Position numbers and translations under genes: made by a program
Part shown: positions 1-62,060 of the stretch, in pieces
How the letters are laid out: every line of letters begins with the position of its first letter
Numbering within the stretch: the stretch's first letter is position 1
Assembly (NCBI GenBank): GCA_041753515.1
Contig: JBGSUE010000056.1
Location: forward strand, 1 to 62,060
DNA length: 62,060 bases
Direction of reading: 5' to 3'
Source of the DNA: Patescibacteria group bacterium
GTDB taxonomy: Bacteria; Patescibacteriota; Microgenomatia; UBA10105; UBA927
The notes under the pieces: model-generated
The model's database searches: none
What the model was told of the DNA's origin: nothing
Seen by the model: the letters and a program-made list of their open reading frames with translations, nothing else

Positions 1-139
1 AGGGATATCACGAGCAAACAACTTAACTATGAGACTAACTTTATTGCGGTTTAACCGCATGCAGAACTTGATGGTCATATTTGTCCAGTTTATCGCACTA
101 ATACTTAGATTGTACTAGTGCTTAACTGGGCAAGACCCT
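1..139 (-). mobile_element. Left end of probable IS1595-family (IS1016-like) insertion sequence, truncated by window edge
   Basis: 42-139 is the exact reverse complement of 61963-62060. The end reads (A)GGGTCTTGCCCAGTTAAG and is followed by an outward ORF from ATG at 78 (MTIKFCMRLNRNKVSLIVKLFARDIP...) resembling IS1016-type transposase N-termini. Flank is AT-rich. Confidence 0.65.
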
Positions 140-385
140 AATTTTTTAGAATTCCCATTCTCTTTTCATAATTCATTACAGAAAAATTCACTGCTTACTT
201 GGTGTGGTGATTTCGTGATGACCACATCTAGGTTAGCCCTCTCAAAAAGCCGTCCTGGGGCATCTGAGAGGCTCAGATTTAGCCTTGATATTTACAATGC
301 ATATGTCAAAGTCGGCTCGACCAAAATCCGATTATCATACGATCAAAAAAGAAGGATAGTAAGGCATATATATAGGATCGAGTGA
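140..385 (+). pseudogene. Possible 3' remnant of a gene interrupted by the IS
   Basis: 81-codon stop-free frame (NFLEFPFSFHNSLQKNSLLTWCGDFVMTTSRL...RHIYRIE*) starting exactly at the IS boundary, with no start codon there. Confidence 0.35.
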
Positions 386-484
386 ATTGTATTGAATGAT
401 CACATGCAAAATAGATAGTTTCGTACGAATGAACGATACATTTACATTGTTGACATTTCTTATGTAGTCGCACAATAATTAGAT

Positions 485-1471
485 ATGAGCAGAAATTTAC
501 CTGATCTTGTCCGTCAATTTTTGGAATATCTTGAAATTGAGCGCAATGTGTCGAAACTGACCGTACGCAATTACGGTCATTACCTCAATAGATTATTGGT
601 GTTTTTAGCCACCTCTGCCCTGCCGGACCACACACAATCCGATGCGGAAAATGTGCAAAAAAAGACTGACGCACTGACTGTTGCCGATGTAACTGCCGAT
701 GCCATTCACGCATTCCGATTGGCACTATCCCGATTTGTGGATGAGCATGGGATCTCTCTCAAACGAGTGACCCAGAATTACCACCTGATAGCGCTCAGGT
801 CATTTCTCAAATTTTGTCTCAAACGTGATATTCCCGTCATAGCACCTGAAAAAATCGACCTGCCAAAAGCTGATTCGCACTCAATTAAGTTTTTGGAACG
901 CGAACAGATTGATCGGCTTTTGAATATGCCGGACGTATCCCGTGATGATGGACTGCGGGATAAAGCAATACTTGAGGTCCTGTTTTCAACTGGCCTTCGG
1001 GTGTCCGAACTTGTGTCGCTCAACCGTGATCAGATAAATATGGAGCGCCGGGAATTTGGTGTGATCGGCAAAGGCAGGAGACCAAGGGTTGTATTTTTAT
1101 CCGAAGGATCGACTGATTGGCTCAAGAGGTATCTCGCAAAACGTGATGACCAGTCGCCGGCACTATTTATACGATACGGAGGAAAAAAGCCGGATCCTGA
1201 GGATAAAAAATCGTTGGAAATGCGATTAACCGCCAGAAGCGTCCAGCGGCTTGTGGAAAAATACGTGAAGAAAGCGCGTCTTCCCATAAAAATTACACCG
1301 CACGGACTCCGTCACAGTTTTGCTACGGATTTGCTTTCGGGTGGAGCTGATCTTCGTGCCATCCAGGAAATGCTCGGACATAAAAACGTATCGACGACAC
1401 AGATTTACACGCATATTACCAATCCCCAGCTCAAAGACATCCATGAAAAATTCCACCATAAAACAGACTAG
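485..1471 (+). CDS. xerC: XerC/XerD-type tyrosine recombinase
   Basis: N-terminal SAM-like domain (FLEYLEIERNVSKLTVRNY); catalytic motifs GLRVSEL, GKG, HGLRHSFAT, LGH, TTQIYTH. Confidence 0.85.
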   Translation: MSRNLPDLVRQFLEYLEIERNVSKLTVRNYGHYLNRLLVFLATSALPDHTQSDAENVQKKTDALTVADVTADAIHAFRLALSRFVDEHGISLKRVTQNYHLIALRSFLKFCLKRDIPVIAPEKIDLPKADSHSIKFLEREQIDRLLNMPDVSRDDGLRDKAILEVLFSTGLRVSELVSLNRDQINMERREFGVIGKGRRPRVVFLSEGSTDWLKRYLAKRDDQSPALFIRYGGKKPDPEDKKSLEMRLTARSVQRLVEKYVKKARLPIKITPHGLRHSFATDLLSGGADLRAIQEMLGHKNVSTTQIYTHITNPQLKDIHEKFHHKTD

Positions 1472-2744
1472 TCCGATACGGATAACCTATGACAGATTTT
1501 CACCTGAAGATATCGTCCGTATCCGGGCATCATCACATACAGAAGCTGCATACGTATTGGGAAAAACGATGCGTTTGTTTACCGCACAAATCGTACGTAA
1601 ATATGAAAAAAAGTGGCGTCATAAACGTTCGGCTCTAGACGCTGCCAAACATTTTCTGACACGTTTGGATACGCTTTCTCAATCCCGAATCGGCGCCATG
1701 GGCGGAGTGCACTACGTCAAGCGGTACAGGGACATTTTTGACGGGTATGCAAGAGGTGCCGGAATAACCCGGGAAGCATGCATGATGCTTCAGATGGAAA
1801 TTTCCGGCGGCTGTCAGACCCTGTTTGTAAAGAATACAGACGGGGTTTCAGGATTTCATATCGAGGAGAATGCGGCAGACATGGATTTATTTTCCCATCT
1901 TGTAGACAAAAAACCATATGTATATCCGTATAGACTGATAGAGGCAGATATTCAGGAGGAAAGAAAAGTATTCTTTTCATACCCGGGACTCTGTTGGGGA
2001 GGTTCTACATTCGGTTTAGATGTTGGATCAGGAATTTTCAATGCTGTGGATGCGTTTGATCTGGATATTCCATGGAGCGAGAAAAAAACACGTGATGTTA
2101 CCGCCAACGCTGTCGCATCAATACTGTTTGAGGTTACTGATATGCAGAAAGCCGCAACAGTACTTTCTTCATTCAAAAAGAATGCGGTGGCTGTATACGG
2201 CGGATATGCATATCACATGGTTACAGCGGACAATCTGGCCTCTTTCGAATACGGGGCGACAGTCTTTAGGCGTGTGCCACCATACCGTCAAACATATATC
2301 GCGCAGTGCAATATTCCGCGTACATCCGCACTTGTCCGTTTATGTGTGCATAAAGATGCAGGATTCTATTCAAAAAAGAAAAAAACCAGGAAACAGATTA
2401 TGTATACACTTTCATTGAAGCAGCGATGGAAACGGTTAAAAAATGTAGCAATGCAACTGGAAGATCCTGATCAGATTGATGAAATTCTTGCCGGAACGAA
2501 TGCTCCGGTTGAGAGAACATCGTCGGGGCGTTTTGTTTTTGACCGGTATACATCTCCGTGGACGGCTTCGTATGTCACGTTTGCCAGAAATGTTCTTCAT
2601 ATGCATAAATACGGCCCCCTTCATGAAAACGGATATTCATATATTTATCACAGAGAAAATCCGGCACATCGGAAACTCGTCAATAATAATACATGGAAAA
2701 AGGCCGTGAGGAAGTGGCGGCGGGTATACGGGAAACGGTCATGA
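1443..2744 (+). CDS. Ntn-hydrolase, peptidase C45 / acyl-CoA:6-APA acyltransferase-like
   Basis: ATG at 1443 overlaps the xer 3' end. Helical pro-region followed by GG|CQT (candidate autoprocessing Cys nucleophile), HIEE (cf. HNED) and YPG. Confidence 0.55.
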   Translation: MKNSTIKQTSPIRITYDRFSPEDIVRIRASSHTEAAYVLGKTMRLFTAQIVRKYEKKWRHKRSALDAAKHFLTRLDTLSQSRIGAMGGVHYVKRYRDIFDGYARGAGITREACMMLQMEISGGCQTLFVKNTDGVSGFHIEENAADMDLFSHLVDKKPYVYPYRLIEADIQEERKVFFSYPGLCWGGSTFGLDVGSGIFNAVDAFDLDIPWSEKKTRDVTANAVASILFEVTDMQKAATVLSSFKKNAVAVYGGYAYHMVTADNLASFEYGATVFRRVPPYRQTYIAQCNIPRTSALVRLCVHKDAGFYSKKKKTRKQIMYTLSLKQRWKRLKNVAMQLEDPDQIDEILAGTNAPVERTSSGRFVFDRYTSPWTASYVTFARNVLHMHKYGPLHENGYSYIYHRENPAHRKLVNNNTWKKAVRKWRRVYGKRS

Positions 2745-3730
2745 AGATTACAGTTCTTTATTCCAAGCCGACGAAACGGTATAAAACAGGCCGGTTTGCC
2801 GAAGCCGAGGATGACACAAAAGATTCGGCATTGTTCATCGTCACATCACTCCGGCGACTGGGTCATACTGTGTGTACTCATGCAATTGATGCACATTCAA
2901 TACATACGATCAATAAGATTAAAGCAGATCTGATATTTAATTATATCGAATGGACAGGGTGCGATTTGCCTATTGCCCTGAGGGCTATGCAGATACTACA
3001 TGCAACAGGCATACACTATACCGGGGCGACTCCGGAGAATTACCGCGATACGACGGATAAGATTCTGTTAAAAAAACTTCTTGATATGAATAAAATACGG
3101 ACTGCTACATGGCAGGTGTTTTATACCGGCTGTGAGAAAGTCCGACAGGATTTTGAATATCCGTTGTTTTTAAAAGTGGCAACTGAGCATAGCGGTGTCG
3201 GACTAGATGGGGAATCAAAAATTGACAAGCCTGCAGATTTTTACAAGAGGATCCGGAAAAAAATACATGCATTCAAACAGCCTGTGATTGTGGAAGAATA
3301 TCTCCCTGGTGAGGAATTTGAAGTGGGCATGATAGATACTGATGGCGGCCTGGAGGTATTTCCGCCAGCATCTAATGAATATGCGCCGGATTCTCCTATA
3401 CCGTTTCTCACATACAACGGACGGTGGGCAAAACATTCGGAAAAATATGTACGCTACCGTGTCGCGGTGAGAACGCTCGAACCGGTCCTGAAAAGGAAAA
3501 TTACCGCAGTATGCCGAAAAACATTTCTCCGACTCGGATTCCGGGATTATGCGCGCTTTGATCTACGGCTGGACCGGAATGGCGACCCAGTCATAATTGA
3601 GGCAAATTCCAATCCCGGAATAGATAATACGGATGAAAATGGACTTTCCGCAGGTTTTAAGGCACAAGGATATACGTTTGATGATTTTATCGGGCTGATT
3701 GTCGATTCAGCACACCGGCGCATGCGTTAA
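2741..3730 (+). CDS. D-Ala-D-Ala-ligase-like ATP-grasp enzyme (non-canonical)
   Basis: DK..K, YPLFLK, HSGVG, VEEYLPGEEF, YARFDLRL...IEANSNPG. Lacks the Ddl N-terminal GGxSxEHEVS motif. ATGA overlap with the upstream gene. Confidence 0.8.
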   Translation: MKITVLYSKPTKRYKTGRFAEAEDDTKDSALFIVTSLRRLGHTVCTHAIDAHSIHTINKIKADLIFNYIEWTGCDLPIALRAMQILHATGIHYTGATPENYRDTTDKILLKKLLDMNKIRTATWQVFYTGCEKVRQDFEYPLFLKVATEHSGVGLDGESKIDKPADFYKRIRKKIHAFKQPVIVEEYLPGEEFEVGMIDTDGGLEVFPPASNEYAPDSPIPFLTYNGRWAKHSEKYVRYRVAVRTLEPVLKRKITAVCRKTFLRLGFRDYARFDLRLDRNGDPVIIEANSNPGIDNTDENGLSAGFKAQGYTFDDFIGLIVDSAHRRMR

Positions 3731-4338
3731 ACGGAAGATCTGATATATTTCCAGTTTGGATGTTCTGTGTTATTTTTTTCATACAATACGTACAATGGTC
3801 GGATCAGCCATTTCCTGACCATCGAATGCCCTCCCCGTTTCCCCGGATTACTCCGTTTCACAACGTCATAATCCAGCCACCGCTTCAAAAAATCACTCCA
3901 CCTGTACGAAATTTTTTTACCTTTGTAGCTATCGAAGACGGTAATAGTGTTATGTGTGCCGGACAGGGAAGCAACGACGGCAAAATGCTCGCTGTTTATA
4001 TCGACGACACCGCCCTTGGTATCGTACATATAACTGACGATAGCGACCCGTACACCACTGCGGGGAGTTTTTAAAACGTTGGTGATATGGCGTTTGGTTG
4101 CTTTTTCAAGAAGAACGGCATGTATGTTAAGTTTCTTTATGGCGCGGAGAAAATTGGGAGTCGATGTGCCGTTTCTCGTTGTCTTACAGAGCCGGATAAG
4201 CGCCTGCAGATTAGACCGTTTCCCCATAAGTTTCAGGGCCATTTTCAGGCTTACCGGACCGCATGTATAATCATTGGGCTGTTTGACTGGTTTTGCTCGT
4301 GATCGTGGCATGAGAAGGCAGTATACCCGTTTTTTCAT
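3727..4338 (-). CDS. Stand-alone C39-like (papain-fold) cysteine peptidase
   Basis: Q-x5-CGP (KQPNDYTCGP), GTS, HF (SEHFAVV), VFDS...F..RW pattern; no fused ABC transporter. Confidence 0.75.
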   Translation of the reverse strand: MKKRVYCLLMPRSRAKPVKQPNDYTCGPVSLKMALKLMGKRSNLQALIRLCKTTRNGTSTPNFLRAIKKLNIHAVLLEKATKRHITNVLKTPRSGVRVAIVSYMYDTKGGVVDINSEHFAVVASLSGTHNTITVFDSYKGKKISYRWSDFLKRWLDYDVVKRSNPGKRGGHSMVRKWLIRPLYVLYEKNNTEHPNWKYIRSSV

Positions 4339-4360
4339 CCGTTCTCAAGACCTATAATTA

Positions 4361-5164
4361 CTAATTACGTCGCACATTATTGAGCGACGCAAAGATGATA
4401 TTTTTCATGAGGCATGCAATATTGACCGGTCCTACTCCACCCGGTGTTGGTGTATACCATGAAGCAATATCGGCAATTTCAGCCTCATTATAGTCTCCAT
4501 GAAGTTTTCCGCTGCCGTCACGGTGCATACCGATGGAAATGAGGATGACACCTCTTTTAATACTATCACGTCGCACAATATTTGGCTTCCCTACTGCACT
4601 TATGACAACATCAGCACTGCGCGTGACGCGTTCAGGATCACGGGTGTGCGAATCGATGAGTGTAACCGTATACCCCTGCCGTTGAAAAAAAGCATATATA
4701 GGTTTTCCTGCAGTGACCCCTTTTCCAATGACCGCAATGTGCATGTCTTTATGGAATTGGGTTTGTTTTAAAATTTCTCTTACTGCTTGTACAACTGGAA
4801 CTTGGAAATGTGAACCCGGTACGAAACCGTCGACGTCTTTTTCCGGGGCAACAGTGAGAAGTTCTTGTGGATTACCGATCAAAAATCCGGACGGAACCGG
4901 TTGCTGCAGAATCATGGCATGGATAGAATCGTCTGTGTTTGACTGTCCAATGACCGTATTAATATTTTCAATTGACTGAGGAGTTTCAAATTTTTTGATA
5001 AGTATGTGAATACCAAGCATATCACACGTCTTCTGTTTTTGCCGGATATATGCATTTGAATTAACATCAGACCCAATCTGAATTATCAATAGTTTTGCTG
5101 CAGCGGGCACTTCAGGAAGATGTGAGTAAATTTGATCTGCAAGCGTTCTGCCGTCGATTTTCAT
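4361..5164 (-). CDS. folD: Bifunctional methylene-THF dehydrogenase/cyclohydrolase
   Basis: IDGR, YIRQK, EKDVDG, ADVVISAVG, TPTPGGVGP. Confidence 0.93.
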   Translation of the reverse strand: MKIDGRTLADQIYSHLPEVPAAAKLLIIQIGSDVNSNAYIRQKQKTCDMLGIHILIKKFETPQSIENINTVIGQSNTDDSIHAMILQQPVPSGFLIGNPQELLTVAPEKDVDGFVPGSHFQVPVVQAVREILKQTQFHKDMHIAVIGKGVTAGKPIYAFFQRQGYTVTLIDSHTRDPERVTRSADVVISAVGKPNIVRRDSIKRGVILISIGMHRDGSGKLHGDYNEAEIADIASWYTPTPGGVGPVNIACLMKNIIFASLNNVRRN

Positions 5165-5171
5165 TGTACAT

Positions 5172-7667
5172 TTATTTTAAAAGACAGGTGGCGGCGGCTA
5201 TGGTATCCGTTTTATCGGCAAACCGCATGAGAATGACTCCACTTGTCGCCCGTCCGAGTTTCGGGATGGAACCAATAGGAAGTTTCACGACCTGACCTTT
5301 TGTTGATGTCATGACCACGGAATCACAGTCGGCCGGCACAATTTGCGATACCTTCACTTTTCCTGTTTTATCCTTCACTTCTGCTACCTTGACTCCCTGC
5401 CCGCCTCGCCTCTGACGGGGAAAATCTTTGAGGAGTGTTTTTTTGCCGATTCCTTTTTCCATGATGGTCAGGAAATAGTCGTTTCTGTTTTCCTCATTAA
5501 TGACGTCCATGCTGGTAATGTAATCGCCGTTTTTGAGAAGAATACCCCGCACACCCATCGTATCGCGGGCAGTAGCGCGTACTTCAACTTCCCCAAACCG
5601 GATGGATTTTCCGGTATGCGATACCAACAATACATCATTCGTGCCGCTTGTAATCGCAGCGTAGGACAAATGATCGCCCGGTTCCAGTTTTATGGCAACC
5701 AGTCCGCTTCGTCTGATATTTTCATATTCGTTGAGTTTTGATTTCTTTACCGTTCCGTTTTTTGTTGCCATGATGATAAATTTGAGCCCCTGTTCCTTCT
5801 GGTCAATACTGCGTAAAGTATATGTGAGAACTGATGTCACTTTTTCATCCGATTCAATGTTGATGAGATTGACGATTGCTTGCCCTTTGGATTGCCGTGT
5901 CGCCTCGGGGATATCCCAGATCCGCACTTGGTAGACTTTTCCGCGGTCGGTAAAAAACAGCATATTGTCGTGCGTTTTGGCTGAAATGATGCGGTCGATG
6001 CCATCTTCTTCTTTTGTCGCCATTCCGATGACGCCTTTGCCTCCCCTCTCCTGCATTTTAAACGTGCTTTTTGGAAGACGTTTAATGTATCCGGATTGAC
6101 TCATAGTAATGATGGCGTCTTCATTCGGGATCAGCTGTTCATCGGAAAATTCACCGACACGGCTTTTATACACTTTTGTTTTGCGTGCATCTGCATATTT
6201 TTCCTTGAGTTTTATGATTTCATCTTTCACGACTTTCAGAATTTTTTCAGGATGTGCGAGAAGGTCTTCAAGATATGTAATAGTCTCACGCACAAGTGCC
6301 AGCTCGTCTTCGATTTTCTGACGCTCAAGGGCTGCCAGACGCCGCAGCTGCATATCAAGTATTGCTGTCGTTTGGATGTCGGAGAGACCAAAACGGCTCA
6401 TGAGTTTCTTTTTCGCCTCATCAGCATCAGCACTTTTTTTAATGATTGAAATGACTTCATCTATATGATCAGAGGCAATTTTCAAGCCTTCCAGGATATG
6501 TTCCCGTGCTTGTGCCTCTTTCAGTTCATATTCGCTGCGTTTGCGGATGACATCGTGACGGTGTTTGATGTATTCTTCGAGTATTGTTTTGAGTGTTACC
6601 GTTTGTGGTGTATCGTCGACAAGTGCAACCATGTTGACCGGAAATGTTGTCTGCAGTTGCGTTTGTTTGAAAAGGTTGTTGAGGACCTGTTTGGGGCGTG
6701 CATCACGTTTCAGTTCAACGACGACACGTATACCCCGTCTGTCCGATTCATCCCGCAAGTCGCTGATTCCATCGAGTTTCTTTTCCTTGACAAGGTCCGC
6801 GATTTTTGCAACAAGCTGGGCTTTGTTAACCTGATACGGCAATTCGGAAATGGCAATCATGGATTTACCCATACCCATTTCCTCAATTTCAGCTTTTCCC
6901 CTCATAACGATTTTGCCCCGACCGGTTGCGTAAGCGCTGCGGATTTCGGAAATATCGTAAATAGCACCTCCTGTGGGAAAATCCGGTCCCTGGACAAACT
7001 GCATAAGATCTTCTACCGAGACATCGAAGATAAATTCTGCACGAGACGTATCCTTTGAAGAAGTGATTTTTGATTTTTCAATCACATGAATAATTGCATC
7101 CGCTACCTCTCCAAGATTATGCGGAGGAATTTTTGTTGCCATACCTACGGCAATGCCTTCCGAACCCATGAGAAGGAGGTTGGGCAGTTTCGCAGGCAGA
7201 ACTGTAGGTTCATCGATTGTGCCATCGAAATTCGGGATAAATTTTACCGTTTCCTTTTCAATATCAAAAAGCATTTCAGATGAGATTGCGCTCATGCGGC
7301 ATTCCGTATACCGCATGGCAGCTGGCGGGTCGCCGTCGACTGATCCGAAATTTCCCTGTCCGTCCACCAGCATATACCTCATGGAAAAATTTTGAGCAAG
7401 ACGGACAAGTGCGTCATATACTGAAGAATCTCCATGCGGATGAAATTTCCCTAAAACTTCTCCGACGACTGTTGCACTCTTTTTATATTTGGACGTATGG
7501 GTCATTCCCACTTTATGCATTGCATACAGAATTCGTCTGTGGACAGGTTTTAAACCGTCACGCACGTCAGGAAGCGCGCGAGACACGATGACGCTCATTG
7601 CATAATCCAGGTAGGATTTTTGCATTTCAGATACGATTTCTGAATTGATGACTTTTCCGATGTCCAT
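5172..7667 (-). CDS. gyrA: DNA gyrase subunit A
   Basis: [40 protein letters not shown], GyrA-box QERGGKG. Confidence 0.97.
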
Positions 7668-7678
7668 ATTTATAATAT

Positions 7679-7775
7679 TGTCATCGCGAGCGAGTCCGCG
7701 AGCGTGGCGATCCCGTCGGGGATTCCTGCCTGCCGGCAGGCAGGGCTTCGCCGTCGGAACGGCCTCGCAATGACA
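7679..7775. repeat. REP-like palindrome doublet, family A (TGTCATyGCGAG...CTCGCrATGACA), with a nested 20-bp palindrome at 7725-7744
   Basis: Left arm matches the reverse complement of 25919-25954 at 34/36 bp; contains CCTGCCTGCCGGCAGGCAGG. Confidence 0.85.
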
Positions 7776-7776
7776 G

Positions 7777-8280
7777 TTATTTCATTCCATTCTTAATTTC
7801 CTCAAAAGCTGCTTTTTTTCCTTTCCACTCTTTCAGTTTTACCCATTTTCCTGGTTCCAGTTCTTTATAATGTTCAAAAAAATGTTTAATTTTATCTTTT
7901 GTCGCCTTTGGAATATCTCCCACATCGTTCCAGACTCCGAAAAGCGGATCGGATTTTTCCGGTGGGACGGCCACGACTTTTGCATCCATTCCTGCTTCAT
8001 CCTCCATTTCCAGAAGTCCGATCGGTTTGACATTTACCAGTATCCCCGGATGAAGCGGCTGGCTGCACAGAACCATTACGTCAACCGGATCACCGTCACC
8101 GGATTTCGTTCCCGGAACGAATCCGTAATTAGCCGGATAGCCCATTGTGGTGCGGACAAACCGGTCCACCGCTATGACTCCGGCTTCCTTATCCATTTCA
8201 TATTTCACCATGCACCCTTGCGGAATTTCGATAATAACATTGACATCCTCAGGCGGATTTTTTCCTGGTTTTATATTCAT
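7777..8280 (-). CDS. ppa: Family I inorganic pyrophosphatase
   Basis: [37 protein letters not shown]; AAGGAGGT SD. Confidence 0.95.
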
Positions 8281-8296
8281 AGTACCTCCTTATCTT

Positions 8297-8361
8297 GTCA
8301 TGCTGAACTTGTTTCAGCATCACGTTAATACAAACTAGATCCCGAAACAAGTTCGGGATGA

Positions 8362-8362
<1 letters not shown>
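8297..8362. repeat. REP-like palindrome doublet, family B (GTCATsCyGAA-n4-TTTCrGsATC), empty copy
   Basis: GTCATGCTGAACTTGTTTCAGCATC, 16-nt spacer, then GATCCCGAAACAAGTTCGGGATGAC, directly after the gyrB stop. Confidence 0.88.
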
Positions 8363-10320
<1,958 letters not shown>

Positions 10321-10343
10321 TTATATTTCCATTGTACAAAGTA

Positions 10344-10985
10344 TCACGACTGTTGTCCAGACGTGGAGAGCCACAACGAGTCCAGTGTTGATTTTGGATT
10401 GACGTGGCTTTCTGCATATGTGTGAGCTGTCAGGCATGCGCGGTATAGAAATGAATCTTTCTGTGTCCGTATGTGTAAAGAGATATGGGTAAGGAGTGAC
10501 AGTATGATATCCTCGGGTTTGTGCCCGTTTTTGATGAGAGAGTCAACACACCGGAGCCATTCTCCGGCGTTTCGAACATTTTTGTACATCTCATAGAAAT
10601 CGGCGGTTTGTTGTGCGTCATGATCAGCACCCAGTGAGACACGATGACAGCGGGATATGATTGTAGGAAGGAGCGCATCCGGTGTTGATGATTCTATGAG
10701 TATTTTTACAGAGCGCGGAGGTTCTTCCAAAGTTTTAAGGAGTGCGTTTTGTGCCTCTATTGTCATCGAATCTGCGGCACGGATGACAAGCACAGAGACA
10801 TCCGATGCAATGGGTTTTAATACCAGTTGAGGGATTATTTTTCGAATGGTATCAATGCCGATTGAAAGTGGATCCGGAGATATGGTGTGGATATCCGATG
10901 TATGGACTGCCCAGCTTTTGACAGACTCAGCGATGTATGTGTCGCGCGTGTCCTTTGAACCGCCGGTTATGAGAAATGCATGCAT
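10344..10985 (-). CDS. holB: DNA polymerase III delta' subunit-like (short)
   Basis: HAFLITG, IGIDTIR, AQNALLKTLEEPP, LLPTIISRC; Walker A degenerate. Confidence 0.8.
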   Translation of the reverse strand: MHAFLITGGSKDTRDTYIAESVKSWAVHTSDIHTISPDPLSIGIDTIRKIIPQLVLKPIASDVSVLVIRAADSMTIEAQNALLKTLEEPPRSVKILIESSTPDALLPTIISRCHRVSLGADHDAQQTADFYEMYKNVRNAGEWLRCVDSLIKNGHKPEDIILSLLTHISLHIRTQKDSFLYRACLTAHTYAESHVNPKSTLDSLWLSTSGQQS

Positions 10986-11024
10986 ACCCTTGCATTATAC
11001 ACGGCAAATCTTCATAATAGAATT
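10986..11024. promoter_or_regulatory. Overlapping divergent sigma70-type promoters for leaderless pilB and holB
   Basis: + strand TTGCAT(10990)-17 bp-CATAAT(11013) then 6 nt to ATG 11025; - strand TATAAT 8 nt before the holB ATG. Confidence 0.6.
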
Positions 11025-12746
11025 ATGCCAGGAACTGCCCAGGAAATTCTTTCAATTCTTGTTGCCAAAAATAAAATTTCAAAGGAAAAAGCCGAAGAAA
11101 TTAAGACACTTTCTTTGAATGCGAATGAATCCATTGAAAGCATTATCAAAAAAAAGCATCTCGTTTTGGATACCGATTATGCCCAGGCGCGGGCTGCTTC
11201 CCTCAATATTCCGTTTGTGACACTTGCAGATAAAGCGATTTCGCCCGACGTCGTCAATTATATTCCCGAACCTGTTGCCCGCCGGTATATTCTTGTCCCC
11301 TACCGGTTTGATTCAAAAACCAATGAGCTGTATGTGGCAATGGAAGATCCGCTTGATTTTCAGGTGATTGAATTTCTTGAAAAAAAATCGGGAAAAACAA
11401 TCAAACCCGTTATGGCCATGAAGGATGATATTTCAAGCGCTATTGAATCAACATATACCCAGAATCTCGGTGCTGATGTTTCTGAAGCACTGAAGGAAAC
11501 AGTAGAAGGCGATGTAAAAACATATGAGGCTGGAAAGCTTGGCGAGGTGATCCGGGAGGCTCCGATTGCCCAGATCGTATCGGCAACGCTTGAGCAAGCC
11601 ATGAAGCTGCGTGCTAGCGACATTCATATTGAACCCCAGGGAGGCGATACACGAGTCAGATACAGGGTAGACGGAATTTTACAGGAACGGCTGACACTTC
11701 CCCGCAGACTTCATGAAGCAGTCATTTCCAGGATTAAGATTTTGGGCGATATGAAAATCGATGAAAAACGAATACCTCAGGACGGACGGTTTAATTTCAA
11801 AATGGGTGAGAATGAAGTTGATCTGCGTGTGTCTACGCTTCCCACAGTTCACGGTGAAAAAGTCGTGATGCGGTTACTCAAAAAATCCGGCGGAATTCCC
11901 ACCATGCCGGAATTGGGATTGAGGGGTCTTGCTCTTAAAATTCTTGAGACAGCGATGACGCGGCCGCACGGCATTATTCTGGTAACCGGGCCGACCGGTT
12001 CCGGAAAAACGACGTCACTGTATGCAGTATTAGCCCGTCTGAATAATTCGCGCGTGAATATTTCCACACTTGAAGATCCTGTCGAATATCAGATTGCGGG
12101 TATCAATCAGGTACAGATCAATCCGGCTGCCGGCCTTTCGTTTGCCAACGGTCTGCGATCATTTCTGCGTCAGGACCCCAATATTATCCTTGTTGGAGAA
12201 ATTCGGGACGGTGAGACGACAGGTTTGGCTGTTCAGGCAGCATTAACGGGGCATTTAGTTTTTTCAACACTTCATACGAACAATGCATCCGGCGCCATTC
12301 CCCGTCTTATCGATTTGGGAGCAGAACCATTTCTCATCGCAAGTGCGCTCAATGCAGTCGTGGGGCAGCGTATCTGCCGGAAAGTGTGTCCGCAGTGCAA
12401 AATTGAGTATGACCCGGAGGAGCCGGTAAAAGAGGATTTGCGCACAGTTCTTGGCGATCTAATTCCTCAAGATAAGCTTCTCAAATTATATAAAGGAACT
12501 GGCAAGCTTCAGGATCAAGCATGTCCAACATGCTCCGGAACTGGATATTTGGGTAGGATTGGAATATTTGAAGTATTCTCGATTACTGCGGAAATGAGTA
12601 AACTGATATTAAATCATGCCACCGGCAAGCAAATCGAAGATCTGGCGCGGAAGGAAGGCATGATCAGTATGAAGCAGGACGGATATCTGAAATCCCTGGA
12701 AGGGATTACGTCAATTGAGGAAGTACTGCGCGTCGCGCAGGATTAA
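11025..12746 (+). CDS. pilB: Type IV pilus assembly ATPase
   Basis: ASDIHIEP, PQDGR, GPTGSGKTT, LEDPVE, LRQDPN, TGHLVFSTLH, CxxC...CxxC. Confidence 0.93.
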   Translation: MPGTAQEILSILVAKNKISKEKAEEIKTLSLNANESIESIIKKKHLVLDTDYAQARAASLNIPFVTLADKAISPDVVNYIPEPVARRYILVPYRFDSKTNELYVAMEDPLDFQVIEFLEKKSGKTIKPVMAMKDDISSAIESTYTQNLGADVSEALKETVEGDVKTYEAGKLGEVIREAPIAQIVSATLEQAMKLRASDIHIEPQGGDTRVRYRVDGILQERLTLPRRLHEAVISRIKILGDMKIDEKRIPQDGRFNFKMGENEVDLRVSTLPTVHGEKVVMRLLKKSGGIPTMPELGLRGLALKILETAMTRPHGIILVTGPTGSGKTTSLYAVLARLNNSRVNISTLEDPVEYQIAGINQVQINPAAGLSFANGLRSFLRQDPNIILVGEIRDGETTGLAVQAALTGHLVFSTLHTNNASGAIPRLIDLGAEPFLIASALNAVVGQRICRKVCPQCKIEYDPEEPVKEDLRTVLGDLIPQDKLLKLYKGTGKLQDQACPTCSGTGYLGRIGIFEVFSITAEMSKLILNHATGKQIEDLARKEGMISMKQDGYLKSLEGITSIEEVLRVAQD

Positions 12747-12755
12747 AGGAGGACT

Positions 12756-13811
12756 ATGGACATACAGGAATTATTTTCGGAAGCAGGGAGGCTTGAAGCA
12801 TCGGATTTACATCTTTTATCAGGTTCAAACCCAATGCTGAGGGTCAACGGCGTTTTAGGTCCGGTGGAGAATTCTTCAGTTTTGACCGAATCGGATATCC
12901 AGCAGCTTGTATTCAGCGTGCTGACAAGCGAGCAGAAAGAATTATTTTTGACCAACAGGGAGCTGGATTTTTCCGTTGCCTCAACCGTTGGACGTTTCAG
13001 GGTAAATATTTATAATCAGCGCGGGACAACAGCTGCTGCGTTCCGTCTTATTCCGACAAAAATCCGCACGATCGAAGACCTTGGACTTCCTTCAATCTGC
13101 CATGAATTTGTTAAACTGCATCAGGGGTTTGTTTTAGTCACTGGACCCACCGGGCATGGGAAATCGACAACGCTGGCAGCAATGATCAATGAAATAAATT
13201 TGTCCAAAGCTGCTCACATAGTCACAATAGAGGATCCGATCGAATATGTGTATCCGGGAGGTAAATCCATCATTTCCCAGCGGGAGATGCATCAGGATAC
13301 GCATTCGTGGACAGTAGCATTGCGTTCCGTTTTGCGTCAGGATCCCAATGTCGTATTGGTCGGTGAAATGCGTGATTATGAAACTATCGGCGCGGCACTT
13401 ACCATCGCCGAAACAGGTCATCTTGTTTTTGCAACGCTCCATACCAATTCCGCCGCCCAGACGATCGACCGTATTGTTGATGTATTTCCGGAAAACCAGC
13501 AGTCGCAGGTGCGCCTTCAGCTTTCTTCTGTTCTGGAGGGTGTTATTTCCCAGCGTCTTGTCCCCGCCGTTGATGGCGGTCGGATTGCCGTATGTGAAAT
13601 CATGACGGCAACAGGAGCCTTGCGCACTGTCATCCGGGACGGAAAAAGCCATCAGATAGACAATATCATTCAGACATCGGCGGAACTGGGCATGATGACG
13701 CTAGAAACGTCGCTAGCCCAGGCCGTAGTTGAGAGAAAAATTTCCGTAGAGACGGCGACTAATTATGCTGTCCGGCCGGATGATCTGGCACGCAAGCTCA
13801 AACTTCAATAA
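12756..13811 (+). CDS. pilT: Type IV pilus retraction ATPase
   Basis: ASDLHL, GPTGHGKST, IEDPIE, QRE, AETGHLV, LRTVIRDGK (AIRNLIRE-like). Confidence 0.93.
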   Translation: MDIQELFSEAGRLEASDLHLLSGSNPMLRVNGVLGPVENSSVLTESDIQQLVFSVLTSEQKELFLTNRELDFSVASTVGRFRVNIYNQRGTTAAAFRLIPTKIRTIEDLGLPSICHEFVKLHQGFVLVTGPTGHGKSTTLAAMINEINLSKAAHIVTIEDPIEYVYPGGKSIISQREMHQDTHSWTVALRSVLRQDPNVVLVGEMRDYETIGAALTIAETGHLVFATLHTNSAAQTIDRIVDVFPENQQSQVRLQLSSVLEGVISQRLVPAVDGGRIAVCEIMTATGALRTVIRDGKSHQIDNIIQTSAELGMMTLETSLAQAVVERKISVETATNYAVRPDDLARKLKLQ

Positions 13812-13812
13812 T

Positions 13813-15024
13813 ATGGCATATTACACATACAGGGTTCAAAGCAAAGACGAAAAAATTATTACCGGATTGGTGGAGGCTCCCAATGCAGATGCAGCCGCTA
13901 AACTCCTGCGTGATAAACAGCTGTTTGTCATTACGCTTGAGGAAACCAAAGAGAAGATGGGCGTGCAGCAGTTCACCACGCGTTTTACGAAAGTAGGATT
14001 TTCCGATATCGTTAATTTTACCCGCCAGATGGCCACGATGATTGTTGCGGGTCTGCAGCTTCCCGATTCCCTGTCGATCCTGCGTGCACAGACGAAAAAT
14101 CCGGTCCTCTCATCCATGCTTGCAGAAAGTGAGCATCATATAGTTTCCGGAGGAAATCTGGCTGACGCTCTTTCCAAATATCCGAAGAATTTTTCCGAAA
14201 TTTATATTTCACTCGTTCGGGCGGGAGAATCTTCGGGAATGTTGGATCAGGTCATGACCAGGCTTGCCGAAACGATGGAAAACGAACAGGAATTCCGGGC
14301 AAAAGTAAAAGGAGCGATGATTTACCCGATCATCATCATTATCGGCATGGTCATTGTCGTTGCCGTCATGATGACCGTTGTTGTCCCGAAATTGACAGAA
14401 TTGTACAAGGAATTCGGTGTGACTCTCCCCTGGTCCACCCAGCTCTTAATATCACTTTCGGAATTTTCGGTGAAATATATATTTATCGTTATTCCGGCGC
14501 TAATAGGCGCAGGAATTCTTTTTGCCCGGTGGAAAAAATCCGTCATTGGTGAATTTGTGGTTGATTCAATGTACCTCAAAATCCCGGTTCTCGGGGAACT
14601 GCAGAAGAAAATTATCCTTGTAGAGTTTACACGGACACTGGGAATGCTGATCGGTTCCGGTATTCATATATTGGAAGGATTCAAGATTTTACGTGGAGCC
14701 CTCGGCAACGTCCTGTACCGCAATGCACTTTCGGAAATTGCCATGCAGGTGGAAAAAGGGATGAGCTTGGGGGATGCGTTTTCCCAGCACGAGGTATTTC
14801 CACCCATTGTGTCGCAAATGATGCGGGTTGGTGAGGAAACCGGAAAACTTGATGATACGCTATCCAAATTATCCAAGTATTTCCAGTCCGAAACCGAGCA
14901 TCTGGTGAAGGGCTTGACGACTGCAATAGAACCCGTCATTATGGTAGTACTGGGGGTGGGAGTCGGGTTCATTGTGATCTCGATCATCACACCGATATAT
15001 AGTTTGACAAATTCGATAAAGTGA
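13813..15024 (+). CDS. pilC: Type IV pilus platform protein (GspF family)
   Basis: FTRQMATM, AGESSG.L, AMIYP, VGEETGKLD, AIEP. Confidence 0.92.
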   Translation: MAYYTYRVQSKDEKIITGLVEAPNADAAAKLLRDKQLFVITLEETKEKMGVQQFTTRFTKVGFSDIVNFTRQMATMIVAGLQLPDSLSILRAQTKNPVLSSMLAESEHHIVSGGNLADALSKYPKNFSEIYISLVRAGESSGMLDQVMTRLAETMENEQEFRAKVKGAMIYPIIIIIGMVIVVAVMMTVVVPKLTELYKEFGVTLPWSTQLLISLSEFSVKYIFIVIPALIGAGILFARWKKSVIGEFVVDSMYLKIPVLGELQKKIILVEFTRTLGMLIGSGIHILEGFKILRGALGNVLYRNALSEIAMQVEKGMSLGDAFSQHEVFPPIVSQMMRVGEETGKLDDTLSKLSKYFQSETEHLVKGLTTAIEPVIMVVLGVGVGFIVISIITPIYSLTNSIK

Positions 15025-15050
15025 TTTATGCGGAATGGAGGTGAAAACGA

Positions 15051-15551
15051 ATGAAGAACAATAAAGGTTTTACCCTTATCGAGCTCTTAATCGTTATTGC
15101 CCTGTTGGGCGCCTTGGCAATAGGATTATTGGCCACAATCGACCCATTGGAGCAGTTGAAGAAAGGCCGTGACACGGCAACCCGGACGACGGTTGAAGAA
15201 TTTTACAACGGCAACCTCCGGTATTATGGAGCAGCAGGAGAATTTCCCTGGTCATCAGCATCAATAAATCCGTCTGTTGACCTTGAAACTGATTCCATGG
15301 TCACGACGGTACAACGGTTGATCAGCGCTGGAGAACTGAAAGGAAATTTTACAAGCGCTGCCGGAAGAGTACGATTGCAACGTGTGTGGATAAATTCTAC
15401 TGCAACGGATGATATTGCGGTTTGTTTTCAACCGGAATCCAAGAATTTCAGGTATGATCCAAATACAATATTTTCTAGTAATGCTGCAAACGCTACAGGA
15501 TGTTTGTCGCAGGGAGGGACAGATACATCATGTTATTGGTGTATTCATTAA
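15051..15551 (+). CDS. Type IV pilin, probable major pilin
   Basis: KG|FTLIELL class III signal; strong SD GGAGGTGA; C-terminal Cys; followed by a strong hairpin. Confidence 0.88.
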   Translation: MKNNKGFTLIELLIVIALLGALAIGLLATIDPLEQLKKGRDTATRTTVEEFYNGNLRYYGAAGEFPWSSASINPSVDLETDSMVTTVQRLISAGELKGNFTSAAGRVRLQRVWINSTATDDIAVCFQPESKNFRYDPNTIFSSNAANATGCLSQGGTDTSCYWCIH

Positions 15552-15570
15552 TTGAATAAGTTCAGTATAA

Positions 15571-15600
15571 TAAACACGCCGGAGAAATCTGGCGTGTTTA
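15571..15600 (+). terminator. Stable hairpin after the major pilin
   Basis: TAAACACGCCGGA-GAAA-TCTGGCGTGTTTA (13-bp stem, GNRA loop), ending 3 nt before the next ATG. Confidence 0.65.
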
Positions 15601-15603
15601 GGT

Positions 15604-17568
15604 ATGAAGAAACTATTTATTTTTATTGTTCTGGCATCTTTTTCTTTTTTTCTTCTGTTTCAGGTTACGCATATTCCGGCAGGTGATTCCGGTGATCTGG
15701 CAACAGCGGCAGCTGTCTGGGGTGTCGCCCACCCGCCCGGATTTCCCCTCTATACATTTCTTTCAGCAATTCTCGCTGATATTCCAATTCAAACGGTTGC
15801 CTGGCGGGTGTCTCTCATGTCTTCAATCCCTTCCGCTCTGTCTCTTGGATTTATTTTTTTCATCGTGTACCGCATCACGAAAAACCGTATCGCTGCCTTC
15901 ATACCGGTTTTATTTGCACTGGGGAATTATCCATTACTCACTTTCTCGATAATTCCAGAGGTGTTCGGACTTGCAACGCTTTTCTCAGTGTTGATCATAT
16001 ACACCATGATGCTCTGGTATCAGACTCATAATGAGCGATGGTTTGTACTGTCATGTGTGTTTTTGGTTTTTGGCGTCACACATCATCCAATTCTGATTCT
16101 CTTTATGCCGGCATGTATGGTATTTACCTATGTACATAAAAATTTGCTTCAGACGCATAGTATAAAAAAAGCTGCAGCTTGGTCGGTTTTCGGATTTTTG
16201 CCGTATCTGTATGTTCCCCTTGCGGCAATCAGAGAGCCTATTATCAATTGGGAGCATGCGGTAAACATAAAGAACTTTATTACACTGATATCCCGCGCAC
16301 GGTACGGCACTTTCCAATCAGCAGTCTCAATCGGAAATACTATGTTTGAACGGTTACTGAATATTAAGGCATATGGAAATCTTGTTTTGGAAGATTTTCA
16401 GGTGATAGGGATACTTCTTATACTTTTCGGTTTTTATTGGCTGTGGAGTAAAACAAGAGACTTATTCTGGTTTTTTTTCGCAGCGTTTCTGACAACAGGA
16501 CCATTGTATTTTTTTTACGCCAGTTATCGGCTTACAAACAGATTCGTATTAGGGACAATCGAAAAATTTCTGCTCTCGTCATACGTAGTGCTTTTTATTC
16601 TTGCCGGTGTCGGTTTGTATCAAATCATCATTTTTTTTGCGCGTCGTAAGATACTGCGCGGTATTCTAATTGTTGCAGTCTGCATTCAGACAGGAATATT
16701 GATCTCCTCTAATGTCTATCGTTTTTGGGGTATTGCGGATGATACGACAGCTGAAATTCTTGCAGCTGATATTCTCGATTCACTCCCCAAACATGCCATT
16801 TATTTTGTCTCCGGCGATACCCAACTTTTTACTTCGTGGTACATGCGCTACGCAATCGGATACAGACCAGATATTTATCTTATTTATTCCGGATCGATGG
16901 CAGAACCCGATTATTTCCGGACCATAGAGCACAACTTTCCGGAATTAAAGATTCCTTCGTATGACAGTGAAACGATGGTTCTTGATTTTATGAATGCAAA
17001 TATAACGGATCATGAGATATATGCGTATACCGAGCTTTTAAAACCGGACGGGTATTCATGGGTTCCGTACGGGCTTATGTACAAATTATATAAAGACACG
17101 GATTTGCCTACGTATGAAAAAATACTTGAGGATAATAATACATTGTGGTCCCGATATCGTTATAAAGAAGCGTCGTCTGGCATACTTTTACGGTACAACC
17201 ATCTGTTGCTTGCCGATGTTAAAAGCACATACAGCGGTGCCAGTCTTGATTTTGCCAAACTGTTTGTCGAATCCGGTTTTCCAAATGAGATGGTACCCTA
17301 TCTTGATCGGGTGATATCATTGGGCAATGACCTTGATGTGCCTGTGGCGTTCAAGTATCTCGGAATTGTATATCTGAACAAGGGCGACTGTCAGAAAGCC
17401 TTGGATAATTTTTCAAAATCTGAATCGTCAGCGTATGTTCCAGACTATACGATTTTGCAGCTGAAAGCCGTCACCTATAAAAATTGTCTGAAAGATGATG
17501 AAAAAGCTGAAATGTTATTTAAGCAGTACGAACACGAAAAAGCCAAATACGAAATCCCGCTAGAATAA
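15604..17568 (+). CDS. DUF2723/TMEM260-like GT-C membrane glycosyltransferase with C-terminal TPR-like helices
   Basis: GDSGDL, GVAHPPGFPLY, EVFGL, HH motif, many TM segments, GD...Y..RPD. Confidence 0.8.
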   Translation: MKKLFIFIVLASFSFFLLFQVTHIPAGDSGDLATAAAVWGVAHPPGFPLYTFLSAILADIPIQTVAWRVSLMSSIPSALSLGFIFFIVYRITKNRIAAFIPVLFALGNYPLLTFSIIPEVFGLATLFSVLIIYTMMLWYQTHNERWFVLSCVFLVFGVTHHPILILFMPACMVFTYVHKNLLQTHSIKKAAAWSVFGFLPYLYVPLAAIREPIINWEHAVNIKNFITLISRARYGTFQSAVSIGNTMFERLLNIKAYGNLVLEDFQVIGILLILFGFYWLWSKTRDLFWFFFAAFLTTGPLYFFYASYRLTNRFVLGTIEKFLLSSYVVLFILAGVGLYQIIIFFARRKILRGILIVAVCIQTGILISSNVYRFWGIADDTTAEILAADILDSLPKHAIYFVSGDTQLFTSWYMRYAIGYRPDIYLIYSGSMAEPDYFRTIEHNFPELKIPSYDSETMVLDFMNANITDHEIYAYTELLKPDGYSWVPYGLMYKLYKDTDLPTYEKILEDNNTLWSRYRYKEASSGILLRYNHLLLADVKSTYSGASLDFAKLFVESGFPNEMVPYLDRVISLGNDLDVPVAFKYLGIVYLNKGDCQKALDNFSKSESSAYVPDYTILQLKAVTYKNCLKDDEKAEMLFKQYEHEKAKYEIPLE

Positions 17569-19660
17569 TGATGCATGCGGTGACCGCGCTGATGAGCATT
17601 CCTGTTTTAAACATTTCGGCTTTGTAGGTGAACTGTACAGTGTGAGTCCCCCCCGGAACGAAAACAGCGCGCTGTTTCATGTTGGCGGCGTAAATTTCCG
17701 ATTTTTTTCCGTTCACGGACACCGTCCACCCCGGATAATATTTATCGGTCAATACAAGCATGCCGTCCGCGGGATTATCCTTAATTTGTACAGAAATTTT
17801 TGTATTGTCACCTGACTCGGTTAGTGTTATTTCGGGTTGTGCGGAAGATGAAGCAACAGGAGGCGGTGTGTGTTCGAGAAGCACTGAAAAACCGGGGATA
17901 AATGAGTCCGATTGCATGATATTCATGGCAGATTGGACCGTTGTTGCAGTTCGTACATCATAGGCGATATATGAACGCGGGAGGGTGCCCGGTAAGCCGT
18001 AGACGTATAAATTATATGAATCATGGGAAATCAAACCTTTCAATTCAAGTGCATCAAATGAATACGGACTGATGAGTGAGCCGATTGATTGAAGTGCTGC
18101 GAGTTTGCGTGTGGTAGCGCTGGCAGTTGAGATTTGTGATTGTTCGTCATGCGTTATCGAGCCCGTAAGACTCTGGTCAAAATAGAGAGCTCTGCGGTTG
18201 TAAATACCGGATTGTTCGCTATAGTGGGCAACATCGTATACGGCATTCGTATTCGGAAAAAGCGTATTTCGGGTGAAATAGAGATGATTGATAAGCCTGT
18301 CACCCTGATTTTGTCTGATATCTTCATACTGTTTTTCAACGGCAAACGTCATAATTCTTTCTCCGGAATTGAGGTATTTGAATATGTCCGGTTTTTCCAG
18401 CCATTCTTTTGCATTATAGAGTACGTGATATCCGTTCCAGGTATAAAATACATGGATCGTGTTGATAATAAGTAGTATCCATAAAAGTGGAGATTTGGTT
18501 TTTTTCCAGACGGAATCAAAACCGCGGGCAGACAAAACGAGAAGTATGAGTGTGAATATCCATAAAAACCGTGATGGGCTGCGGAATACGTTAAACGGCC
18601 ATATGGAATACATAAGATACGTCGGTGAATTGTTTCCGAGCATGAGAAGAAAGGACAATCCCAATGATAGCAATAGAAATATATCTGATCGTGAAAATTT
18701 TCTATTTTTCAATGACCAAAGTTCAACAAGAAGAAGTATGAGAGGTATCCAACCGAAAAATGAGGCATTTTCCCAGAAAAATACTCCATTGCCTGCTAAT
18801 TCCTGCGAGTAGGTTCCATTTACAGGATTGCCAAAATAAAACGGATTGATAAACGTAATGAAATTGGAAAGTGTATATGCGTAACGGCCGGCTGTTCCCG
18901 AATCAAATCCGCTGTTGACGATGGACTGGCCATAATATTCCTGAGACGGGAGAAGTTGGAATGCCGATAGGAGAAACGCTGAGGCAATACAGATAAAATA
19001 TATGATTCTTGGTTTGATCAATAAAGCATACAGCGCAGAAAAAATAAGTGTAATAAATACAGCCTGAGGGAATGTCGTCAGGATCTGCTGCCACAACAAA
19101 AAAATAAACAGAAGCACGTTTTTATATTCGGATTTATCTGACAGACGTTTGGTAGCCCAGAATATCCATGGGATGAGACTCAGACCCGGAATAACCATGA
19201 TGTGTTCAAGGCGCGGGATTGTGATACCGGATATAGATAGTGCAAGACCGGCCATAAGAGCTGCAGGAATACCTATTTTCATACTGCGAAGCCAAATGTA
19301 CAATCCAATACCGAATAATGAAAGTGAAAAAACGATAAACAGATTATAAGCAATAGCGAAATTGAAGAATCTGAAGAGAATAAGGTTTGGCAGATAAAAA
19401 AATCCGATTGCATCAGCATAGAGTGGATGACCGGTACCGATGAGAGATGTCCAGAATGGTATCCGGTTTTCTTGAAGAGCTTCCCACATGACGTATTTGA
19501 TTGAAATGCTTCTGTGCCATGAATCGCTTGCTCCGTAGTCAGGTGTGATAATCAGCTTCGGTTCCGGATAGAAATAGTGGAAAAAATAAACGGATACATA
19601 CAACACAATACAGAAAATAGAGATAAGATCATATTTCCATTTGCCTATCCGTGACGCCAT
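17519..19660 (-). CDS. YfhO-family GT-C membrane protein
   Basis: IPFW...GHPLYAD, FRSPSRF, C-terminal LVLTDKYYPGW...AN...RAVFVPGGTH. Confidence 0.82.
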   Translation of the reverse strand: MASRIGKWKYDLISIFCIVLYVSVYFFHYFYPEPKLIITPDYGASDSWHRSISIKYVMWEALQENRIPFWTSLIGTGHPLYADAIGFFYLPNLILFRFFNFAIAYNLFIVFSLSLFGIGLYIWLRSMKIGIPAALMAGLALSISGITIPRLEHIMVIPGLSLIPWIFWATKRLSDKSEYKNVLLFIFLLWQQILTTFPQAVFITLIFSALYALLIKPRIIYFICIASAFLLSAFQLLPSQEYYGQSIVNSGFDSGTAGRYAYTLSNFITFINPFYFGNPVNGTYSQELAGNGVFFWENASFFGWIPLILLLVELWSLKNRKFSRSDIFLLLSLGLSFLLMLGNNSPTYLMYSIWPFNVFRSPSRFLWIFTLILLVLSARGFDSVWKKTKSPLLWILLIINTIHVFYTWNGYHVLYNAKEWLEKPDIFKYLNSGERIMTFAVEKQYEDIRQNQGDRLINHLYFTRNTLFPNTNAVYDVAHYSEQSGIYNRRALYFDQSLTGSITHDEQSQISTASATTRKLAALQSIGSLISPYSFDALELKGLISHDSYNLYVYGLPGTLPRSYIAYDVRTATTVQSAMNIMQSDSFIPGFSVLLEHTPPPVASSSAQPEITLTESGDNTKISVQIKDNPADGMLVLTDKYYPGWTVSVNGKKSEIYAANMKQRAVFVPGGTHTVQFTYKAEMFKTGMLISAVTACIIILAGFRIWLFRVRTA

Positions 19661-19683
19661 ATACCGTAGTATACTAAAATTAT
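19661..19683. promoter_or_regulatory. Palindromic bidirectional -10 element (AGTATACT) for two leaderless genes
   Basis: TATACT on both strands within 19668-19675, 8 nt before the pilD ATG and 7 nt before the yfhO-like ATG. Confidence 0.6.
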
Positions 19684-20394
19684 ATGCTTCTGTATCTGTT
19701 TATTCTGGGTATATGTATCGGATCATTTTTGAATGTGGTTATTGACCGGTTGCCGGAGGGTAAAAAGTTAAACGGCAGGTCGAAGTGCGACCACTGCAGA
19801 CGGACACTGACGCCGTTTGAACTTATTCCCATCGTTTCATGGATTCTCCAGCGCGGGAAAAGCAGGTGCTGCGGCAGGAAACTGTCTGTTCAGTACCCTC
19901 TTATAGAATTAGCAACGGGTATCGGATTCGTGTTTACGTATATGCATTTCCAGTCGTTTTTATGGCTTGGGATTTTTTCAGTACTTTTAGCTATCGCCGT
20001 CATCGACCTTAAAACCCAGCTTATTCCTGATATTCTTGTCTATATTCTGGGCGGATTGGCTCTTTTTGCACTCCCCTTCCCTCCCCCTATTCTGCCTGCG
20101 CTTGGAAGCTGGGCATTCCTTTATGTTATATGGTTTATAACGCGCGGCCGCGGCATGGGATATGGGGACGTCAAACTCGTCTTTGTTTTAGGACTTCTTG
20201 CGGGATATCCGGGAGTCATCATACTTTTTTACACTGCTTTCTTGACTGGGGCATTAGTGGGTGTCATACTGATATTAGGAAAGTATTCGGGCTTGAAAAG
20301 TAAAATACCGTTCGGTCCGTTTCTGATTCTCGGAATTGTCATAAGCATTCTGTATCAGAATCGGATTATGGATTGGTGGAAAGGGCTATTATGA
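19684..20394 (+). CDS. pilD: Prepilin peptidase (A24)
   Basis: GSFLNVVIDRLP, RSKCDHC, GMGYGDVKL, IPFGPFL. Confidence 0.93.
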   Translation: MLLYLFILGICIGSFLNVVIDRLPEGKKLNGRSKCDHCRRTLTPFELIPIVSWILQRGKSRCCGRKLSVQYPLIELATGIGFVFTYMHFQSFLWLGIFSVLLAIAVIDLKTQLIPDILVYILGGLALFALPFPPPILPALGSWAFLYVIWFITRGRGMGYGDVKLVFVLGLLAGYPGVIILFYTAFLTGALVGVILILGKYSGLKSKIPFGPFLILGIVISILYQNRIMDWWKGLL

Positions 20395-20801
20395 AAAAAG
20401 GCTTTACACTTCTGGAACTGTTGGTCGTTATTGCTGTAGCCGCAATTCTTGTGTCGATTGCCAGCGCGTCGTATACGAGCGCGCAGAAGAAAGCACGCGA
20501 TGCCCGGCGCTCCAGTGACATGCATGCGGTCCAAAACGCCGCCGAACAATACTATGCGGATAATGTATTTTATCCTCCCAATGAAACTTTCGGTGCTGCA
20601 TATCTTCCGGCCGGTTTTCCGTCTGAACCAAAAACCGGATGGGATGCGTATGTATATACACCAATTGGAGTTGCTCCTCATGCAGGATATTACGCGTGTG
20701 CGAAATTAGAAAGTCCTAAAGGTAATGCAACTGCCTCAGACGGAACAGGATTTGGAACAACAACGACTGGAACACATTATTGCGTGAAAAATTTACAATG
20801 A
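20391..20801 (+). CDS. Type IV pilin / GspG-like pseudopilin
   Basis: KKG|FTLLELLVV, ARDARR.SD. Confidence 0.88.
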   Translation: MKKGFTLLELLVVIAVAAILVSIASASYTSAQKKARDARRSSDMHAVQNAAEQYYADNVFYPPNETFGAAYLPAGFPSEPKTGWDAYVYTPIGVAPHAGYYACAKLESPKGNATASDGTGFGTTTTGTHYCVKNLQ

Positions 20802-21205
20802 AAAAAGGTTTTACTTTAATTGAATTGCTGGTAGTCGGGACGATTTTGGCAGTATTGGCTGCAGGGGCGTTTGTGTCGTACTCCACGACCACTGCCCGGT
20901 CGCGGGACAGCAAGCGGCTAAGCGACATCGAACAGGTCCGTTCAGCCCTTGAAATGTTCAGAGCGGATAATGCGAGTTATTATCAGGCAACAGGATCAGT
21001 TGTGTCTACATTGGGGATCCTCTCTCCTGATTATATATCCAAGTTGCCATCCGATCCGAAATTCGCTTCTACATTTGATTATTATTATAATTCTGCCGCG
21101 CCAGCTGCAACATATGAGCTCTGTGCAAAAACGGAAAATCTCACCGATCCCGGAACATGTACGTGTTCAGATGCTAATTATAACTACTGTACGAAGAATC
21201 CATGA
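20798..21205 (+). CDS. Type IV pilin / GspG-like pseudopilin
   Basis: KKG|FTLIELLVV, SRDSKRLSD, LPSDP. Confidence 0.88.
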   Translation: MKKGFTLIELLVVGTILAVLAAGAFVSYSTTTARSRDSKRLSDIEQVRSALEMFRADNASYYQATGSVVSTLGILSPDYISKLPSDPKFASTFDYYYNSAAPAATYELCAKTENLTDPGTCTCSDANYNYCTKNP

Positions 21206-21208
21206 TGT

Positions 21209-21688
21209 ATGTATGAGAAAATTCAAAAAGGATATACTCTCATCGAACTTCTGGTTGTGGCAGGAATCATAGCCTCCACTATCGGATTTACTATAGCTGG
21301 CTACGGTGCGTTCAATAAATCCCAAAAAGTCAGGCAGGCGGCACTTACGGTGAAAAACAACCTGCGTCTTGCCCAGTCCAAAGCCATCAGCGCCCAGAAC
21401 CCGGGTATTGCCGGATGCGACGATCTTGTGGGGTATGAAGCATACCGGACAAGCGATACCACCTATGCCATCCGGGTTGTGTGCAATACTGCCTCCCCGA
21501 TCACTACTGCAGATGTGAATTCGTTTACTCTTCAGGAAGGAGTCGAATTTACCGGAAACTGGTCTCTTATTTTTTATCCACTTACCAGCGGTGTAGATGC
21601 GGCAGAAGTAATCGGTTTAGAGTTGCCTGGTACAACGTATACAGGAAGCGTAACAGTTGAAATGAGCGGCGATATGAAAGTGACCTAG
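21209..21688 (+). CDS. Minor pilin (FimT/GspH-like)
   Basis: KG|YTLIELLVV; LRLAQSKA. Confidence 0.82.
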   Translation: MYEKIQKGYTLIELLVVAGIIASTIGFTIAGYGAFNKSQKVRQAALTVKNNLRLAQSKAISAQNPGIAGCDDLVGYEAYRTSDTTYAIRVVCNTASPITTADVNSFTLQEGVEFTGNWSLIFYPLTSGVDAAEVIGLELPGTTYTGSVTVEMSGDMKVT

Positions 21689-21689
21689 T

Positions 21690-22103
21690 ATGAATAAAGG
21701 ACAGACATTGATCGAAGCGATTATTGCCACGCTAGTCGTTATTCTATTGGCAACCGGACTCATATCCGGTACGACTGCGGCCTTGAAAGCTAGCCAGAGT
21801 GCCCGCTACCGGGCACTGGGTACCAAAATGGCGCAGGAAGGAATTGAGATCGTGAGAAATAAGCGCGATGAAGGATGGAACGGATTTATCAGCCATTATG
21901 TGTTGACGGATGCAGTACCGAAAACAGCAACAGAAAATATCACAATTACAGAGGGATCACTGACATTTCAATTTACGCGGGATATCACACTTACCTACAC
22001 AAGCGGCAACCAGACAACGACGGTATTTGTTGATGTGACATGGTCAGAAGGATCAGCCACACGGCACGCAAAAGCAGAAACGATTTTAACGAATTGGAGA
22101 TAA
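21690..22103 (+). CDS. Minor pilin (PilV-like)
   Basis: KG|QTLIE; AQEGIEIVR; VDVTW. Confidence 0.78.
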   Translation: MNKGQTLIEAIIATLVVILLATGLISGTTAALKASQSARYRALGTKMAQEGIEIVRNKRDEGWNGFISHYVLTDAVPKTATENITITEGSLTFQFTRDITLTYTSGNQTTTVFVDVTWSEGSATRHAKAETILTNWR

Positions 22104-22104
22104 G

Positions 22105-22641
22105 ATGAAACGCGGTTTTACTATTATTGAAGTATTGGTAACCATTGTCATTGTGGCAATGCTTGGAATAGTTATCGTGCAGTCGTTTATAACGACGATT
22201 ACAACGAGCACAAAAACGGAGCTTATTAAGGATGTTAAACAGAGCGGTGATTATGTTCTGGAAATGATATCCCGTCGGGTACGTAATGCCGATACGCTTG
22301 ACTGTACAACCGCCAATGAGATACGTACAGTAAACCAGGACAATTCCCAATCACGGTTTTACAGTATTCTGAATAGCGGAGTCTGTAGAATTGCCGAAGA
22401 GTATACGGATCCTGTTGGTGCAGTGACTACTAATTATCTGAGCGCGGACAATCTGACGGCGGGTGATGTTTCCGGTTGCAGTACATATTTGTCTGTTTCA
22501 TGCACAATGATCGCAAGCCAATACGCAAAAGCCGCTGTTTCTTTTTCCCTTCAGCAGAAGCCGGCGGCGGGACTTAAACTGTATGAACAGGCGGCGCAGA
22601 AATTCGAGACAACGATCAGCTTGAGGAATGTCGTGTATTAA
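22105..22641 (+). CDS. Minor pilin (PilW-like)
   Basis: RG|FTIIEVLV; RRVRNA; C-terminal TISLRN. Confidence 0.8.
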   Translation: MKRGFTIIEVLVTIVIVAMLGIVIVQSFITTITTSTKTELIKDVKQSGDYVLEMISRRVRNADTLDCTTANEIRTVNQDNSQSRFYSILNSGVCRIAEEYTDPVGAVTTNYLSADNLTAGDVSGCSTYLSVSCTMIASQYAKAAVSFSLQQKPAAGLKLYEQAAQKFETTISLRNVVY

Positions 22642-22655
22642 TCTAAAATATATAT

Positions 22656-22690
22656 AATTACGAATTATGAATTACGAATTACGAATTTCG
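22656..22690 (+). repeat. Heptamer tandem repeat (AATTACG)x5
   Basis: aattacg aattatg aattacg aattacg aatttcg; spans the PilX-like start and encodes MNYELRI. Confidence 0.8.
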
Positions 22691-23497
22691 AGTACACATC
22701 AGTCTGGACAAATATTGCTCATCACGCTGTTAGTATTGTCCGTGGCGCTTACGGTAGCCCTTTCGGTTATCGGTAGGACAACGACGGATGTGTCCATAAG
22801 CAGCCAGATCGAGGAATCCAATAGGGCATTTTCGGCTGCAGAGGCCGGAATTGAGGAAGCTCTCCGTTTGGGAGCCGCTCCCGGTGGAACACTTATGCTT
22901 TCACAAAGCAATACGACAGCAGACGTCACTGCAACGACAGTCGGGACAACCGATACATATGATGCAGGTGTTGCGCAGGTGGGTGAAGCCAAAACCATCT
23001 GGCTTATCCCCCATGATCCGGTAACAGGAGATCCTGTTTATGCCGGGCCGGGATACGGTCCGTCACGCACTATCACCGTCTGCTGGAGTAACTCTGCAGC
23101 ACTGGAAATCACCGTGTATTATGAAAAAAGCGGAAGTATAGGCATTGCGAAATCCGGATATGACCCGACAGGATCTGCTATCGGGTATACCGCAGCATCT
23201 GCCAACATCGGAGATATATGTGGCGAAGGAACGCAGCTCACTGATTATTTTACTACAATCGATTTTTCATCATATGCACCGGACACCCTCTATATGATGA
23301 GGATCCGGCCCAAGTACAGCCAGTCGCTGATACGTTTGAAAGCCCAGGATCCTCTGCCGGGTCTTGGGAATGAATTCACGTCGTGCGGATCGTCTGTACC
23401 GGGAGTCACGCGGTGTATTAAAGCATACCAGTTATACCCGGAACCTCCCGATCTTTTTGATTATGTGCTATATTCAAATACCGGTCCTATTCAATAA
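22667..23497 (+). CDS. PilX-like minor pilin
   Basis: SG|QILLITLL (no E5), RAFSAAEAGIEEAL. Confidence 0.78.
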   Translation: MNYELRISSTHQSGQILLITLLVLSVALTVALSVIGRTTTDVSISSQIEESNRAFSAAEAGIEEALRLGAAPGGTLMLSQSNTTADVTATTVGTTDTYDAGVAQVGEAKTIWLIPHDPVTGDPVYAGPGYGPSRTITVCWSNSAALEITVYYEKSGSIGIAKSGYDPTGSAIGYTAASANIGDICGEGTQLTDYFTTIDFSSYAPDTLYMMRIRPKYSQSLIRLKAQDPLPGLGNEFTSCGSSVPGVTRCIKAYQLYPEPPDLFDYVLYSNTGPIQ

Positions 23498-23511
23498 TTT
23501 TATGCCTGCCT

Positions 23512-24531
23512 ATGATTACTAAAATCGGTGTTGACATCGGATCACATTCCATAAAACTTGTTGAGCTAGCACATGAAAAAGACAGCGTCCGGTTGATTGC
23601 GGCTGGTGCCATCGCCACACCGCCAAAATCTCTTAATTCCCAGATTGATGCCGACCAGAAAGCCCTTGCCAATGCCATAAAACAACTTGTGAAGCAGACA
23701 ATGGCCAGAAGCCGCGATGTGATTATATCCCTGCCCGAATCGCAGGTGTTTACGCGTGTTATCGAGGTTCCCCAATTGTCTCAACGAGAATTGGCAAGCG
23801 CCATACGCTGGGAAGCCGAGCAGTATGTCCCACTTCCATTGGATCAGGTGAATCTAGATTTTTCAATATTACGGGATTCAAAAGTTACCTCAAGCGGAAA
23901 AATGGATGTCCTGTTGGTTGCAAGCCCGAAAACACTCGTTGAGAAATACGTTGCACTTATGGAAAACGCGGATTTGAATCCTATTGCTGCCGAAACGGAA
24001 ATCATTGCGATATCCCGTTCGCTCGTTCGCACAACGGCAATGGTGAAAAATGTCATGATTGTGTCACTGGGCGCACAAACAACGGATCTTGCTATCGTAC
24101 GGGAAGGAATTCTTGCCTTCACCCGTTCCATTTCTACAGGCGGTGAGGCATTGTCCCGCGCACTCATACAAGGATTGGAATTTAATCCCATGCAGGCTGA
24201 ACAGTTCAAACAGACGTACGGGCTTGAAAAAGACAAGCTTGAGGGAAAAATTGTGGCAGCCGTCCGACCGATTATGGATACCATTGTCAGCGAGATGACA
24301 CGGGCAATTGCCTATTTTCAGGAAAAATATACCACTGACCGCGTGGAGGTTATTCTCATCTGCGGTGGTACTGCAAAATTGCCCGGAATGGTAAGCTATA
24401 TTGCCGAATCAACCGGAGTAGAAACACAACTGGGCAATCCGTGGCTTGGTATCAAATATGAACAGCGTTTTACCGTATTGGAACCTGAAGGAGCAACATT
24501 TGCAGTGGCGATCGGTTTAGCTTTAAGGTGA
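23512..24531 (+). CDS. pilM: Type IV pilus assembly protein PilM
   Basis: GVDIGSHSIK, EAEQYVP, GG.AKLPG, NPW, AIGLALR. Confidence 0.92.
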   Translation: MITKIGVDIGSHSIKLVELAHEKDSVRLIAAGAIATPPKSLNSQIDADQKALANAIKQLVKQTMARSRDVIISLPESQVFTRVIEVPQLSQRELASAIRWEAEQYVPLPLDQVNLDFSILRDSKVTSSGKMDVLLVASPKTLVEKYVALMENADLNPIAAETEIIAISRSLVRTTAMVKNVMIVSLGAQTTDLAIVREGILAFTRSISTGGEALSRALIQGLEFNPMQAEQFKQTYGLEKDKLEGKIVAAVRPIMDTIVSEMTRAIAYFQEKYTTDRVEVILICGGTAKLPGMVSYIAESTGVETQLGNPWLGIKYEQRFTVLEPEGATFAVAIGLALR

Positions 24532-24536
24532 CGTGT

Positions 24537-25085
24537 ATGAATCCATCATCAAATATCAATCTTATCAAATCGGATACCCAGAATCTGGAAAGCTTAATAC
24601 CGATTCAGAATCTCTACCGTAATTTCAGTATCATAGTTTTGTTTATTGTCGTCGTTGCCGGACTTCTGACAATTTCAGGATATATCATCTTCGGTATCAG
24701 AGGGCAGGCGCTTGTAAATCAGAAGTCATCACTTCTTACCCGTCTGGAAGCGCAAAAAACGAAAGAAACACTGTTTTTGGCGGCTCGCAGCAGACTGAAA
24801 ATTGTGAAAGAAGTGCTCGATACATCCCGCAAAAAATCTGTATTCCTTACGAATGCCCAATCTGTTGCAGACGCTCCGGTGTTGGGAACGGTCACGGAAG
24901 ATGTTTCCGGAAGAGTATCCATGACATACAAGGTGTTGTCAATTGAAGATGCTATAGGACTTAATGACAGGATACTTGATCTGTATGAAGCAGGGATGAT
25001 AGACGACGTGAATCTGCTTGGCCTCAGCATCAGCCAGGACTATTCGATATCATTGTCGTATGATTATAAACCTGTCTGGAAATAA
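24537..25085 (+). CDS. PilN-like alignment protein
   Basis: INLI motif, single TM, position after pilM. Confidence 0.65.
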   Translation: MNPSSNINLIKSDTQNLESLIPIQNLYRNFSIIVLFIVVVAGLLTISGYIIFGIRGQALVNQKSSLLTRLEAQKTKETLFLAARSRLKIVKEVLDTSRKKSVFLTNAQSVADAPVLGTVTEDVSGRVSMTYKVLSIEDAIGLNDRILDLYEAGMIDDVNLLGLSISQDYSISLSYDYKPVWK

Positions 25086-25088
25086 ACT

Positions 25089-25826
25089 ATGACATTTCGG
25101 AAATTTTTACGGATGTACAATAAATTTGTCCTTCCGACAGTTATTCTTGTTATATGTATCATTGCTGTATTTTCAGGTATCGTCCCTGCTGTCAGATCGA
25201 TTCAGAATCAGTATATTGAGCAGGATGCTCTCAATAAGGAAATCGCTGTCATCCGTAAAAAAGTTCAAACTCTGGAAGCACTTGATGAGAACACATTGCG
25301 GCGTCAGGTTATTGATCTGATGACTGCTGTACCGCCATCGAAACAATTACCGTCGGTATTTTCAACACTGGATAGTGTGGCGCTTCAGTCCGGTGTCACT
25401 GTTGATTCCATGTCGATGGGTAGCAGCGGCAATATCGCGTCGGATTCCTCATCTGCTGCTTCATCACTTTCGCGCAGTACCAGCGGTCTTTTGGATATCG
25501 AAATGAGCGTCAATGGTACGAGTGATCAGGCGAAGCAATTTCTGGATACCCTTGCAGACGTCAGGCGTTTTGTGCGGGTTAATTCATTTTCTGCAGGGTA
25601 TGGTGAGGATGGATTGGTGAAAATGGGATTGTTATTGGATGCGTTTTATGCTCCGTATCCAAAAACACTCGGGAAATCTGGTGATCTTCTTGAGCCGTTC
25701 ACCGCAAACGAAGAAGTGTTATTATCGCAAGTAGCGCGGATGCCTCTTATCAGTCAGGAGCTTGCGCAGTATGAGAGTTTGCCGCCGGTAGAATACGGAA
25801 ACAAAGCCGACCCGTTTTCGTACTGA
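25089..25826 (+). CDS. PilO-like alignment protein
   Basis: TM plus coiled coil, ferredoxin-like region (FLDTL..VRR), C-terminal DPF. Confidence 0.7.
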   Translation: MTFRKFLRMYNKFVLPTVILVICIIAVFSGIVPAVRSIQNQYIEQDALNKEIAVIRKKVQTLEALDENTLRRQVIDLMTAVPPSKQLPSVFSTLDSVALQSGVTVDSMSMGSSGNIASDSSSAASSLSRSTSGLLDIEMSVNGTSDQAKQFLDTLADVRRFVRVNSFSAGYGEDGLVKMGLLLDAFYAPYPKTLGKSGDLLEPFTANEEVLLSQVARMPLISQELAQYESLPPVEYGNKADPFSY

Positions 25827-25827
25827 G

Positions 25828-25954
25828 TGTCATTGCGAGTCCGTTCCGACCGCGTGCCGCCATAGCTTTAGCGGTGGAGCACGGCGCGGCAATCTCATCA
25901 ATAGTTCTGAATCATCTCGAGATCGCCACGCTCGCTGACTCGCTCGCGATGACA
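25828..25954. repeat. REP-like doublet, family A, with a 32-bp nested hairpin insertion (25851-25882)
   Basis: Inverted homolog of 7679-7775, lying between the convergent pilO-like and trmD stops. Confidence 0.85.
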
Positions 25955-25957
25955 GTA

Positions 25958-26605
25958 TTAAGTAGAGTTATCTTTTTTCCATTCTTCAATCTTTTTATGA
26001 TTTCCGGATAAAAGTACTTCGGGAACTTTCATGCCCTGGTATTCCCGCGGTTCAGTGTACTGGGGATACTCATGCATCTGTTTTTCGGAGAATGATTCGT
26101 CTGTGGCTGCATTTTCCCGAATAACGCCGGGGATAAGGCGTGCGACGCCGTCAATAATTGCCATCGATGGTATTTCCCCGCCAGTCAATATAAAATCTCC
26201 CAGAGATATTTTCTCATCCACAAGATTGCCGGCTCTTTCGTCGACGCCTTCATAATGTCCGGCTATAATAATGATATGCGTATATGTGGCAAGCGCAGAT
26301 AAGGTTTTTTGGACAAGACGTGCTCCGCGTGGATCCGTGAGGATAATACGTGTTTGCGAACGGGCTATCCGTGATGAGCGCAGGATTTTTGTCAACGCCC
26401 GGTCGATAACGTCCACACGCAAAATCATTCCCGATCCTCCGCCATACGGTTTTCCATCTACAGTTTTGTAAGAATCAAGTGCATAATCACGCAGCTGAAT
26501 AAACTCTATTGTTATGAGTTTTTTTTTCGCTGCACGTCCGATAATTGACGTCTCAAGCGCTTCATAAAACATTTCGGGAAACAGTGTGATGAGAGAAAAT
26601 CTCAT
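25958..26605 (-). CDS. trmD: tRNA (guanine-N1)-methyltransferase
   Basis: TLFPEMF, PYGGG.GM, GHYEGVDER, SLGDFILTGGE, VPEVLLSGNH. Confidence 0.96.
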   Translation of the reverse strand: MRFSLITLFPEMFYEALETSIIGRAAKKKLITIEFIQLRDYALDSYKTVDGKPYGGGSGMILRVDVIDRALTKILRSSRIARSQTRIILTDPRGARLVQKTLSALATYTHIIIIAGHYEGVDERAGNLVDEKISLGDFILTGGEIPSMAIIDGVARLIPGVIRENAATDESFSEKQMHEYPQYTEPREYQGMKVPEVLLSGNHKKIEEWKKDNST

Positions 26606-26847
26606 GGACGGGTTGACTCTTCAGCTATGGCTATATCCACGTAGGTGTTATTTTTGGCTGCCATCAGCTTCATGATATCCCGGATAGAGCGGATGATTCT
26701 TCCCTGTTTGCCGATAATATGTCCCATATCTTCCGCGTGGACATGAATGGTGAAAAGTGTGCGGCTATCGTTTGACGCTTCATCGATTGTGAGTGCATCC
26801 GGATACGATACGATATGGGAAAGGATGTATAAAAGAACGTCTTTCAT
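26602..26847 (-). CDS. khpA: KH-domain RNA-binding protein
   Basis: EDMGHIIGKQGRIIRSIR; rpsP-khpA-trmD synteny. Confidence 0.85.
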   Translation of the reverse strand: MKDVLLYILSHIVSYPDALTIDEASNDSRTLFTIHVHAEDMGHIIGKQGRIIRSIRDIMKLMAAKNNTYVDIAIAEESTRP

Positions 26848-26854
26848 ATCGATG

Positions 26855-27082
26855 TCAGAGAGTAGCAAGTTTTTTTACTGTTTGGGAAACCTGAGCACCT
26901 TGTTTTATCCAGTATTCGATGCGTTTTTTATCAATAACGAGTTCCGGCGGTTTTACGAGCGGATTATAGTGGCCAAGAATTTCGATTGCCATACCGTCCC
27001 GTCGTTTGTGCGAGTCGATCGCGACAATTCTGTATGTTTTCCTGTTGCGTGAACCTGTTTGTGATAATCGTATTGTGACCAT
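26855..27082 (-). CDS. rpsP: 30S ribosomal protein S16
   Basis: MVTIRLSQTG..YRIVA..RRDG..IEILGHYNP; true start at 27082, with TAAAAT 7 nt upstream. Confidence 0.95.
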   Translation of the reverse strand: MVTIRLSQTGSRNRKTYRIVAIDSHKRRDGMAIEILGHYNPLVKPPELVIDKKRIEYWIKQGAQVSQTVKKLATL

Positions 27083-27095
27083 ACCGGATATTTTA

Positions 27096-27782
27096 TCAGA
27101 TCGCTCCCTTACTCTCAAGTGCGGCGCGAGCCGCTGACTGTTCTGCTTCCTGTTTGGATTTTCCCTTGCCGGATCCAAGGACAACATTTTCCGACAGAAC
27201 ATCCACCCAGAAGGTTTTATCATGGTCCGGTCCTTCACTTCGCTCGACTTTGTAGATTGGAGATATTTTGACTTTTTGCTGAACAATCTCCTGCAAATGG
27301 CTTTTGAAATCAATATATGCTTTATCTTCGATGAGCTTTTGTGCTTTTGGGAATAGGTAGGTTTCCAAATATGTTCGTGCGCTATCCAGTCCCTGGTCAA
27401 GGTATATGACTCCAAGAAGAGCTTCAAAGACATCAGCCAAAAGTGACTGATTCTTTCTTCCTCCGGAATCTTCTTCTCCTTTAGATAAAAAGAGCAGGTC
27501 GCCCAGTTTCAGCTCAGAGGCAACAGATGCAAGCGTTTTTGTTTTTACCAGGCTGGAACGGATATTTGTCAGGATTCCTTCAGGATATTGCGGATAGTGC
27601 GTGAAAAGATGGTGTGAGGTAAGAAGAGATAGGACAGAATCGCCTAAAAATTCAAGCCGTTCGTTTGATTCTTTGATGGTACGGTCTTCATTAAGATACG
27701 AGCGGTGATAAAATGCCTGTTTGAGGAGATCTCTGTTGGAGAATGTTATTTGTATATTTTTTTGGAGTTCATCAAAACTCAT
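27096..27782 (-). CDS. rnc: Ribonuclease III
   Basis: NERLEFLGDSVL, LADVFEALLG, dsRBD (KSHLQE...KSKQEAEQ). Confidence 0.96.
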   Translation of the reverse strand: MSFDELQKNIQITFSNRDLLKQAFYHRSYLNEDRTIKESNERLEFLGDSVLSLLTSHHLFTHYPQYPEGILTNIRSSLVKTKTLASVASELKLGDLLFLSKGEEDSGGRKNQSLLADVFEALLGVIYLDQGLDSARTYLETYLFPKAQKLIEDKAYIDFKSHLQEIVQQKVKISPIYKVERSEGPDHDKTFWVDVLSENVVLGSGKGKSKQEAEQSAARAALESKGAI

Positions 27783-28147
27783 GATTCATCCTCCTTTTTT
27801 CCAACGTATTTTGAATATATTGTTCCCAAAACTCCATTGATAAACTGCGGACTGTTCTGGTTGCCGAATGTTTTGGCAATCTCGACAGATTCATCGATCA
27901 CCACTTTCGGCGGTTCTTTGGCATTTACGGTCATTTCCCATATCGCATACCTCAAGATCGCAAGATCGATTTTTGCGATTTTATCCAGAGGCCATTCCGG
28001 CGCACATTCCTTAATTTTTTCATCAATCTGATAGCGCTCGATTTTCAGATAGTCAGGATACGAGTCGTCGTTGCGGAAACTGGCGGCAAAAATAGACTGG
28101 ATTTCAGCAATGCGTTTTTGATGCCTGGGATCTGTGGCTGACTTCAT
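27779..28147 (-). CDS. nusB: Transcription antitermination factor NusB
   Basis: W..DKIAKIDLAILR, VVIDESVEIAK.FG, FINGVL. Confidence 0.92.
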   Translation of the reverse strand: MKSATDPRHQKRIAEIQSIFAASFRNDDSYPDYLKIERYQIDEKIKECAPEWPLDKIAKIDLAILRYAIWEMTVNAKEPPKVVIDESVEIAKTFGNQNSPQFINGVLGTIYSKYVGKKEDES

Positions 28148-28157
28148 GTCTCTACTA

Positions 28158-28361
28158 TCAGCTGGTCTTTTTTATCTTTTTTTGTTTGACTTCAATGATC
28201 TGTTTGCCTTTATAATATCCGCATTTCCTGCACACACGATGCGGTTGCACAATTTCTCCACAGTGGGAGCAGCGGCCGTATGAGCGCCCCGGTGGGGTTA
28301 TTGCAGCTTTGCGTTTGCCGCCCCGTCTGGTTGAATGTCTACGTTTGGGTAATGGTGCCAT
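28158..28361 (-). CDS. rpmF: 50S ribosomal protein L32
   Basis: APLPKRRHS, CSHCG...PHRVCRKCGYY. Confidence 0.95.
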   Translation of the reverse strand: MAPLPKRRHSTRRGGKRKAAITPPGRSYGRCSHCGEIVQPHRVCRKCGYYKGKQIIEVKQKKIKKTS

Positions 28362-28366
28362 AGTAT

Positions 28367-30412
28367 TTATTCCTGTATGATCCGTATTTTACCTGAATAT
28401 ACGGCATCTCTCAAGTGGGGATATTCATGCATGGATCCGTCAATACCCACAACGCGCATAGCTGCCTCTTTCGTCTCCCCAAGCATTGTTTTATCCGTAA
28501 AATCAGCAAAACGGAGATTCGGTAAACCGTGCTGTTTTGTACCCAAAAAATCGCCGGGTCCTCTCATTGCCAAATCAAGTTCCGCAAGATCAGGTCCGCT
28601 GAAAATAGTCTCTAGCGATTTTAAGCGCCTGAGAGTCTCGGTGTTGGAATTTTCGGAAAACAATAGACAATATGCCTGTTGGTTCCTTCGTCCTACCCTT
28701 CCTCTCAGCTGGTGAAGCTGTGACAGACCGAATCTGTCTGCATCTTCGATGAGGATGATAGATGCATTGGGAATATCGATGCCGACCTCGACAACCGGAG
28801 TGGTGACAAGGATATCGGACGATCCTCCGGCAAATGCGGAAAGGACGTCCGTTTTTTTCTTTTCGCTCATGGATCCGTATAGAAGTGACACAGAGTATTT
28901 TGAAAATACAGTTTCTTTCAGACGTGTATATTCATTTTTTACCGATTTGACGGAATTTTCTTCACCATCACCTCCTTCAACTAAAGGGCATACGATAAAA
29001 ACCTGTGTTTTCTTTTCATCGATGTGACCGGAAATCCACTTGTAAGCGGCTTCACGTTTGGATGACGGCACAACCCAGGTTTTTACCTGTTTTCGCCCGG
29101 TAGGCAATTCTCTAATCACCGATACGTCAAGACTGTCCCAGACTGTGAGCGCAATAGTGCGTGGAATAGGTGTGGCTGTCATGGTAAGAATATGCGGTAC
29201 TGCAGATCCACGGCTTTTTTCTTTTAGTTTTGAACGTTGTGCCACACCAAAGCGCTGCTGTTCATCAACAACGATGAGTCCGACGTTGTCGTAGACCCTT
29301 GAATCGGATAAGAGCGCATGCGTTCCCACTATAATCTGCGGTTTTTCCGTGGAAAGTCCTTTTTCACCTTTTGCCGTAATAAGCGTTATACCGATACCCA
29401 AAGGCGTAAATAATTGTGTGAGAGATTCGAAGTGTTGTTGAGCAAGTATTTGTGTTGGAGCCATAAGGAGGCTTGTGTATCCTGACTGTGCCGCGATATG
29501 CATGGCGACTGCTGCAACAATCGTTTTTCCGGCCCCAACGTCGCCGATCAAGAGTCTGTTCATCGGATACGGTTTTTCTAAATCGTCAGTAATTTCTTCA
29601 ATAGCGAGTTTCTGGTCACACGTGAGGGTGAACGGTAGACGGGCAATAAAAGATTCTGTTATGTGTCGGCGTGTTGCCATCCTGCAGGAATTCGTGATGT
29701 TCCTCCATTGGATTTTTGAAGACTGTATAATGAGCTGGAGTGCAAATAGTTCTGCAAACGAAAGTCTTTTACGTGAAGCGGATATGTCTTCGTGCTTGTC
29801 GGGAAAATGAATTTTAGACAGTGCGGCAGTAATGGAGAGCAATGCGTACTTCTTCCGTATGTCATCAGGTATAATATCCTCTCCGAGATCAAGATGAAGA
29901 TTGAGAAGATAATCCATCCTGCCCCGCAGCCATTTGGATGTGACGCCTTGGGTTTCATGGTACACGGGAACCAGACGACCCATATGCAAAGACTGTGAGT
30001 CTGACTGGCCAGTTTCAAACTCAGGATTCACCAGAACGGTTTTTTTCCCAAAAAAAGATAATGCGCCTGCCATAGCTACATGGGTGCCTTTAGGGAGTAT
30101 GGAGAGAAGATATGGCTGATGGAAAAATATTGCTTCAATTGAACCCGTATCGTCCGCTATGCGGACAAGCTGCATTTTTTTGCCGGTTTTGGTTGCGACA
30201 CTCGCAATTGAAGTGACCGTCCCTTGGACGGTAACGGTTTGTCCGGCCCGTGTATCTTTCATGGCCACCATTTTGCGGAAATCATTGTATCTGTGGGGCG
30301 TATGGTAGAGAAGGTCTGAAACTGTATGTATACCCAGGCGTTCAAGGCGTTTAGCCATTGCAGGACCTACTTTTGGCACGTATTGTACCGGACTGTCTAT
30401 TGTCAGTTCCAT
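28367..30412 (-). CDS. recG: ATP-dependent DNA helicase RecG
   Basis: MNRLLIGDVGAGKT, DEQQRFGV, MTATPIPRT, RFGLSQLHQLRGRVGR. Confidence 0.95.
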   Translation of the reverse strand: MELTIDSPVQYVPKVGPAMAKRLERLGIHTVSDLLYHTPHRYNDFRKMVAMKDTRAGQTVTVQGTVTSIASVATKTGKKMQLVRIADDTGSIEAIFFHQPYLLSILPKGTHVAMAGALSFFGKKTVLVNPEFETGQSDSQSLHMGRLVPVYHETQGVTSKWLRGRMDYLLNLHLDLGEDIIPDDIRKKYALLSITAALSKIHFPDKHEDISASRKRLSFAELFALQLIIQSSKIQWRNITNSCRMATRRHITESFIARLPFTLTCDQKLAIEEITDDLEKPYPMNRLLIGDVGAGKTIVAAVAMHIAAQSGYTSLLMAPTQILAQQHFESLTQLFTPLGIGITLITAKGEKGLSTEKPQIIVGTHALLSDSRVYDNVGLIVVDEQQRFGVAQRSKLKEKSRGSAVPHILTMTATPIPRTIALTVWDSLDVSVIRELPTGRKQVKTWVVPSSKREAAYKWISGHIDEKKTQVFIVCPLVEGGDGEENSVKSVKNEYTRLKETVFSKYSVSLLYGSMSEKKKTDVLSAFAGGSSDILVTTPVVEVGIDIPNASIILIEDADRFGLSQLHQLRGRVGRRNQQAYCLLFSENSNTETLRRLKSLETIFSGPDLAELDLAMRGPGDFLGTKQHGLPNLRFADFTDKTMLGETKEAAMRVVGIDGSMHEYPHLRDAVYSGKIRIIQE

Positions 30413-30419
30413 GAAAAGT

Positions 30420-30527
30420 CTAGAGCCCTCCGTATAAAAGCGGCATCAGGGATGAAAGGATGAGAGCAAGCGATGCGATGACCACAATCACTTTCCAGAA
30501 TTTCTCATGTTTCCGAAAAAAGTTCAT
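30420..30527 (-). CDS. 35-aa single-TM small protein (not in ORF track)
   Basis: MNFFRKHEKFWKVIVVIASLALILSSLMPLLYGGL*; basic N-terminus plus hydrophobic helix; stop 7 nt before the recG ATG. Confidence 0.6.
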   Translation of the reverse strand: MNFFRKHEKFWKVIVVIASLALILSSLMPLLYGGL

Positions 30528-30538
30528 AGTATTTTTTT

Positions 30539-30582
30539 GTCATCCCGACTTGTTGCCGTCATCCCGAACTTGTTTCGGGATC
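30539..30582. repeat. Family B REP-like units (one partial, one full) at the 3' side of the nuclease gene
   Basis: gtcatcccgacttgtt (30539) and GTCATCCCGAACTTGTTTCGGGATC (30558-30582). Confidence 0.85.
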
Positions 30583-30587
30583 TAGTT

Positions 30588-30872
30588 TTATAAAATATAT
30601 TCCTTGTACAAATCCTTCATACAGGGATTTGTTGATCGTATTAAATTAATTTTCCATTCTCTATGCCAATTCTTTAATTGTTTTTCTCGTTTTATTGCAT
30701 CTATAGCCCTATCATATTCTTCAAAATACACAAGTTCATGAATATTATACTTTTTTGTAAAACTGTCTACAATATGATTTTTATGTTGATACGTGCGTTT
30801 TATAAGATCATGCGTCATGCCTGTATAAAATACAGTTCGGGTTTTATTGGATAATATGTATGTATAAAACAT
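30588..30872 (-). CDS. Small GIY-YIG nuclease (YhbQ/Slx1-like, ~94 aa)
   Basis: FYTYIL...FYTGMT.DL.KR..QH...FTKKY...LVYFE...AIKREKQLK.W.REWK..LI...NP; visibly AT-rich. Confidence 0.9.
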   Translation of the reverse strand: MFYTYILSNKTRTVFYTGMTHDLIKRTYQHKNHIVDSFTKKYNIHELVYFEEYDRAIDAIKREKQLKNWHREWKINLIRSTNPCMKDLYKEYIL

Positions 30873-30885
30873 ACAAAAGAAACCA

Positions 30886-31044
30886 GATGCTGAAACCTGC
30901 CTGCCGGCAGGCACGCGAGTTCAGCATGACTGTCCTTGTCATCCCGAACTTATTTCGGGATCACGTTCAAATTACTGTCATGCCGAATTTATTTCGGCAT
31001 CTCGTTTATATTCAAACTTGATGCTGAAACGAGTTCAGCATGAC
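30886..31044. repeat. Cluster of four family B REP-like units; the first carries a nested CCTGCCTGCCGGCAGGCACG
   Basis: Units at 30886-30930 (reverse, +20 bp insert at 30896-30915), 30938-30962, 30977-31001 and 31020-31044 (reverse). Confidence 0.88.
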
Positions 31045-31047
31045 GGA

Positions 31048-32247
31048 CTATTCAATAATTCTTTTTGCTTTTTTCCCAACCTTGAGTATATCACCAGCTT
31101 TAATTTTCAGTGCTTTGTTGCCAGATATAATTATCTCATTCAGTTTGACTGCATTTTGAGATAGCAAACGTTTTGCTTCAGAATTACTTTCAGCCATTCC
31201 CGCCTTTACAATTTGTGTATTTACATTTGGTTCATTTACCATCGTTGACAACCTGAGTGTTGGTACTTCCACAGTGACATCAATGACCCCATGTTGAAAC
31301 CGTTTTTCAAAATTTTCCTGTGCTTTTTTGGCGGAGGGTTCGTCGTTGAGCCAGGCGGTGAGCTCATATGCCAGCCGCTTTTTGAATGTCATCGGGTTCT
31401 CCCCCTTCTCCATCTTCTCATGCATCTCGGCTATCTCATTAATCATCTTATCTGTCAGAAGAGTAAAGCATGGAATAATGGCATCATCCCCAAGAGCCAT
31501 GATCTTACCGTAAAAATCGGACGGTTCATCGGTGAGCCCGATGACATTACCTTCCGTTTTTCCGATTTTTGTGCCTTTAGCATCAGTAAGCAGCGGAACT
31601 GTCATGACAAATTTTTCTTTTCCGAGCATTGCTTTCACAAGAGATCTTCCTGCAAGCATATTAAATGTCTGATCAGTACCTCCCATTTCCAGGTCAACTT
31701 TCATGACGACCGAATCGTACCCCTGCAAAAGCGGATAAATAAACTCCCTCAGGTTAATTGAATCTCCTGCTTTCATTCGTACCTGATACATATCACGTTC
31801 TATCAATTGTTGTACAGAAAAATGCTGAGCAATAACCAATATGTCCTCCAGTTTTAATTTTGTGAGCCAATCTCCGTTATATCTGATTTCGATTGGATTA
31901 TCGCCATCGAATCTTACTATTTTTGATGCTTGTTTGAGATATGAAACAGCATTATTGCGAAGTTCCTGACGGCTCATGAATGTGCCCCGTGCTTTCATTT
32001 TGCCCGAAGGATCTCCGGCTAGCCCTGTCCCGTCACCGACCAGAAATATAACATGGTGGCCAAGATCCTGCCATTGACGAAGTTTTCGAAAACCGACAGC
32101 ATGACCAATATGAAGTTGTGACCCCGTCGGATCAAAGCCCTGGTACAGGGTCAGTTTTTTCCCGCTTCTCAATACTTTTTCCAGTGCATCACGGCTGGGA
32201 TAAATCGTATCCACTCCACGGGTGAGAAGTGTTTCAATCGGATCCAT
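31048..32247 (-). CDS. tyrS: Tyrosine--tRNA ligase
   Basis: GFDPTG..LHIGH, YPLLQGYD, GGTDQ.FN, KIGKT, C-terminal S4 domain. Confidence 0.96.
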   Translation of the reverse strand: MDPIETLLTRGVDTIYPSRDALEKVLRSGKKLTLYQGFDPTGSQLHIGHAVGFRKLRQWQDLGHHVIFLVGDGTGLAGDPSGKMKARGTFMSRQELRNNAVSYLKQASKIVRFDGDNPIEIRYNGDWLTKLKLEDILVIAQHFSVQQLIERDMYQVRMKAGDSINLREFIYPLLQGYDSVVMKVDLEMGGTDQTFNMLAGRSLVKAMLGKEKFVMTVPLLTDAKGTKIGKTEGNVIGLTDEPSDFYGKIMALGDDAIIPCFTLLTDKMINEIAEMHEKMEKGENPMTFKKRLAYELTAWLNDEPSAKKAQENFEKRFQHGVIDVTVEVPTLRLSTMVNEPNVNTQIVKAGMAESNSEAKRLLSQNAVKLNEIIISGNKALKIKAGDILKVGKKAKRIIE

Positions 32248-32286
32248 AGATGTATTTTAGCATACTTAGCAGACTATTATTCTCCT

Positions 32287-32327
32287 TGGTGGCCAGCTTT
32301 TTATGATTTAGTAAAAACTGGCCACCA
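32287..32327. terminator. Long hairpin downstream of the small membrane gene
   Basis: TGGTGGCCAG(c)TTTTTA-tgatttag-TAAAAACTGGCCACCA. Confidence 0.55.
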
Positions 32328-32332
32328 GTCTT

Positions 32333-32572
32333 TCAGAACAAATTGTTCATATTGAGAATTAACATTATTACCCCGATTCCCATAAGAACAATTGCAGGGA
32401 TTCTTGTCAAAGGTACCTCGTTTTTGTAGATGAAATATATAATTGCCCCGAATGCAGTCAATATTCCACCACCTGTGAGCAGACTTATGGATCCATTTGC
32501 AATGAACATTACCGTTGCAAGTATTCCAAGAAGCCATTCAGGAAGAGCAGTTTTTTCAAATACATATTTCAT
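32333..32572 (-). CDS. Hypothetical small membrane protein (~3 TM)
   Basis: 79 aa, strongly hydrophobic, ATG start, downstream hairpin. Confidence 0.6.
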   Translation of the reverse strand: MKYVFEKTALPEWLLGILATVMFIANGSISLLTGGGILTAFGAIIYFIYKNEVPLTRIPAIVLMGIGVIMLILNMNNLF

Positions 32573-32760
32573 GTTTAACCTTTTACCTTAATTTATCTAT
32601 TTCATCCGCTTGATTAAAAATGTTTCAAGCAGTTTCTAGAGCCCCCGTCCATTTGTTCTGATTTTTGAATGTGCGAACCATCGCCGTTTCTGATAGTGAA
32701 GTATATCAAATTCCATATATTTGTCATTATGGGAGCTGTACAGTAGAATAGAGAAACGGT

Positions 32761-35364
32761 ATGAACGGAATGTTTATCGAACGGCAACGTAAAAGGTTTT
32801 TCGGGTCACGCAGGCGCACACTTGCCTCCCTTTCAGCTATTGTTACGGGTATTCTGATACTTTTTGCCACAGGAATTTTGGCAGTAGGAATCCTGTTTGC
32901 CTGGTATGCCAAGGATCTTCCCACACCCGATGCCGTGAAGCGGAAAGAAGGTCTGTCGACGGTAGTCTTGGACCGTAGCGGCACAACACTTTATGATATA
33001 TTTGAGGATGAAAACAGGATACCGGTGAAATGGGATGATATCCCCGAACACCTCAAAAACGCAACTATTGCAATTGAGGATAAATCATTTTACCAGCACC
33101 AGGGGCTGTCGCCGGCCGGTATTATGCGTGCAATGGTGAATATCGTGGTATTTCACAATTTTCAGGGAGGATCAACTCTTACCCAGCAACTTGTCAAAAA
33201 TGTTCTCCTGACCCAGGAGCGAACCTTGCCTCGTAAAATGAAGGAAGCAATTCTTGCGATTCAGATTGAACGGAAATATTCGAAAAATGAAATACTTCAG
33301 ATGTACTTAAACGAGGCTCCCTATGGCGGTACTGCAGTAGGCGTGGTATCGGCTTCCCAGTATTATTTTGGAAAGCCCGTGAAAGATGTAGGTCTGACAG
33401 AATCGGCTTTTCTTGCAGGGCTTCCGCAATCCCCTTCTCGGTATTCCCCATTTATGAATGATGAAAAACTGTATATCTGGAGAACAGGAGAAGTCTTGCG
33501 GCGGATGCGTGAGGACGGGTATATAACAGATACTCAGGAAAAAGAATCCATCGAAAAACTGGACAGTATAATATTTACGGATCGCTCCAGCGATTTGAAA
33601 GCTCCACATTTTGTCTCTTACATCAAGGATCTTCTTATTGAAAAGTTTGGGGAAAAACTCGTCGATGCCGGCGGACTCACAGTCACGACGACGCTTGATT
33701 GGAAACTGCAGAAAGAGGCACAGGAGATTGTAGCTGAGGAAATCGACAAAGCAAAAAATCTGGATGTGTCAAACGGATCGGCAGTTGTCATTGATCCTAA
33801 AAACGGTCAGATTCTTGCGATGGTCGGAAGCCGTGATTATTCTGCTACTGACGCAGGGGGACTCAAGTTTAATGTTGCAACGCAGGGGTTGCGTCAGCCC
33901 GGAAGTGCTTTAAAACCAATCACCTATGCTACAGCCCTCATGAAAGGGTACACCGCATCGACAGTGCTTATGGATGTGGATACGAAATATCCCTCCGGTG
34001 ACGTGACGCAGAAAGAATACAATCCTAAAAATTACGACGGTAAATTCCGCGGTCCCATGCAGATCCGGTATGCTCTTGCAAATTCGATTAACACTATCGC
34101 TGTCAAAGTCAGTGCACTGGTGGGTATCAAAGAAATATTACGCGTATGTTATGATATGGGTTTATCAACCCTTGAGCCGACCAAAGAGAATCTTTCACGG
34201 TTTGGACTTTCCCTGACCTTGGGCGGAGGCGAGATTAAACTTCTGGATCTGACGAGCGCGTACGGTGTGTTTGCAGCAGGTGGCATCCATACTAGTCCAG
34301 TCGCAATTTTGAAAGTGGAAAATGCGGACGGAAAAGTGCTTTTCGAGCATAAAGAAATTTCCGGTGAGCGTGTCATACCTGAAGATGTGACATTCATTAT
34401 TTCGGATATCCTTTCGGACAATCAGGCACGATCTCTTGTTTTTGGTCCCAGATCATATCTTACTATTCCAGGATATTCTGTTGCCGTTAAAACGGGAACA
34501 ACTGATGACAAACGGGATAACTGGACTGTTGGATATACGAAATCCGCAGTTGTTGGCGTATGGGTCGGCAATAATGACAATTCTCCCATGAATCCGAAGC
34601 TGGCCTCCGGCGTTACCGGTGCTTCCCCTATCTGGAACCGCATCATGAAAGTGCTATTAGACGGGAAAAAGGATGAGCCATTCATCAAGCCGGAATCTGT
34701 CTTGAAGCTTGAGATAGATGCATTTGGCGGCGGACTTCCTGTGGATGGGGAAGCGAAACGGGAAGAATATTTCATACAAGGGACGGAACCAACATCCGTA
34801 TCCCCCATGTACAGGGAATTTAAAATTTCCACTCACGACCCGAATAAACTTGCCAATCCGGTTGAAATTGCCCGGGGTGAATACAAGACGAAATTATATG
34901 TGGTCATCCATGAGGATGATCCGGTTTCTACAGACGGAAAAAATCGTTGGCAGGAACCGATAGATGCATTGGTTGGCGGACAGGGAGATGCCAAATATCA
35001 CCCGCCGGCTGACACGTATTCTGAAGGTGATACGATCCAGGCAAAAATTAAATCACCGGGTGACCGCGCACGTGTGGATACCAATGATGTCAATATCCGT
35101 GTGGAAGGCTATTCCACACATACGATCACTAAAATGGAATTGTATATCGACGGAAAAAAAGTCCGTGAGACGAATGATAAGAATATCGACGATACGTTCC
35201 GAATCGACAACGGACAGCACACAATCCGAGCGGTTGCGACGGACGATAAAGGCAATTCATCCGATAGTGAGGCGCACTTCGGTGTCAATGAGCCCTACGC
35301 CTCCCCCACACCTAAACCATCCGATACGCCTGTCCCATCAAACACTCCGGAGCCCACACCATAA
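32761..35364 (+). CDS. Class A penicillin-binding protein (PBP1A family) with C-terminal Ig-like domain and P/T-rich tail
   Basis: GT51 motifs EDKSFYQHQG, GGSTLTQQLVKN, RKMKE; transpeptidase SALK, SIN, KTGT. Confidence 0.93.
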   Translation: MNGMFIERQRKRFFGSRRRTLASLSAIVTGILILFATGILAVGILFAWYAKDLPTPDAVKRKEGLSTVVLDRSGTTLYDIFEDENRIPVKWDDIPEHLKNATIAIEDKSFYQHQGLSPAGIMRAMVNIVVFHNFQGGSTLTQQLVKNVLLTQERTLPRKMKEAILAIQIERKYSKNEILQMYLNEAPYGGTAVGVVSASQYYFGKPVKDVGLTESAFLAGLPQSPSRYSPFMNDEKLYIWRTGEVLRRMREDGYITDTQEKESIEKLDSIIFTDRSSDLKAPHFVSYIKDLLIEKFGEKLVDAGGLTVTTTLDWKLQKEAQEIVAEEIDKAKNLDVSNGSAVVIDPKNGQILAMVGSRDYSATDAGGLKFNVATQGLRQPGSALKPITYATALMKGYTASTVLMDVDTKYPSGDVTQKEYNPKNYDGKFRGPMQIRYALANSINTIAVKVSALVGIKEILRVCYDMGLSTLEPTKENLSRFGLSLTLGGGEIKLLDLTSAYGVFAAGGIHTSPVAILKVENADGKVLFEHKEISGERVIPEDVTFIISDILSDNQARSLVFGPRSYLTIPGYSVAVKTGTTDDKRDNWTVGYTKSAVVGVWVGNNDNSPMNPKLASGVTGASPIWNRIMKVLLDGKKDEPFIKPESVLKLEIDAFGGGLPVDGEAKREEYFIQGTEPTSVSPMYREFKISTHDPNKLANPVEIARGEYKTKLYVVIHEDDPVSTDGKNRWQEPIDALVGGQGDAKYHPPADTYSEGDTIQAKIKSPGDRARVDTNDVNIRVEGYSTHTITKMELYIDGKKVRETNDKNIDDTFRIDNGQHTIRAVATDDKGNSSDSEAHFGVNEPYASPTPKPSDTPVPSNTPEPTP

Positions 35365-35369
35365 GATTT

Positions 35370-37256
35370 TTACACGTTTTTAAGTGTCACTGAGAATTTT
35401 TCTCGTACGGCATCCAGGATTTTTTGTCGTACTTTACGGATTACATCGTCTGAGAGGTTTTTTGTCGTGTCCAGATACTCTATGCGGATTGTACGAAAAT
35501 TTTGGTAGGCATCGAGAAATGTTACGCGGTAAATCAGCGGATGGAGTGTCTTGACCGTGTCCATGAGGGGGCCGATCCTGAAATCTCCGGTAACTTCAAA
35601 CGATAAGTCCTCAATAGCCGGCGGATACTTCGGGATCGGGGTGTAAGCTTTCCGGGGTTGGGCCAATTCAACCATTTTGGCAAAATCCAGATATAAAACA
35701 GTAATATCTGAGGACACCTCTAGGGTTCCGAAGTCGGGCAGATTATACTTTATTCCAAAAAGATCAAATAGCGCCTCGGCCAAACCTTTTGCTTCCAAAA
35801 ATCGATTACCTGACCATACAACAATAAGGTGAAGAGTTTCCTTGGGCAGATCATTGTGTTTATGCACATAGACATGTGACAGTTCAAATACTTTGAGATC
35901 CTTGGTATTTTTCAGATTTTCATGCACGACCGGCAAAACGGACTGTTTGAGAGAGGTCCGCATATACACCCAGTCTGATGATAATGGATTTAAAATTTTA
36001 TACGCGGATCCTTCATTCTGAGCAATCATTGAATACGTAAGCAGTTCGGTGTATCCCCAATCACGCAGCCTGATTTTGATGTTTTCTTCCCACATGAGCA
36101 TCGGATCGATGGGGGTATTGGGCGGTGCACTTGCTGGAAGTGCTGATTGTATAGTGTGGTACCCGTAGATTCTGGCAATTTCTTCGATGATGTCCACATC
36201 GATCGCCACATCATCCCTCCAGCTTGGTACACGAACTTCAACACGCTCCTCTCTCATGCGTACTGTGAATCCAAGAGATTCAAGAGGTGTGGTGATGTCC
36301 GTATCTTTTATTGGCCCAATATACGCCAGTATTTTGTTTTTGGATACGACGACGGTACGCGTCTTTTTGCGTTCCGGATAGATATCCGTTACCGGTCCTG
36401 CAACCCGGCCGCCTGCGGCGCTGCCCATCATTCTCATGCCGATTGAAAATACAGGAAGTACCAGCTCTGTATCCAATCCTTTCTCAAATAATGTTGCGGC
36501 TTCAGTTCGCTGAGCGAGCGCCATTGACGTACGTCTGATACTTACGGGGTTATATGTCTGTAAAAAAAGAATGACACGTTTTGAATTGTTGGTGACGGAT
36601 GAATTTTCCCCACCCATAATGCCGCAGAGATCAATGAGAGTTCCGGTTTTGTCTTCAATAACAATATCGCCCCCCGGAAGTGTGTGTTTCTTTCCGTCAA
36701 GTGTTGTCAATATTTCCCCCTTTTTTGATGCCCGCAAGGTCATCGTGTGACCTGAAATTTTATCGTAATCGAAAACATGTGCCGGCTGGCCGTATGCGTG
36801 CATGAGATAGTTCGTGATATCAACAACATTGCTGATTGTGCGCAGTCCCGATAGTTCGAGATATTTCTGGATTTTTTTGTCCGATGGGCCAACTTTTACA
36901 CCGTCAAATACGACGGATGTCCAGCGCGGGTTAAGGGTGGGATCTGTTTTAAGGAAAAGCGGTAAAGTATCCGGAATGTTGGGAAATATTGGTTTTAGAA
37001 TATACGGATCATTGATAAACTGAGCTTTAAAACCGAACCGGGGTAAGATTGCGACGGATTCACGGGCAATGCCCGAAACGGACATGGCATCCGGCCTGTT
37101 TCCCGTGATCTCGATATCATAAACTGTAGTATTCCCTTTGCCATGAACGCGTTCAATGGACGGGCCGCATAAAGATAGACACCGGGCAATATCAGATGGT
37201 TTGGCATCTGTTTTCAAAAATTCACGAAGCCACATGTCAGGTATTAAGATGTTCAT
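35370..37256 (-). CDS. pheT: Phenylalanine--tRNA ligase beta subunit (lacks B2 tRNA-binding OB domain)
   Basis: IEITGNRPDAMS..GIARE, VDITNY, PSWRDD...DIIEEIARIYGY, C-terminal FDX-ACB. Confidence 0.92.
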   Translation of the reverse strand: MNILIPDMWLREFLKTDAKPSDIARCLSLCGPSIERVHGKGNTTVYDIEITGNRPDAMSVSGIARESVAILPRFGFKAQFINDPYILKPIFPNIPDTLPLFLKTDPTLNPRWTSVVFDGVKVGPSDKKIQKYLELSGLRTISNVVDITNYLMHAYGQPAHVFDYDKISGHTMTLRASKKGEILTTLDGKKHTLPGGDIVIEDKTGTLIDLCGIMGGENSSVTNNSKRVILFLQTYNPVSIRRTSMALAQRTEAATLFEKGLDTELVLPVFSIGMRMMGSAAGGRVAGPVTDIYPERKKTRTVVVSKNKILAYIGPIKDTDITTPLESLGFTVRMREERVEVRVPSWRDDVAIDVDIIEEIARIYGYHTIQSALPASAPPNTPIDPMLMWEENIKIRLRDWGYTELLTYSMIAQNEGSAYKILNPLSSDWVYMRTSLKQSVLPVVHENLKNTKDLKVFELSHVYVHKHNDLPKETLHLIVVWSGNRFLEAKGLAEALFDLFGIKYNLPDFGTLEVSSDITVLYLDFAKMVELAQPRKAYTPIPKYPPAIEDLSFEVTGDFRIGPLMDTVKTLHPLIYRVTFLDAYQNFRTIRIEYLDTTKNLSDDVIRKVRQKILDAVREKFSVTLKNV

Positions 37257-37264
37257 ATTAGTAT

Positions 37265-37328
37265 GTCATCCCGAATTTATTTCGGGATCTATTTCTTTAA
37301 CGAGATGCCGAAACGAGTTCGGCATGAC
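37265..37328. repeat. Family B REP-like doublet, empty copy, between pheS and pheT
   Basis: GTCATCCCGAATTTATTTCGGGATC, 14-nt spacer, then GATGCCGAAACGAGTTCGGCATGAC. Confidence 0.88.
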
Positions 37329-37333
37329 GCGGG

Positions 37334-38404
37334 TTAAAACTGTTCCAAAAAGCGTACATCATTACTATAGAGCAATCGGACATCATCAAGACTCGTGCCG
37401 GATTTCATCATATACGTCCGTTCTATTCCCCAACCGAAAGCAAACCCCGAATAAATTTCGGGGTCAATACCGCCTGCTTTCAAGACATTCGGATGAACCA
37501 TACCGGCTCCTCCCAATTCCAGCCAGCCATCTTTACAGAGACGGCAGCCGCCACCGGCACACGCTCCGCAGGATACGTCGATTTCGAAAGATGGTTCAGT
37601 AAATTGGAAGTGAAACGGACGGATGCGGGATATCCGACCAGGACCGTAGAAATGCGTGAAAAAAAAATCCATAACACCTTTGAGGTGTGCGATTGAGACG
37701 TTTTTATCCACATAGAGTCCCTCAAACTGGTGAAACATCGGGGTATGGGATACATCAATCTGTCTCCTGTAGCATTTGGCAATATTGATCATGCGGATCG
37801 GCAGTTTTCTCTTCTCCATCTCCCTCACCTGGCCGTTACTCGTATGCGGCGTTAAAACCATTTTATCGAATTTCGCATGCTTTGTATTTTTTTGGGATTT
37901 GGAATTTGGAACTTGGGATTTTATAAAAAATGTCTCCCATTCATCTCTTGCCGGGTGATGTAGCGGCATGTTGAGTGACTCAAATGCATACCAGTCCCAA
38001 TCAACTTCAGGGTGCCTCACTCGAATAAATCCGATGCGTTCAAATATCCGGGTAATTTCCATTATAGCTTGGGACACAATATGCAGATGTCCCACAGGCG
38101 GACGGATACCGGGCATTGTGGGATCAAAAGTATTTCGCGATTGGACTGGTTCTGTATTTTTTTTTGAAAGTTCGGATTCAATTGATGTTTTGACTTGATT
38201 GACGACAAGGCCAACACGACTCCGATCTTCTTTTGGTAATTTAGATAGCGCTCTCGTCAGTTCACTCAGTTTGCTTTTGGAGCCCAGCACCTTGAGCTTG
38301 ATCATTTCTGACGGTTCTGTCGATGTACGTATTTCTTCACGCGTGATCTGTTCGTATTCGATGAGTAAACTTATAAGATTGGCGGAAGATACATTTTCGA
38401 TCAT
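37334..38404 (-). CDS. pheS: Phenylalanine--tRNA ligase alpha subunit
   Basis: HPAR, PHTSNGQ, HTPMFHQFEG, FQFTEPS, GAGMVHP, GFAFGWGIER; ATG 38404 (TATAAT 7 nt upstream) or 38413. Confidence 0.95.
   Translation of the reverse strand: MIENVSSANLISLLIEYEQITREEIRTSTEPSEMIKLKVLGSKSKLSELTRALSKLPKEDRSRVGLVVNQVKTSIESELSKKNTEPVQSRNTFDPTMPGIRPPVGHLHIVSQAIMEITRIFERIGFIRVRHPEVDWDWYAFESLNMPLHHPARDEWETFFIKSQVPNSKSQKNTKHAKFDKMVLTPHTSNGQVREMEKRKLPIRMINIAKCYRRQIDVSHTPMFHQFEGLYVDKNVSIAHLKGVMDFFFTHFYGPGRISRIRPFHFQFTEPSFEIDVSCGACAGGGCRLCKDGWLELGGAGMVHPNVLKAGGIDPEIYSGFAFGWGIERTYMMKSGTSLDDVRLLYSNDVRFLEQF
37892..37919 (-). repeat. Heptamer tandem repeat inside pheS
   Basis: ttgggat ttggaat ttggaac ttgggat on the + strand; encodes SQVPNSKSQ. 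Confidence 0.7.
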
Positions 38405-38421
38405 AGTATTCATTATACAGC

Positions 38422-38493
38422 AAAAAAAACCCCCTTCTCAAAGGGGTATGTATATCTACTCTTAAATACCCCTTTCTAAGCAGGGGTTTTAAA
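38422..38493 (-). terminator. Intrinsic terminator with competing upstream helices between rplT and pheS
   Basis: ACCCCTTT-GAG-AAGGGGGT followed by a U-tract; alternative 10-bp helix AAAGGGGTAT/ATACCCCTTT. Confidence 0.65.
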
Positions 38494-38835
38494 TGACTGT
38501 GTTTTCTCAATAATTTTTTTAAATGCAGCCGGATGGGAGATGATAAGGTGCGACATGATTTTTCGGTCAATCTCAATATGCGCGTCTTTGAGTTTTTTTA
38601 CGAATGTGCTGTAGTTCATATTTTCCAGTTTTACAGCTTCGGATATACGGGTTATCCACGCGCGTCGGAAATCGCGTTTTTTGCGCCGTCTGCCGGCAAA
38701 TGCGTATTCTCCGGCGTGAAGGAATGCTTCGCGTGCCGGTTGGATGAGCCGCCGCTTCGTCATCCGGTATCCTTTGTTCGCACGAAGGAGTTTGTGGTGT
38801 TTTTTTCTGCTGGTTAATCCGCGTTTCACTCTCAT
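38476..38835 (-). CDS. rplT: 50S ribosomal protein L20
   Basis: MRVKRG, KGY, YAFAGRRRKKRDFRRAWITRI, IDRK. Confidence 0.96.
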   Translation of the reverse strand: MRVKRGLTSRKKHHKLLRANKGYRMTKRRLIQPAREAFLHAGEYAFAGRRRKKRDFRRAWITRISEAVKLENMNYSTFVKKLKDAHIEIDRKIMSHLIISHPAAFKKIIEKTQSFKTPA

Positions 38836-38838
38836 ATG

Positions 38839-39036
38839 TTATTCAAGACCCAAAAGACGCTTGATCGTCCGTGTTTGCCTTTGGGATGAGACTGTTTTTT
38901 CTTTATCCTGCCTTCTTTGTCGGCTTTTTGATTTTTTGCGTCGTAAATGGCGTTTGCCCTGTGCACGATGAAGCACCTTTCCTGATTTTGTTACTTTAAA
39001 CCGCTTTGCCGCAATTTTTTTAGTTTTTGCTTTCAT
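38839..39036 (-). CDS. rpmI: 50S ribosomal protein L35
   Basis: MKAKTKKIAAKRFKVTKSGK...H; infC-rpmI-rplT synteny. Confidence 0.95.
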   Translation of the reverse strand: MKAKTKKIAAKRFKVTKSGKVLHRAQGKRHLRRKKSKSRQRRQDKEKTVSSQRQTRTIKRLLGLE

Positions 39037-39542
39037 TTTGTTTGTATGACCGTTGCAGAGAGAACTTTTCCTTCCCAATGCGCTTCCCTCACAACTTTAA
39101 TCTGCTCCAGTCTGTTTAAAAATTTGCTCAGTACTTGTGAACCGAATTCCTTTTTTGTCAGTTCCCTTCCTTTTAATACTACATTGATTTTTACCTGATT
39201 TCCGCCATTCAACCAATCAATCGTTTGTTTCCTTCTTGTTTCCAGATCATGGTCTCCGATAAATGGCCGTAAACGTACCTCCTTGAGAGTTACGTTTTTT
39301 GTATTCTTTTTATTGTCCCGCTCTTTTTTGGCCTCCTGATACTTAAATTTTTTATAGTCGATAAGTTTTGCTACAGGCGGCTGGGCTTTCGGTCCGATTT
39401 CCACAACATCAAGTTCAAATTCCCGTGCTTTCTGCAGTGCTTCAATTTTGGATACTATACCGACCTGTTTGCCCGATTCGTCAAGCAACCGCACTGTCGG
39501 ACTGGTGATCTGGTAATTGACCCTGTAGTGTTTGCTCAGCAT
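39033..39542 (-). CDS. infC: Translation initiation factor IF-3
   Basis: VRLLDESG, LDVVEI..AQPPVAKLIDYKKFKY, KEVRLRP.I..HD. Confidence 0.95.
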   Translation of the reverse strand: MLSKHYRVNYQITSPTVRLLDESGKQVGIVSKIEALQKAREFELDVVEIGPKAQPPVAKLIDYKKFKYQEAKKERDNKKNTKNVTLKEVRLRPFIGDHDLETRRKQTIDWLNGGNQVKINVVLKGRELTKKEFGSQVLSKFLNRLEQIKVVREAHWEGKVLSATVIQTK

Positions 39543-39588
39543 CTTTAATAATTGATATTATACTATTGCCCCGGTCTTCCTGTAAAGA

Positions 39589-41337
39589 TTAGGTTTTTTT
39601 AGCAATCGTATCCATTATAAATGTTAAAAACTCATCGGTTTTCATGTTCTGTGTTTTGCCGTCCCTTGAACGGATGCTCAGCGTTCCCGATTCTACTTCC
39701 TTATCACCGATAATGATCATATAAGGTATTTTTTCATGCTGGGCATCGCGGATTTTGGCCGGCAAGGTTTCACTTCTCAAATCCACCTCACTTCGTATTC
39801 CTGCCTGAATATAGCCGGCATGCAATTGTAGTACATATGCATGGTGTCTGTCGGCAATCGGCAGAATTTTCACCTGGACAGGTGAAAGCCATACCGGAAA
39901 AACCCCTTTATATTTCTCAATGAGAAATGCCATAGTCCGTTCAAATGCGCCTATTGATGACCGGTGAATGACAATTGGCTCCTGTTCTTCTCCTTTTTCG
40001 TTCGTATACGTAAGATGGAATCTTTTCGGCATGACAAAATCATACTGGTCGGTGAATGCCGTTTCTTCGTGTCCCAGCGCATTTTTTACCTGGATATCGA
40101 TTTTTGGTCCATAAAATGCCGCTTCATTTTCTGCTTCATAATACGGAGCATCGCGGTCGATGAGTACCTGTCTGAGTACTTTTTCGGCATGATCCCAGGA
40201 CGCATCATCTTTAAAATACTTTTTCGTATCCGCGCGGTCTCCAAGCGACAGTCTGTACCGATAATCTATTCCCTTTTTCATCCCGAGTGTGTCGTTGATG
40301 AATTCGATAAGATCCAGTACCCTGTTTATTTCTTCGACCGCCTGATGTTTCATGCAGATGATGTGCGCATCTGCCAGGCAGAACATCCGAACCCGCATAA
40401 GCCCCGTCAGTTCTCCGCTTTTTTCATAGCGGAACAGGTCGGCACACTCAGCATACCGGATAGGCAGTTCGCGGTATGAGTGAGGTCGGGATGCATAGAG
40501 CTGGAAATGGTGCGGGCATGTCATTGGCCGCAGAATGAGCTCTTCTTCATCAACGTTCATCGGCGGATACATTGTGTCTTTGTAGTATGGATAGTGTCCG
40601 CTGGTCCTATAGAGATCCACTTTGGCTAGAGGTGGCGTCATGACATGCTCATACCCGCGTTTTATTTCCTCATCCACGACAAACCGTTCCAGTTCCCGCC
40701 GTATGGCAGTTCCTTTAGCTGTGAGCATTGGAAGTCCTTTTCCCACAAGATCCGTGAATACAAATAACCCCAGATCGCGGCCCAGTGTCCGGTGGTCGTT
40801 GGTTTTTGCTTCTTCACGTCTTGTCAGATACTCTTCGAGTTCATTTTTTGTGGGAAAACAGGTGCCGTAAATGCGTGTAAGCATTTTATTTTTTTCATTC
40901 CCCCGCCAGTATGCACCCGCGACTGATAATAGTTTGAAGTGTTTCAGATCTTTGGCTGGATTCTCTGTATGGCCTCCGCGGCACAAATCGCTAAACAGTC
41001 CTGCCGTATACAGCGTGAGCCCGTCATTGGCATATTCTTCAATGAGCTCTCTTTTATACGGATTATCTTTATATAATTCCAGTGCTTCACCTTTGGAAAG
41101 TTCCCTGCGTTCAAACGATTTCCAGTTTTTAACAAGATCATGCATCGTTTTTTCAATTTTTTCAAAATCAGCATCGGAAATTTTTACATTCCCGAAATCG
41201 AAATCGTAATAAAACCCGTCTTCGATTGCAGGCCCTATTGCCGGTTTTGCTTCCGGCCAAAGCTTTAAAACCGCTGCCGCCAACAGATGCGCACACGAAT
41301 GCCGCATATTGCTTAAGTATTCTTCATTTTTATCCAT
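39589..41337 (-). CDS. thrS: Threonine--tRNA ligase (no N-terminal TGS domain)
   Basis: RHSCAHLLA, DLCRGGH, GAYWRG, DHR, RPMTCPHH, AAFYGPKID, IHR; GAGGAG SD. Confidence 0.96.
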   Translation of the reverse strand: MDKNEEYLSNMRHSCAHLLAAAVLKLWPEAKPAIGPAIEDGFYYDFDFGNVKISDADFEKIEKTMHDLVKNWKSFERRELSKGEALELYKDNPYKRELIEEYANDGLTLYTAGLFSDLCRGGHTENPAKDLKHFKLLSVAGAYWRGNEKNKMLTRIYGTCFPTKNELEEYLTRREEAKTNDHRTLGRDLGLFVFTDLVGKGLPMLTAKGTAIRRELERFVVDEEIKRGYEHVMTPPLAKVDLYRTSGHYPYYKDTMYPPMNVDEEELILRPMTCPHHFQLYASRPHSYRELPIRYAECADLFRYEKSGELTGLMRVRMFCLADAHIICMKHQAVEEINRVLDLIEFINDTLGMKKGIDYRYRLSLGDRADTKKYFKDDASWDHAEKVLRQVLIDRDAPYYEAENEAAFYGPKIDIQVKNALGHEETAFTDQYDFVMPKRFHLTYTNEKGEEQEPIVIHRSSIGAFERTMAFLIEKYKGVFPVWLSPVQVKILPIADRHHAYVLQLHAGYIQAGIRSEVDLRSETLPAKIRDAQHEKIPYMIIIGDKEVESGTLSIRSRDGKTQNMKTDEFLTFIMDTIAKKT

Positions 41338-41339
41338 AT

Positions 41340-41480
41340 ATCCTCCTCATAAAAAAGAGCCACTTCTGTTGGATCGCCCACTGGGCGAGGTTCCATCCAA
41401 CTTTTGTGACTTAATTTTTCTTTTTTCGCCAAGATCGCGCTTTCCTTTGAGATTGGTGAAGTCTCATGCTATCGGAAAGT
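41340..41480 (-). ncRNA. Compact T-box riboswitch leader (Thr)
   Basis: Antiterminator GTTGGA-TGGAACC-TCGCCC-AGT-GGGCGA-TCCAAC (41401-41368) with the UGGNACC bulge; short 5' hairpin with ACC in its loop (41479-41440); upstream of thrS. Confidence 0.8.
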
Positions 41481-41486
41481 ACTAAC

Positions 41487-41515
41487 AGTATATGACATCA
41501 TGATGATTTTGTCGA
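41487..41515 (-). promoter_or_regulatory. sigma70 promoter of the thrS leader
   Basis: TCGACA-17 bp-TATACT; predicted TSS near 41480. Confidence 0.65.
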
Positions 41516-42385
41516 GGTGTCAATGGACCAGAGGGGGGTCAGGTGGTGGGATTGTTTTGATTTAAAAATCCGGGTGTAGAGCCAGATGACGAAATAACTG
41601 AGGACAGAAAACGGATGACTGAATAATTCAGACAGTACCGCATGAAAAATAATTCCCAACGGTATGGAGTATTCCTGTTTCAGGTTTTTATGAAACAATG
41701 TCTCCATTTCATCGCGCGATGTCTGGTAGCGGCTCGAAGGACCGATCTGGTCGGCGAGTTTTTCCGGAGGCTTGATATACACCGCCTCGGTTTGCAGTTT
41801 CCTAAATATTCCACCAATCCGCTTGTGTTCAAAATACAGATACGCATCACCGTTGAGGACCGTATCAGGAATTGTCATGTGTTTTAAAAAATTTGTTTTG
41901 AATGCAAGACACCGGCCGCTCGCTGACAGGTAATTATCCCCATTTCTCCAGGCAGTGTTGATGCGGTCGATACTTCGGATCATAAAACCAAGTGCATTGC
42001 CGAATGGTGTTGTTGAGGCAAGCGGCAGGATCGGGATACCGAGCATTGTAAGACTATTGAATTTCTGAAATTCTTCGACGATTTTTTTGAGAAGTCCGGG
42101 AGAGAAAACCACATCGTCCTGGGTAAAAATAAAAATATCACTCAGTGAGCATCTGATGATCTGGTTGAGTTTTTTGAACTGGCTGCCTTCATGCTCATTC
42201 CAGATAATTTCCACATTCTGTTTTTCAAGAGCAGTGCGTATTGTGCGGGAAATAGGTGTGCGGTCCGCCGAAACGATGATACGGCAGGGATAGTGCTGCA
42301 ACCGTATCGAATCTACGGCAGAGACAAGTGACGTGCCGCTCCAGCAGGTGGGAATTCCCACGGTGATTGTCGGGGAGTGTTTCAT
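41498..42385 (-). CDS. GT2 glycosyltransferase
   Basis: ITVGIP, FTQDD (DxD-like), SGRCLAF, GDAYL. Confidence 0.8.
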   Translation of the reverse strand: MKHSPTITVGIPTCWSGTSLVSAVDSIRLQHYPCRIIVSADRTPISRTIRTALEKQNVEIIWNEHEGSQFKKLNQIIRCSLSDIFIFTQDDVVFSPGLLKKIVEEFQKFNSLTMLGIPILPLASTTPFGNALGFMIRSIDRINTAWRNGDNYLSASGRCLAFKTNFLKHMTIPDTVLNGDAYLYFEHKRIGGIFRKLQTEAVYIKPPEKLADQIGPSSRYQTSRDEMETLFHKNLKQEYSIPLGIIFHAVLSELFSHPFSVLSYFVIWLYTRIFKSKQSHHLTPLWSIDTSTKSS

Positions 42386-43539
42386 AGAGTCTTGTATGCC
42401 TGATAGACCGGTGATGACTGATCTACCGATATATCAGAGAGTGTAATAGCAGAGCCTTTTGTTATTGTTTTTTTGGTGGTTGCCAGAGATGAAAGGCTGA
42501 CAGGCAATATGTTGTTTTTCCGGATATTTTCTTCTTTTTCAATAAGTCCGTACACATCGAATCCGCCGATTCCGTCCAGCCGGTGACCGGCCGGAATGTC
42601 GCGTTTGGCAACCGCGATGGCATCACAATATTTTTTTTCCAAAGGCGCCATATCTGCGATACCCCGCACGGCGTTTCGTATCGAACGGACTGCCTCGATC
42701 GTACACAGGTGGTACGGCCGGTAAAAAAGATAGTACGGTCCCTCCCCCATCTTGTACATGGAGAGATATTCCTGAAGTATAGGTGTATCCGTATGCCCGA
42801 TGGCAAAAACACCGAACGCGGGCTGGGCTCCGAGAATATACTCTACGACACACGTATCGGGTGTGAGGTGTTTCCTATAGAGATGTACGGCCTCATAGAC
42901 CGTTTTGGCGGGTTTTCCAAGCATTCCCCGGGAAAGAATGGTAGAGGCGGTTGCATTGGCAACAGTGGTCATCTCAAGGGCCAGTTTCGTGCCGTCTGCC
43001 GCTTCAGTGGCTAAAATCGGACTCTGATTATGATCCTGGGCCCATTTTTTCTGGGTACCGGGAGTGCGTGAATGATCCAGGATAGACTTGATGTTGCCCA
43101 ACAGGACCGGTTTCAATCCAAGTCCTGTTATTTCACGGTACAAGTCCAGAAGTACTCCCGGCTGGTCGCCGTACGCTTGCGTGTAGACGGCGTCATACCG
43201 TGAAAAGTATGGCCCCATCAGTGCTTCCAGCTCCGCATTGATGCCAACGACAGGGATATTGCGTTCAAGAGCCGCTACTGTAATATCTAAACCGTATTCA
43301 ATTGATCCTGTTGCATCAACAATGACATCGGGATTTTTCTCCCAGACTTCATCCGGTTTGTCCGTGATGGGAATATGCCCGGCGTCAAACGAATCTAACA
43401 GTTTCTGTGCTTTTTCTTTCGTTCTGTTGCAGAGGGCAACAAGCTGTATGTCAGATGTAGCCAGGATCTGACAGATCAATCCGCGGGCGGCATATCCGGC
43501 TCCAAAAACTGCAACACTGATTGGAGGTGTTTGTTTCAT
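42382..43539 (-). CDS. NAD(P)-dependent oxidoreductase, homoserine-dehydrogenase-like with C-terminal SAF domain (StrU-like)
   Basis: GAGYAARG, DATG, NAE, GDQPG, DGTK, RPYHL, AKRD..AG..LDGIGG. Confidence 0.8.
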   Translation of the reverse strand: MKQTPPISVAVFGAGYAARGLICQILATSDIQLVALCNRTKEKAQKLLDSFDAGHIPITDKPDEVWEKNPDVIVDATGSIEYGLDITVAALERNIPVVGINAELEALMGPYFSRYDAVYTQAYGDQPGVLLDLYREITGLGLKPVLLGNIKSILDHSRTPGTQKKWAQDHNQSPILATEAADGTKLALEMTTVANATASTILSRGMLGKPAKTVYEAVHLYRKHLTPDTCVVEYILGAQPAFGVFAIGHTDTPILQEYLSMYKMGEGPYYLFYRPYHLCTIEAVRSIRNAVRGIADMAPLEKKYCDAIAVAKRDIPAGHRLDGIGGFDVYGLIEKEENIRKNNILPVSLSSLATTKKTITKGSAITLSDISVDQSSPVYQAYKTL

Positions 43540-44768
43540 GGTTGTATGATTTTCGGATGTGGGACAGGGACAATGAACGATGCGCCCCACTGTGAAGTAT
43601 ACGACAGATCCCCCATTATTTCTTTTTTGATATTCCAGGGCAAAATAAGAATATACTCAGGTTTCCGTTTTTTGATTTCATCGGGAGGAAAGACCGGTAT
43701 GCGGGAACCCGGCAGGATCATGCCCTGTTTTGCCGGATTTTTGTCCACTGTGAATGCAATGTCTTTTGCAGTCAGACCATAATAATTCAGAAGTGTATTG
43801 CCTTTGGCAGGCGCTCCGTATGCAGCGACGGGATGCCCTTTCAGTGTTCCCAAGAGTTTCATGAATTCTTGTTTATTGTTGCGTATTTTACCGTCAAACG
43901 TCGTATACGCTTTTATGTCCATAAGCCCAGCTTTTCGTTCTTTTTCGAGAATTTTATGCATGCGATCTGTAGGGGCATCAGACATATTTTTTGCATAAAT
44001 CCGAAGGGATCCGCCATGGGTAGGCAGTTCTTCGGCATCATATACATGAAGTTCATGCGAGATTAGGATGCGAGAGACGGTGTGGAGGCTGTGATAATAA
44101 AAATGTTCGTGGTATATCGTATCGAATGCCGTGTTTTCCATAAGCTTCAGGACGTGGGCGAATTCCATTGTTAGTACGCCGCCTGGCGCAAGAAGATTTT
44201 TCAGCCCCTTCGTAAAATCGTTGATATCCGGAACATGGGCAAACACGTTGTTTGCAATCAGAAGATCGGCATACCCGTAGCGCTTTCCGATAACCACGGA
44301 CGATTGTTCCGTCAGAAAGCATACTTCTGTGGGAATGCCCGCGGAGATTGCGGCACGGGCAGTATTGGCAGTCGGTTCGATACCGAGAACCGGAATTTTT
44401 TTGGGGAGAAAATTTTTCAGAAGATATCCGTCGTTGGACGCCACTTCGATTACCATGCTGTTTTTATTCAGATTAAATTGCGTTATTGCGTTTTCTGCAT
44501 ACATTCTGGAATGGTCAAGCCAGCTTGATGAAAAGGACGAAAAATACGGATACCGGTCAGTGAAAATATCCTCCGATGAAAATGACGATGGTGTTTGGAC
44601 AAGAAGACAGTGTGAGCAGACGAATACATGCAGTGGATACAGCGGTTCATGGTCGTTTACCCGATCCGGCGCAATGAGATTGTTGGCAACGGGCTGGTTT
44701 CCAAGATCGGCAAACGTATCTCTTAGAGGTTGAGAACAAAACCGGCAGAGTGGTGAGGGATCAGACAT
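43536..44768 (-). CDS. NDP-sugar C-methyltransferase (Zn-binding, NovU/EryBIII-like)
   Basis: CRFC...DLG.QP.AN...CSHC.LVQ, EVASNDG, NNVFAH, IYHEH, HGGSLR, YGAPAKG, LPWN. Confidence 0.87.
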   Translation of the reverse strand: MSDPSPLCRFCSQPLRDTFADLGNQPVANNLIAPDRVNDHEPLYPLHVFVCSHCLLVQTPSSFSSEDIFTDRYPYFSSFSSSWLDHSRMYAENAITQFNLNKNSMVIEVASNDGYLLKNFLPKKIPVLGIEPTANTARAAISAGIPTEVCFLTEQSSVVIGKRYGYADLLIANNVFAHVPDINDFTKGLKNLLAPGGVLTMEFAHVLKLMENTAFDTIYHEHFYYHSLHTVSRILISHELHVYDAEELPTHGGSLRIYAKNMSDAPTDRMHKILEKERKAGLMDIKAYTTFDGKIRNNKQEFMKLLGTLKGHPVAAYGAPAKGNTLLNYYGLTAKDIAFTVDKNPAKQGMILPGSRIPVFPPDEIKKRKPEYILILPWNIKKEIMGDLSYTSQWGASFIVPVPHPKIIQP

Positions 44769-45780
44769 AGAAGAGTTCTGCGTTTACAGTACGGTTGTAT
44801 TTCAGTTTGTTGAGCATCTTAAGCCTCGTATAGAGTTCGGATTCAAATACATCCCGCGTCAGGCTGATTTTTTTGAAAAGTGCAAGAAGTTCGATTGCCC
44901 CCGAATCCACGGTATTTTCCGCTTCATACCCGGGAAGCATCCGTTTGATTTTTTCAAAAGAAATTCTGTAATTGCGTGAGTCTTTTGAGCTGGTGTCACG
45001 GGTAATATCTTTCACCGAAAAGATCCGTGAAATAATATCGGCTACGTCACGGATGCGGTAATTTGATTTTGTACTGCCGACGTTGAAGATCTGGCCCGAC
45101 ACGATATGTTTGTCGGCTGTCAGACCTGCCAGAAATGCACGGCAAACATCGGCAATATGGACAAACGGCCGCCAAGCTTCTCCGTCCGATGTTAGTTGTA
45201 CCACACGGTTTGTATAGGCAACACCCGCAAGGTTGTTGACTGCAAGGTCAAAACGCATTCTGGGGGACGGGCCGTAGACTGTCGCATTGCGCAATACGAC
45301 AGGTATAAAATCCCGGTTTTTTTGGGAAATAAGATATGCTTCGTTTTTGACTTTTGCCCGTGCATACGCGGTAAGCGGATTGACGGGTGATGATTCATCG
45401 GATAATCCGTCCGAGGCACCGTAGACACTGCAGGATGATGAGTAGAGAAACCGTTCAACGCCAGCCTGCAGTGCCAGATCGATGAGATGTTTTGTTCCTT
45501 CATGATTGATATTCATGGTAATTGCCGGATCAAGCTCCCCCATCGGATCGTTTGACAGTTCGGCCAGGTGGATGATCGCATCGAACTGCGCAACATCGTC
45601 CGGTTCAATAAGGCGGATATCTTTCCGGATGGTTCTGTATTGCCTCATAGGTTCCCCGGTGAGGTTGCCTTCGGCAAAAAACCCGGTATCCAGGCCGGAG
45701 ACAGTATGCCCTTCATCCAAAAGCATCCGCACAAGAACAGTACCGATATAGCCATGGGATCCTGTAACAAGAATATTCAT
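44761..45780 (-). CDS. NAD-dependent epimerase/dehydratase (extended SDR, StrP-like)
   Basis: GSHGYIG, HLAELSNDP, SSCSVYG, YARAK, RNATVYG.SPRMRFDL, WRPFVH. Confidence 0.85.
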   Translation of the reverse strand: MNILVTGSHGYIGTVLVRMLLDEGHTVSGLDTGFFAEGNLTGEPMRQYRTIRKDIRLIEPDDVAQFDAIIHLAELSNDPMGELDPAITMNINHEGTKHLIDLALQAGVERFLYSSSCSVYGASDGLSDESSPVNPLTAYARAKVKNEAYLISQKNRDFIPVVLRNATVYGPSPRMRFDLAVNNLAGVAYTNRVVQLTSDGEAWRPFVHIADVCRAFLAGLTADKHIVSGQIFNVGSTKSNYRIRDVADIISRIFSVKDITRDTSSKDSRNYRISFEKIKRMLPGYEAENTVDSGAIELLALFKKISLTRDVFESELYTRLKMLNKLKYNRTVNAELFYV

Positions 45781-45789
45781 ACAGTAGAA

Positions 45790-46566
45790 TTATGACCAGA
45801 CTTTCCAGGGAGGTTTGGAACTTTTCCAATAATTTTCAAGTACATGCTTATCGCGCAGCGTGTCCAGGCACTGCCAGAATCCGGAATGTCTGAAAGCTAC
45901 AAGTTCACGGTCGCGCGCTAATCGCTGCATCGGAACATTTTCAAATACTGTACTGTCGCCGTCGATATATGAAAAAATTCTTTTATCCAAAACCATGAAT
46001 CCACCGTTAATAAATCCCGACTCGTCTTCCGGTTTTTCCCTGAATCGTATCACCTCGTCAGTCGGTGTATCGATTGTGAGAATACCGAATCTGCCGGGAG
46101 GCTGGACTGCGGCGACTGTGGCGGTTTTTCCGTGTTTTTTGTGGAATGAAACGAGATGTTCAATGTTAATATCGCTCACGCCGTCCCCGTATGTCAGGCA
46201 GAAATTATCAGAATCTATATAATTCTCCACCCGTTTCAGTCTTCCTCCGGTCATTGAATCAGCTCCGGTGTCAACCAGGGTAATTTTCCAGTCCGGACTG
46301 CCGTTTTTAAGTATTTTTGATGAGTGCTCTTTGAGATCAATACGCAGGTCGGAATTATAATAGGAAAAATTGAGGAAATAGTCGATAATGATTTCTTTCT
46401 TATATCCGAGGGCTATAATGAAATCGTTCAGGCCATAATGGGAATACATCTGCATGATGTGCCACAGGATCGGTTTACCGCCGATTTCGACCATGGGTTT
46501 AGGCCGTACAGTGCTTTCTTCACTTATTCTTGTTCCGTACCCTCCGGCTAAAATGATTGTTTTCAT
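45790..46566 (-). CDS. rfbF: Glucose-1-phosphate cytidylyltransferase
   Basis: LAGGYGTRISEE...PKPMVEIG, MTGGRL, TYGDG, GFWQCLDT.RDK, PPWKVW. Confidence 0.92.
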   Translation of the reverse strand: MKTIILAGGYGTRISEESTVRPKPMVEIGGKPILWHIMQMYSHYGLNDFIIALGYKKEIIIDYFLNFSYYNSDLRIDLKEHSSKILKNGSPDWKITLVDTGADSMTGGRLKRVENYIDSDNFCLTYGDGVSDINIEHLVSFHKKHGKTATVAAVQPPGRFGILTIDTPTDEVIRFREKPEDESGFINGGFMVLDKRIFSYIDGDSTVFENVPMQRLARDRELVAFRHSGFWQCLDTLRDKHVLENYWKSSKPPWKVWS

Positions 46567-46610
46567 GGCTTATAGTATATATTATTTTACCGTATTGATC
46601 AATGGTGAAT

Positions 46611-47183
46611 TTAACTTCGTTTTACGGCAGGTTTGAATGAAAAGGGTCTGATGGCAGTAAGCCCGGCAGGATCGTTTTTGGCATGATAGACTATTTTATC
46701 GATATAATTTGCCAGATCTTCATAATAGGCGATGTTGTCTACCGTTATGGATTCGGCTTCCGCGGCCTGGGACTCTATTGTCATGGATCCGATTCCCGAT
46801 AACCGGTATATGAGATTCGTGGAATACCCTTTTGCCTTGAGGGTTTCGCTCCAGAAAAGAGCCCGTTTGGCAGTATAGACCGGTGAGAGCATTTCGAATC
46901 TGATGATCCTGCGGTCGGTAATGAACGTTTTTGTGCCGGACAATTTGGCATACAGATCCCAGGAGAGGAATATGAGGGCAAGAACTGATAGTATGAGAGA
47001 TAAGAAAGTTAGTGCAGATTTTGTTTGGGGGAATTGACTGCCTACTGATACAAGAATACCGACAAAAAATATGACGAGAACAAGGTAGATAAGTATACGC
47101 ATCACAATCGGAAACGGGTGAGGATAGACCTCTGCGAGAATTTTTTCCCCTTCCTGAATTCCTTGAAAGTGTCTGTTTTCCAT
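46611..47183 (-). CDS. Membrane protein with bacterial PH-like domain
   Basis: EGEKIL...H, two TM, ITDRRII, GIGSMTIES. Confidence 0.55.
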   Translation of the reverse strand: MENRHFQGIQEGEKILAEVYPHPFPIVMRILIYLVLVIFFVGILVSVGSQFPQTKSALTFLSLILSVLALIFLSWDLYAKLSGTKTFITDRRIIRFEMLSPVYTAKRALFWSETLKAKGYSTNLIYRLSGIGSMTIESQAAEAESITVDNIAYYEDLANYIDKIVYHAKNDPAGLTAIRPFSFKPAVKRS

Positions 47184-47190
47184 ATCCGTA

Positions 47191-47697
47191 TTATACCGTA
47201 TATGCGTAGACATGGGCGTATTCATCTTTTCCTGTGAGAGTGAGATGATGGAAGATAAAGCTGTTTGTTATGATTCTCGTGCCCTTGGACAGCTTGTGAA
47301 GTTTATGTTCAAGCGTGTCCATTTTCCACGGTATTAAATAAATGAAAACGATGTCTGCATCCTGAAAATCGCACCTTCGGAAATCCTTCCATTTGACACT
47401 GACCGTTGTACGATAGGGTGAAAAAAATGCCCGGATGTACGTATATACGACAAGGTACGGATTTATTTCCAGTCCCGTACATACGGCGCCCAGCCGTGCA
47501 CACTCAAATAGCACTCTCCCATCACCGCTTCCGAGGTCATAGACCCGGTCACCTTTACGGATTTTGGCTAAACGGATCATAGCCTCAAGAGCTTTATTGC
47601 CGGATGGTACGTACGGTGCGCCGGTGACAAATGCCAATGTCAGAAAGACAATCGCTCCGGCAAATAAGAGATGAATACTGAGTATAATGTATTGCAT
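47191..47697 (-). CDS. Membrane-anchored class I SAM methyltransferase (FAM173-like)
   Basis: N-terminal TM, GAPYVPS, DLGSGDGR, GLEINP, ADIVFIYL. Confidence 0.78.
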   Translation of the reverse strand: MQYIILSIHLLFAGAIVFLTLAFVTGAPYVPSGNKALEAMIRLAKIRKGDRVYDLGSGDGRVLFECARLGAVCTGLEINPYLVVYTYIRAFFSPYRTTVSVKWKDFRRCDFQDADIVFIYLIPWKMDTLEHKLHKLSKGTRIITNSFIFHHLTLTGKDEYAHVYAYTV

Positions 47698-47699
47698 AT

Positions 47700-48950
47700 T
47701 TAGGAATTGATAAAAGAATAGAAAAACGCATGAATCATATGGATGATACGCGCCAGTATCGAGGAATACGCCGGTGTAAGTTGAATGTCCGGATGAAGAA
47801 TCAGTGTTTCAATATCAGTTTGAACATATTCAAATCCCTCACCTTCTATTTCGACAGTTGAATCGGATGGCAGATACGCTAATGTGAATGATCCGTCGGA
47901 ATCAGTCGTCACGGTTTTATGATTTGTATGAATTCGGATATTTTCCAAAGGCACTCCCAGATCCGACGTTACGTTTCCTCGTACAGCCTGTGCAGTAAAC
48001 ATGCTCCGTACGGATTCAACTGCAGGTTTTGCTGTGCCGTCTTCATGATACAGTGCCGTTGATCCGCCCGACAATAGCCAATAATTGACTCCGGCAAGCT
48101 CATGTACTTCGCGCAGATACTGTGATGCATCGCTCACCCAGATGTTTTGCTGCTGTTCCGTCATATTCCCGTGAATATCCGGAATGGGAGCACCAAACTC
48201 TCCCAGCATGACAATGCCGCCGGAGGCCGCAGCAATGTCTTGAATGTCCCGGGCAAGGACTTTCGGATCCCTGACATAATGGTCGATGGTAACGATGCCA
48301 CCTAATGCTTTGGTCGTTTCTTTATCCATGATAAGGCGGGCAACGTCGGCATTCATGGAAAAATACTTGCACGATACATCTTTTTTTATTTTTTTAAATG
48401 CATCCGTGCACACTGAATATTCTCTGATGAGAAATTTTCTGTATTCATCAACATTTCCGCTGTGTCGTGGATCGCCTTTTCTGCCGTTTTCACACTCCGG
48501 ACATGGTGAAAAAATGTCACCGTCTTTAAAGAGATATGCATGATTTCTGATAAACTGATCCAGTAGTGCTAGATGCTGTTCTTCGGTGATCGACGGATAC
48601 TCAAACCACCCTTCCCATCCGGAAAAATTACCGCGGAACCAGATAGATAGCCCGTATCTTCTTCCCGCGTCTGTCCAGCGCTGTATCATCGGTATGAATT
48701 CTCCGTCGTACGGAGTGGCGACAACCATATGCGTGGCATTCAGTTTCGCGATATCAGATGCATGTTGGTCGATCACTGCATCAAATGATGCATCCTTCTC
48801 TTTTTCACGCGCAAGATCCCGGGAATATTTCATGGTGTCAACTGACTGAATATCCCACCACGGTGAAACATCCGTGGCACCCCGTACTGTTTCCGGCGGG
48901 ATTATTATAATTATTATAATAATTAAGGTTTTTATAATTTTTATTATCAT
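47700..48950 (-). CDS. Secreted/anchored glycoside-hydrolase-like TIM barrel plus carboxypeptidase-regulatory-like domain
   Basis: Signal peptide, PECENG, IDHY, LGEFG (clan GH-A-like), NYW, TDSDGSF, C-terminal hydrophobic tail. Confidence 0.55.
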   Translation of the reverse strand: MIIKIIKTLIIIIIIIIPPETVRGATDVSPWWDIQSVDTMKYSRDLAREKEKDASFDAVIDQHASDIAKLNATHMVVATPYDGEFIPMIQRWTDAGRRYGLSIWFRGNFSGWEGWFEYPSITEEQHLALLDQFIRNHAYLFKDGDIFSPCPECENGRKGDPRHSGNVDEYRKFLIREYSVCTDAFKKIKKDVSCKYFSMNADVARLIMDKETTKALGGIVTIDHYVRDPKVLARDIQDIAAASGGIVMLGEFGAPIPDIHGNMTEQQQNIWVSDASQYLREVHELAGVNYWLLSGGSTALYHEDGTAKPAVESVRSMFTAQAVRGNVTSDLGVPLENIRIHTNHKTVTTDSDGSFTLAYLPSDSTVEIEGEGFEYVQTDIETLILHPDIQLTPAYSSILARIIHMIHAFFYSFINS

Positions 48951-48960
48951 ACATTTATCA

Positions 48961-50592
48961 TCATTTCTGCTTCCCATAAACCGGTTCGGTGTTTACATAC
49001 GGAAGGTATTCTGATTTCAGTTCATAGACATCGGCGAACGGATACTCTGCAACCCGCGTGTAGGCCGCGAATCCTGTGGATTCAGATACGGCTTTCCATG
49101 TGAGGTCATTGTCGTCATATGTACGCATGACGATCCACCGCGCCCACCGGTCGGGGCTTGTAGTTGCCGATTCCCAATATTTGCCGGTTCCTTCGTGGAT
49201 AAACCGGATCATGGGAAGGCCTGATGAAAAAATGATGGCATCGTGGGAAGCGGCGGATATGAGAATGAACCCTTTTGTGTGGGAGGCATGTTCATGCAAG
49301 TATCCCGATACTTCAGATACGTTTTTCTGGCTTGACCCTACACGAGCGTCATCTATGGTGACAGCGTCCTGGTTGACGAATGCAAAGAATAAGACAAGGG
49401 CAAGCGTGCCAATGATGACCCAACGTACATGGACAAGACGATCTACAAGATATCCGCAGAAAAATGCAACAGCGGGTGCAAGCATGATGCCATAGCGGAC
49501 ATTAAACCATGTGCCTCCGAAATATCCCTGGACAAACAGGACTGAAAAGCCAAGATACAAAGCTAGAATATTGAAAATGAGAGGCGCCAGAAGCGATGTG
49601 GCGGCAAGTTTGATGCTTAGTGTAAATCGTTTGTCGCTCATCAGAAGAATAAATCCGAGTCCGGCTAAAATGACCGGATAGGTATAATGGTTGTATAAAA
49701 GTGCTATCAGAAATACTTTGGATGACAGAAGCCAATTATGCTTGGTATCCAGTGCTCCTGCCGCCTCCATTTGCGATTGCTGGGAATGGGCGCTGAAAGG
49801 ACCTAAGGCAAAATACAACGGATCCTTGAAAATCAGAAGATTCCACATGATCCACAGGAAAACTCCGAATGCGGCAAGGGTAACAAACAGGATTGTCATG
49901 CCTTCGGCTTTGCGGTAGCCGTGTTTGCGGACAACCTCAAGAAATACAAGACATGCAGCATACCCAAGGAGAAACCATCCGTCATAGCGGACAAGTGTTG
50001 ATGTCATGATCCAGAAGGCACTTCTCACCAACCGGAGGATCGTATGGTCTTTATGCCATAAGATAAGTTCGTAGACACCCAGCATCATTGTTGACAATAG
50101 GAGAAGTTCCGTCATGGCGGTTGACTGCAGGTAGAGAATGTTTATATTTGCCGCAAAAACAACAATACCCAATAGCCTGCCTAACAGCCTCACCCCGAGA
50201 CGTTGAAGGAGTCTATGAATAAGCATGGCGGTGACCACAAACGATACCATGGATTGGATCGCGCCTGAAAATCCGCTGTGCCACATCCAGTCATTCCAGA
50301 TTGCGGGAATCATCAGGATATGGTTTAACGGCAGCCAGACACTCCCAAGTTGTGCCAGTCCCGGTTTTAACCCTTCCACAACCCGTCTGCCGATGTCAAG
50401 GTGGCTCCTGGCATCGTTGTATGCAAGCCCTAAGCCATTTGATAAGTACAGGATAAAGAAACAGACTGAGACAATACTCAGGACGATAGCCAGTGCACAA
50501 GGTTCATGTTTTCGTACAAACTGCTGGACCGGTATTTTATACCTTTTGATTCTGGATGGTATCGGTAATCTGATATCCGTTCGTATGTTCAT
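48961..50592 (-). CDS. GT-C membrane glycosyltransferase (ArnT/PMT-like)
   Basis: YNDARSH, VWLPL.H, MTE, RYDGW, NVRYG; many TM segments. Confidence 0.75.
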   Translation of the reverse strand: MNIRTDIRLPIPSRIKRYKIPVQQFVRKHEPCALAIVLSIVSVCFFILYLSNGLGLAYNDARSHLDIGRRVVEGLKPGLAQLGSVWLPLNHILMIPAIWNDWMWHSGFSGAIQSMVSFVVTAMLIHRLLQRLGVRLLGRLLGIVVFAANINILYLQSTAMTELLLLSTMMLGVYELILWHKDHTILRLVRSAFWIMTSTLVRYDGWFLLGYAACLVFLEVVRKHGYRKAEGMTILFVTLAAFGVFLWIMWNLLIFKDPLYFALGPFSAHSQQSQMEAAGALDTKHNWLLSSKVFLIALLYNHYTYPVILAGLGFILLMSDKRFTLSIKLAATSLLAPLIFNILALYLGFSVLFVQGYFGGTWFNVRYGIMLAPAVAFFCGYLVDRLVHVRWVIIGTLALVLFFAFVNQDAVTIDDARVGSSQKNVSEVSGYLHEHASHTKGFILISAASHDAIIFSSGLPMIRFIHEGTGKYWESATTSPDRWARWIVMRTYDDNDLTWKAVSESTGFAAYTRVAEYPFADVYELKSEYLPYVNTEPVYGKQK

Positions 50593-52178
50593 GGCATTTT
50601 TCTGTTTGACCTATAAACCGAAACAAAAGACACTGTCGCAAGAAGTGCGATGGATGTGAAGAGCAGCATGAAAAAATGATATGCCGAAAAGGTGTGCGAC
50701 AGAAATGTATTGTACACATACGATTTGGATCTGTTTCCAAGGATGTAGTCATAATTGCGCATATACGTATATTTTTGTTCAACACCGGAGATTTTTTCCA
50801 GCTCCAGTACCTGGACTTGTGGTGGAATTGCGCTTGTTGTGATAGCCCCGAGTGTATTTACCCAGATGCTGTAGAGTGATATGGTGAATACTGCTATGAG
50901 GAAAAAAAGGTATTTTCCCCACATGGTTAAGATATAGGCCAGAAATATGCTTAAAAGCGCAAACGCGGGAATGAGATAGCGTGAACCAAACGCCCATCCG
51001 CCCCACGGATCCCCCCACATGGAATACAGCAGAATAATGATGAGTATGACTGATGTCATAAGCTGATATCCGGCAGTATTGCGTCTGTACGCCGCAATCA
51101 GCCCGAATAGAGCAACGATCATAATCGGTGTGTACATCACAACTCCCCTGTCCGGACTGAAAAGATGAATATAGAGTCCATTGACGGCAAATCGCGGATT
51201 GAAAAACGTAACTGCAGACTGCGTTCCAGCGGTTTTCAGATCTTCCAAGGTGACATCCTGACCTTCGCGGGATTTGACTGGCTGACCAAATTCATCAAGC
51301 TGGGCGACATAGGGAACGGTACCTGATAACCGTGTCGGACTTCCGTAAGAAATAGTATTGAAGATAAGAAAAATTGATGCCGGAATGATGACGCCAATTA
51401 ATGTAATCAATCTTCCTGCCTTGAAATAGTATGCAGTGTGCATCCTTATTTTTTTTGAGAAGATGAATGAGGTGGCAGCCTGAATGGCAATTGGTGCCAT
51501 AAAGAAGAAATTCGGATAATCCACAAGAACCGAAAGGGCACATAAGAACCAGATACCGAAATGGGATTTCCACGAAATGACAGTCTGTTTTAATAAAAGC
51601 CAGATTCCCAACAGAATGATGCATGTGGAAATATGATGCTGGTAGAGGTTGACGGCATAGGCATATGCCGGTGTCGCAAACAGGAATAAAAGTCCTGCAA
51701 GTATTCCTGCGGGTTTTGATGCGCCGATGCGCAGGGACAGTCGGATAATAAGAAAGACGTTGAGAATGGCAAACAGTGATATCACGGCAAATGTCCCCAC
51801 CTGGGAATTGCCGAGCATTTTTCCGATGACATAGCCGGGAGACACCAGGAGCGATACGCCGGGAGCAAACAGGGAGACATAGTTTCCGTTCCAGAATCCA
51901 AGATCTGGTGTGGCAAACCGTGCAACCGGTATGGAAAAAAAGACCGATTTGTCCTCCACCAGTGAGTATGTCAGGGCAAACCGTCCCCGTTCGGGCGATA
52001 GCTCAAACGGTCCGTCCTCACGATACGTTTTCGTCCGCAGCTGATCCATGGTCGGATTCCCCCCGATTCCGCGCAGACTGATGATGAGCAGTACGAAACA
52101 CAAAATCAACACACCGGGTATGTGTAAACCAGAGAACGCTGCAATTATCTTATTCATAATGAAATATATTTTATTCAT
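50589..52178 (-). CDS. GT-C-like polytopic membrane protein
   Basis: PDL...APG.S, LFATP..Y, FSPDRG..YTP, W.GGWAFGSRYL.P. Confidence 0.68.
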   Translation of the reverse strand: MNKIYFIMNKIIAAFSGLHIPGVLILCFVLLIISLRGIGGNPTMDQLRTKTYREDGPFELSPERGRFALTYSLVEDKSVFFSIPVARFATPDLGFWNGNYVSLFAPGVSLLVSPGYVIGKMLGNSQVGTFAVISLFAILNVFLIIRLSLRIGASKPAGILAGLLFLFATPAYAYAVNLYQHHISTCIILLGIWLLLKQTVISWKSHFGIWFLCALSVLVDYPNFFFMAPIAIQAATSFIFSKKIRMHTAYYFKAGRLITLIGVIIPASIFLIFNTISYGSPTRLSGTVPYVAQLDEFGQPVKSREGQDVTLEDLKTAGTQSAVTFFNPRFAVNGLYIHLFSPDRGVVMYTPIMIVALFGLIAAYRRNTAGYQLMTSVILIIILLYSMWGDPWGGWAFGSRYLIPAFALLSIFLAYILTMWGKYLFFLIAVFTISLYSIWVNTLGAITTSAIPPQVQVLELEKISGVEQKYTYMRNYDYILGNRSKSYVYNTFLSHTFSAYHFFMLLFTSIALLATVSFVSVYRSNRKMP

Positions 52179-52187
52179 AATACGACG

Positions 52188-53264
52188 TTATATTCGCAAA
52201 GTCCGGAAAATATACTTTGAATCTAGGCTGTATTTTTTTTTGACAAAACGCTGTTTTACATATCCTGTGTATATGATAAATTTCCACCATAGTATGTATA
52301 AAATGTTTTTCGTAATACATACATCATACTGGTATTTGAACTCTGGTGCGTAAGCGATTTTATAATGATTCAACCCGCCGCAGAAATCTACTGTATCTAC
52401 TGCGAATTTCTGCGCATCATTGAGAAGCAGATAGAACAATAAGCGGCCGGGTGAGAGAAATTTATACCCTGTGAGGTATGACGCCTGGTATGCTACAAGT
52501 ACTTTACCGGAATAATAACTGAAAATATACGCGACAGGTTTTGCATCGAAATAAAGGATTGTGATGATGATATTTTTTCTGTAATGTGCTATGAATGACC
52601 GGAAAAAGTGCTGATATTCCGTTCGGGTGAGTACGTCCATTGATTTTTTCTGTTTTGCGCTGTGGGCATCTATATCTACCATGACGGAAAACAGATTCTC
52701 AAGGTTTTCGGGATAGGTATGATTTATATACTGAAGATGTGAACTGTATTTTTTTAGTAAGAGAGCCATTTCCTTTGAATTTGATTTTGAGAGATGACGG
52801 AGAGGATGTTTGTCTTTTATGCCAAGGATCGGGGCAACGTACAGGAGATATGCGAAAGAATACTTTGTGGTATCAAGCATGAGCCTCGCTGTTTCAGGTT
52901 TTACTCTGGGCAGATACAGGGGATGGCGGCGCGATACCTCCTCGATGAGAGCCTGCATAATTTTGGATTCATATGACTGAAGGAGTAGTGAATCATCAAT
53001 GGTAAAGCGTTGGGCAGGACACGTGTAGACTCTTACGCCGAATTTATTTGATAGGTCAACGGGTAAAATACCGACAAGTGCGTTCTGTTTATAACAGGCA
53101 AACACCGTGTATTTTTTTTCAGGAAACGCAGATATGCTGGTATCAAACCAATCAGGAGAATTGTGTAGTGTTGCGTTGACCGCACTATTCCACAGGTGTC
53201 TCCATGTATCACGAAATTCATGTGTAATTTCATAATATGTGACAACGGAATACGGATTTTTCAT
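52188..53264 (-). CDS. GNAT acetyltransferase (CelD/BcsL-like)
   Basis: W..LW...SPDW, LVGILP, LSPGRLL, DFCGG..YK. Confidence 0.75.
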   Translation of the reverse strand: MKNPYSVVTYYEITHEFRDTWRHLWNSAVNATLHNSPDWFDTSISAFPEKKYTVFACYKQNALVGILPVDLSNKFGVRVYTCPAQRFTIDDSLLLQSYESKIMQALIEEVSRRHPLYLPRVKPETARLMLDTTKYSFAYLLYVAPILGIKDKHPLRHLSKSNSKEMALLLKKYSSHLQYINHTYPENLENLFSVMVDIDAHSAKQKKSMDVLTRTEYQHFFRSFIAHYRKNIIITILYFDAKPVAYIFSYYSGKVLVAYQASYLTGYKFLSPGRLLFYLLLNDAQKFAVDTVDFCGGLNHYKIAYAPEFKYQYDVCITKNILYILWWKFIIYTGYVKQRFVKKKYSLDSKYIFRTLRI

Positions 53265-54325
53265 ACTGATGGGAAGATTGATTTATAGATAAAATACATT
53301 TTTTTGTTCGAAAAAAGAATAGTATAGATTTTTTCTCGAAAATTTATAGCCAGCGGCAGTACATTACGTACTAATGAGTTACGTGATAGTGTTATAGCAT
53401 ACAGTTGCCTGTGTGAAGAGGACATGAGATGTTTAATATGGCTGTCGCCTGTGCCAAGGTCCATATGGGAGAATGAATTATTTTTCAGCTGTTCAAATAT
53501 TTTGTACGCCAGTACTTTACCCGGTTGGAATCGGGAAGCTGACAGATCGTATCCTAGCTGGCTGCCGATATACGTATTGTGTACAACAAACCCGATTGAG
53601 TATGCGATCGGCTTTGAATCATACTCCAGGAAATGAATCAGAAAATTGCTCTTGAATTCTTTTTGTAATAATCGGTAAAACATCCTGCTGGAAGTATTGG
53701 AAAACGTCGCATACCCTTTTGCTTGTTTTGCACTGTTTTTATCGATAGAGAATACTTCCTCCAGTGCATGATCAGACGTGTTGTTAGCAGACCGTATGGT
53801 AAAACGGTCTGATATGTGTTTAATACGCCTGAAAATTACGGATTTGTTGCTCATCGTGTGGCGGATATCCACGTCGTTTTGAAGATCTATAGAATAGTTT
53901 ACTGTACTTGTTCGTGCGAAAGACAATCCCTGAAGATAAGTATTGACAGTTCCGACAAATTGTTCATCAGTATTTTGGAAATGGCACGGTCCGAGCTGTA
54001 TCATTTCCGCCAGAAGATGTTTTATAAGATGATTATTTAAAACGTCTGCAAGTATCGGTATACCGTATGTGAAATGATCAGGAATGGATGTATATACCAA
54101 CACGGATAGAATCCTTTTTTTCCAAAGGGGTATTACTGCGTTCAAGGAGTCTTTGGTGTAAACGGCAATAATCGTACAGGGGACATCCGGAAATGTCTGA
54201 ATGACAGCAGAAGTCCAGTAGGGACTATTGATAAGACTTGCATATGGAGAAGATTCCCACAATCGTTTCCATTTGCAATACAATTCCGGATTCAGAGATG
54301 AGTATATTTTCGTTGTATATTTCAT
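53261..54325 (-). CDS. GNAT acetyltransferase (CelD/BcsL-like)
   Basis: WKRLW...SPYW, GYD...QPGKVL, DLGTGD..K. Confidence 0.75.
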   Translation of the reverse strand: MKYTTKIYSSLNPELYCKWKRLWESSPYASLINSPYWTSAVIQTFPDVPCTIIAVYTKDSLNAVIPLWKKRILSVLVYTSIPDHFTYGIPILADVLNNHLIKHLLAEMIQLGPCHFQNTDEQFVGTVNTYLQGLSFARTSTVNYSIDLQNDVDIRHTMSNKSVIFRRIKHISDRFTIRSANNTSDHALEEVFSIDKNSAKQAKGYATFSNTSSRMFYRLLQKEFKSNFLIHFLEYDSKPIAYSIGFVVHNTYIGSQLGYDLSASRFQPGKVLAYKIFEQLKNNSFSHMDLGTGDSHIKHLMSSSHRQLYAITLSRNSLVRNVLPLAINFREKIYTILFSNKKMYFIYKSIFPSV

Positions 54326-55095
54326 AACAAATTTGTTTGTACTATCACATATTCATCAAGATGCGGAATAGCCGAACCTGCAAAGAGAGCCGGAACTTGC
54401 GTGTTGTACATGGAAATTAATTGTTTTTTACCTGTATAGTCCACAGGATTTTTCATGAGAGTGTAGTCTTTTGGAATTTCTGTCGATTGTGCGTTTCCGG
54501 AGCGGTACAGGTATGGTTGGTCAAGCCAATACACTGGTTGAGTAATGAGTTCTACTGCCCGCCTTACAATGAGATGGTCGACATGGTTGCCAGTACCAAA
54601 CGGGCAGAATATGAGGGTTTTGGATTGTCCATACGGACGTAATGCTTCGCTGATTCTTTCAGTGAGATCCGCATCAAGACGGGATATTCTTCCGCGTGCA
54701 ATATGAAACCGGTACGTTGGATATACATAAGATAATTCCGGAATGAAGCGCGCCAGCATTCCTGAGGGTTTTTGCCTCAGGAGTGCTTCTGTAAACCCGA
54801 GATTTACGTTCCGTACACCGATAGTGTGCAGTGCTTTTTCGTCTTCATCTATACGTGCATTATAGAGTGTTTTCATGGATGGAAATCCCGATTGCTTCAG
54901 ATTCTGTTTTACTGATAACGATGGCCTGATATCGGGCATGCCAGTAAACACATTGATGACGGTGACACGGATATGCTCGTTCACCAGGTCTGTCATCAGA
55001 TTTCCGGCAGAAAGCGCTGCATCATCAAGATGCGGGGAAATGAATACACAGGCTGTGTATTTTTCCCGTATAATTTGGTCTGATAACGACTTCAT
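54322..55095 (-). CDS. PIG-L/LmbE-family deacetylase
   Basis: SPHLDDAALSAG, R..ED, GNHVDH, D.PY, Y.TQ. Confidence 0.85.
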   Translation of the reverse strand: MKSLSDQIIREKYTACVFISPHLDDAALSAGNLMTDLVNEHIRVTVINVFTGMPDIRPSLSVKQNLKQSGFPSMKTLYNARIDEDEKALHTIGVRNVNLGFTEALLRQKPSGMLARFIPELSYVYPTYRFHIARGRISRLDADLTERISEALRPYGQSKTLIFCPFGTGNHVDHLIVRRAVELITQPVYWLDQPYLYRSGNAQSTEIPKDYTLMKNPVDYTGKKQLISMYNTQVPALFAGSAIPHLDEYVIVQTNLL

Positions 55096-56186
55096 GATAC
55101 TAGTGTATCGAAAAACCGAAAGTATTTCTCCGTTACGTTGCGCCAGGAATACTGTTTCGCAAAATGATATGCATTGCGAATAGTCATGGCACGGCTGTGT
55201 GCGTCGGTTATGGCGTTGTGTATTGTCTGTGCAAGACTTTGTGCATCCAGACTGTTTGCTACAAACCTGCAATCATGAGGTATCCAGGATAAACCTTCTA
55301 TATCGAATGTGATGAGCGGTTTGCGGGATGCCATTGCTTCAAGAGCAGTGAGTGAGAATGTTTCGAAACGTGACGGCACGGCAATTGCGGATGCGTTTGA
55401 AATAAGCTTCTTTTTTTCCGTTTCTTGTACCCTTCCGATAATCCGGATTCTGTTTTCCAAACGAAGTTTTTTTACATGCGATGACATCGCAGAAACTTCA
55501 GATGGTGTTCCTCCACCTGCAATAATCAATTGTACTCCATGAGTATGTATCTGTTTGAATGCATCCAAGAGCATATCAAGACCTTTCTGGTTCATTTCGA
55601 TACGTCCAAGAAATAGTACGTACTGATCTGCACTATTGGTTTTCCCAGTACAGTAGGGAATCTCGATCCCGTTTGGAATGAGCGCAATCTGCGCACGACT
55701 GTTGACTGATTGTATAAACTGTTGACTGTTGTCCGTTGTAACGATGATATGCCTGTAGAGTTTAAGGAGATATTTTTCTGCAATATCAAACGGGAGATGG
55801 TATTTCCGTTTCATATCTTTTCCGGAAAGCATGTGTACAAGTCCGACTAAGGGTTTTTTTGATAGAACCGGCAGCAGGGATCCCGAACACGGAGGGGTCA
55901 GATTTTCAACCCAAAGGTCATAGTGCTTTGTCCGTACATAATACGGCAAAAGCGCCTGGAACATCAGCTGTCCGATTTTTGGACCATGACCCGCGTATCC
56001 GATACGATTGAATTGGATACCATCGATTGCATTATTACGGGAGCCGGGAAATGCAGCCGTAATAATTTCAATATCATAAAATCCTGAAAGTCGTTTGGCA
56101 ATTTCAAATATCGCATGTGCGCCTCCACCGCCTATATGCGGGTTGGACACGTCATCATAATTGGAAAATATTATCCGTTTTTTCAT
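55092..56186 (-). CDS. GT4 glycosyltransferase
   Basis: GGG, IPNGI, FLGRIE..QKG.D, PSRFETFSLTALEAMA. Confidence 0.88.
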   Translation of the reverse strand: MKKRIIFSNYDDVSNPHIGGGGAHAIFEIAKRLSGFYDIEIITAAFPGSRNNAIDGIQFNRIGYAGHGPKIGQLMFQALLPYYVRTKHYDLWVENLTPPCSGSLLPVLSKKPLVGLVHMLSGKDMKRKYHLPFDIAEKYLLKLYRHIIVTTDNSQQFIQSVNSRAQIALIPNGIEIPYCTGKTNSADQYVLFLGRIEMNQKGLDMLLDAFKQIHTHGVQLIIAGGGTPSEVSAMSSHVKKLRLENRIRIIGRVQETEKKKLISNASAIAVPSRFETFSLTALEAMASRKPLITFDIEGLSWIPHDCRFVANSLDAQSLAQTIHNAITDAHSRAMTIRNAYHFAKQYSWRNVTEKYFRFFDTLVS

Positions 56187-56190
56187 ATAT

Positions 56191-57126
56191 TTATAGTGGA
56201 GATTTTTTTGTGGATACGGCTGTCTGCCAGAGGGATGTGCTGTCCGGATGAATCCGTTTTGCCATGAATTTAATATATACACTGATGAATATGCCCGGGA
56301 GAGTAAAAAATGGCTCATCTGTGAGTGTTTTCATAAGTCCTTTTATTTTTGAAACCAACGGAACGGGCGTGATGGTACGTACGGCATCGGGATACCTGCG
56401 TTCAATAAATGGATCACCTTTCCCAATTGTTCGTTTTAAAAAATTTTGCAGATCAGACCAGGTGGAAATCGGCCACTGATACATGACAGCATTGAACGTG
56501 TAGCGGAAGCTTGTGCGTTCGACTGTCCGTATATAAATATACATATGCGGATCGCATAAACCCTTGGGCATTTTGATCCGCCGGGCAAATGAGCCGCGGT
56601 ATGCGGTTGCAGATCCATAATAATTGTGGTGGCTGTGAATATTTGGTACGGATAACCGTACATGATCCCAGTACAGAAATGACGTATACAGAATCCGTGC
56701 CATGACGCCGTGCGGGCGGAAAAGTTTCTGGTGTGCGGCAAGAATTTCAATATGCGGATCTTTCAGCAGTGGTGCAACCATATTTTCAATAAACCGTGAA
56801 CCTTGAATGGTGATATCGGCATCAAGAACGATGAGAATCTCTGCTGTGCATGTTCGAAATGCCCGGTTCAACCGCTCATATTTTCCGAGTTGATGTGACG
56901 ATCCGGTCATACGTATTTTGATGCGGGATTTTTGGGCAATTGCGCGTACAATGTCTCGTGTGTTGTCAATTGAGCCGTCCAGACAAACCGTGATATCCGA
57001 GAGTCGGAATCGGCTCGTATCCTGGTGAAGAAGTGAGCGTATGAGGTGTCCGATATTTGACTCTTCGTTATGCGCCGGAATGAATACAGAAACAACTGGT
57101 TTCGATAGTTTTTTTTGCGGGCTCAT
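56191..57126 (-). CDS. GT2 glycosyltransferase
   Basis: IPAHNEE, DGSIDNT, LDAD. Confidence 0.85.
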   Translation of the reverse strand: MSPQKKLSKPVVSVFIPAHNEESNIGHLIRSLLHQDTSRFRLSDITVCLDGSIDNTRDIVRAIAQKSRIKIRMTGSSHQLGKYERLNRAFRTCTAEILIVLDADITIQGSRFIENMVAPLLKDPHIEILAAHQKLFRPHGVMARILYTSFLYWDHVRLSVPNIHSHHNYYGSATAYRGSFARRIKMPKGLCDPHMYIYIRTVERTSFRYTFNAVMYQWPISTWSDLQNFLKRTIGKGDPFIERRYPDAVRTITPVPLVSKIKGLMKTLTDEPFFTLPGIFISVYIKFMAKRIHPDSTSLWQTAVSTKKSPL

Positions 57127-60100
57127 ATACATGTACCTGATCTGTTTGATTTATCTATCAGATTGAGAAATTGCGATGCACTCTTGTCCCACTCGAATTT
57201 GGAAGCCCACTTTGTCGCCTCACGTGACATTCTTTGCCTCAAGGCCGGATTTTTCAGAAGCAGTGTGATGTGTTTGGCGAACTCTTCATGGTTGCCGTAT
57301 GGCACAAGAAAACCGCTGTGGGGATTATAGACGCTGTCGCGCAGGCCGGATACATTGGATGCCACGACAGGGGTGCCGCAGGCATTAGCCTCGATCGAAG
57401 TTATCCCCCACCCTTCCATGAGCGATGGGTTCACGAAGACCCAGGCTTTTTGGTAAATTCTGATTTTTTCTTCATTCGTGACAGTACCCACAAAATCTAT
57501 ATATTTTTCGATGTTTAATCTGTCCGCGAGCTCCATCAGTCTTCTTTTCTCTTCTCCGTTTCCCGCAATGATAAAACGGACGGTTGGGATGTGTTTGAGG
57601 ATTTCCAACGCAGCGCGGATAAAGACATGAAGACTTTTATAGCTTTTGAGTCTTCCCACATAGGCTACAAGCGGAATCTTTGATTTGATACCGGGTGTAT
57701 AGAGTGTATTATCGACACCGCAGTAGATAATTGACGGATCGGTATCTGTCAGATTGTGGTCGATGATATCAGCCTTTGATGACGGAGAAACCGTGATGAC
57801 TTTGACTTTTCGGTAGATATACGGCATAAGTTTTCCTTCCAAAAATGTCGCAATCCATGAAAACGGCGGCGTGAGCGACGTGCGGAAGACACGCTGATGC
57901 ACATGGTGGATGAGGAGAAATATTTTCTGTTTCGAATACAGTGGCGTAAAAAACGGGATACCGTTTTCCGAATCAATAATGACATCGGCAGTTTTTTTAA
58001 AATGGGTGAGATAGTACAGCCATGCCCAGATATACACACTGAATACATGTCCGTGCCTCATCAGATGTACTCCGTCGATAATTTCGTGAGACGGATTTTT
58101 CAGGCTTCGCGCGGAGAATACGATGACGGTATGGCCCATGGCAACCCACCGTTTTGCGAGCTCATGGATGTACACTTCTGCTCCGCCTGCCCATGCATGA
58201 TGGATATCCCTCCAGTTATAGATGAGTATTGTTTTTGAACCGGACCCTGATGGCTGTATTGCCATCGGTTTGAATAATCCGGTGATGTCTTCATAATTGG
58301 ACTCGATAGTATCCAGAATGATTGATAATGTTGACATGAAAATAATACCGATGATGAGTGCAATGCTGATCGCGAATTGGATATTCACAAATTCAGCGAT
58401 TGATCCGTGATGAATTGTGAGAAGATATAGTTGTGCGCCTGCAAATAAAAGTGCAGTAATCGGAATAATGTGACGTTTTTTTATCTGCTGGTAGATGATC
58501 ATATTTCGGGAAATGGAAAATATCAGAATGGCGGCGGCGTAGGTTGGAAGATACTCAAGTATCGGTAATGCTTTGGGACCGAAAAGAAGCGGTGCGGTGT
58601 ACTCACCGTATACACCGATTACAAGATATGCCACCATACTTGCCGCAGTGGATATACCAAGCAATTTAATAAATATATGCCATGTGCCTCTGCCTAATCC
58701 CTCTGCTTTTGAGATGACTGGATTGAAGAATTGAGCAAACGCCGATCCGATAAACAGGATGATCTTTCCGATAATCGACAACAGCGCATATTGTCCTGCC
58801 TCTTTTGGTGGCAAATAGTGTTTTGCCAGAATGACATCAAGTGAGAAAAATACGACGGTCGATACATCCTGCATGACTGTTGTACCCAAAAACCATTTTG
58901 GAAACCGCAGATTATATGATTGAGTATCTGCTGTAATCGAACGTGCAAGTCGTTTTACGGCAAACCAACCGACCATAAATGATGTTGCCATGGATAATGG
59001 TATGGCGATATACACATCGTGGATAAAACCTGTCGAAACAAGAATGACTGCATACAGAAATTTTGAAATCGATTCAATAACAATAATTGCGGCAATCAAT
59101 GCAAATTTATGACTGCCGCTTAAAAGACCCATATCAACTGATGAGAGCGTTGCGATGATCCAAACTGGAGTAAAAAATAGAAACGGTATTGCGGAACCGG
59201 TTTGAAAAAACCGTGAACTATATGGAATCAAGATCGCCCACAGAAAAGATACACCGAGTGTGATATATAACAGCCGTTTGCGTACTATTCTCCAAAATGA
59301 TGCCGCATACACGCCGTATTTACCGAAAATGAATGCACTTCTATATGATACAGTACGTCCGATAGAGCCTATTGGAATATCTGCAAGTGCCCAGACATTA
59401 TTGACAAGCGCAATGAGACCAAAAGCTTCAAATGATATGGACCGCGTCAGATATGCACTTAATGCAAAATTGATGACATTGGCAATACCTGAAGCGGCAA
59501 TAAGCATGCTTGCTCCGCCCAATGTACTGCCGGTAAATCTCCATGCTTTCTGCTGGAAGATTTGCTTTTTTTCACTGAGCGCTTCTGAATTCTTTATGTG
59601 TTTGATATGGAGACCATGGTGTGTTTTTTCCCAATAATATGGCTTTATGATAAGTTGAATGACTGATTTTATTGCGGATATTGAAACAAGAAGCCAGTAG
59701 AACGGAACGAGAAAAACATACTTGATAATTGCGTATTGTCCGCGTTTGGCGCATCCGATCATATAGTAGTACATACATAGGAAATTACCGAATACCATGG
59801 ATGTGGCTGCCATATAAAAAACCCACGTCGGGTATACGGATTCAATAGCCTCTCCGACGTACCTGTAGAGAATAAAGTATGAAATCGTGACGATCCATAG
59901 AATCGGATTAATGAGAATGAAAGCGATTTTTCCGCCTACCACCATCTGAAACATGAGTGCATGCACGCCATGATTTTTTATAAATGTCCAGGGACTGCGC
60001 ATGTGGACAAAATATGTCTGGATATATCCTTTAATCCAGCGGGACCTCTGTCGGATCCAGTTGCCCAGATGGCTGTTTGCTTCCTCATATGTTGTTGAAT

Positions 60101-61796
60101 CGATGATGGCAGTTTTGTATCCGTTTTTAAACAGACGGGCTCCAAGATCACAGTCTTCCGTGACATTGAACGGATCCCACCCATGAAGGGATAGAATCTC
60201 GTGTGTACGGAAATGATTACTTGTGCCTCCCAAGGGTATGCTTGTATTGGCGTTTTGAAGACCGGTCAGAATGACGTCGAACCAGAGAGAATATTCTGCA
60301 GTAAAAAATCTGGTTAATAGGTTGTGGTGCGGATTGTAATAATTCAATTTTGCCTGCAAACATGCAATCGTCGGATCTAAATGTTTAAACGTATAGTAGG
60401 CCTTTTTCAGCTGGTCCGGCTCCGGTTTATCTTCCGCATCGTAAATAACGACATATTCCCCTTTTGCATGTGATAGTCCCCAGTTACATGCTTTCGGTTT
60501 TGTTTTTGGCTTTCCTTCAGGAACCGTCAGGACTTCCATATACGAGGGGAGATCCATATGACGTATGGCCTTCATTGTATCCGCATCGTCTTCTTCCAGA
60601 AGAAGTTTTACGTCAAGCCTGTTTTTTGGCCAGTCCAGCCTGTTAATCGAATCGATAAACTGGGGGATGACATGAGCTTCACGGTACAGGGGACATAAAA
60701 TCGTGTACACCGGAAGATCCTTGTTTTGTAGTGATGTTATTTCAGTCTCGCCTACGACAATTTCCGGCGGAAAATACAGGCTTTTCAAGACAAGCCACAG
60801 ATTGAAAAGGACGTCGGCGAAATAGAGGAAACTGAGAAAAGCCACGATTATTGTAAATGTCAGACGAATATCACGAACAAGACCAAAGAGAAACGCTAAC
60901 AGAAGCACAGCAATAAACAATTGTTGCGTTTTTGTGAGGGTAATGATCGCGGATGAGGAATGAGGCAGAGATGAATGAGTAATATAATCAGTGCCTTTGT
61001 GCCGGTACCCCATACCGATCATTGATCCTGATTTATTACTGTGAACTTGGTACACTTTACTGGATCGTAATTTGAGCTTGAGATAGTTCAATACTATATG
61101 ACCAGTGACAGTAATAATATTCACTTTAGATTTCCCGGATTTTCGTTTTTCAAATAGAATATCGACAGATCCGATCGAATATCCTAAATCACGCGCTGTG
61201 ACAAGAAGTACAAGATCAGTCGCCCAAGGAGAAATTGATGATTCTTCTATTTCAAGAGCAATATGCTTACGGAATACCTTCATCCCGGACTGGATATCGT
61301 AGGGCATCCGGTAAAGAATTTTTCCAAAAAGAAAAGAATCAATGCTGGATGCAATTTTTCTTACAATACTACCCGCATAGTGTTTTCTTCGGGCTACAAC
61401 AACACCGTTATTTTTCAATTGTCGCAACATGTCAGGAAGTTTTTCCGGCGGATACTGCAGATCTGCATCAATAAAACCGACAGTATCATATGCTGATTGC
61501 CGGATACCCATAAAAATGGATTTCCATTTTCCCCTCTCTTTTTCGGATCGTTTTAGTAGAAGTTTTATAGGATATTTATTCTTAAGTCGGCTAATAACTC
61601 TGCGCGTGGTGTCGGTAGACAAATCATCAACGAAAATGAGTTCATAAACAATATCAGCGCTTGTAAATGTTTTGTGGATTCTTTCAACGAGGGGAATGAT
61701 AGTATTTTCTTCGTTCATGACAGGAACGATAAGACTGATTGAGGATGTACGTGGTTGATTTCTTTTTCGTGACAGCTTCATGACGATATAACCCAA
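57123..61796 (-). CDS. Multidomain fusion: GT2 (Dol-P-Man-synthase-like) + processive GT2 + Wzx/MATE-like flippase + GT4
   Basis: VPVMNEE..DDLSTD..DADLQ; KPKA, YDAED, TEDCD, QRSRW; ~12-14 TM block; GGAE, GRL..YK, PSLMEGWG...EANACG. Confidence 0.85.
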   Translation of the reverse strand: MGYIVMKLSRKRNQPRTSSISLIVPVMNEENTIIPLVERIHKTFTSADIVYELIFVDDLSTDTTRRVISRLKNKYPIKLLLKRSEKERGKWKSIFMGIRQSAYDTVGFIDADLQYPPEKLPDMLRQLKNNGVVVARRKHYAGSIVRKIASSIDSFLFGKILYRMPYDIQSGMKVFRKHIALEIEESSISPWATDLVLLVTARDLGYSIGSVDILFEKRKSGKSKVNIITVTGHIVLNYLKLKLRSSKVYQVHSNKSGSMIGMGYRHKGTDYITHSSLPHSSSAIITLTKTQQLFIAVLLLAFLFGLVRDIRLTFTIIVAFLSFLYFADVLFNLWLVLKSLYFPPEIVVGETEITSLQNKDLPVYTILCPLYREAHVIPQFIDSINRLDWPKNRLDVKLLLEEDDADTMKAIRHMDLPSYMEVLTVPEGKPKTKPKACNWGLSHAKGEYVVIYDAEDKPEPDQLKKAYYTFKHLDPTIACLQAKLNYYNPHHNLLTRFFTAEYSLWFDVILTGLQNANTSIPLGGTSNHFRTHEILSLHGWDPFNVTEDCDLGARLFKNGYKTAIIDSTTYEEANSHLGNWIRQRSRWIKGYIQTYFVHMRSPWTFIKNHGVHALMFQMVVGGKIAFILINPILWIVTISYFILYRYVGEAIESVYPTWVFYMAATSMVFGNFLCMYYYMIGCAKRGQYAIIKYVFLVPFYWLLVSISAIKSVIQLIIKPYYWEKTHHGLHIKHIKNSEALSEKKQIFQQKAWRFTGSTLGGASMLIAASGIANVINFALSAYLTRSISFEAFGLIALVNNVWALADIPIGSIGRTVSYRSAFIFGKYGVYAASFWRIVRKRLLYITLGVSFLWAILIPYSSRFFQTGSAIPFLFFTPVWIIATLSSVDMGLLSGSHKFALIAAIIVIESISKFLYAVILVSTGFIHDVYIAIPLSMATSFMVGWFAVKRLARSITADTQSYNLRFPKWFLGTTVMQDVSTVVFFSLDVILAKHYLPPKEAGQYALLSIIGKIILFIGSAFAQFFNPVISKAEGLGRGTWHIFIKLLGISTAASMVAYLVIGVYGEYTAPLLFGPKALPILEYLPTYAAAILIFSISRNMIIYQQIKKRHIIPITALLFAGAQLYLLTIHHGSIAEFVNIQFAISIALIIGIIFMSTLSIILDTIESNYEDITGLFKPMAIQPSGSGSKTILIYNWRDIHHAWAGGAEVYIHELAKRWVAMGHTVIVFSARSLKNPSHEIIDGVHLMRHGHVFSVYIWAWLYYLTHFKKTADVIIDSENGIPFFTPLYSKQKIFLLIHHVHQRVFRTSLTPPFSWIATFLEGKLMPYIYRKVKVITVSPSSKADIIDHNLTDTDPSIIYCGVDNTLYTPGIKSKIPLVAYVGRLKSYKSLHVFIRAALEILKHIPTVRFIIAGNGEEKRRLMELADRLNIEKYIDFVGTVTNEEKIRIYQKAWVFVNPSLMEGWGITSIEANACGTPVVASNVSGLRDSVYNPHSGFLVPYGNHEEFAKHITLLLKNPALRQRMSREATKWASKFEWDKSASQFLNLIDKSNRSGTCI

Positions 61797-61962
61797 AGAA
61801 CCTGTAATATTACAGGCTTTTATTACTGATATTTTTATTGGATACCCTTAATGTGAAGAATCAGGCAGCCACAAAAAGAAATCCATAAAAACTGTTTGCT
61901 CTTTATATCACATTAACCTATAGTTGTAAAGACACAAACTATAGTTAGTATTATAAAAAACA

Positions 61963-62060
61963 AGGGTCTTGCCCAGTTAAGCACTAGTACAATCTAAGTA
62001 TTAGTGCGATAAACTGGACAAATATGACCATCAAGTTCTGCATGCGGTTAAACCGCAATA
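61963..62060 (+). mobile_element. Left end of the same IS1595-like element, truncated by window edge
   Basis: Identical inverted copy of 42-139; transposase-like ORF starts at 62024 (MTIKFCMRLNRN). Confidence 0.65.

Follow-up and report, generated by a model that had tools for sequence, protein, structure and literature searches.

A predicted Ssn-type nuclease gene bracketed by GTC-tagged hairpin repeats in a Patescibacteria genome

The "Ssn" family of nucleases (Chenal et al., Nat Commun 2025; PMC11893778) combines a repeat-gene-repeat layout with cutting that is specific to single-stranded DNA (ssDNA) and takes place beside a hairpin. SsnA is a 94-residue single-domain GIY-YIG protein (CDD cd10448) encoded beside hairpins, and the Ssn proteins are classed there as a family separate from Slx1. 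In the portions of that paper drawn on here, the Neisseria meningitidis enzyme binds its hairpin with nanomolar affinity, in ssDNA only, and cuts a few nucleotides 5' of the tag, with no cutting of the complementary strand, of double-stranded DNA (dsDNA), or of RNA. The substitutions Y6A, Y17A, and E64A abolish cutting, activity is likewise abolished when the palindrome is changed and the hairpin kept, and three further Ssn homologs behave like the N. meningitidis enzyme. DNA that carries the repeats transforms N. meningitidis less efficiently in the presence of the enzyme. At the level of genomes, a homolog is found in 137 of the 169 that carry more than 200 motifs; at the level of homolog loci, motifs accompany the gene on at least one side in 71% and on both in 42%. 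The same source likens repeat-ssnA-repeat to an insertion sequence and proposes domestication, with spreading raised, in the sections cited here, as a hypothesis only (PMC11893778).

A class of repeats with much the same geometry had been defined earlier as the "CGTC-tagged REPs" (Di Nocera, De Gregorio and Rocco, BMC Genomics 2013; PMC3733652), the tag being sometimes TGTC. These have stems of 8–9 bp that start with AT and loops of 4–5 nt, occur mostly as inverted dimers, are distributed over five phyla, including Bacteroidetes and Thermotogae, and include the Neisseria dRS3 repeats and some Rickettsia palindromic elements. In the passages of that study used here, the CGTC repeats "seem lacking a dedicated transposase," and no tyrosine transposase gene flanked by CGTC units was found (PMC3733652).

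The locus considered here lies within a 62,060-nt stretch of Patescibacteria DNA, which was analyzed as a whole and is called the window, in the 635-nt spacer between recG (28367–30412) and tyrS (31048–32247), both on the minus strand. The named GyrB proteins nearest to that of the window belong to Patescibacteria, several to Candidatus Gottesmanbacteria, with 77–83% identity, and the genome accordingly appears to be Gottesmanbacteria-like. The sole sizeable ORF of this spacer, also on the minus strand with its ATG at 30872–30870 (Table 1), encodes a 94-residue protein whose only Pfam match is to the GIY-YIG family (PF01541, E 4.6e-13, residues 1–76). The gene region is AT-rich, with a GC fraction of ~0.31 as against 0.43–0.48 in recG and tyrS, and is enclosed by inverted hairpin units: in the orientation of the gene, a forward unit stands 13 nt before the ATG, and the hairpin of a reverse unit begins 5 nt beyond the stop codon. 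The first-pass annotation of this DNA had described just such an arrangement, with a forward and a reverse unit enclosing an AT-rich GIY-YIG gene of ~94 codons, and the pattern matches, the Pfam match, and the base composition bear it out. In a 23-sequence homolog alignment, the window protein has all 25 invariant columns, which include an unbroken REKQLKNWH stretch followed by a WK pair, and the residues Y5, Y16, and E63 are invariant in 23 of 23. Full-length relatives of the protein are 94–102 residues long; the entry in the protein collection is a 76-residue version only, which begins at an internal Met and is without the first two catalytic tyrosines. The C terminus of one homolog in the alignment is a translated hairpin. 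NCBIfam holds no family for the window protein, no solved structure matched its sequence at E 0.01, and Rfam gave nothing near threshold over 30300–31200.

Table 1. Positions of the predicted nuclease gene and of the hairpin units in the window.
Feature	Position	Strand	Evidence
Truncated unit, tag and 5' arm only	30539..30556	+	Repeat family D1; 1 mismatch
Hairpin unit downstream of gene (reverse in gene orientation), tail overlapping stop codon	30557..30590	+	Pattern; covariance model 51.9 bits; fold z -4.6
ssn-type gene, single-domain GIY-YIG nuclease (predicted), 94 aa, apparently intact	30588..30872	-	Translation, Pfam, alignment, BLASTP
Hairpin unit upstream of gene (forward in gene orientation), 25-nt loop with nested 16-nt palindrome 30898-30913	30885..30931	-	Pattern; covariance model 18.2 bits, E 0.01; DNA fold -14.5 kcal/mol, z -3.8
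Single hairpin unit	30937..30970	+	Pattern; covariance model 49.1 bits
Gene-less doublet: forward 30976-31009 and reverse 31012-31045, 2 nt from tyrS stop	30976..31045	.	Pattern; covariance model; folds as one long hairpin, z -6.0
Gene-less doublet, gyrB stop to ppa start	8296..8363	.	Pattern; covariance model; fold z -5.9
Gene-less doublet, pheS stop to pheT start, 7 nt from pheT ATG	37264..37329	.	Pattern; covariance model; fold z -4.9

The catalytic core of the window protein is shared with homing endonucleases of the I-TevI type, which typically reside in phages or introns, and with Slx1 and UvrC. Unlike these, the protein is a single domain, with no DNA-binding or partner domain, and the substrate of the Ssn family is ssDNA rather than double-stranded or branched DNA (PMC11893778). 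The cutting of branched DNA implied by the earlier comparison with Slx1-like enzymes is at odds with the published classification of Ssn apart from Slx1 and with its cutting of ssDNA a few nucleotides 5' of the tag. The earlier suggestion of a hairpin-specific nuclease survives in part, in that the Ssn family does recognize hairpins, but in ssDNA only, as described in the cited sections, and not in branched or cruciform dsDNA (PMC11893778).

Identification of the repeat units relied on the pattern GTCATNCNGAA-N(2-30)-TTCNGNAT, in which stem positions 3 and 5 were left free. The pattern gives nine matches in the 62,060-nt window, where 0.01 would be expected, and a count of nine is reached in 0 of 100 shuffles. 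These matches, at 8297+, 8339-, 30558+, 30887- (44 nt), 30938+, 30977+, 31021-, 37265+, and 37305-, correspond to nine GTC-tagged units at three intergenic sites, with five in the recG–tyrS spacer, two between gyrB and ppa, and two between pheS and pheT. Each unit extends over ~34 nt and is made up of one base, the GTC tag, an 8-bp stem, a 5-nt loop, and a tail of ~8 nt. The tag is present in all nine units, preceded by C or T in seven and by A in two; the 8-bp stem starts with AT in all nine; and the loop is 5 nt long in eight and 25 nt long in the remaining one. The stem can be written AT[G/C]C[T/C]GAA and the loop CTTGT, with three stem variants occurring alongside the single gene.

The same doublet layout had been claimed at three further places in the window, each within a few nucleotides of a stop codon, and both the pattern and a covariance model recover these doublets (Table 1): the unit that ends at 8363 overlaps the gyrB stop codon (8362–8364), the doublet beside tyrS lies 2 nt from its stop, and the unit that ends at 37329 lies 4 nt from that of pheS. 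Other details of the first description require revision. What had been given as a 25-bp unit with spacers of 14–18 nt is a real repeat, but because the unit is ~34 nt long with its tail included, the doublet spacers are simply two abutting tails. The doublets and the flanking pair in the original list stand, and a single unit at 30938–30962 had been missed; likewise, the reverse unit beside the gene is present, and its 25-nt loop with a nested 16-nt palindrome needs to be added to its description. A reading of the doublet spacers as gene remnants was tried and ruled out, their likeness being explained by each unit's own tail, as was a reading of long-loop matches as a distinct class, these proving to be a mix of nested palindromes and half-unit-plus-unit pairs.

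The counts against chance, the covariance model, the folding, and the covariation all establish the units as real, non-random structure. The covariance model, built from 8 units of the window and 20 units of relatives and run on the window with filters off, returns the same nine units and nothing else; eight units, all of them used for training, score 46–52 bits and the one with the long loop 18 bits, and beyond these nine and their reverse-strand echoes no candidate exceeds 10.5 bits. In computed DNA folds, the hairpin of every unit is much more stable than the folds of shuffled sequence (z -3.8 to -6.0). Covariation of the stems behind a fixed GTC tag, claimed from the outset, is confirmed over the 28 units of the window and its related loci: stem positions 3 and 5 vary between CG and GC and between UA and CG, pairing is maintained in 28 of 28, the observed values are reached in 0 of 500 shuffles, and GTC is present in nine of nine window units.

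Conserved hairpins at the ends of genes may have a simpler role, acting locally as regulators or terminators for the nuclease gene and the neighboring operons and not as substrates of the enzyme, and two units do score as terminator-like sites. Both of these matches, however, fall on the strand opposite to the genes, and one doublet is located inside the pheS–pheT operon, 7 nt from the start of pheT. Moreover, the tag and the tail of the units are conserved across phyla, which would be needless for a plain terminator, and the published enzyme, which has nanomolar affinity for its DNA hairpin, is indifferent to RNA (PMC11893778). That the hairpins serve as terminators and nothing else is highly improbable in light of these features.

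Comparison with the neisserial system provides the most direct indication of what the locus may be. A tblastn search with the window protein found two 2.17-Mb N. gonorrhoeae records in the plasmid collection (41% identity, E 3e-18, below the published criterion of E < 1e-10). The gonococcal locus has a 94-residue ORF with Y6, Y17, and E64, together with 16 copies of the NTS consensus (at most two mismatches) within 3.27 kb. BLASTP of the window protein against this ORF gives 41% identity over 90 residues with no gaps (E 4e-28), and Y5, Y16, and E63 of the former align with Y6, Y17, and E64 of the latter. The ORF has no annotation in its record; its size, the three residues, and its setting among NTS repeats suggest that it is ssnA.

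Likeness to the Ssn/NTS system extends to the surroundings of the gene. As in that system, a single-domain GIY-YIG protein of 94 residues, 41% identical to the gonococcal ortholog and with its catalytic Tyr, Tyr, and Glu in register, is encoded between inverted hairpins that have an unpaired GTC tag, a stem that starts with AT, and a C after the palindrome, and more copies of the repeat are dispersed in intergenic DNA (PMC11893778). Measured against the CGTC REPs, the C/TGTC tag, the 8-bp stem starting with AT, and the 5-nt loop resemble those of the CGTC-2 family, family being judged here by geometry only; the three inverted doublets beside stop codons and the pair around the gene recall the inverted dimers, which lie mostly in intergenic positions 3' of ORFs (PMC3733652). 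The locus is thus very probably an Ssn-family module, in which the gene for a 94-residue GIY-YIG endonuclease (its activity predicted from sequence) is bracketed by its cognate CGTC/TGTC-tagged hairpin REPs, with the doublets and the single unit as further copies.

Differences from the published systems are also apparent. The window stem and loop differ from the published ATTCCCGCG stem and MAV loop; the host of this predicted enzyme is a bacterium of the candidate phyla radiation; and, whereas Neisseria has large clusters of repeats around surface-protein genes, the 62 kb of the window contain nine units and no such clusters (PMC11893778). Compared with the CGTC REPs of 2013, an ssn gene is located inside the dimer here and no associated enzyme is given there, and the tail consensus quoted there (CCA) is not evident in the window units (PMC3733652). 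A counterpoint to the fit with Ssn is that three stem variants accompany one gene, while the N. meningitidis enzyme became inactive once its palindrome had been changed and the hairpin kept (PMC11893778).

The published degenerate string for the Ssn-related motif, run in three length versions that start with GTCA (the leading H dropped and W fixed to A), matched none of the nine window units and gave 6 matches in 4 of 80 related loci; the string is a search device and not a definition of the family. With no window unit and only 4 of 80 loci matching, the window hairpin appears to be a common subtype outside the published search string, one that the published motif tables may already list. A link between the two hairpin types is provided by a Hydrogenovibrio locus (L080), where Neisseria-like NTS units lie beside a gene whose protein is 53% identical to that of the window.

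A protein search found 350 homologs with 53–66% identity, under names from very different phyla, many of them on contigs of 0.5–1 kb. In a scan of species-representative genomes, 594 loci were confirmed, of which the closest 80 were kept (688,376 nt); these best 80 of 594 span candidate-phyla-radiation groups, Bacteroidota, Melainabacteria, Proteobacteria, Elusimicrobia, Nitrospirota, and others, and Gramella/Christiangramia, Sulfurovum, and Thermotogae, known from the CGTC REPs, recur among them (PMC3733652). The strict pattern matched 74 of the 80 loci, with 193 matches that merge into 187 units by hand count, 154 of these no more than 300 nt from the gene and the other 33 spread over the remaining ~619 kb, an enrichment of ~60-fold. 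For 41 of the 80 loci, in which the strict pattern had not placed a unit on both sides, the search was repeated with the covariance model, whose E-values are rough. By the two methods together, at least one unit lies within 300 nt of the gene in 80 of 80 loci (in one, L019, by a weak match of 22.7 bits), and units lie on both sides in 66 of 80 by hand count; the other 14 have a unit on one side only, and in one of the 14 the contig breaks off 11 nt past the gene. The arrangement of the window, forward upstream and reverse downstream, is found in at least 48 of the 80, a lower bound because, for 12 loci, the strict pattern gave a non-canonical arrangement and its result was retained. When 20 upstream and 20 downstream flanks are aligned, similarity starts exactly at GTC, ends exactly at GAC, and is lost beyond. 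The hairpin-gene-hairpin arrangement is a conserved unit of the Ssn-type family across phyla. Copies of the repeat inside genes were noted in two relatives, L050 and L023; a widely spaced pair in L050 was considered as a second nuclease gene and ruled out, one of its units lying inside a 228-residue ORF and the other after the stop codon of that ORF.

Enrichment of flanking GTC-tagged palindromes around homologs had been put forward as a check on the first-pass annotation, and the 80 of 80 loci and the ~60-fold density answer it in the affirmative. The same figures bear on the view that these are ordinary REPs, spread by a RAYT or other transposase elsewhere in the genome, with the nuclease gene present in a repeat-rich spacer by chance. 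REP-type repeats do accumulate downstream of genes, as the doublets adjoining stop codons would reflect, and the scan for transposases covered 62 kb of the genome only. A chance association, however, is difficult to reconcile with a repeat within 300 nt of the gene in every one of the 80 loci. The tag in the window is GTC and not the GTAG linked to RAYT, and the relevant sections of the 2013 study report finding no tyrosine transposase gene between CGTC units (PMC3733652). Nor was a Y1 transposase domain, a RAYT (PF01797), or any other transposase detected in the 53 ORFs of the 62-kb window that were scanned (10 and 43, the latter at 1e-5), which include one tyrosine recombinase (485–1471). 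It is extremely improbable that ordinary REPs and coincidence account for the locus. The proposal that the system is independent of RAYT holds as far as these 53 ORFs and the CGTC repeats of the cited study go (PMC3733652), its reach in this genome being that of a 62-kb window.

Another way in which gene and repeats could have come together is by homing, with a selfish endonuclease gene inserting between the units of doublets made by another process. Gene-less doublets of the same units are present in the same genome, and the two tails of a doublet-like pair enclose the gene precisely, leaving no more than 13 nt and 5 nt of added sequence. Homing would nevertheless require that, in many phyla, some separate process generate one and the same tagged hairpin, and the flanking homology available to it is only ~34 nt per side. 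In addition, the window protein is without the DNA-binding extension typical of homing GIY-YIG enzymes, and the published cut site is outside the unit rather than between units (PMC11893778). These considerations make an origin by homing improbable.

A more ambitious extension of the Ssn-module reading, and one compatible with it, is that hairpin-ssn-hairpin is an autonomous, RAYT-independent mobile element, similar to a transposon, whose nuclease disperses gene-less doublets. The layout is that of an insertion sequence, a likeness noted also for the neisserial module (PMC11893778), and no other transposase is tied to CGTC repeats in the sections of the 2013 study used here (PMC3733652). Parallels with the REP/REPIN-RAYT and IS200/IS605 systems include a small gene flanked by inverted hairpins, many doublets that are without the gene, and, for the Ssn family, an enzyme that acts on ssDNA hairpins. 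The sharp loss of similarity at the tags across phyla, the presence of proteins ~55–65% identical in very distant phyla, the AT-richness of the gene relative to its neighbors, and the many homologs on very short contigs, as expected of repeats that break assemblies, all point in the same direction. So do three genomes of Christiangramia. In two species (L008 and L053) the module occupies one site and the flanks align, whereas in a third genome (L072) it occurs at an unrelated site, where hairpin-gene-hairpin accounts for all the homology to the other two.

Other observations are harder to accommodate within a mobile element. The shared site in L008 and L053 shows vertical inheritance at a fixed position. 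Two identical copies on one Atrimonadaceae chromosome (L028 and L043) look like a segmental repeat and not like a hairpin-bounded insertion, sharing ~65 nt upstream and ~250 nt downstream of the hairpins; as a source of element boundaries they were rejected, since what they share continues beyond the hairpins into a patchwork of other repeats and shows no clean edge. The loci compared gave no sign of an insertion event, an empty site, or a target duplication. A search of 50,697 phage records at E 1e-10 yielded no homolog, and the 32 matches in the plasmid collection are almost all to megaplasmids, chromids, or mislabelled chromosomes.

The chemistry poses a further difficulty. GIY-YIG enzymes hydrolyze DNA and form no covalent intermediate, and the nuclease is in this respect unlike the HUH tyrosine transposases of the RAYT and IS200/IS605 systems. 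Because inverted units put one cut on each strand, outside the module, the published cut would not by itself excise the module, and excision of a unit-length strand is left unexplained by such hydrolytic cuts. Since the sharp ends, the unrelated site in L072, the AT-rich gene, and the fragmentary contigs have to be set against the vertical inheritance in L008 and L053, the segmental repeat, the phage search, the empty-site comparison, and the excision gap, self-mobilization of hairpin-ssn-hairpin is considered possible but doubtful. The same tentative weight applies to its corollaries: that Ssn could be the missing enzyme that makes and spreads CGTC REPs, a hydrolytic and RAYT-independent route to REPIN-like repeats that range from candidate-phyla-radiation bacteria to Proteobacteria, and that the half-units beside full units could be scars of its action. 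The spreading by a nuclease of repeats and of its own gene accordingly has the standing of a hypothesis.

Within the Ssn-module reading, a course of events can be proposed that draws on four published homologs for its enzymology. When DNA becomes single-stranded, a unit would fold into an 8-bp hairpin; the window enzyme would bind this hairpin by sequence and shape, on one strand only, and would cut that single strand a few nucleotides 5' of the GTC tag, sparing dsDNA and RNA. The computed features of the repeats that are relevant to this scheme are that the stems keep pairing via compensatory changes and that similarity is bounded by GTC and the complementary GAC. In the cell, cuts on incoming or replicating ssDNA that carries the repeats may modulate recombination or transformation, as measured in N. 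meningitidis, and the module may persist and move between genomes as a unit. The window also encodes a type IV pilus cluster (10980–25826). In naturally transformable bacteria, type IV pilus-like machinery is a route of entry for ssDNA.

The first-pass annotation had allowed that the system might be undescribed, and this is not the case: the repeat-ssn-repeat layout and its activity were published in 2025 (PMC11893778), a literature search found no later follow-up paper on the Ssn system in the library covered, and the window is a further example, from a poorly studied bacterial group. It adds breadth and no new principle, placing an Ssn module in a candidate-phyla-radiation (Patescibacteria) genome with a type IV pilus cluster. 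The additions made here are this host, a hairpin subtype missed by the published string, and the hairpin-bounded homology in Christiangramia. Because a widespread subtype escapes the published motif, and with 80 of 80 loci having a unit on at least one side and 66 of 80 on both in the present set, the published association figures of 71% and 42% are probably underestimates. Each pairing of an enzyme with its hairpin is a possible reagent for cutting ssDNA at chosen sites. For the family as a whole, the puzzle posed in 2013 by CGTC repeats without a dedicated transposase is now tied to a concrete candidate enzyme (PMC3733652), and mobility of the module, if true, would represent a new transposition chemistry.

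Partial duplication is a recurrent feature of the GTC-tagged hairpin units. The window and at least eight of the homolog loci from species-representative genomes (L-numbers in the table) contain a half-unit, consisting of the tag and the 5' arm and lacking the 3' arm, about 20 nt ahead of a full unit. These recurrent partial duplications could be scars that cutting and repair, or else slippage, left behind.

Variation within the units extends to the loop. In the window and in three relatives, the loop of some units holds a second, unrelated palindrome, and the nested piece in L044 resembles the stem of another unit; passages of Chenal et al. (2025; PMC11893778) describe loop extensions as no bar to cutting. 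In alignment A7, made up of 28 units, the bases at unit positions 13 and 16, which are the first and fourth of the loop, vary jointly: most units have C..G, 6 have T..A, and a single C..A unit is the exception. As these two bases are unable to pair with each other in a 5-nt loop, their joint change reflects either two lineages or some contact that is not hairpin pairing.

Units are also found within long open reading frames of relatives, in one case being read through as amino acids (L050). Such units, and the doublet within a frame of L023, resemble the in-frame palindromic elements of Rickettsia as presented in passages of Di Nocera et al. (2013; PMC3733652).

Annotation of the module itself deserves comment. 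The protein collection holds the GIY-YIG gene only in a 76-aa form that starts at an internal methionine (residue 19) and is without both catalytic tyrosines. Because its relatives are 94–102 aa long, this stored call looks truncated. The stretch from the truncated unit to the start of recG contains a putative 35-codon frame with a hydrophobic core, read by eye.

Elsewhere in the window, the doublet between pheS and pheT begins 4 nt from the pheS stop and ends only 7 nt from the pheT start codon, a gap so short that any pheT ribosome-binding site must fall inside a hairpin arm. The pheT product has only 628 aa, and its match to the bacterial model sets in at position 158 of that model; judged from this match, the N-terminal part is missing.

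Features of the window and of homolog loci
Feature	Source	Position (strand)
Type IV pilus gene cluster	window	10980-25826
Putative 35-codon frame	window	30420-30527 (minus)
GIY-YIG gene	window	30588-30872 (minus)
pheT	window	35370-37256 (minus)
pheS-pheT doublet with its flanking nucleotides	window	37256-37334
Half-unit	window	30539-30556
Half-unit and full unit	L002	4930-4974
Half-unit and full unit	L021	4932-4978
Half-unit and full unit	L026	3351-3395; 3795-3839
Half-unit and full unit	L063	5444-5487
Half-unit and full unit	L030, L034, L044, L046	
Nested palindrome in unit loop	window	30898-30913
Unit with nested palindrome	L052	2000-2039
Unit with nested palindrome	L020	3807-3853
Unit with nested palindrome	L044	2113-2157
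Unit inside 228-aa ORF	L050	3290-3313
Doublet inside 522-aa ORF	L023	2853-2918

Two Neisseria gonorrhoeae records of 2.17 Mb, NZ_CP119140.1 and NZ_CP119142.1, are filed as plasmids in the plasmid collection; judged from their size, they are chromosomes. Comparison with the Neisseria gene was possible because both stood among the plasmids. At a distance of 5 kb from the module, the window carries a type IV pilus gene cluster encoding two secretion ATPases, a platform protein, a prepilin peptidase, several pilins and PilM/PilO. Since Ssn affects transformation in Neisseria, according to passages of the same study of Ssn nucleases (PMC11893778), DNA uptake in this organism may, by analogy, be relevant.

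Follow-up and report, generated by a model that had tools for sequence, protein, structure and literature searches.

The current rules for T-box riboswitches derive from Firmicutes and Actinobacteria. The closest described systems to the leader reported here are the actinobacterial ileS T-boxes with an ultrashort Stem I, those of M. tuberculosis and N. farcinica, which are assigned to 'class II' and considered translational. Another point of reference is glyQS, the minimal transcriptional T-box. According to PMC7583486, Stem I of the glyQS leaders is long and contains a K-turn and an elbow-binding distal motif; these leaders lack the IIA/B pseudoknot, possess a hairpin Stem III, and end in a terminator that competes with the 3' halves of helices A1 and A2. 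The same review states that T-boxes with a truncated Stem I require Stem II for tRNA binding, that an antiterminator without Stem III does not bind tRNA, and that transcriptional T-boxes generally require a long Stem I. The class I T-boxes of Rfam model RF00230 are represented by B. subtilis tyrS and thrS. Control of thrS is also known outside this group of regulators, for in E. coli ThrRS regulates its own synthesis by binding an operator which mimics the anticodon arm of tRNA-Thr. Our literature search found no paper joining the T-box riboswitch with the candidate phyla radiation (CPR), Patescibacteria or Saccharibacteria, and judging by titles and abstract openings, none among the matches listed for metagenomic T-box riboswitches and Stem I concerns CPR.

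The DNA analysed here is a stretch of 62,060 nucleotides from a Patescibacteria group bacterium (the window). On its minus strand it carries a thrS gene (39589..41337) with an ATG start codon at 41337, and the 582-aa product contains the Pfam domains tRNA_SAD, tRNA-synt_2b and HGTP_anticodon. Homologues of thrS are present in 40 of the 41 related genomes, and the ThrRS loci nearest to this one belong to Levybacteria, Woesebacteria, Microgenomates and 'Patescibacteria group' MAGs. An earlier examination of the letters alone (the sequence-only reading) had proposed a highly reduced Thr T-box upstream of this gene, and every sequence element that it listed was found in its place on the minus strand. 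The leader region occupies 41515-41338, and its elements follow one another, from 5' to 3', as promoter, Stem I, IIA/B pseudoknot, UGGAACC-bulged hairpin, U6 tract, Shine-Dalgarno (SD) sequence and thrS. The leader itself is about 144 nt long, close to the previously estimated 140 nt, and about 130 nt separate the beginning of Stem I from the U-tract. Among the sequencing runs listed for 41000-41800 there are three DNA runs of one study, two of them containing this stretch in part or completely, and no RNA run.

The sigma-70-like promoter (41487..41515, minus strand) consists of a -35 element TCGACA (41515-41510) and a -10 element TATACT (41492-41487) with a 17-nt spacer, matching the consensus at 10 of 12 positions, and the predicted transcription start lies at about 41481, practically where the sequence-only reading had placed it (near 41480). 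A promoter match of at least 9/12 within 70 nt upstream was also found for 39 of 46 relatives' leaders, the distance from the end of the -10 element to the start of the covariance model being 4-20 nt, and 30 nt in one case. Because these conserved promoters adjoin Stem I, no long Stem I can be concealed upstream, and this removes the earlier concern that a distant start might reveal a normal one. Stem I is indeed ultrashort (40 nt, 41440..41479, minus strand) and reads CUUUCC-GAUAGCA-UGAGA-CUUCACCAA-UCUCA-AA-GGAAAG from 41479 to 41440. In its lower helix (41479-41474 with 41445-41440) 94.6% of cells are paired among relatives and 6/6 pairs covary; in the upper helix (41466-41462 with 41452-41448) the corresponding values are 88.5% and 5/5. 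Between the two helices there is an asymmetric internal loop, with GAUAGCA (41473-41467) facing AA, and the top is closed by the 9-nt apical loop CUUCACCAA (41461-41453). The predicted fold (-7.7 kcal/mol, z -2.1) is identical with the structure drawn before, apical ACC included. Inspected by eye against the K-turn consensus, the internal loop offers no K-turn register which fits the covariation. The marks of a class I-type long Stem I, namely a K-turn, an internal specifier loop and an elbow-binding distal bulge and loop, are therefore absent from this 40-nt element.

The leader belongs to a family. A covariance model (R1) built from the thrS leaders of 17 relatives finds 47 distinct leaders, 46 of which lie upstream of thrS on the same strand. 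In the bacterium's own 1.34-Mb genome this leader is the only match (129 bits, E 2e-26). Among genomes sampled from the class, 34 of 151 contain a match, always one per positive genome; in a sample of 151 genomes from the phylum there are 12 with a match, among them the bacterium's own and that of another member of its class. Every pair of Stem I, IIA, A1 and A2 covaries and these helices are 88-96% paired. Overall, 81.8% of cells are paired, compared to 56.8% in shuffles, and none of 500 shuffles reached the observed values. Covariation in the thrS leaders of relatives, which had been named as a check on the proposal, is thus found in all four of these elements, and the 47 leaders, their covariation, their Thr codons and the CPR affiliation of the relatives support the proposal that a CPR-like lineage has a strongly reduced Thr T-box of a distinct kind.

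The specifier is a Thr codon throughout. In our leader it is ACC (41455..41457, minus strand) followed by A; among the 47 distinct leaders compared, the triplet is ACC in 42, ACU in 3 and ACG in 2, so that a Thr codon is found in 47/47, and the following base is A in 47/47 as well. The specifier hence agrees with the amino acid of the regulated gene and precedes a purine, as is usual for T-boxes, and the loss of conservation that would have spoken against an ACC specifier in the apical loop was not seen. The tRNA-Thr of the same genome has the anticodon GGU. All three tRNA-Thr genes found there have U73 and do not encode CCA, and the A of UGGA in the T-box bulge is complementary to this discriminator base. 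We also considered whether a strand further downstream, termed X and described below, could be a second Thr specifier, since ACC or ACA with a purine after it is frequent in X. This reading was dropped: X ignores the third base of the specifier in the ACG and ACU leaders, and in L124, L127 and L140 X is GCC or CCC.

Stem I is followed directly by the IIA/B pseudoknot. The IIA hairpin CGC-GAUCUUG-GCG (41427..41439, minus strand; 95.5% paired, 3/3 pairs covarying) exposes the loop sequence UCUU (41434-41431), which pairs with the IIB strand AAGA (41419..41422, minus strand). A helix between the IIA loop and the downstream strand is at least 4 bp long in 43/47 leaders and at least 5 bp long in 28/47, and in controls with shuffled or swapped partners at least 5 bp were reached in 15%. 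The pseudoknot covaries among relatives, which bears out the UCUU/AAGA pairing suggested by the sequence-only reading. In either of the platform types found in the family, about 15-23 nt separate IIB and A1 (a hand count on leader sequences). Stem II with its S-turn, which in the actinobacterial ileS type docks on the codon-anticodon duplex, was not found, and the aligned leaders leave only 0-2 nt between the 3' end of Stem I and IIA. Further downstream, an RAG motif, AAG (41410..41412, minus strand), occupies the canonical T-box site immediately 5' of the Stem III position; RAG is present in 45/47 leaders (AAG in 37, GAG in 8). In class I T-boxes a hairpin Stem III stands between RAG / RRRxG and AA; no such hairpin exists between RAG and A1 here, where the spacing is 8 nt in our leader. 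Canonical long Stem I, S-turn Stem II and Stem III, all previously noted as missing, are thus indeed lacking.

The bulged hairpin extends from 41401 to 41368 and reads GUUGGA-UGGAACC-UCGCCC AGU GGGCGA-UCCAAC. Helix A1 is formed by GUUGGA (41396..41401, minus strand) and UCCAAC (41368..41373, minus strand); it is 92.2% paired with 6/6 pairs covarying. Helix A2, UCGCCC-AGU-GGGCGA (41374..41388, minus strand), is 91.8% paired and 6/6 pairs covary. Between A1 and A2 lies the 7-nt T-box bulge UGGAACC (41389..41395, minus strand), whose UGGA is complementary to the U73-CCA end of tRNA-Thr. The bulge is UGGAACC in 43/47 leaders, with single-base variants in the remaining 4, and it agrees with the UGGNACC pattern of T-boxes. 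For the 3' domain a folding energy of -23 kcal/mol was obtained (z -3.4), which 1 of 200 shuffles equalled. In solved T-box structures the basal A2 pair is a G-U wobble that acts as the main aminoacyl sensor. This wobble is not conserved in the 47 leaders: the basal A2 pair is GC in 16, UA in 14 (as in our leader), AU in 6, UG in 6 and CG in 5. This absence counts against the reading we favour below.

Rfam models do not recognise these leaders. At the gathering score no model whatever matched the window, tRNA models included, and RF00230 gave no match to 41250-41750 at E<=10, where only two chance matches to other models were obtained. The sequence-only reading had expected a match limited to the 3' part; neither threshold produced one. 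In the own genome RF00230 has two weak matches at other places (22 and 20 bits). Of 15 leaders tested, none reached its gathering score of 93 bits, the best having 29.4 bits, and weak scores (22-29 bits against the 93 required) were limited to 2 relatives of the canonical platform type described below. TBDB, as presented in PMC7778990, was built from RF00230 and a class II model, and the latter was applied to Actinobacteria and to those leaders already detected by RF00230 whose Stem I is truncated. Since RF00230 is blind to the present leaders, the regulation of aminoacyl-tRNA synthetases in CPR is under-annotated.

Our leader has much in common with the actinobacterial ileS leaders: in both, the specifier occupies the terminal loop of a short Stem I that lacks the distal motif for elbow binding, a short linker comes after the IIA/B pseudoknot, RAG precedes the discriminator, and the 7-nt UGGNACC bulge separates A1 from A2. 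The differences are that here neither Stem II/S-turn nor a hairpin Stem III is present, Stem I and IIA are 0-2 nt apart, the output would go through a U-tract terminator and not through an SD sequestrator, and the gene is thrS of a CPR/Patescibacteria lineage. With glyQS our leader shares the lack of Stem II, a codon-anticodon pair rich in G+C (ACC:GGU in ours, GGC:GCC in glyQS) and, as we suppose, transcription attenuation; in Stem I, pseudoknot, Stem III and the target of the terminator it is the opposite of what PMC7583486 describes for glyQS. The class I leaders covered by RF00230 have the same specifier and UGGN logic, RAG position and U-tract terminator, as well as an F-box-like GCGUAA after IIA. 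However, Stem I through U-tract measure about 130 nt, against the 219 positions of the RF00230 model, and the antiterminator is enclosed by the terminator and not excluded by it. Leader-based control of thrS is what our leader would share with the E. coli thrS operator, but its loop carries the codon (ACC/ACU/ACG), combined with a bulge suited to binding the tRNA 3' end.

The sequence-only reading described a perfect antiterminator followed by a U6 tract. Both the bulged hairpin and the U6 tract (41351..41356, minus strand) are present, but the hairpin does not simply precede the U-tract as an antiterminator. Strand X, AGUCAC (41406..41411, minus strand), which overlaps the A and G of RAG, pairs with strand X', GUGGCU (41358..41363, minus strand), and these form the 5' and 3' strands of a terminator; this AGUCAC (41411-41406)/GUGGCU (41363-41358) pairing is absent from the earlier description. 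In our leader, the bulged hairpin is consequently nested inside the sole hairpin adjacent to the U-tract, and there is no competing terminator. An X/X' helix of at least 5 bp enclosing an intact A1/A2 appears in the MFE structures of 41/47 leaders, and the G of RAG is paired into the terminator stem in 33/47. The mutual exclusion of terminator and A1/A2 that generally defines a T-box is therefore not observed in our leader or in these 41. It is observed in the sister leaders L131, L132, L134 and L137 (type i), in which the same decoding domain is joined to a canonical terminator competing with A2/A1. A U-run of at least 4 directly follows the conserved helix on its 3' side in 46/47 leaders.

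The X/X' columns are out of register in our alignment A3 (24.7% paired), and the helix was for this reason tested by separate custom scripts. A linker-to-tail helix of at least 6 bp was found in 33 of 42 leaders, with 8.3 expected from shuffles. The mean X/X' duplex energy is -9.7 kcal/mol for cognate pairs and -5.2 kcal/mol with shuffled tails; non-cognate pairs average -7.0 kcal/mol, a swap control that is weak as two X types dominate. Many sequence variants of X and X' remain complementary, among them GUCACC/GGUGAC, GAUCACC/GGUGAUU, GCCGCC/GGUGGC, UACCGUU/AACGGU, UACCCGC/GCGGGUA, GAUCC/GGGUC and CCACAC/GUGUGG. L145, which precedes thrS in a member of another class, has a local Stem III hairpin of 4 bp as long as X' is not yet made; once X' is made a long helix between RAG plus the Stem III 5' strand and X' takes over. 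Other partners for X' were considered. An X' paired to the T-box bulge, the arrangement of the C49 and C30 leaders, occurs in 0/42 leaders at 5 bp or more, and our own leader has no complementarity of this kind; pairing with A1 or A2 strands shows no enrichment over shuffles. We also rejected X/X' as a circularly permuted Stem III of the tRNA-bound state, because RAG precedes X, which places X at the 5'-strand position and in the opposite orientation.

The explanation that fits this arrangement best is that the leader is a Thr-specific T-box of reduced architecture which most likely attenuates thrS transcription, with the terminator competing for RAG and the Stem III position; we regard this as probable, although far from certain. 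As far as tRNA binding, the direction of regulation and the competition between RAG and X are concerned, we infer the following scenario. The transcript would begin at the foot of Stem I, and its apical loop would offer ACC-A to the anticodon of tRNA-Thr(GGU). Directly next come IIA/B, a short linker, RAG and A1-UGGAACC-A2, in which UGGA may pair with the U73-CCA end of the uncharged tRNA. The 5' strand of the putative terminator is RAG with the next 4-6 nt (X), in the place of Stem III, and its 3' strand X' immediately precedes the U-tract. Unlike a textbook terminator, it would leave the 3' halves of A1 and A2 unused and enclose an intact hairpin. When uncharged tRNA bridges the specifier and the bulge, RAG might dock on the pocket formed by the tRNA end and the bulge and the linker might be held, X could then not pair with X', and RNA polymerase would read through. 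With no tRNA or with charged tRNA, RAG and X would be free to zip with X', and transcription would stop 13 nt before the thrS start codon.

The docking argument is borrowed, by analogy, from the actinobacterial ileS structure, which has a hairpin Stem III; in M. tuberculosis ileS, according to PMC11297988, RAG contacts the terminal A of the tRNA and the bulge, and the final C of the bulge is bound by the G of RAG. The canonical platforms of L131, L132, L134 and L137 count for an ON logic. On the other hand, several observations count against this attenuation model. Set against the requirements given in PMC7583486, the leader lacks three things thought necessary. An enclosing terminator with intact A1, bulge and A2 involves no obvious competition of helix versus helix, and if tRNA simply stabilised the hairpin, termination would be expected to rise and not to fall. 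Leaders of the ACCGUU subtype do not keep the A-rich stretch that lies 3' of X, and the lack of an RF00230 match also counts against the model. That a transcriptional T-box of about 130 nt, devoid of elbow contact, Stem II and Stem III hairpin, switches by having its terminator compete for RAG and the strand at the Stem III position (a tertiary latch) with the antiterminator helices intact would be a new switching principle, and this part of the model we put forward only tentatively.

The mode of output had been left open before, and the evidence from sequence, above all the U-run of four or more kept in nearly all leaders, favours transcription termination. A mainly translational T-box, in which tRNA binding would free the SD as in the actinobacterial ultrashort-Stem-I ileS leaders and the U-tract would be incidental, seems unlikely to us. 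PMC7583486 names the ultrashort Stem I as a typical trait of translational T-boxes, and a CUCUUU/GAGGAG hairpin able to hide the SD, proposed by the sequence-only reading, can indeed form. However, it is weak (-5.1 kcal/mol, equalled by 33 of 200 shuffles) and lies outside the part conserved among relatives, as does the SD itself (GAGGAGG, 41342..41348, minus strand), which is part of no conserved helix. In relatives, the start codon lies anywhere between about 0 and more than 500 nt beyond the U-tract, yet the helix and U-run are kept in 46/47. In several relatives the start codon follows the U-tract by 0-8 nt; an SD-like X' (AGGUGA, GGUGG) would there be buried in X/X', making a translational component plausible in those leaders.

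It might also be assumed that the system is partly canonical and works by a slip of register, an idea concerning leaders with A1 = GUUGGA/UCCAAC. The UCCA of the A1 3' strand would mimic the tRNA end and slide onto the UGGA of the bulge; in the absence of tRNA the bulge would be self-occupied and the hairpin would become a smoother terminator, and tRNA would displace the slipped pairing. GUUGGA-UGGA is in fact a tandem UGGA, and by our own tally the MFE structures of 24/47 leaders pair one or more of the four UGGN bases, in several of them through the slipped register. The MFE structure of our own leader nevertheless leaves the bulge open, the UUGCGN subtype cannot slip and still has the same overall design, and slipping does not remove the X/X' helix beside the U-tract. 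We consider such a mechanism rather improbable.

Slightly harder to accept is an inverted or decayed logic, in which the bulged hairpin would top a constitutive or tRNA-stabilised terminator and uncharged tRNA would be no inducer of thrS. The structural compatibility of the antiterminator-like element with the terminator agrees with it, and so does the joint absence of Stem II, hairpin Stem III and the A2 G-U sensor. However, the strict conservation of specifier, RAG and bulge across the class and beyond argues for a working tRNA sensor, sisters with the same decoding domain carry canonical ON-type platforms, and shutting off thrS when tRNA-Thr is uncharged would presumably make little sense physiologically. 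Finally, a chance resemblance, be it an ordinary promoter with an attenuator or the terminator of the upstream glycosyltransferase gene, can appeal to the missing Rfam T-box match, but it is already contradicted by the E-value of 2e-26 of the family model, covariation in all helices, the occurrence of Thr codons only, the linkage to thrS in 46/47 and a promoter located between the upstream gene and Stem I, and it is hardly credible.

Whichever way these leaders work, a conserved CPR family devoid of long Stem I, Stem II and Stem III keeps specifier, pseudoknot, RAG and bulge under clear selection. If functional as we propose, it would be the smallest natural tRNA-sensing attenuator and a switch whose terminator attacks a tertiary latch and not a helix, and both structural studies and the engineering of tRNA sensors could build on it as a compact scaffold. 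It needs to be mentioned that the ileS-like and Ser leaders of the same genome have terminators which pair with the bulge; together with these, the thrS leader, if the proposed reading is true, would make CPR a reservoir of alternative T-box platforms.

The leader of thrS is a genuine, conserved, threonine-specific T-box of reduced architecture, and it most likely acts as a transcription attenuator with a rewired terminator. It lies in the 160-nt gap between its upstream neighbour, a family-2 glycosyltransferase gene (41498-42385), and thrS itself (39589-41337, identified by its Pfam domains, with ATG at 41337), and all its parts are read on the minus strand. The promoter TCGACA-17-TATACT (41515-41487) is followed by a 40-nt hairpin, Stem I (41479-41440), with an asymmetric internal loop and the 9-nt apical loop CUUCACCAA. 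Then come a small hairpin CGC-GAUCUUG-GCG, here called IIA (41439-41427), the AAGA (41422-41419) that is a possible partner of its loop UCUU, an A-rich linker ending in AAG (41412-41410), and the bulged hairpin GUUGGA-UGGAACC-UCGCCC AGU GGGCGA-UCCAAC (41401-41368), with helices A1 and A2 and the UGGAACC bulge. On its 3' side we find, in this order, AGAA, GUGGCU, C, the U6 tract (41356-41351), the SD GAGGAGG (41348-41342) and the ATG. Computed folds match this sequence-derived layout, with -23 kcal/mol (z -3.4) for the 3' domain. One feature had gone unmentioned in the sequence-only reading: AGUCAC (41411-41406, strand X) is complementary to GUGGCU (41363-41358, strand X'), and the bulged hairpin is therefore stacked atop a helix that ends at the U-tract.

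ThrRS homologues were present in 40 of 41 related genomes. Among the 26 loci in which the ThrRS match reached the N-terminus, 19 had a bulged hairpin with TGGNACC in the 350 nt ahead of the gene; at L019 and L021 the leader is present, farther upstream than that. A covariance model (R1; 135 positions, 32 pairs), built from an alignment of 17 relatives' leaders, had a single match in the own genome, the thrS leader (129 bits), and 39 matches at E<=1 in 96 loci. Among 151 genomes sampled across the class it matched 34, once each, including all seven of the own family; in a sample of 151 from the phylum it matched 12, a number that takes in the own genome and another member of its class. Alignment A3 consists of the 48 matches at E<1e-6 (47 distinct leaders), and thrS lies downstream on the same strand for 46 of these 47, the remaining leader being at a contig end. 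As the nearest named ThrRS loci belong to Levybacteria, Woesebacteria, Gottesmanbacteria, Microgenomates and 'Patescibacteria group' MAGs, the initial guess of a CPR-like lineage was right.

In A3, 81.8% of the cells were paired, versus 56.8% in shuffles, and none of 500 shuffles reached any of the observed measures; slid controls gave 32-51%. Pairing was high in the lower (94.6%) and upper (88.5%) helices of Stem I, in IIA (95.5%), in A1 (92.2%) and in A2 (91.8%), with two-sided changes at every pair of these helices. Judged from the alignment, the leader structure is under selection. The proposed IIA/B-like pseudoknot (UCUU/AAGA) gained support as well: the IIA loop and the next 13 nt can form at least 4 bp in 43/47 leaders and at least 5 bp in 28/47, while 5 bp were reached by 15% of shuffled or swapped partners, and each of about 35 distinct IIA loop sequences is complementary to its own partner. 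Some lineages carry extra hairpins on the 5' side of the Stem I internal loop (L005, L022, L035, L122) or in the IIA loop (L018, L133, L140), so insertions are tolerated there.

The apical ACC, originally taken as a threonine specifier, is borne out by the aligned leaders: all 47 have a threonine codon at this place (ACC 42, ACU 3, ACG 2), varying at the wobble position only, and in all 47 the next base is A. The UGGAACC bulge occurs in 43/47. A tRNA-Thr(GGU) is present in the own genome. U73, the partner of A in UGGA, is shared by its three tRNA-Thr genes, and CCA is not encoded. The 62-kb window has no tRNA gene, and ARAGORN found only 30 in the entire 57-contig genome.

A sigma-70-like promoter (at least 9/12 match) lies no more than 70 nt upstream in 39 of the 46 leaders with enough flank, its -10 ending 4-20 nt (in one case 30) ahead of the model start, which is itself 2 nt before Stem I. 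With the promoter just 5' of Stem I, the transcript starts at Stem I, and no normal long Stem I is hidden farther upstream. Only 0-2 nt separate Stem I from IIA in the aligned leaders, hence there is no Stem II, and the 8 nt between AAG and A1 in the window leave no hairpin Stem III.

No Rfam family reached its gathering score in the whole window (1-62060). The expected 3'-only match did not appear, as RF00230, the Rfam T-box model, was silent on 41250-41750 even at E<=10; over the entire 1.34-Mb genome it gave two weak matches only, both on other contigs. PMC7778990 describes TBDB as RF00230 plus a class II model, the latter applied to Actinobacteria and to RF00230-detected leaders with truncated Stem I. 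Our limited searches, with subscription journals outside their scope, found no publication on T-boxes in CPR/Patescibacteria, and the listed T-box riboswitch papers on metagenomes and Stem I included none on CPR by titles and abstract starts; we claim absence from print only within these searches.

Two designs of the expression platform were found. In type (i) (L131, L132, L134, L137) the terminator is canonical, its 5' strand being the 3' half of A2 and A1. Weak RF00230 scores were confined to this type (29.4 bits for L131, 22.3 bits for L134), and 11 leaders of the other type had no match at E<=1. Type (ii) comprises the window leader and most others. In 41/47 leaders, A1 and A2 persist in the minimum free energy (MFE) fold of the 3' domain and are enclosed by an additional helix of at least 5 bp. 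The linker and the tail ahead of the U-run form at least 6 bp in 33 of 42 leaders, versus 8.3 in shuffles, and in the same 42 pairing of this tail with A1, bulge or A2 was not enriched. Mean linker-tail duplex energy was -9.7 kcal/mol for cognate, -7.0 for non-cognate and -5.2 for shuffled tails. The sequence of the enclosing helix varies among relatives with complementarity retained, and a U-run of at least 4 follows it in 46/47. The triplet ahead of X (AAG in 37, GAG in 8 of the 47) is RAG, a motif located just before Stem III in canonical T-boxes. In the MFE fold of 33/47 leaders its G belongs to the terminator stem (G41410:C41359 in the window); the terminator 5' strand thus combines RAG with the strand that takes the place of Stem III.

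As a hypothesis for switching, we propose that RAG would either dock on the pocket that the bulge forms with the tRNA end or join X in pairing with X', but not both at once. In the M. tuberculosis ileS complex, according to PMC11297988, the R of RAG touches the terminal A of the tRNA and the first U of the bulge, its A stacks within the ACC of the bulge, its G binds the last bulge C, and RAG mutants lose induction. Three observations fit the exclusion proposal. By a hand count on leader sequences, IIB and A1 are about 15-23 nt apart in either design, which places X in a spacer that type (i) leaves single-stranded. In L145, a locus of another class with its leader upstream of thrS, the fold before X' is made has a local 4-bp Stem III with A1/A2, and the fold after it has a long helix of RAG and the Stem III 5' strand with X'; on these modelled folds, L145 looks like a bridge form. 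Finally, the type (i) sister leaders show the shared decoding domain used in an ON-type switch. A rough argument from tRNA dimensions also suggests that, with one tRNA bound at both its anticodon and its 3' end, a linker of about 9 nt would fall short of the far end of an X/X'-A1 stack.

On its face, an OFF state with A1, bulge and A2 intact would let tRNA stabilise the terminator, and the literature examined gave no precedent for such a state. In A3, A2 has no conserved G-U sensor pair at its base, which counts against the proposed tRNA-sensing switch. So do three statements in PMC7583486: a truncated Stem I requires Stem II, the antiterminator alone without Stem III does not bind tRNA, and transcriptional T-boxes generally require a long Stem I.

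As regards translation, the CUCUUU/GAGGAG helix noted earlier as able to hide the SD is a weak hairpin (-5.1 kcal/mol); it was equalled by 33 of 200 shuffles and lies outside the conserved model. The window SD is located past the terminator, and among relatives the distance from U-tract to start codon runs from about 0 to >500 nt. In seven leaders (L124, L127, L128, L126, L074, L119, L024) the thrS start codon comes 0-8 nt after the U-tract, and the sole SD-like sequence is X' (AGGUGG or AGGUGA); X there resembles the 16S rRNA 3' end. A dual effect is possible in such leaders: the SD-like X' would be buried in X/X', and one helix could stop transcription and mask the SD as well.

Motif scan, folds, translations and Pfam together revealed three further T-box-like leaders in the own genome, each of which carries its codon in the apical loop. 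A Ser-type leader (loop CAUCCAA with UCC, bulge UGGCACC; contig C49:7255-7457, plus strand, extracted as L001:1455-1657) precedes a His_Phos_1 gene, whose product may be a phosphoserine phosphatase; its terminator 3' strand, GGUGUC followed by U7, pairs with the bulge itself, and A2 is kept. An Ile-type leader (AUAUCA with AUC, UGGUACC; contig C30:9879-10135, minus strand, extracted as L002:1467-1723) precedes a 997-aa class I synthetase, probably ileS, and its terminator 3' strand, GGUGCCA followed by U6, pairs with all 7 bulge bases. The third, outside the window (contig C47:330-650, minus strand), is Trp-type, with loop UGAUUGGG (UGG), bulge UGGCACC and a canonical competing terminator; it lies upstream of an ORF that, named by eye, appears TrpRS-like.

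Weaker R1 matches with a UGGUACC bulge occur in other classes of the phylum (L147, L148, L152). They also have the enclosing-helix design with different X/X', e.g. CCACAC/GUGUGG, and their loci lack thrS; the same platform may serve other amino acids there. Three loci (approximately L008:1403-1500, L005:1385-1490 and L011:1361-1500) have an additional conserved, structured element between the T-box terminator and the thrS start; it measures about 90-130 nt and comprises GAUGG...CCAUCAAUCC and hairpins. Rfam at E<=1 gave no match to it in L008 and L011. In the A3 relatives X and the specifier loop are alike in sequence, and X' (often GGUGA) can pair with the specifier loop (UCACC) over at least 5 bp in 15/42 leaders, 4.7 being expected from shuffles; the window counterparts are 41363-41358 and 41461-41453. 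There is also a tandem UGGA within GUUGGA-UGGAACC (41401-41389, minus strand), and the 3' strand of A1 starts with UCCA (41373-41370, minus strand), identical in sequence to the 3' end of tRNA-Thr. In the MFE folds of many relatives, slippage of A1 puts UCCA over the bulge, which could be self-inhibition or mere ancestry.
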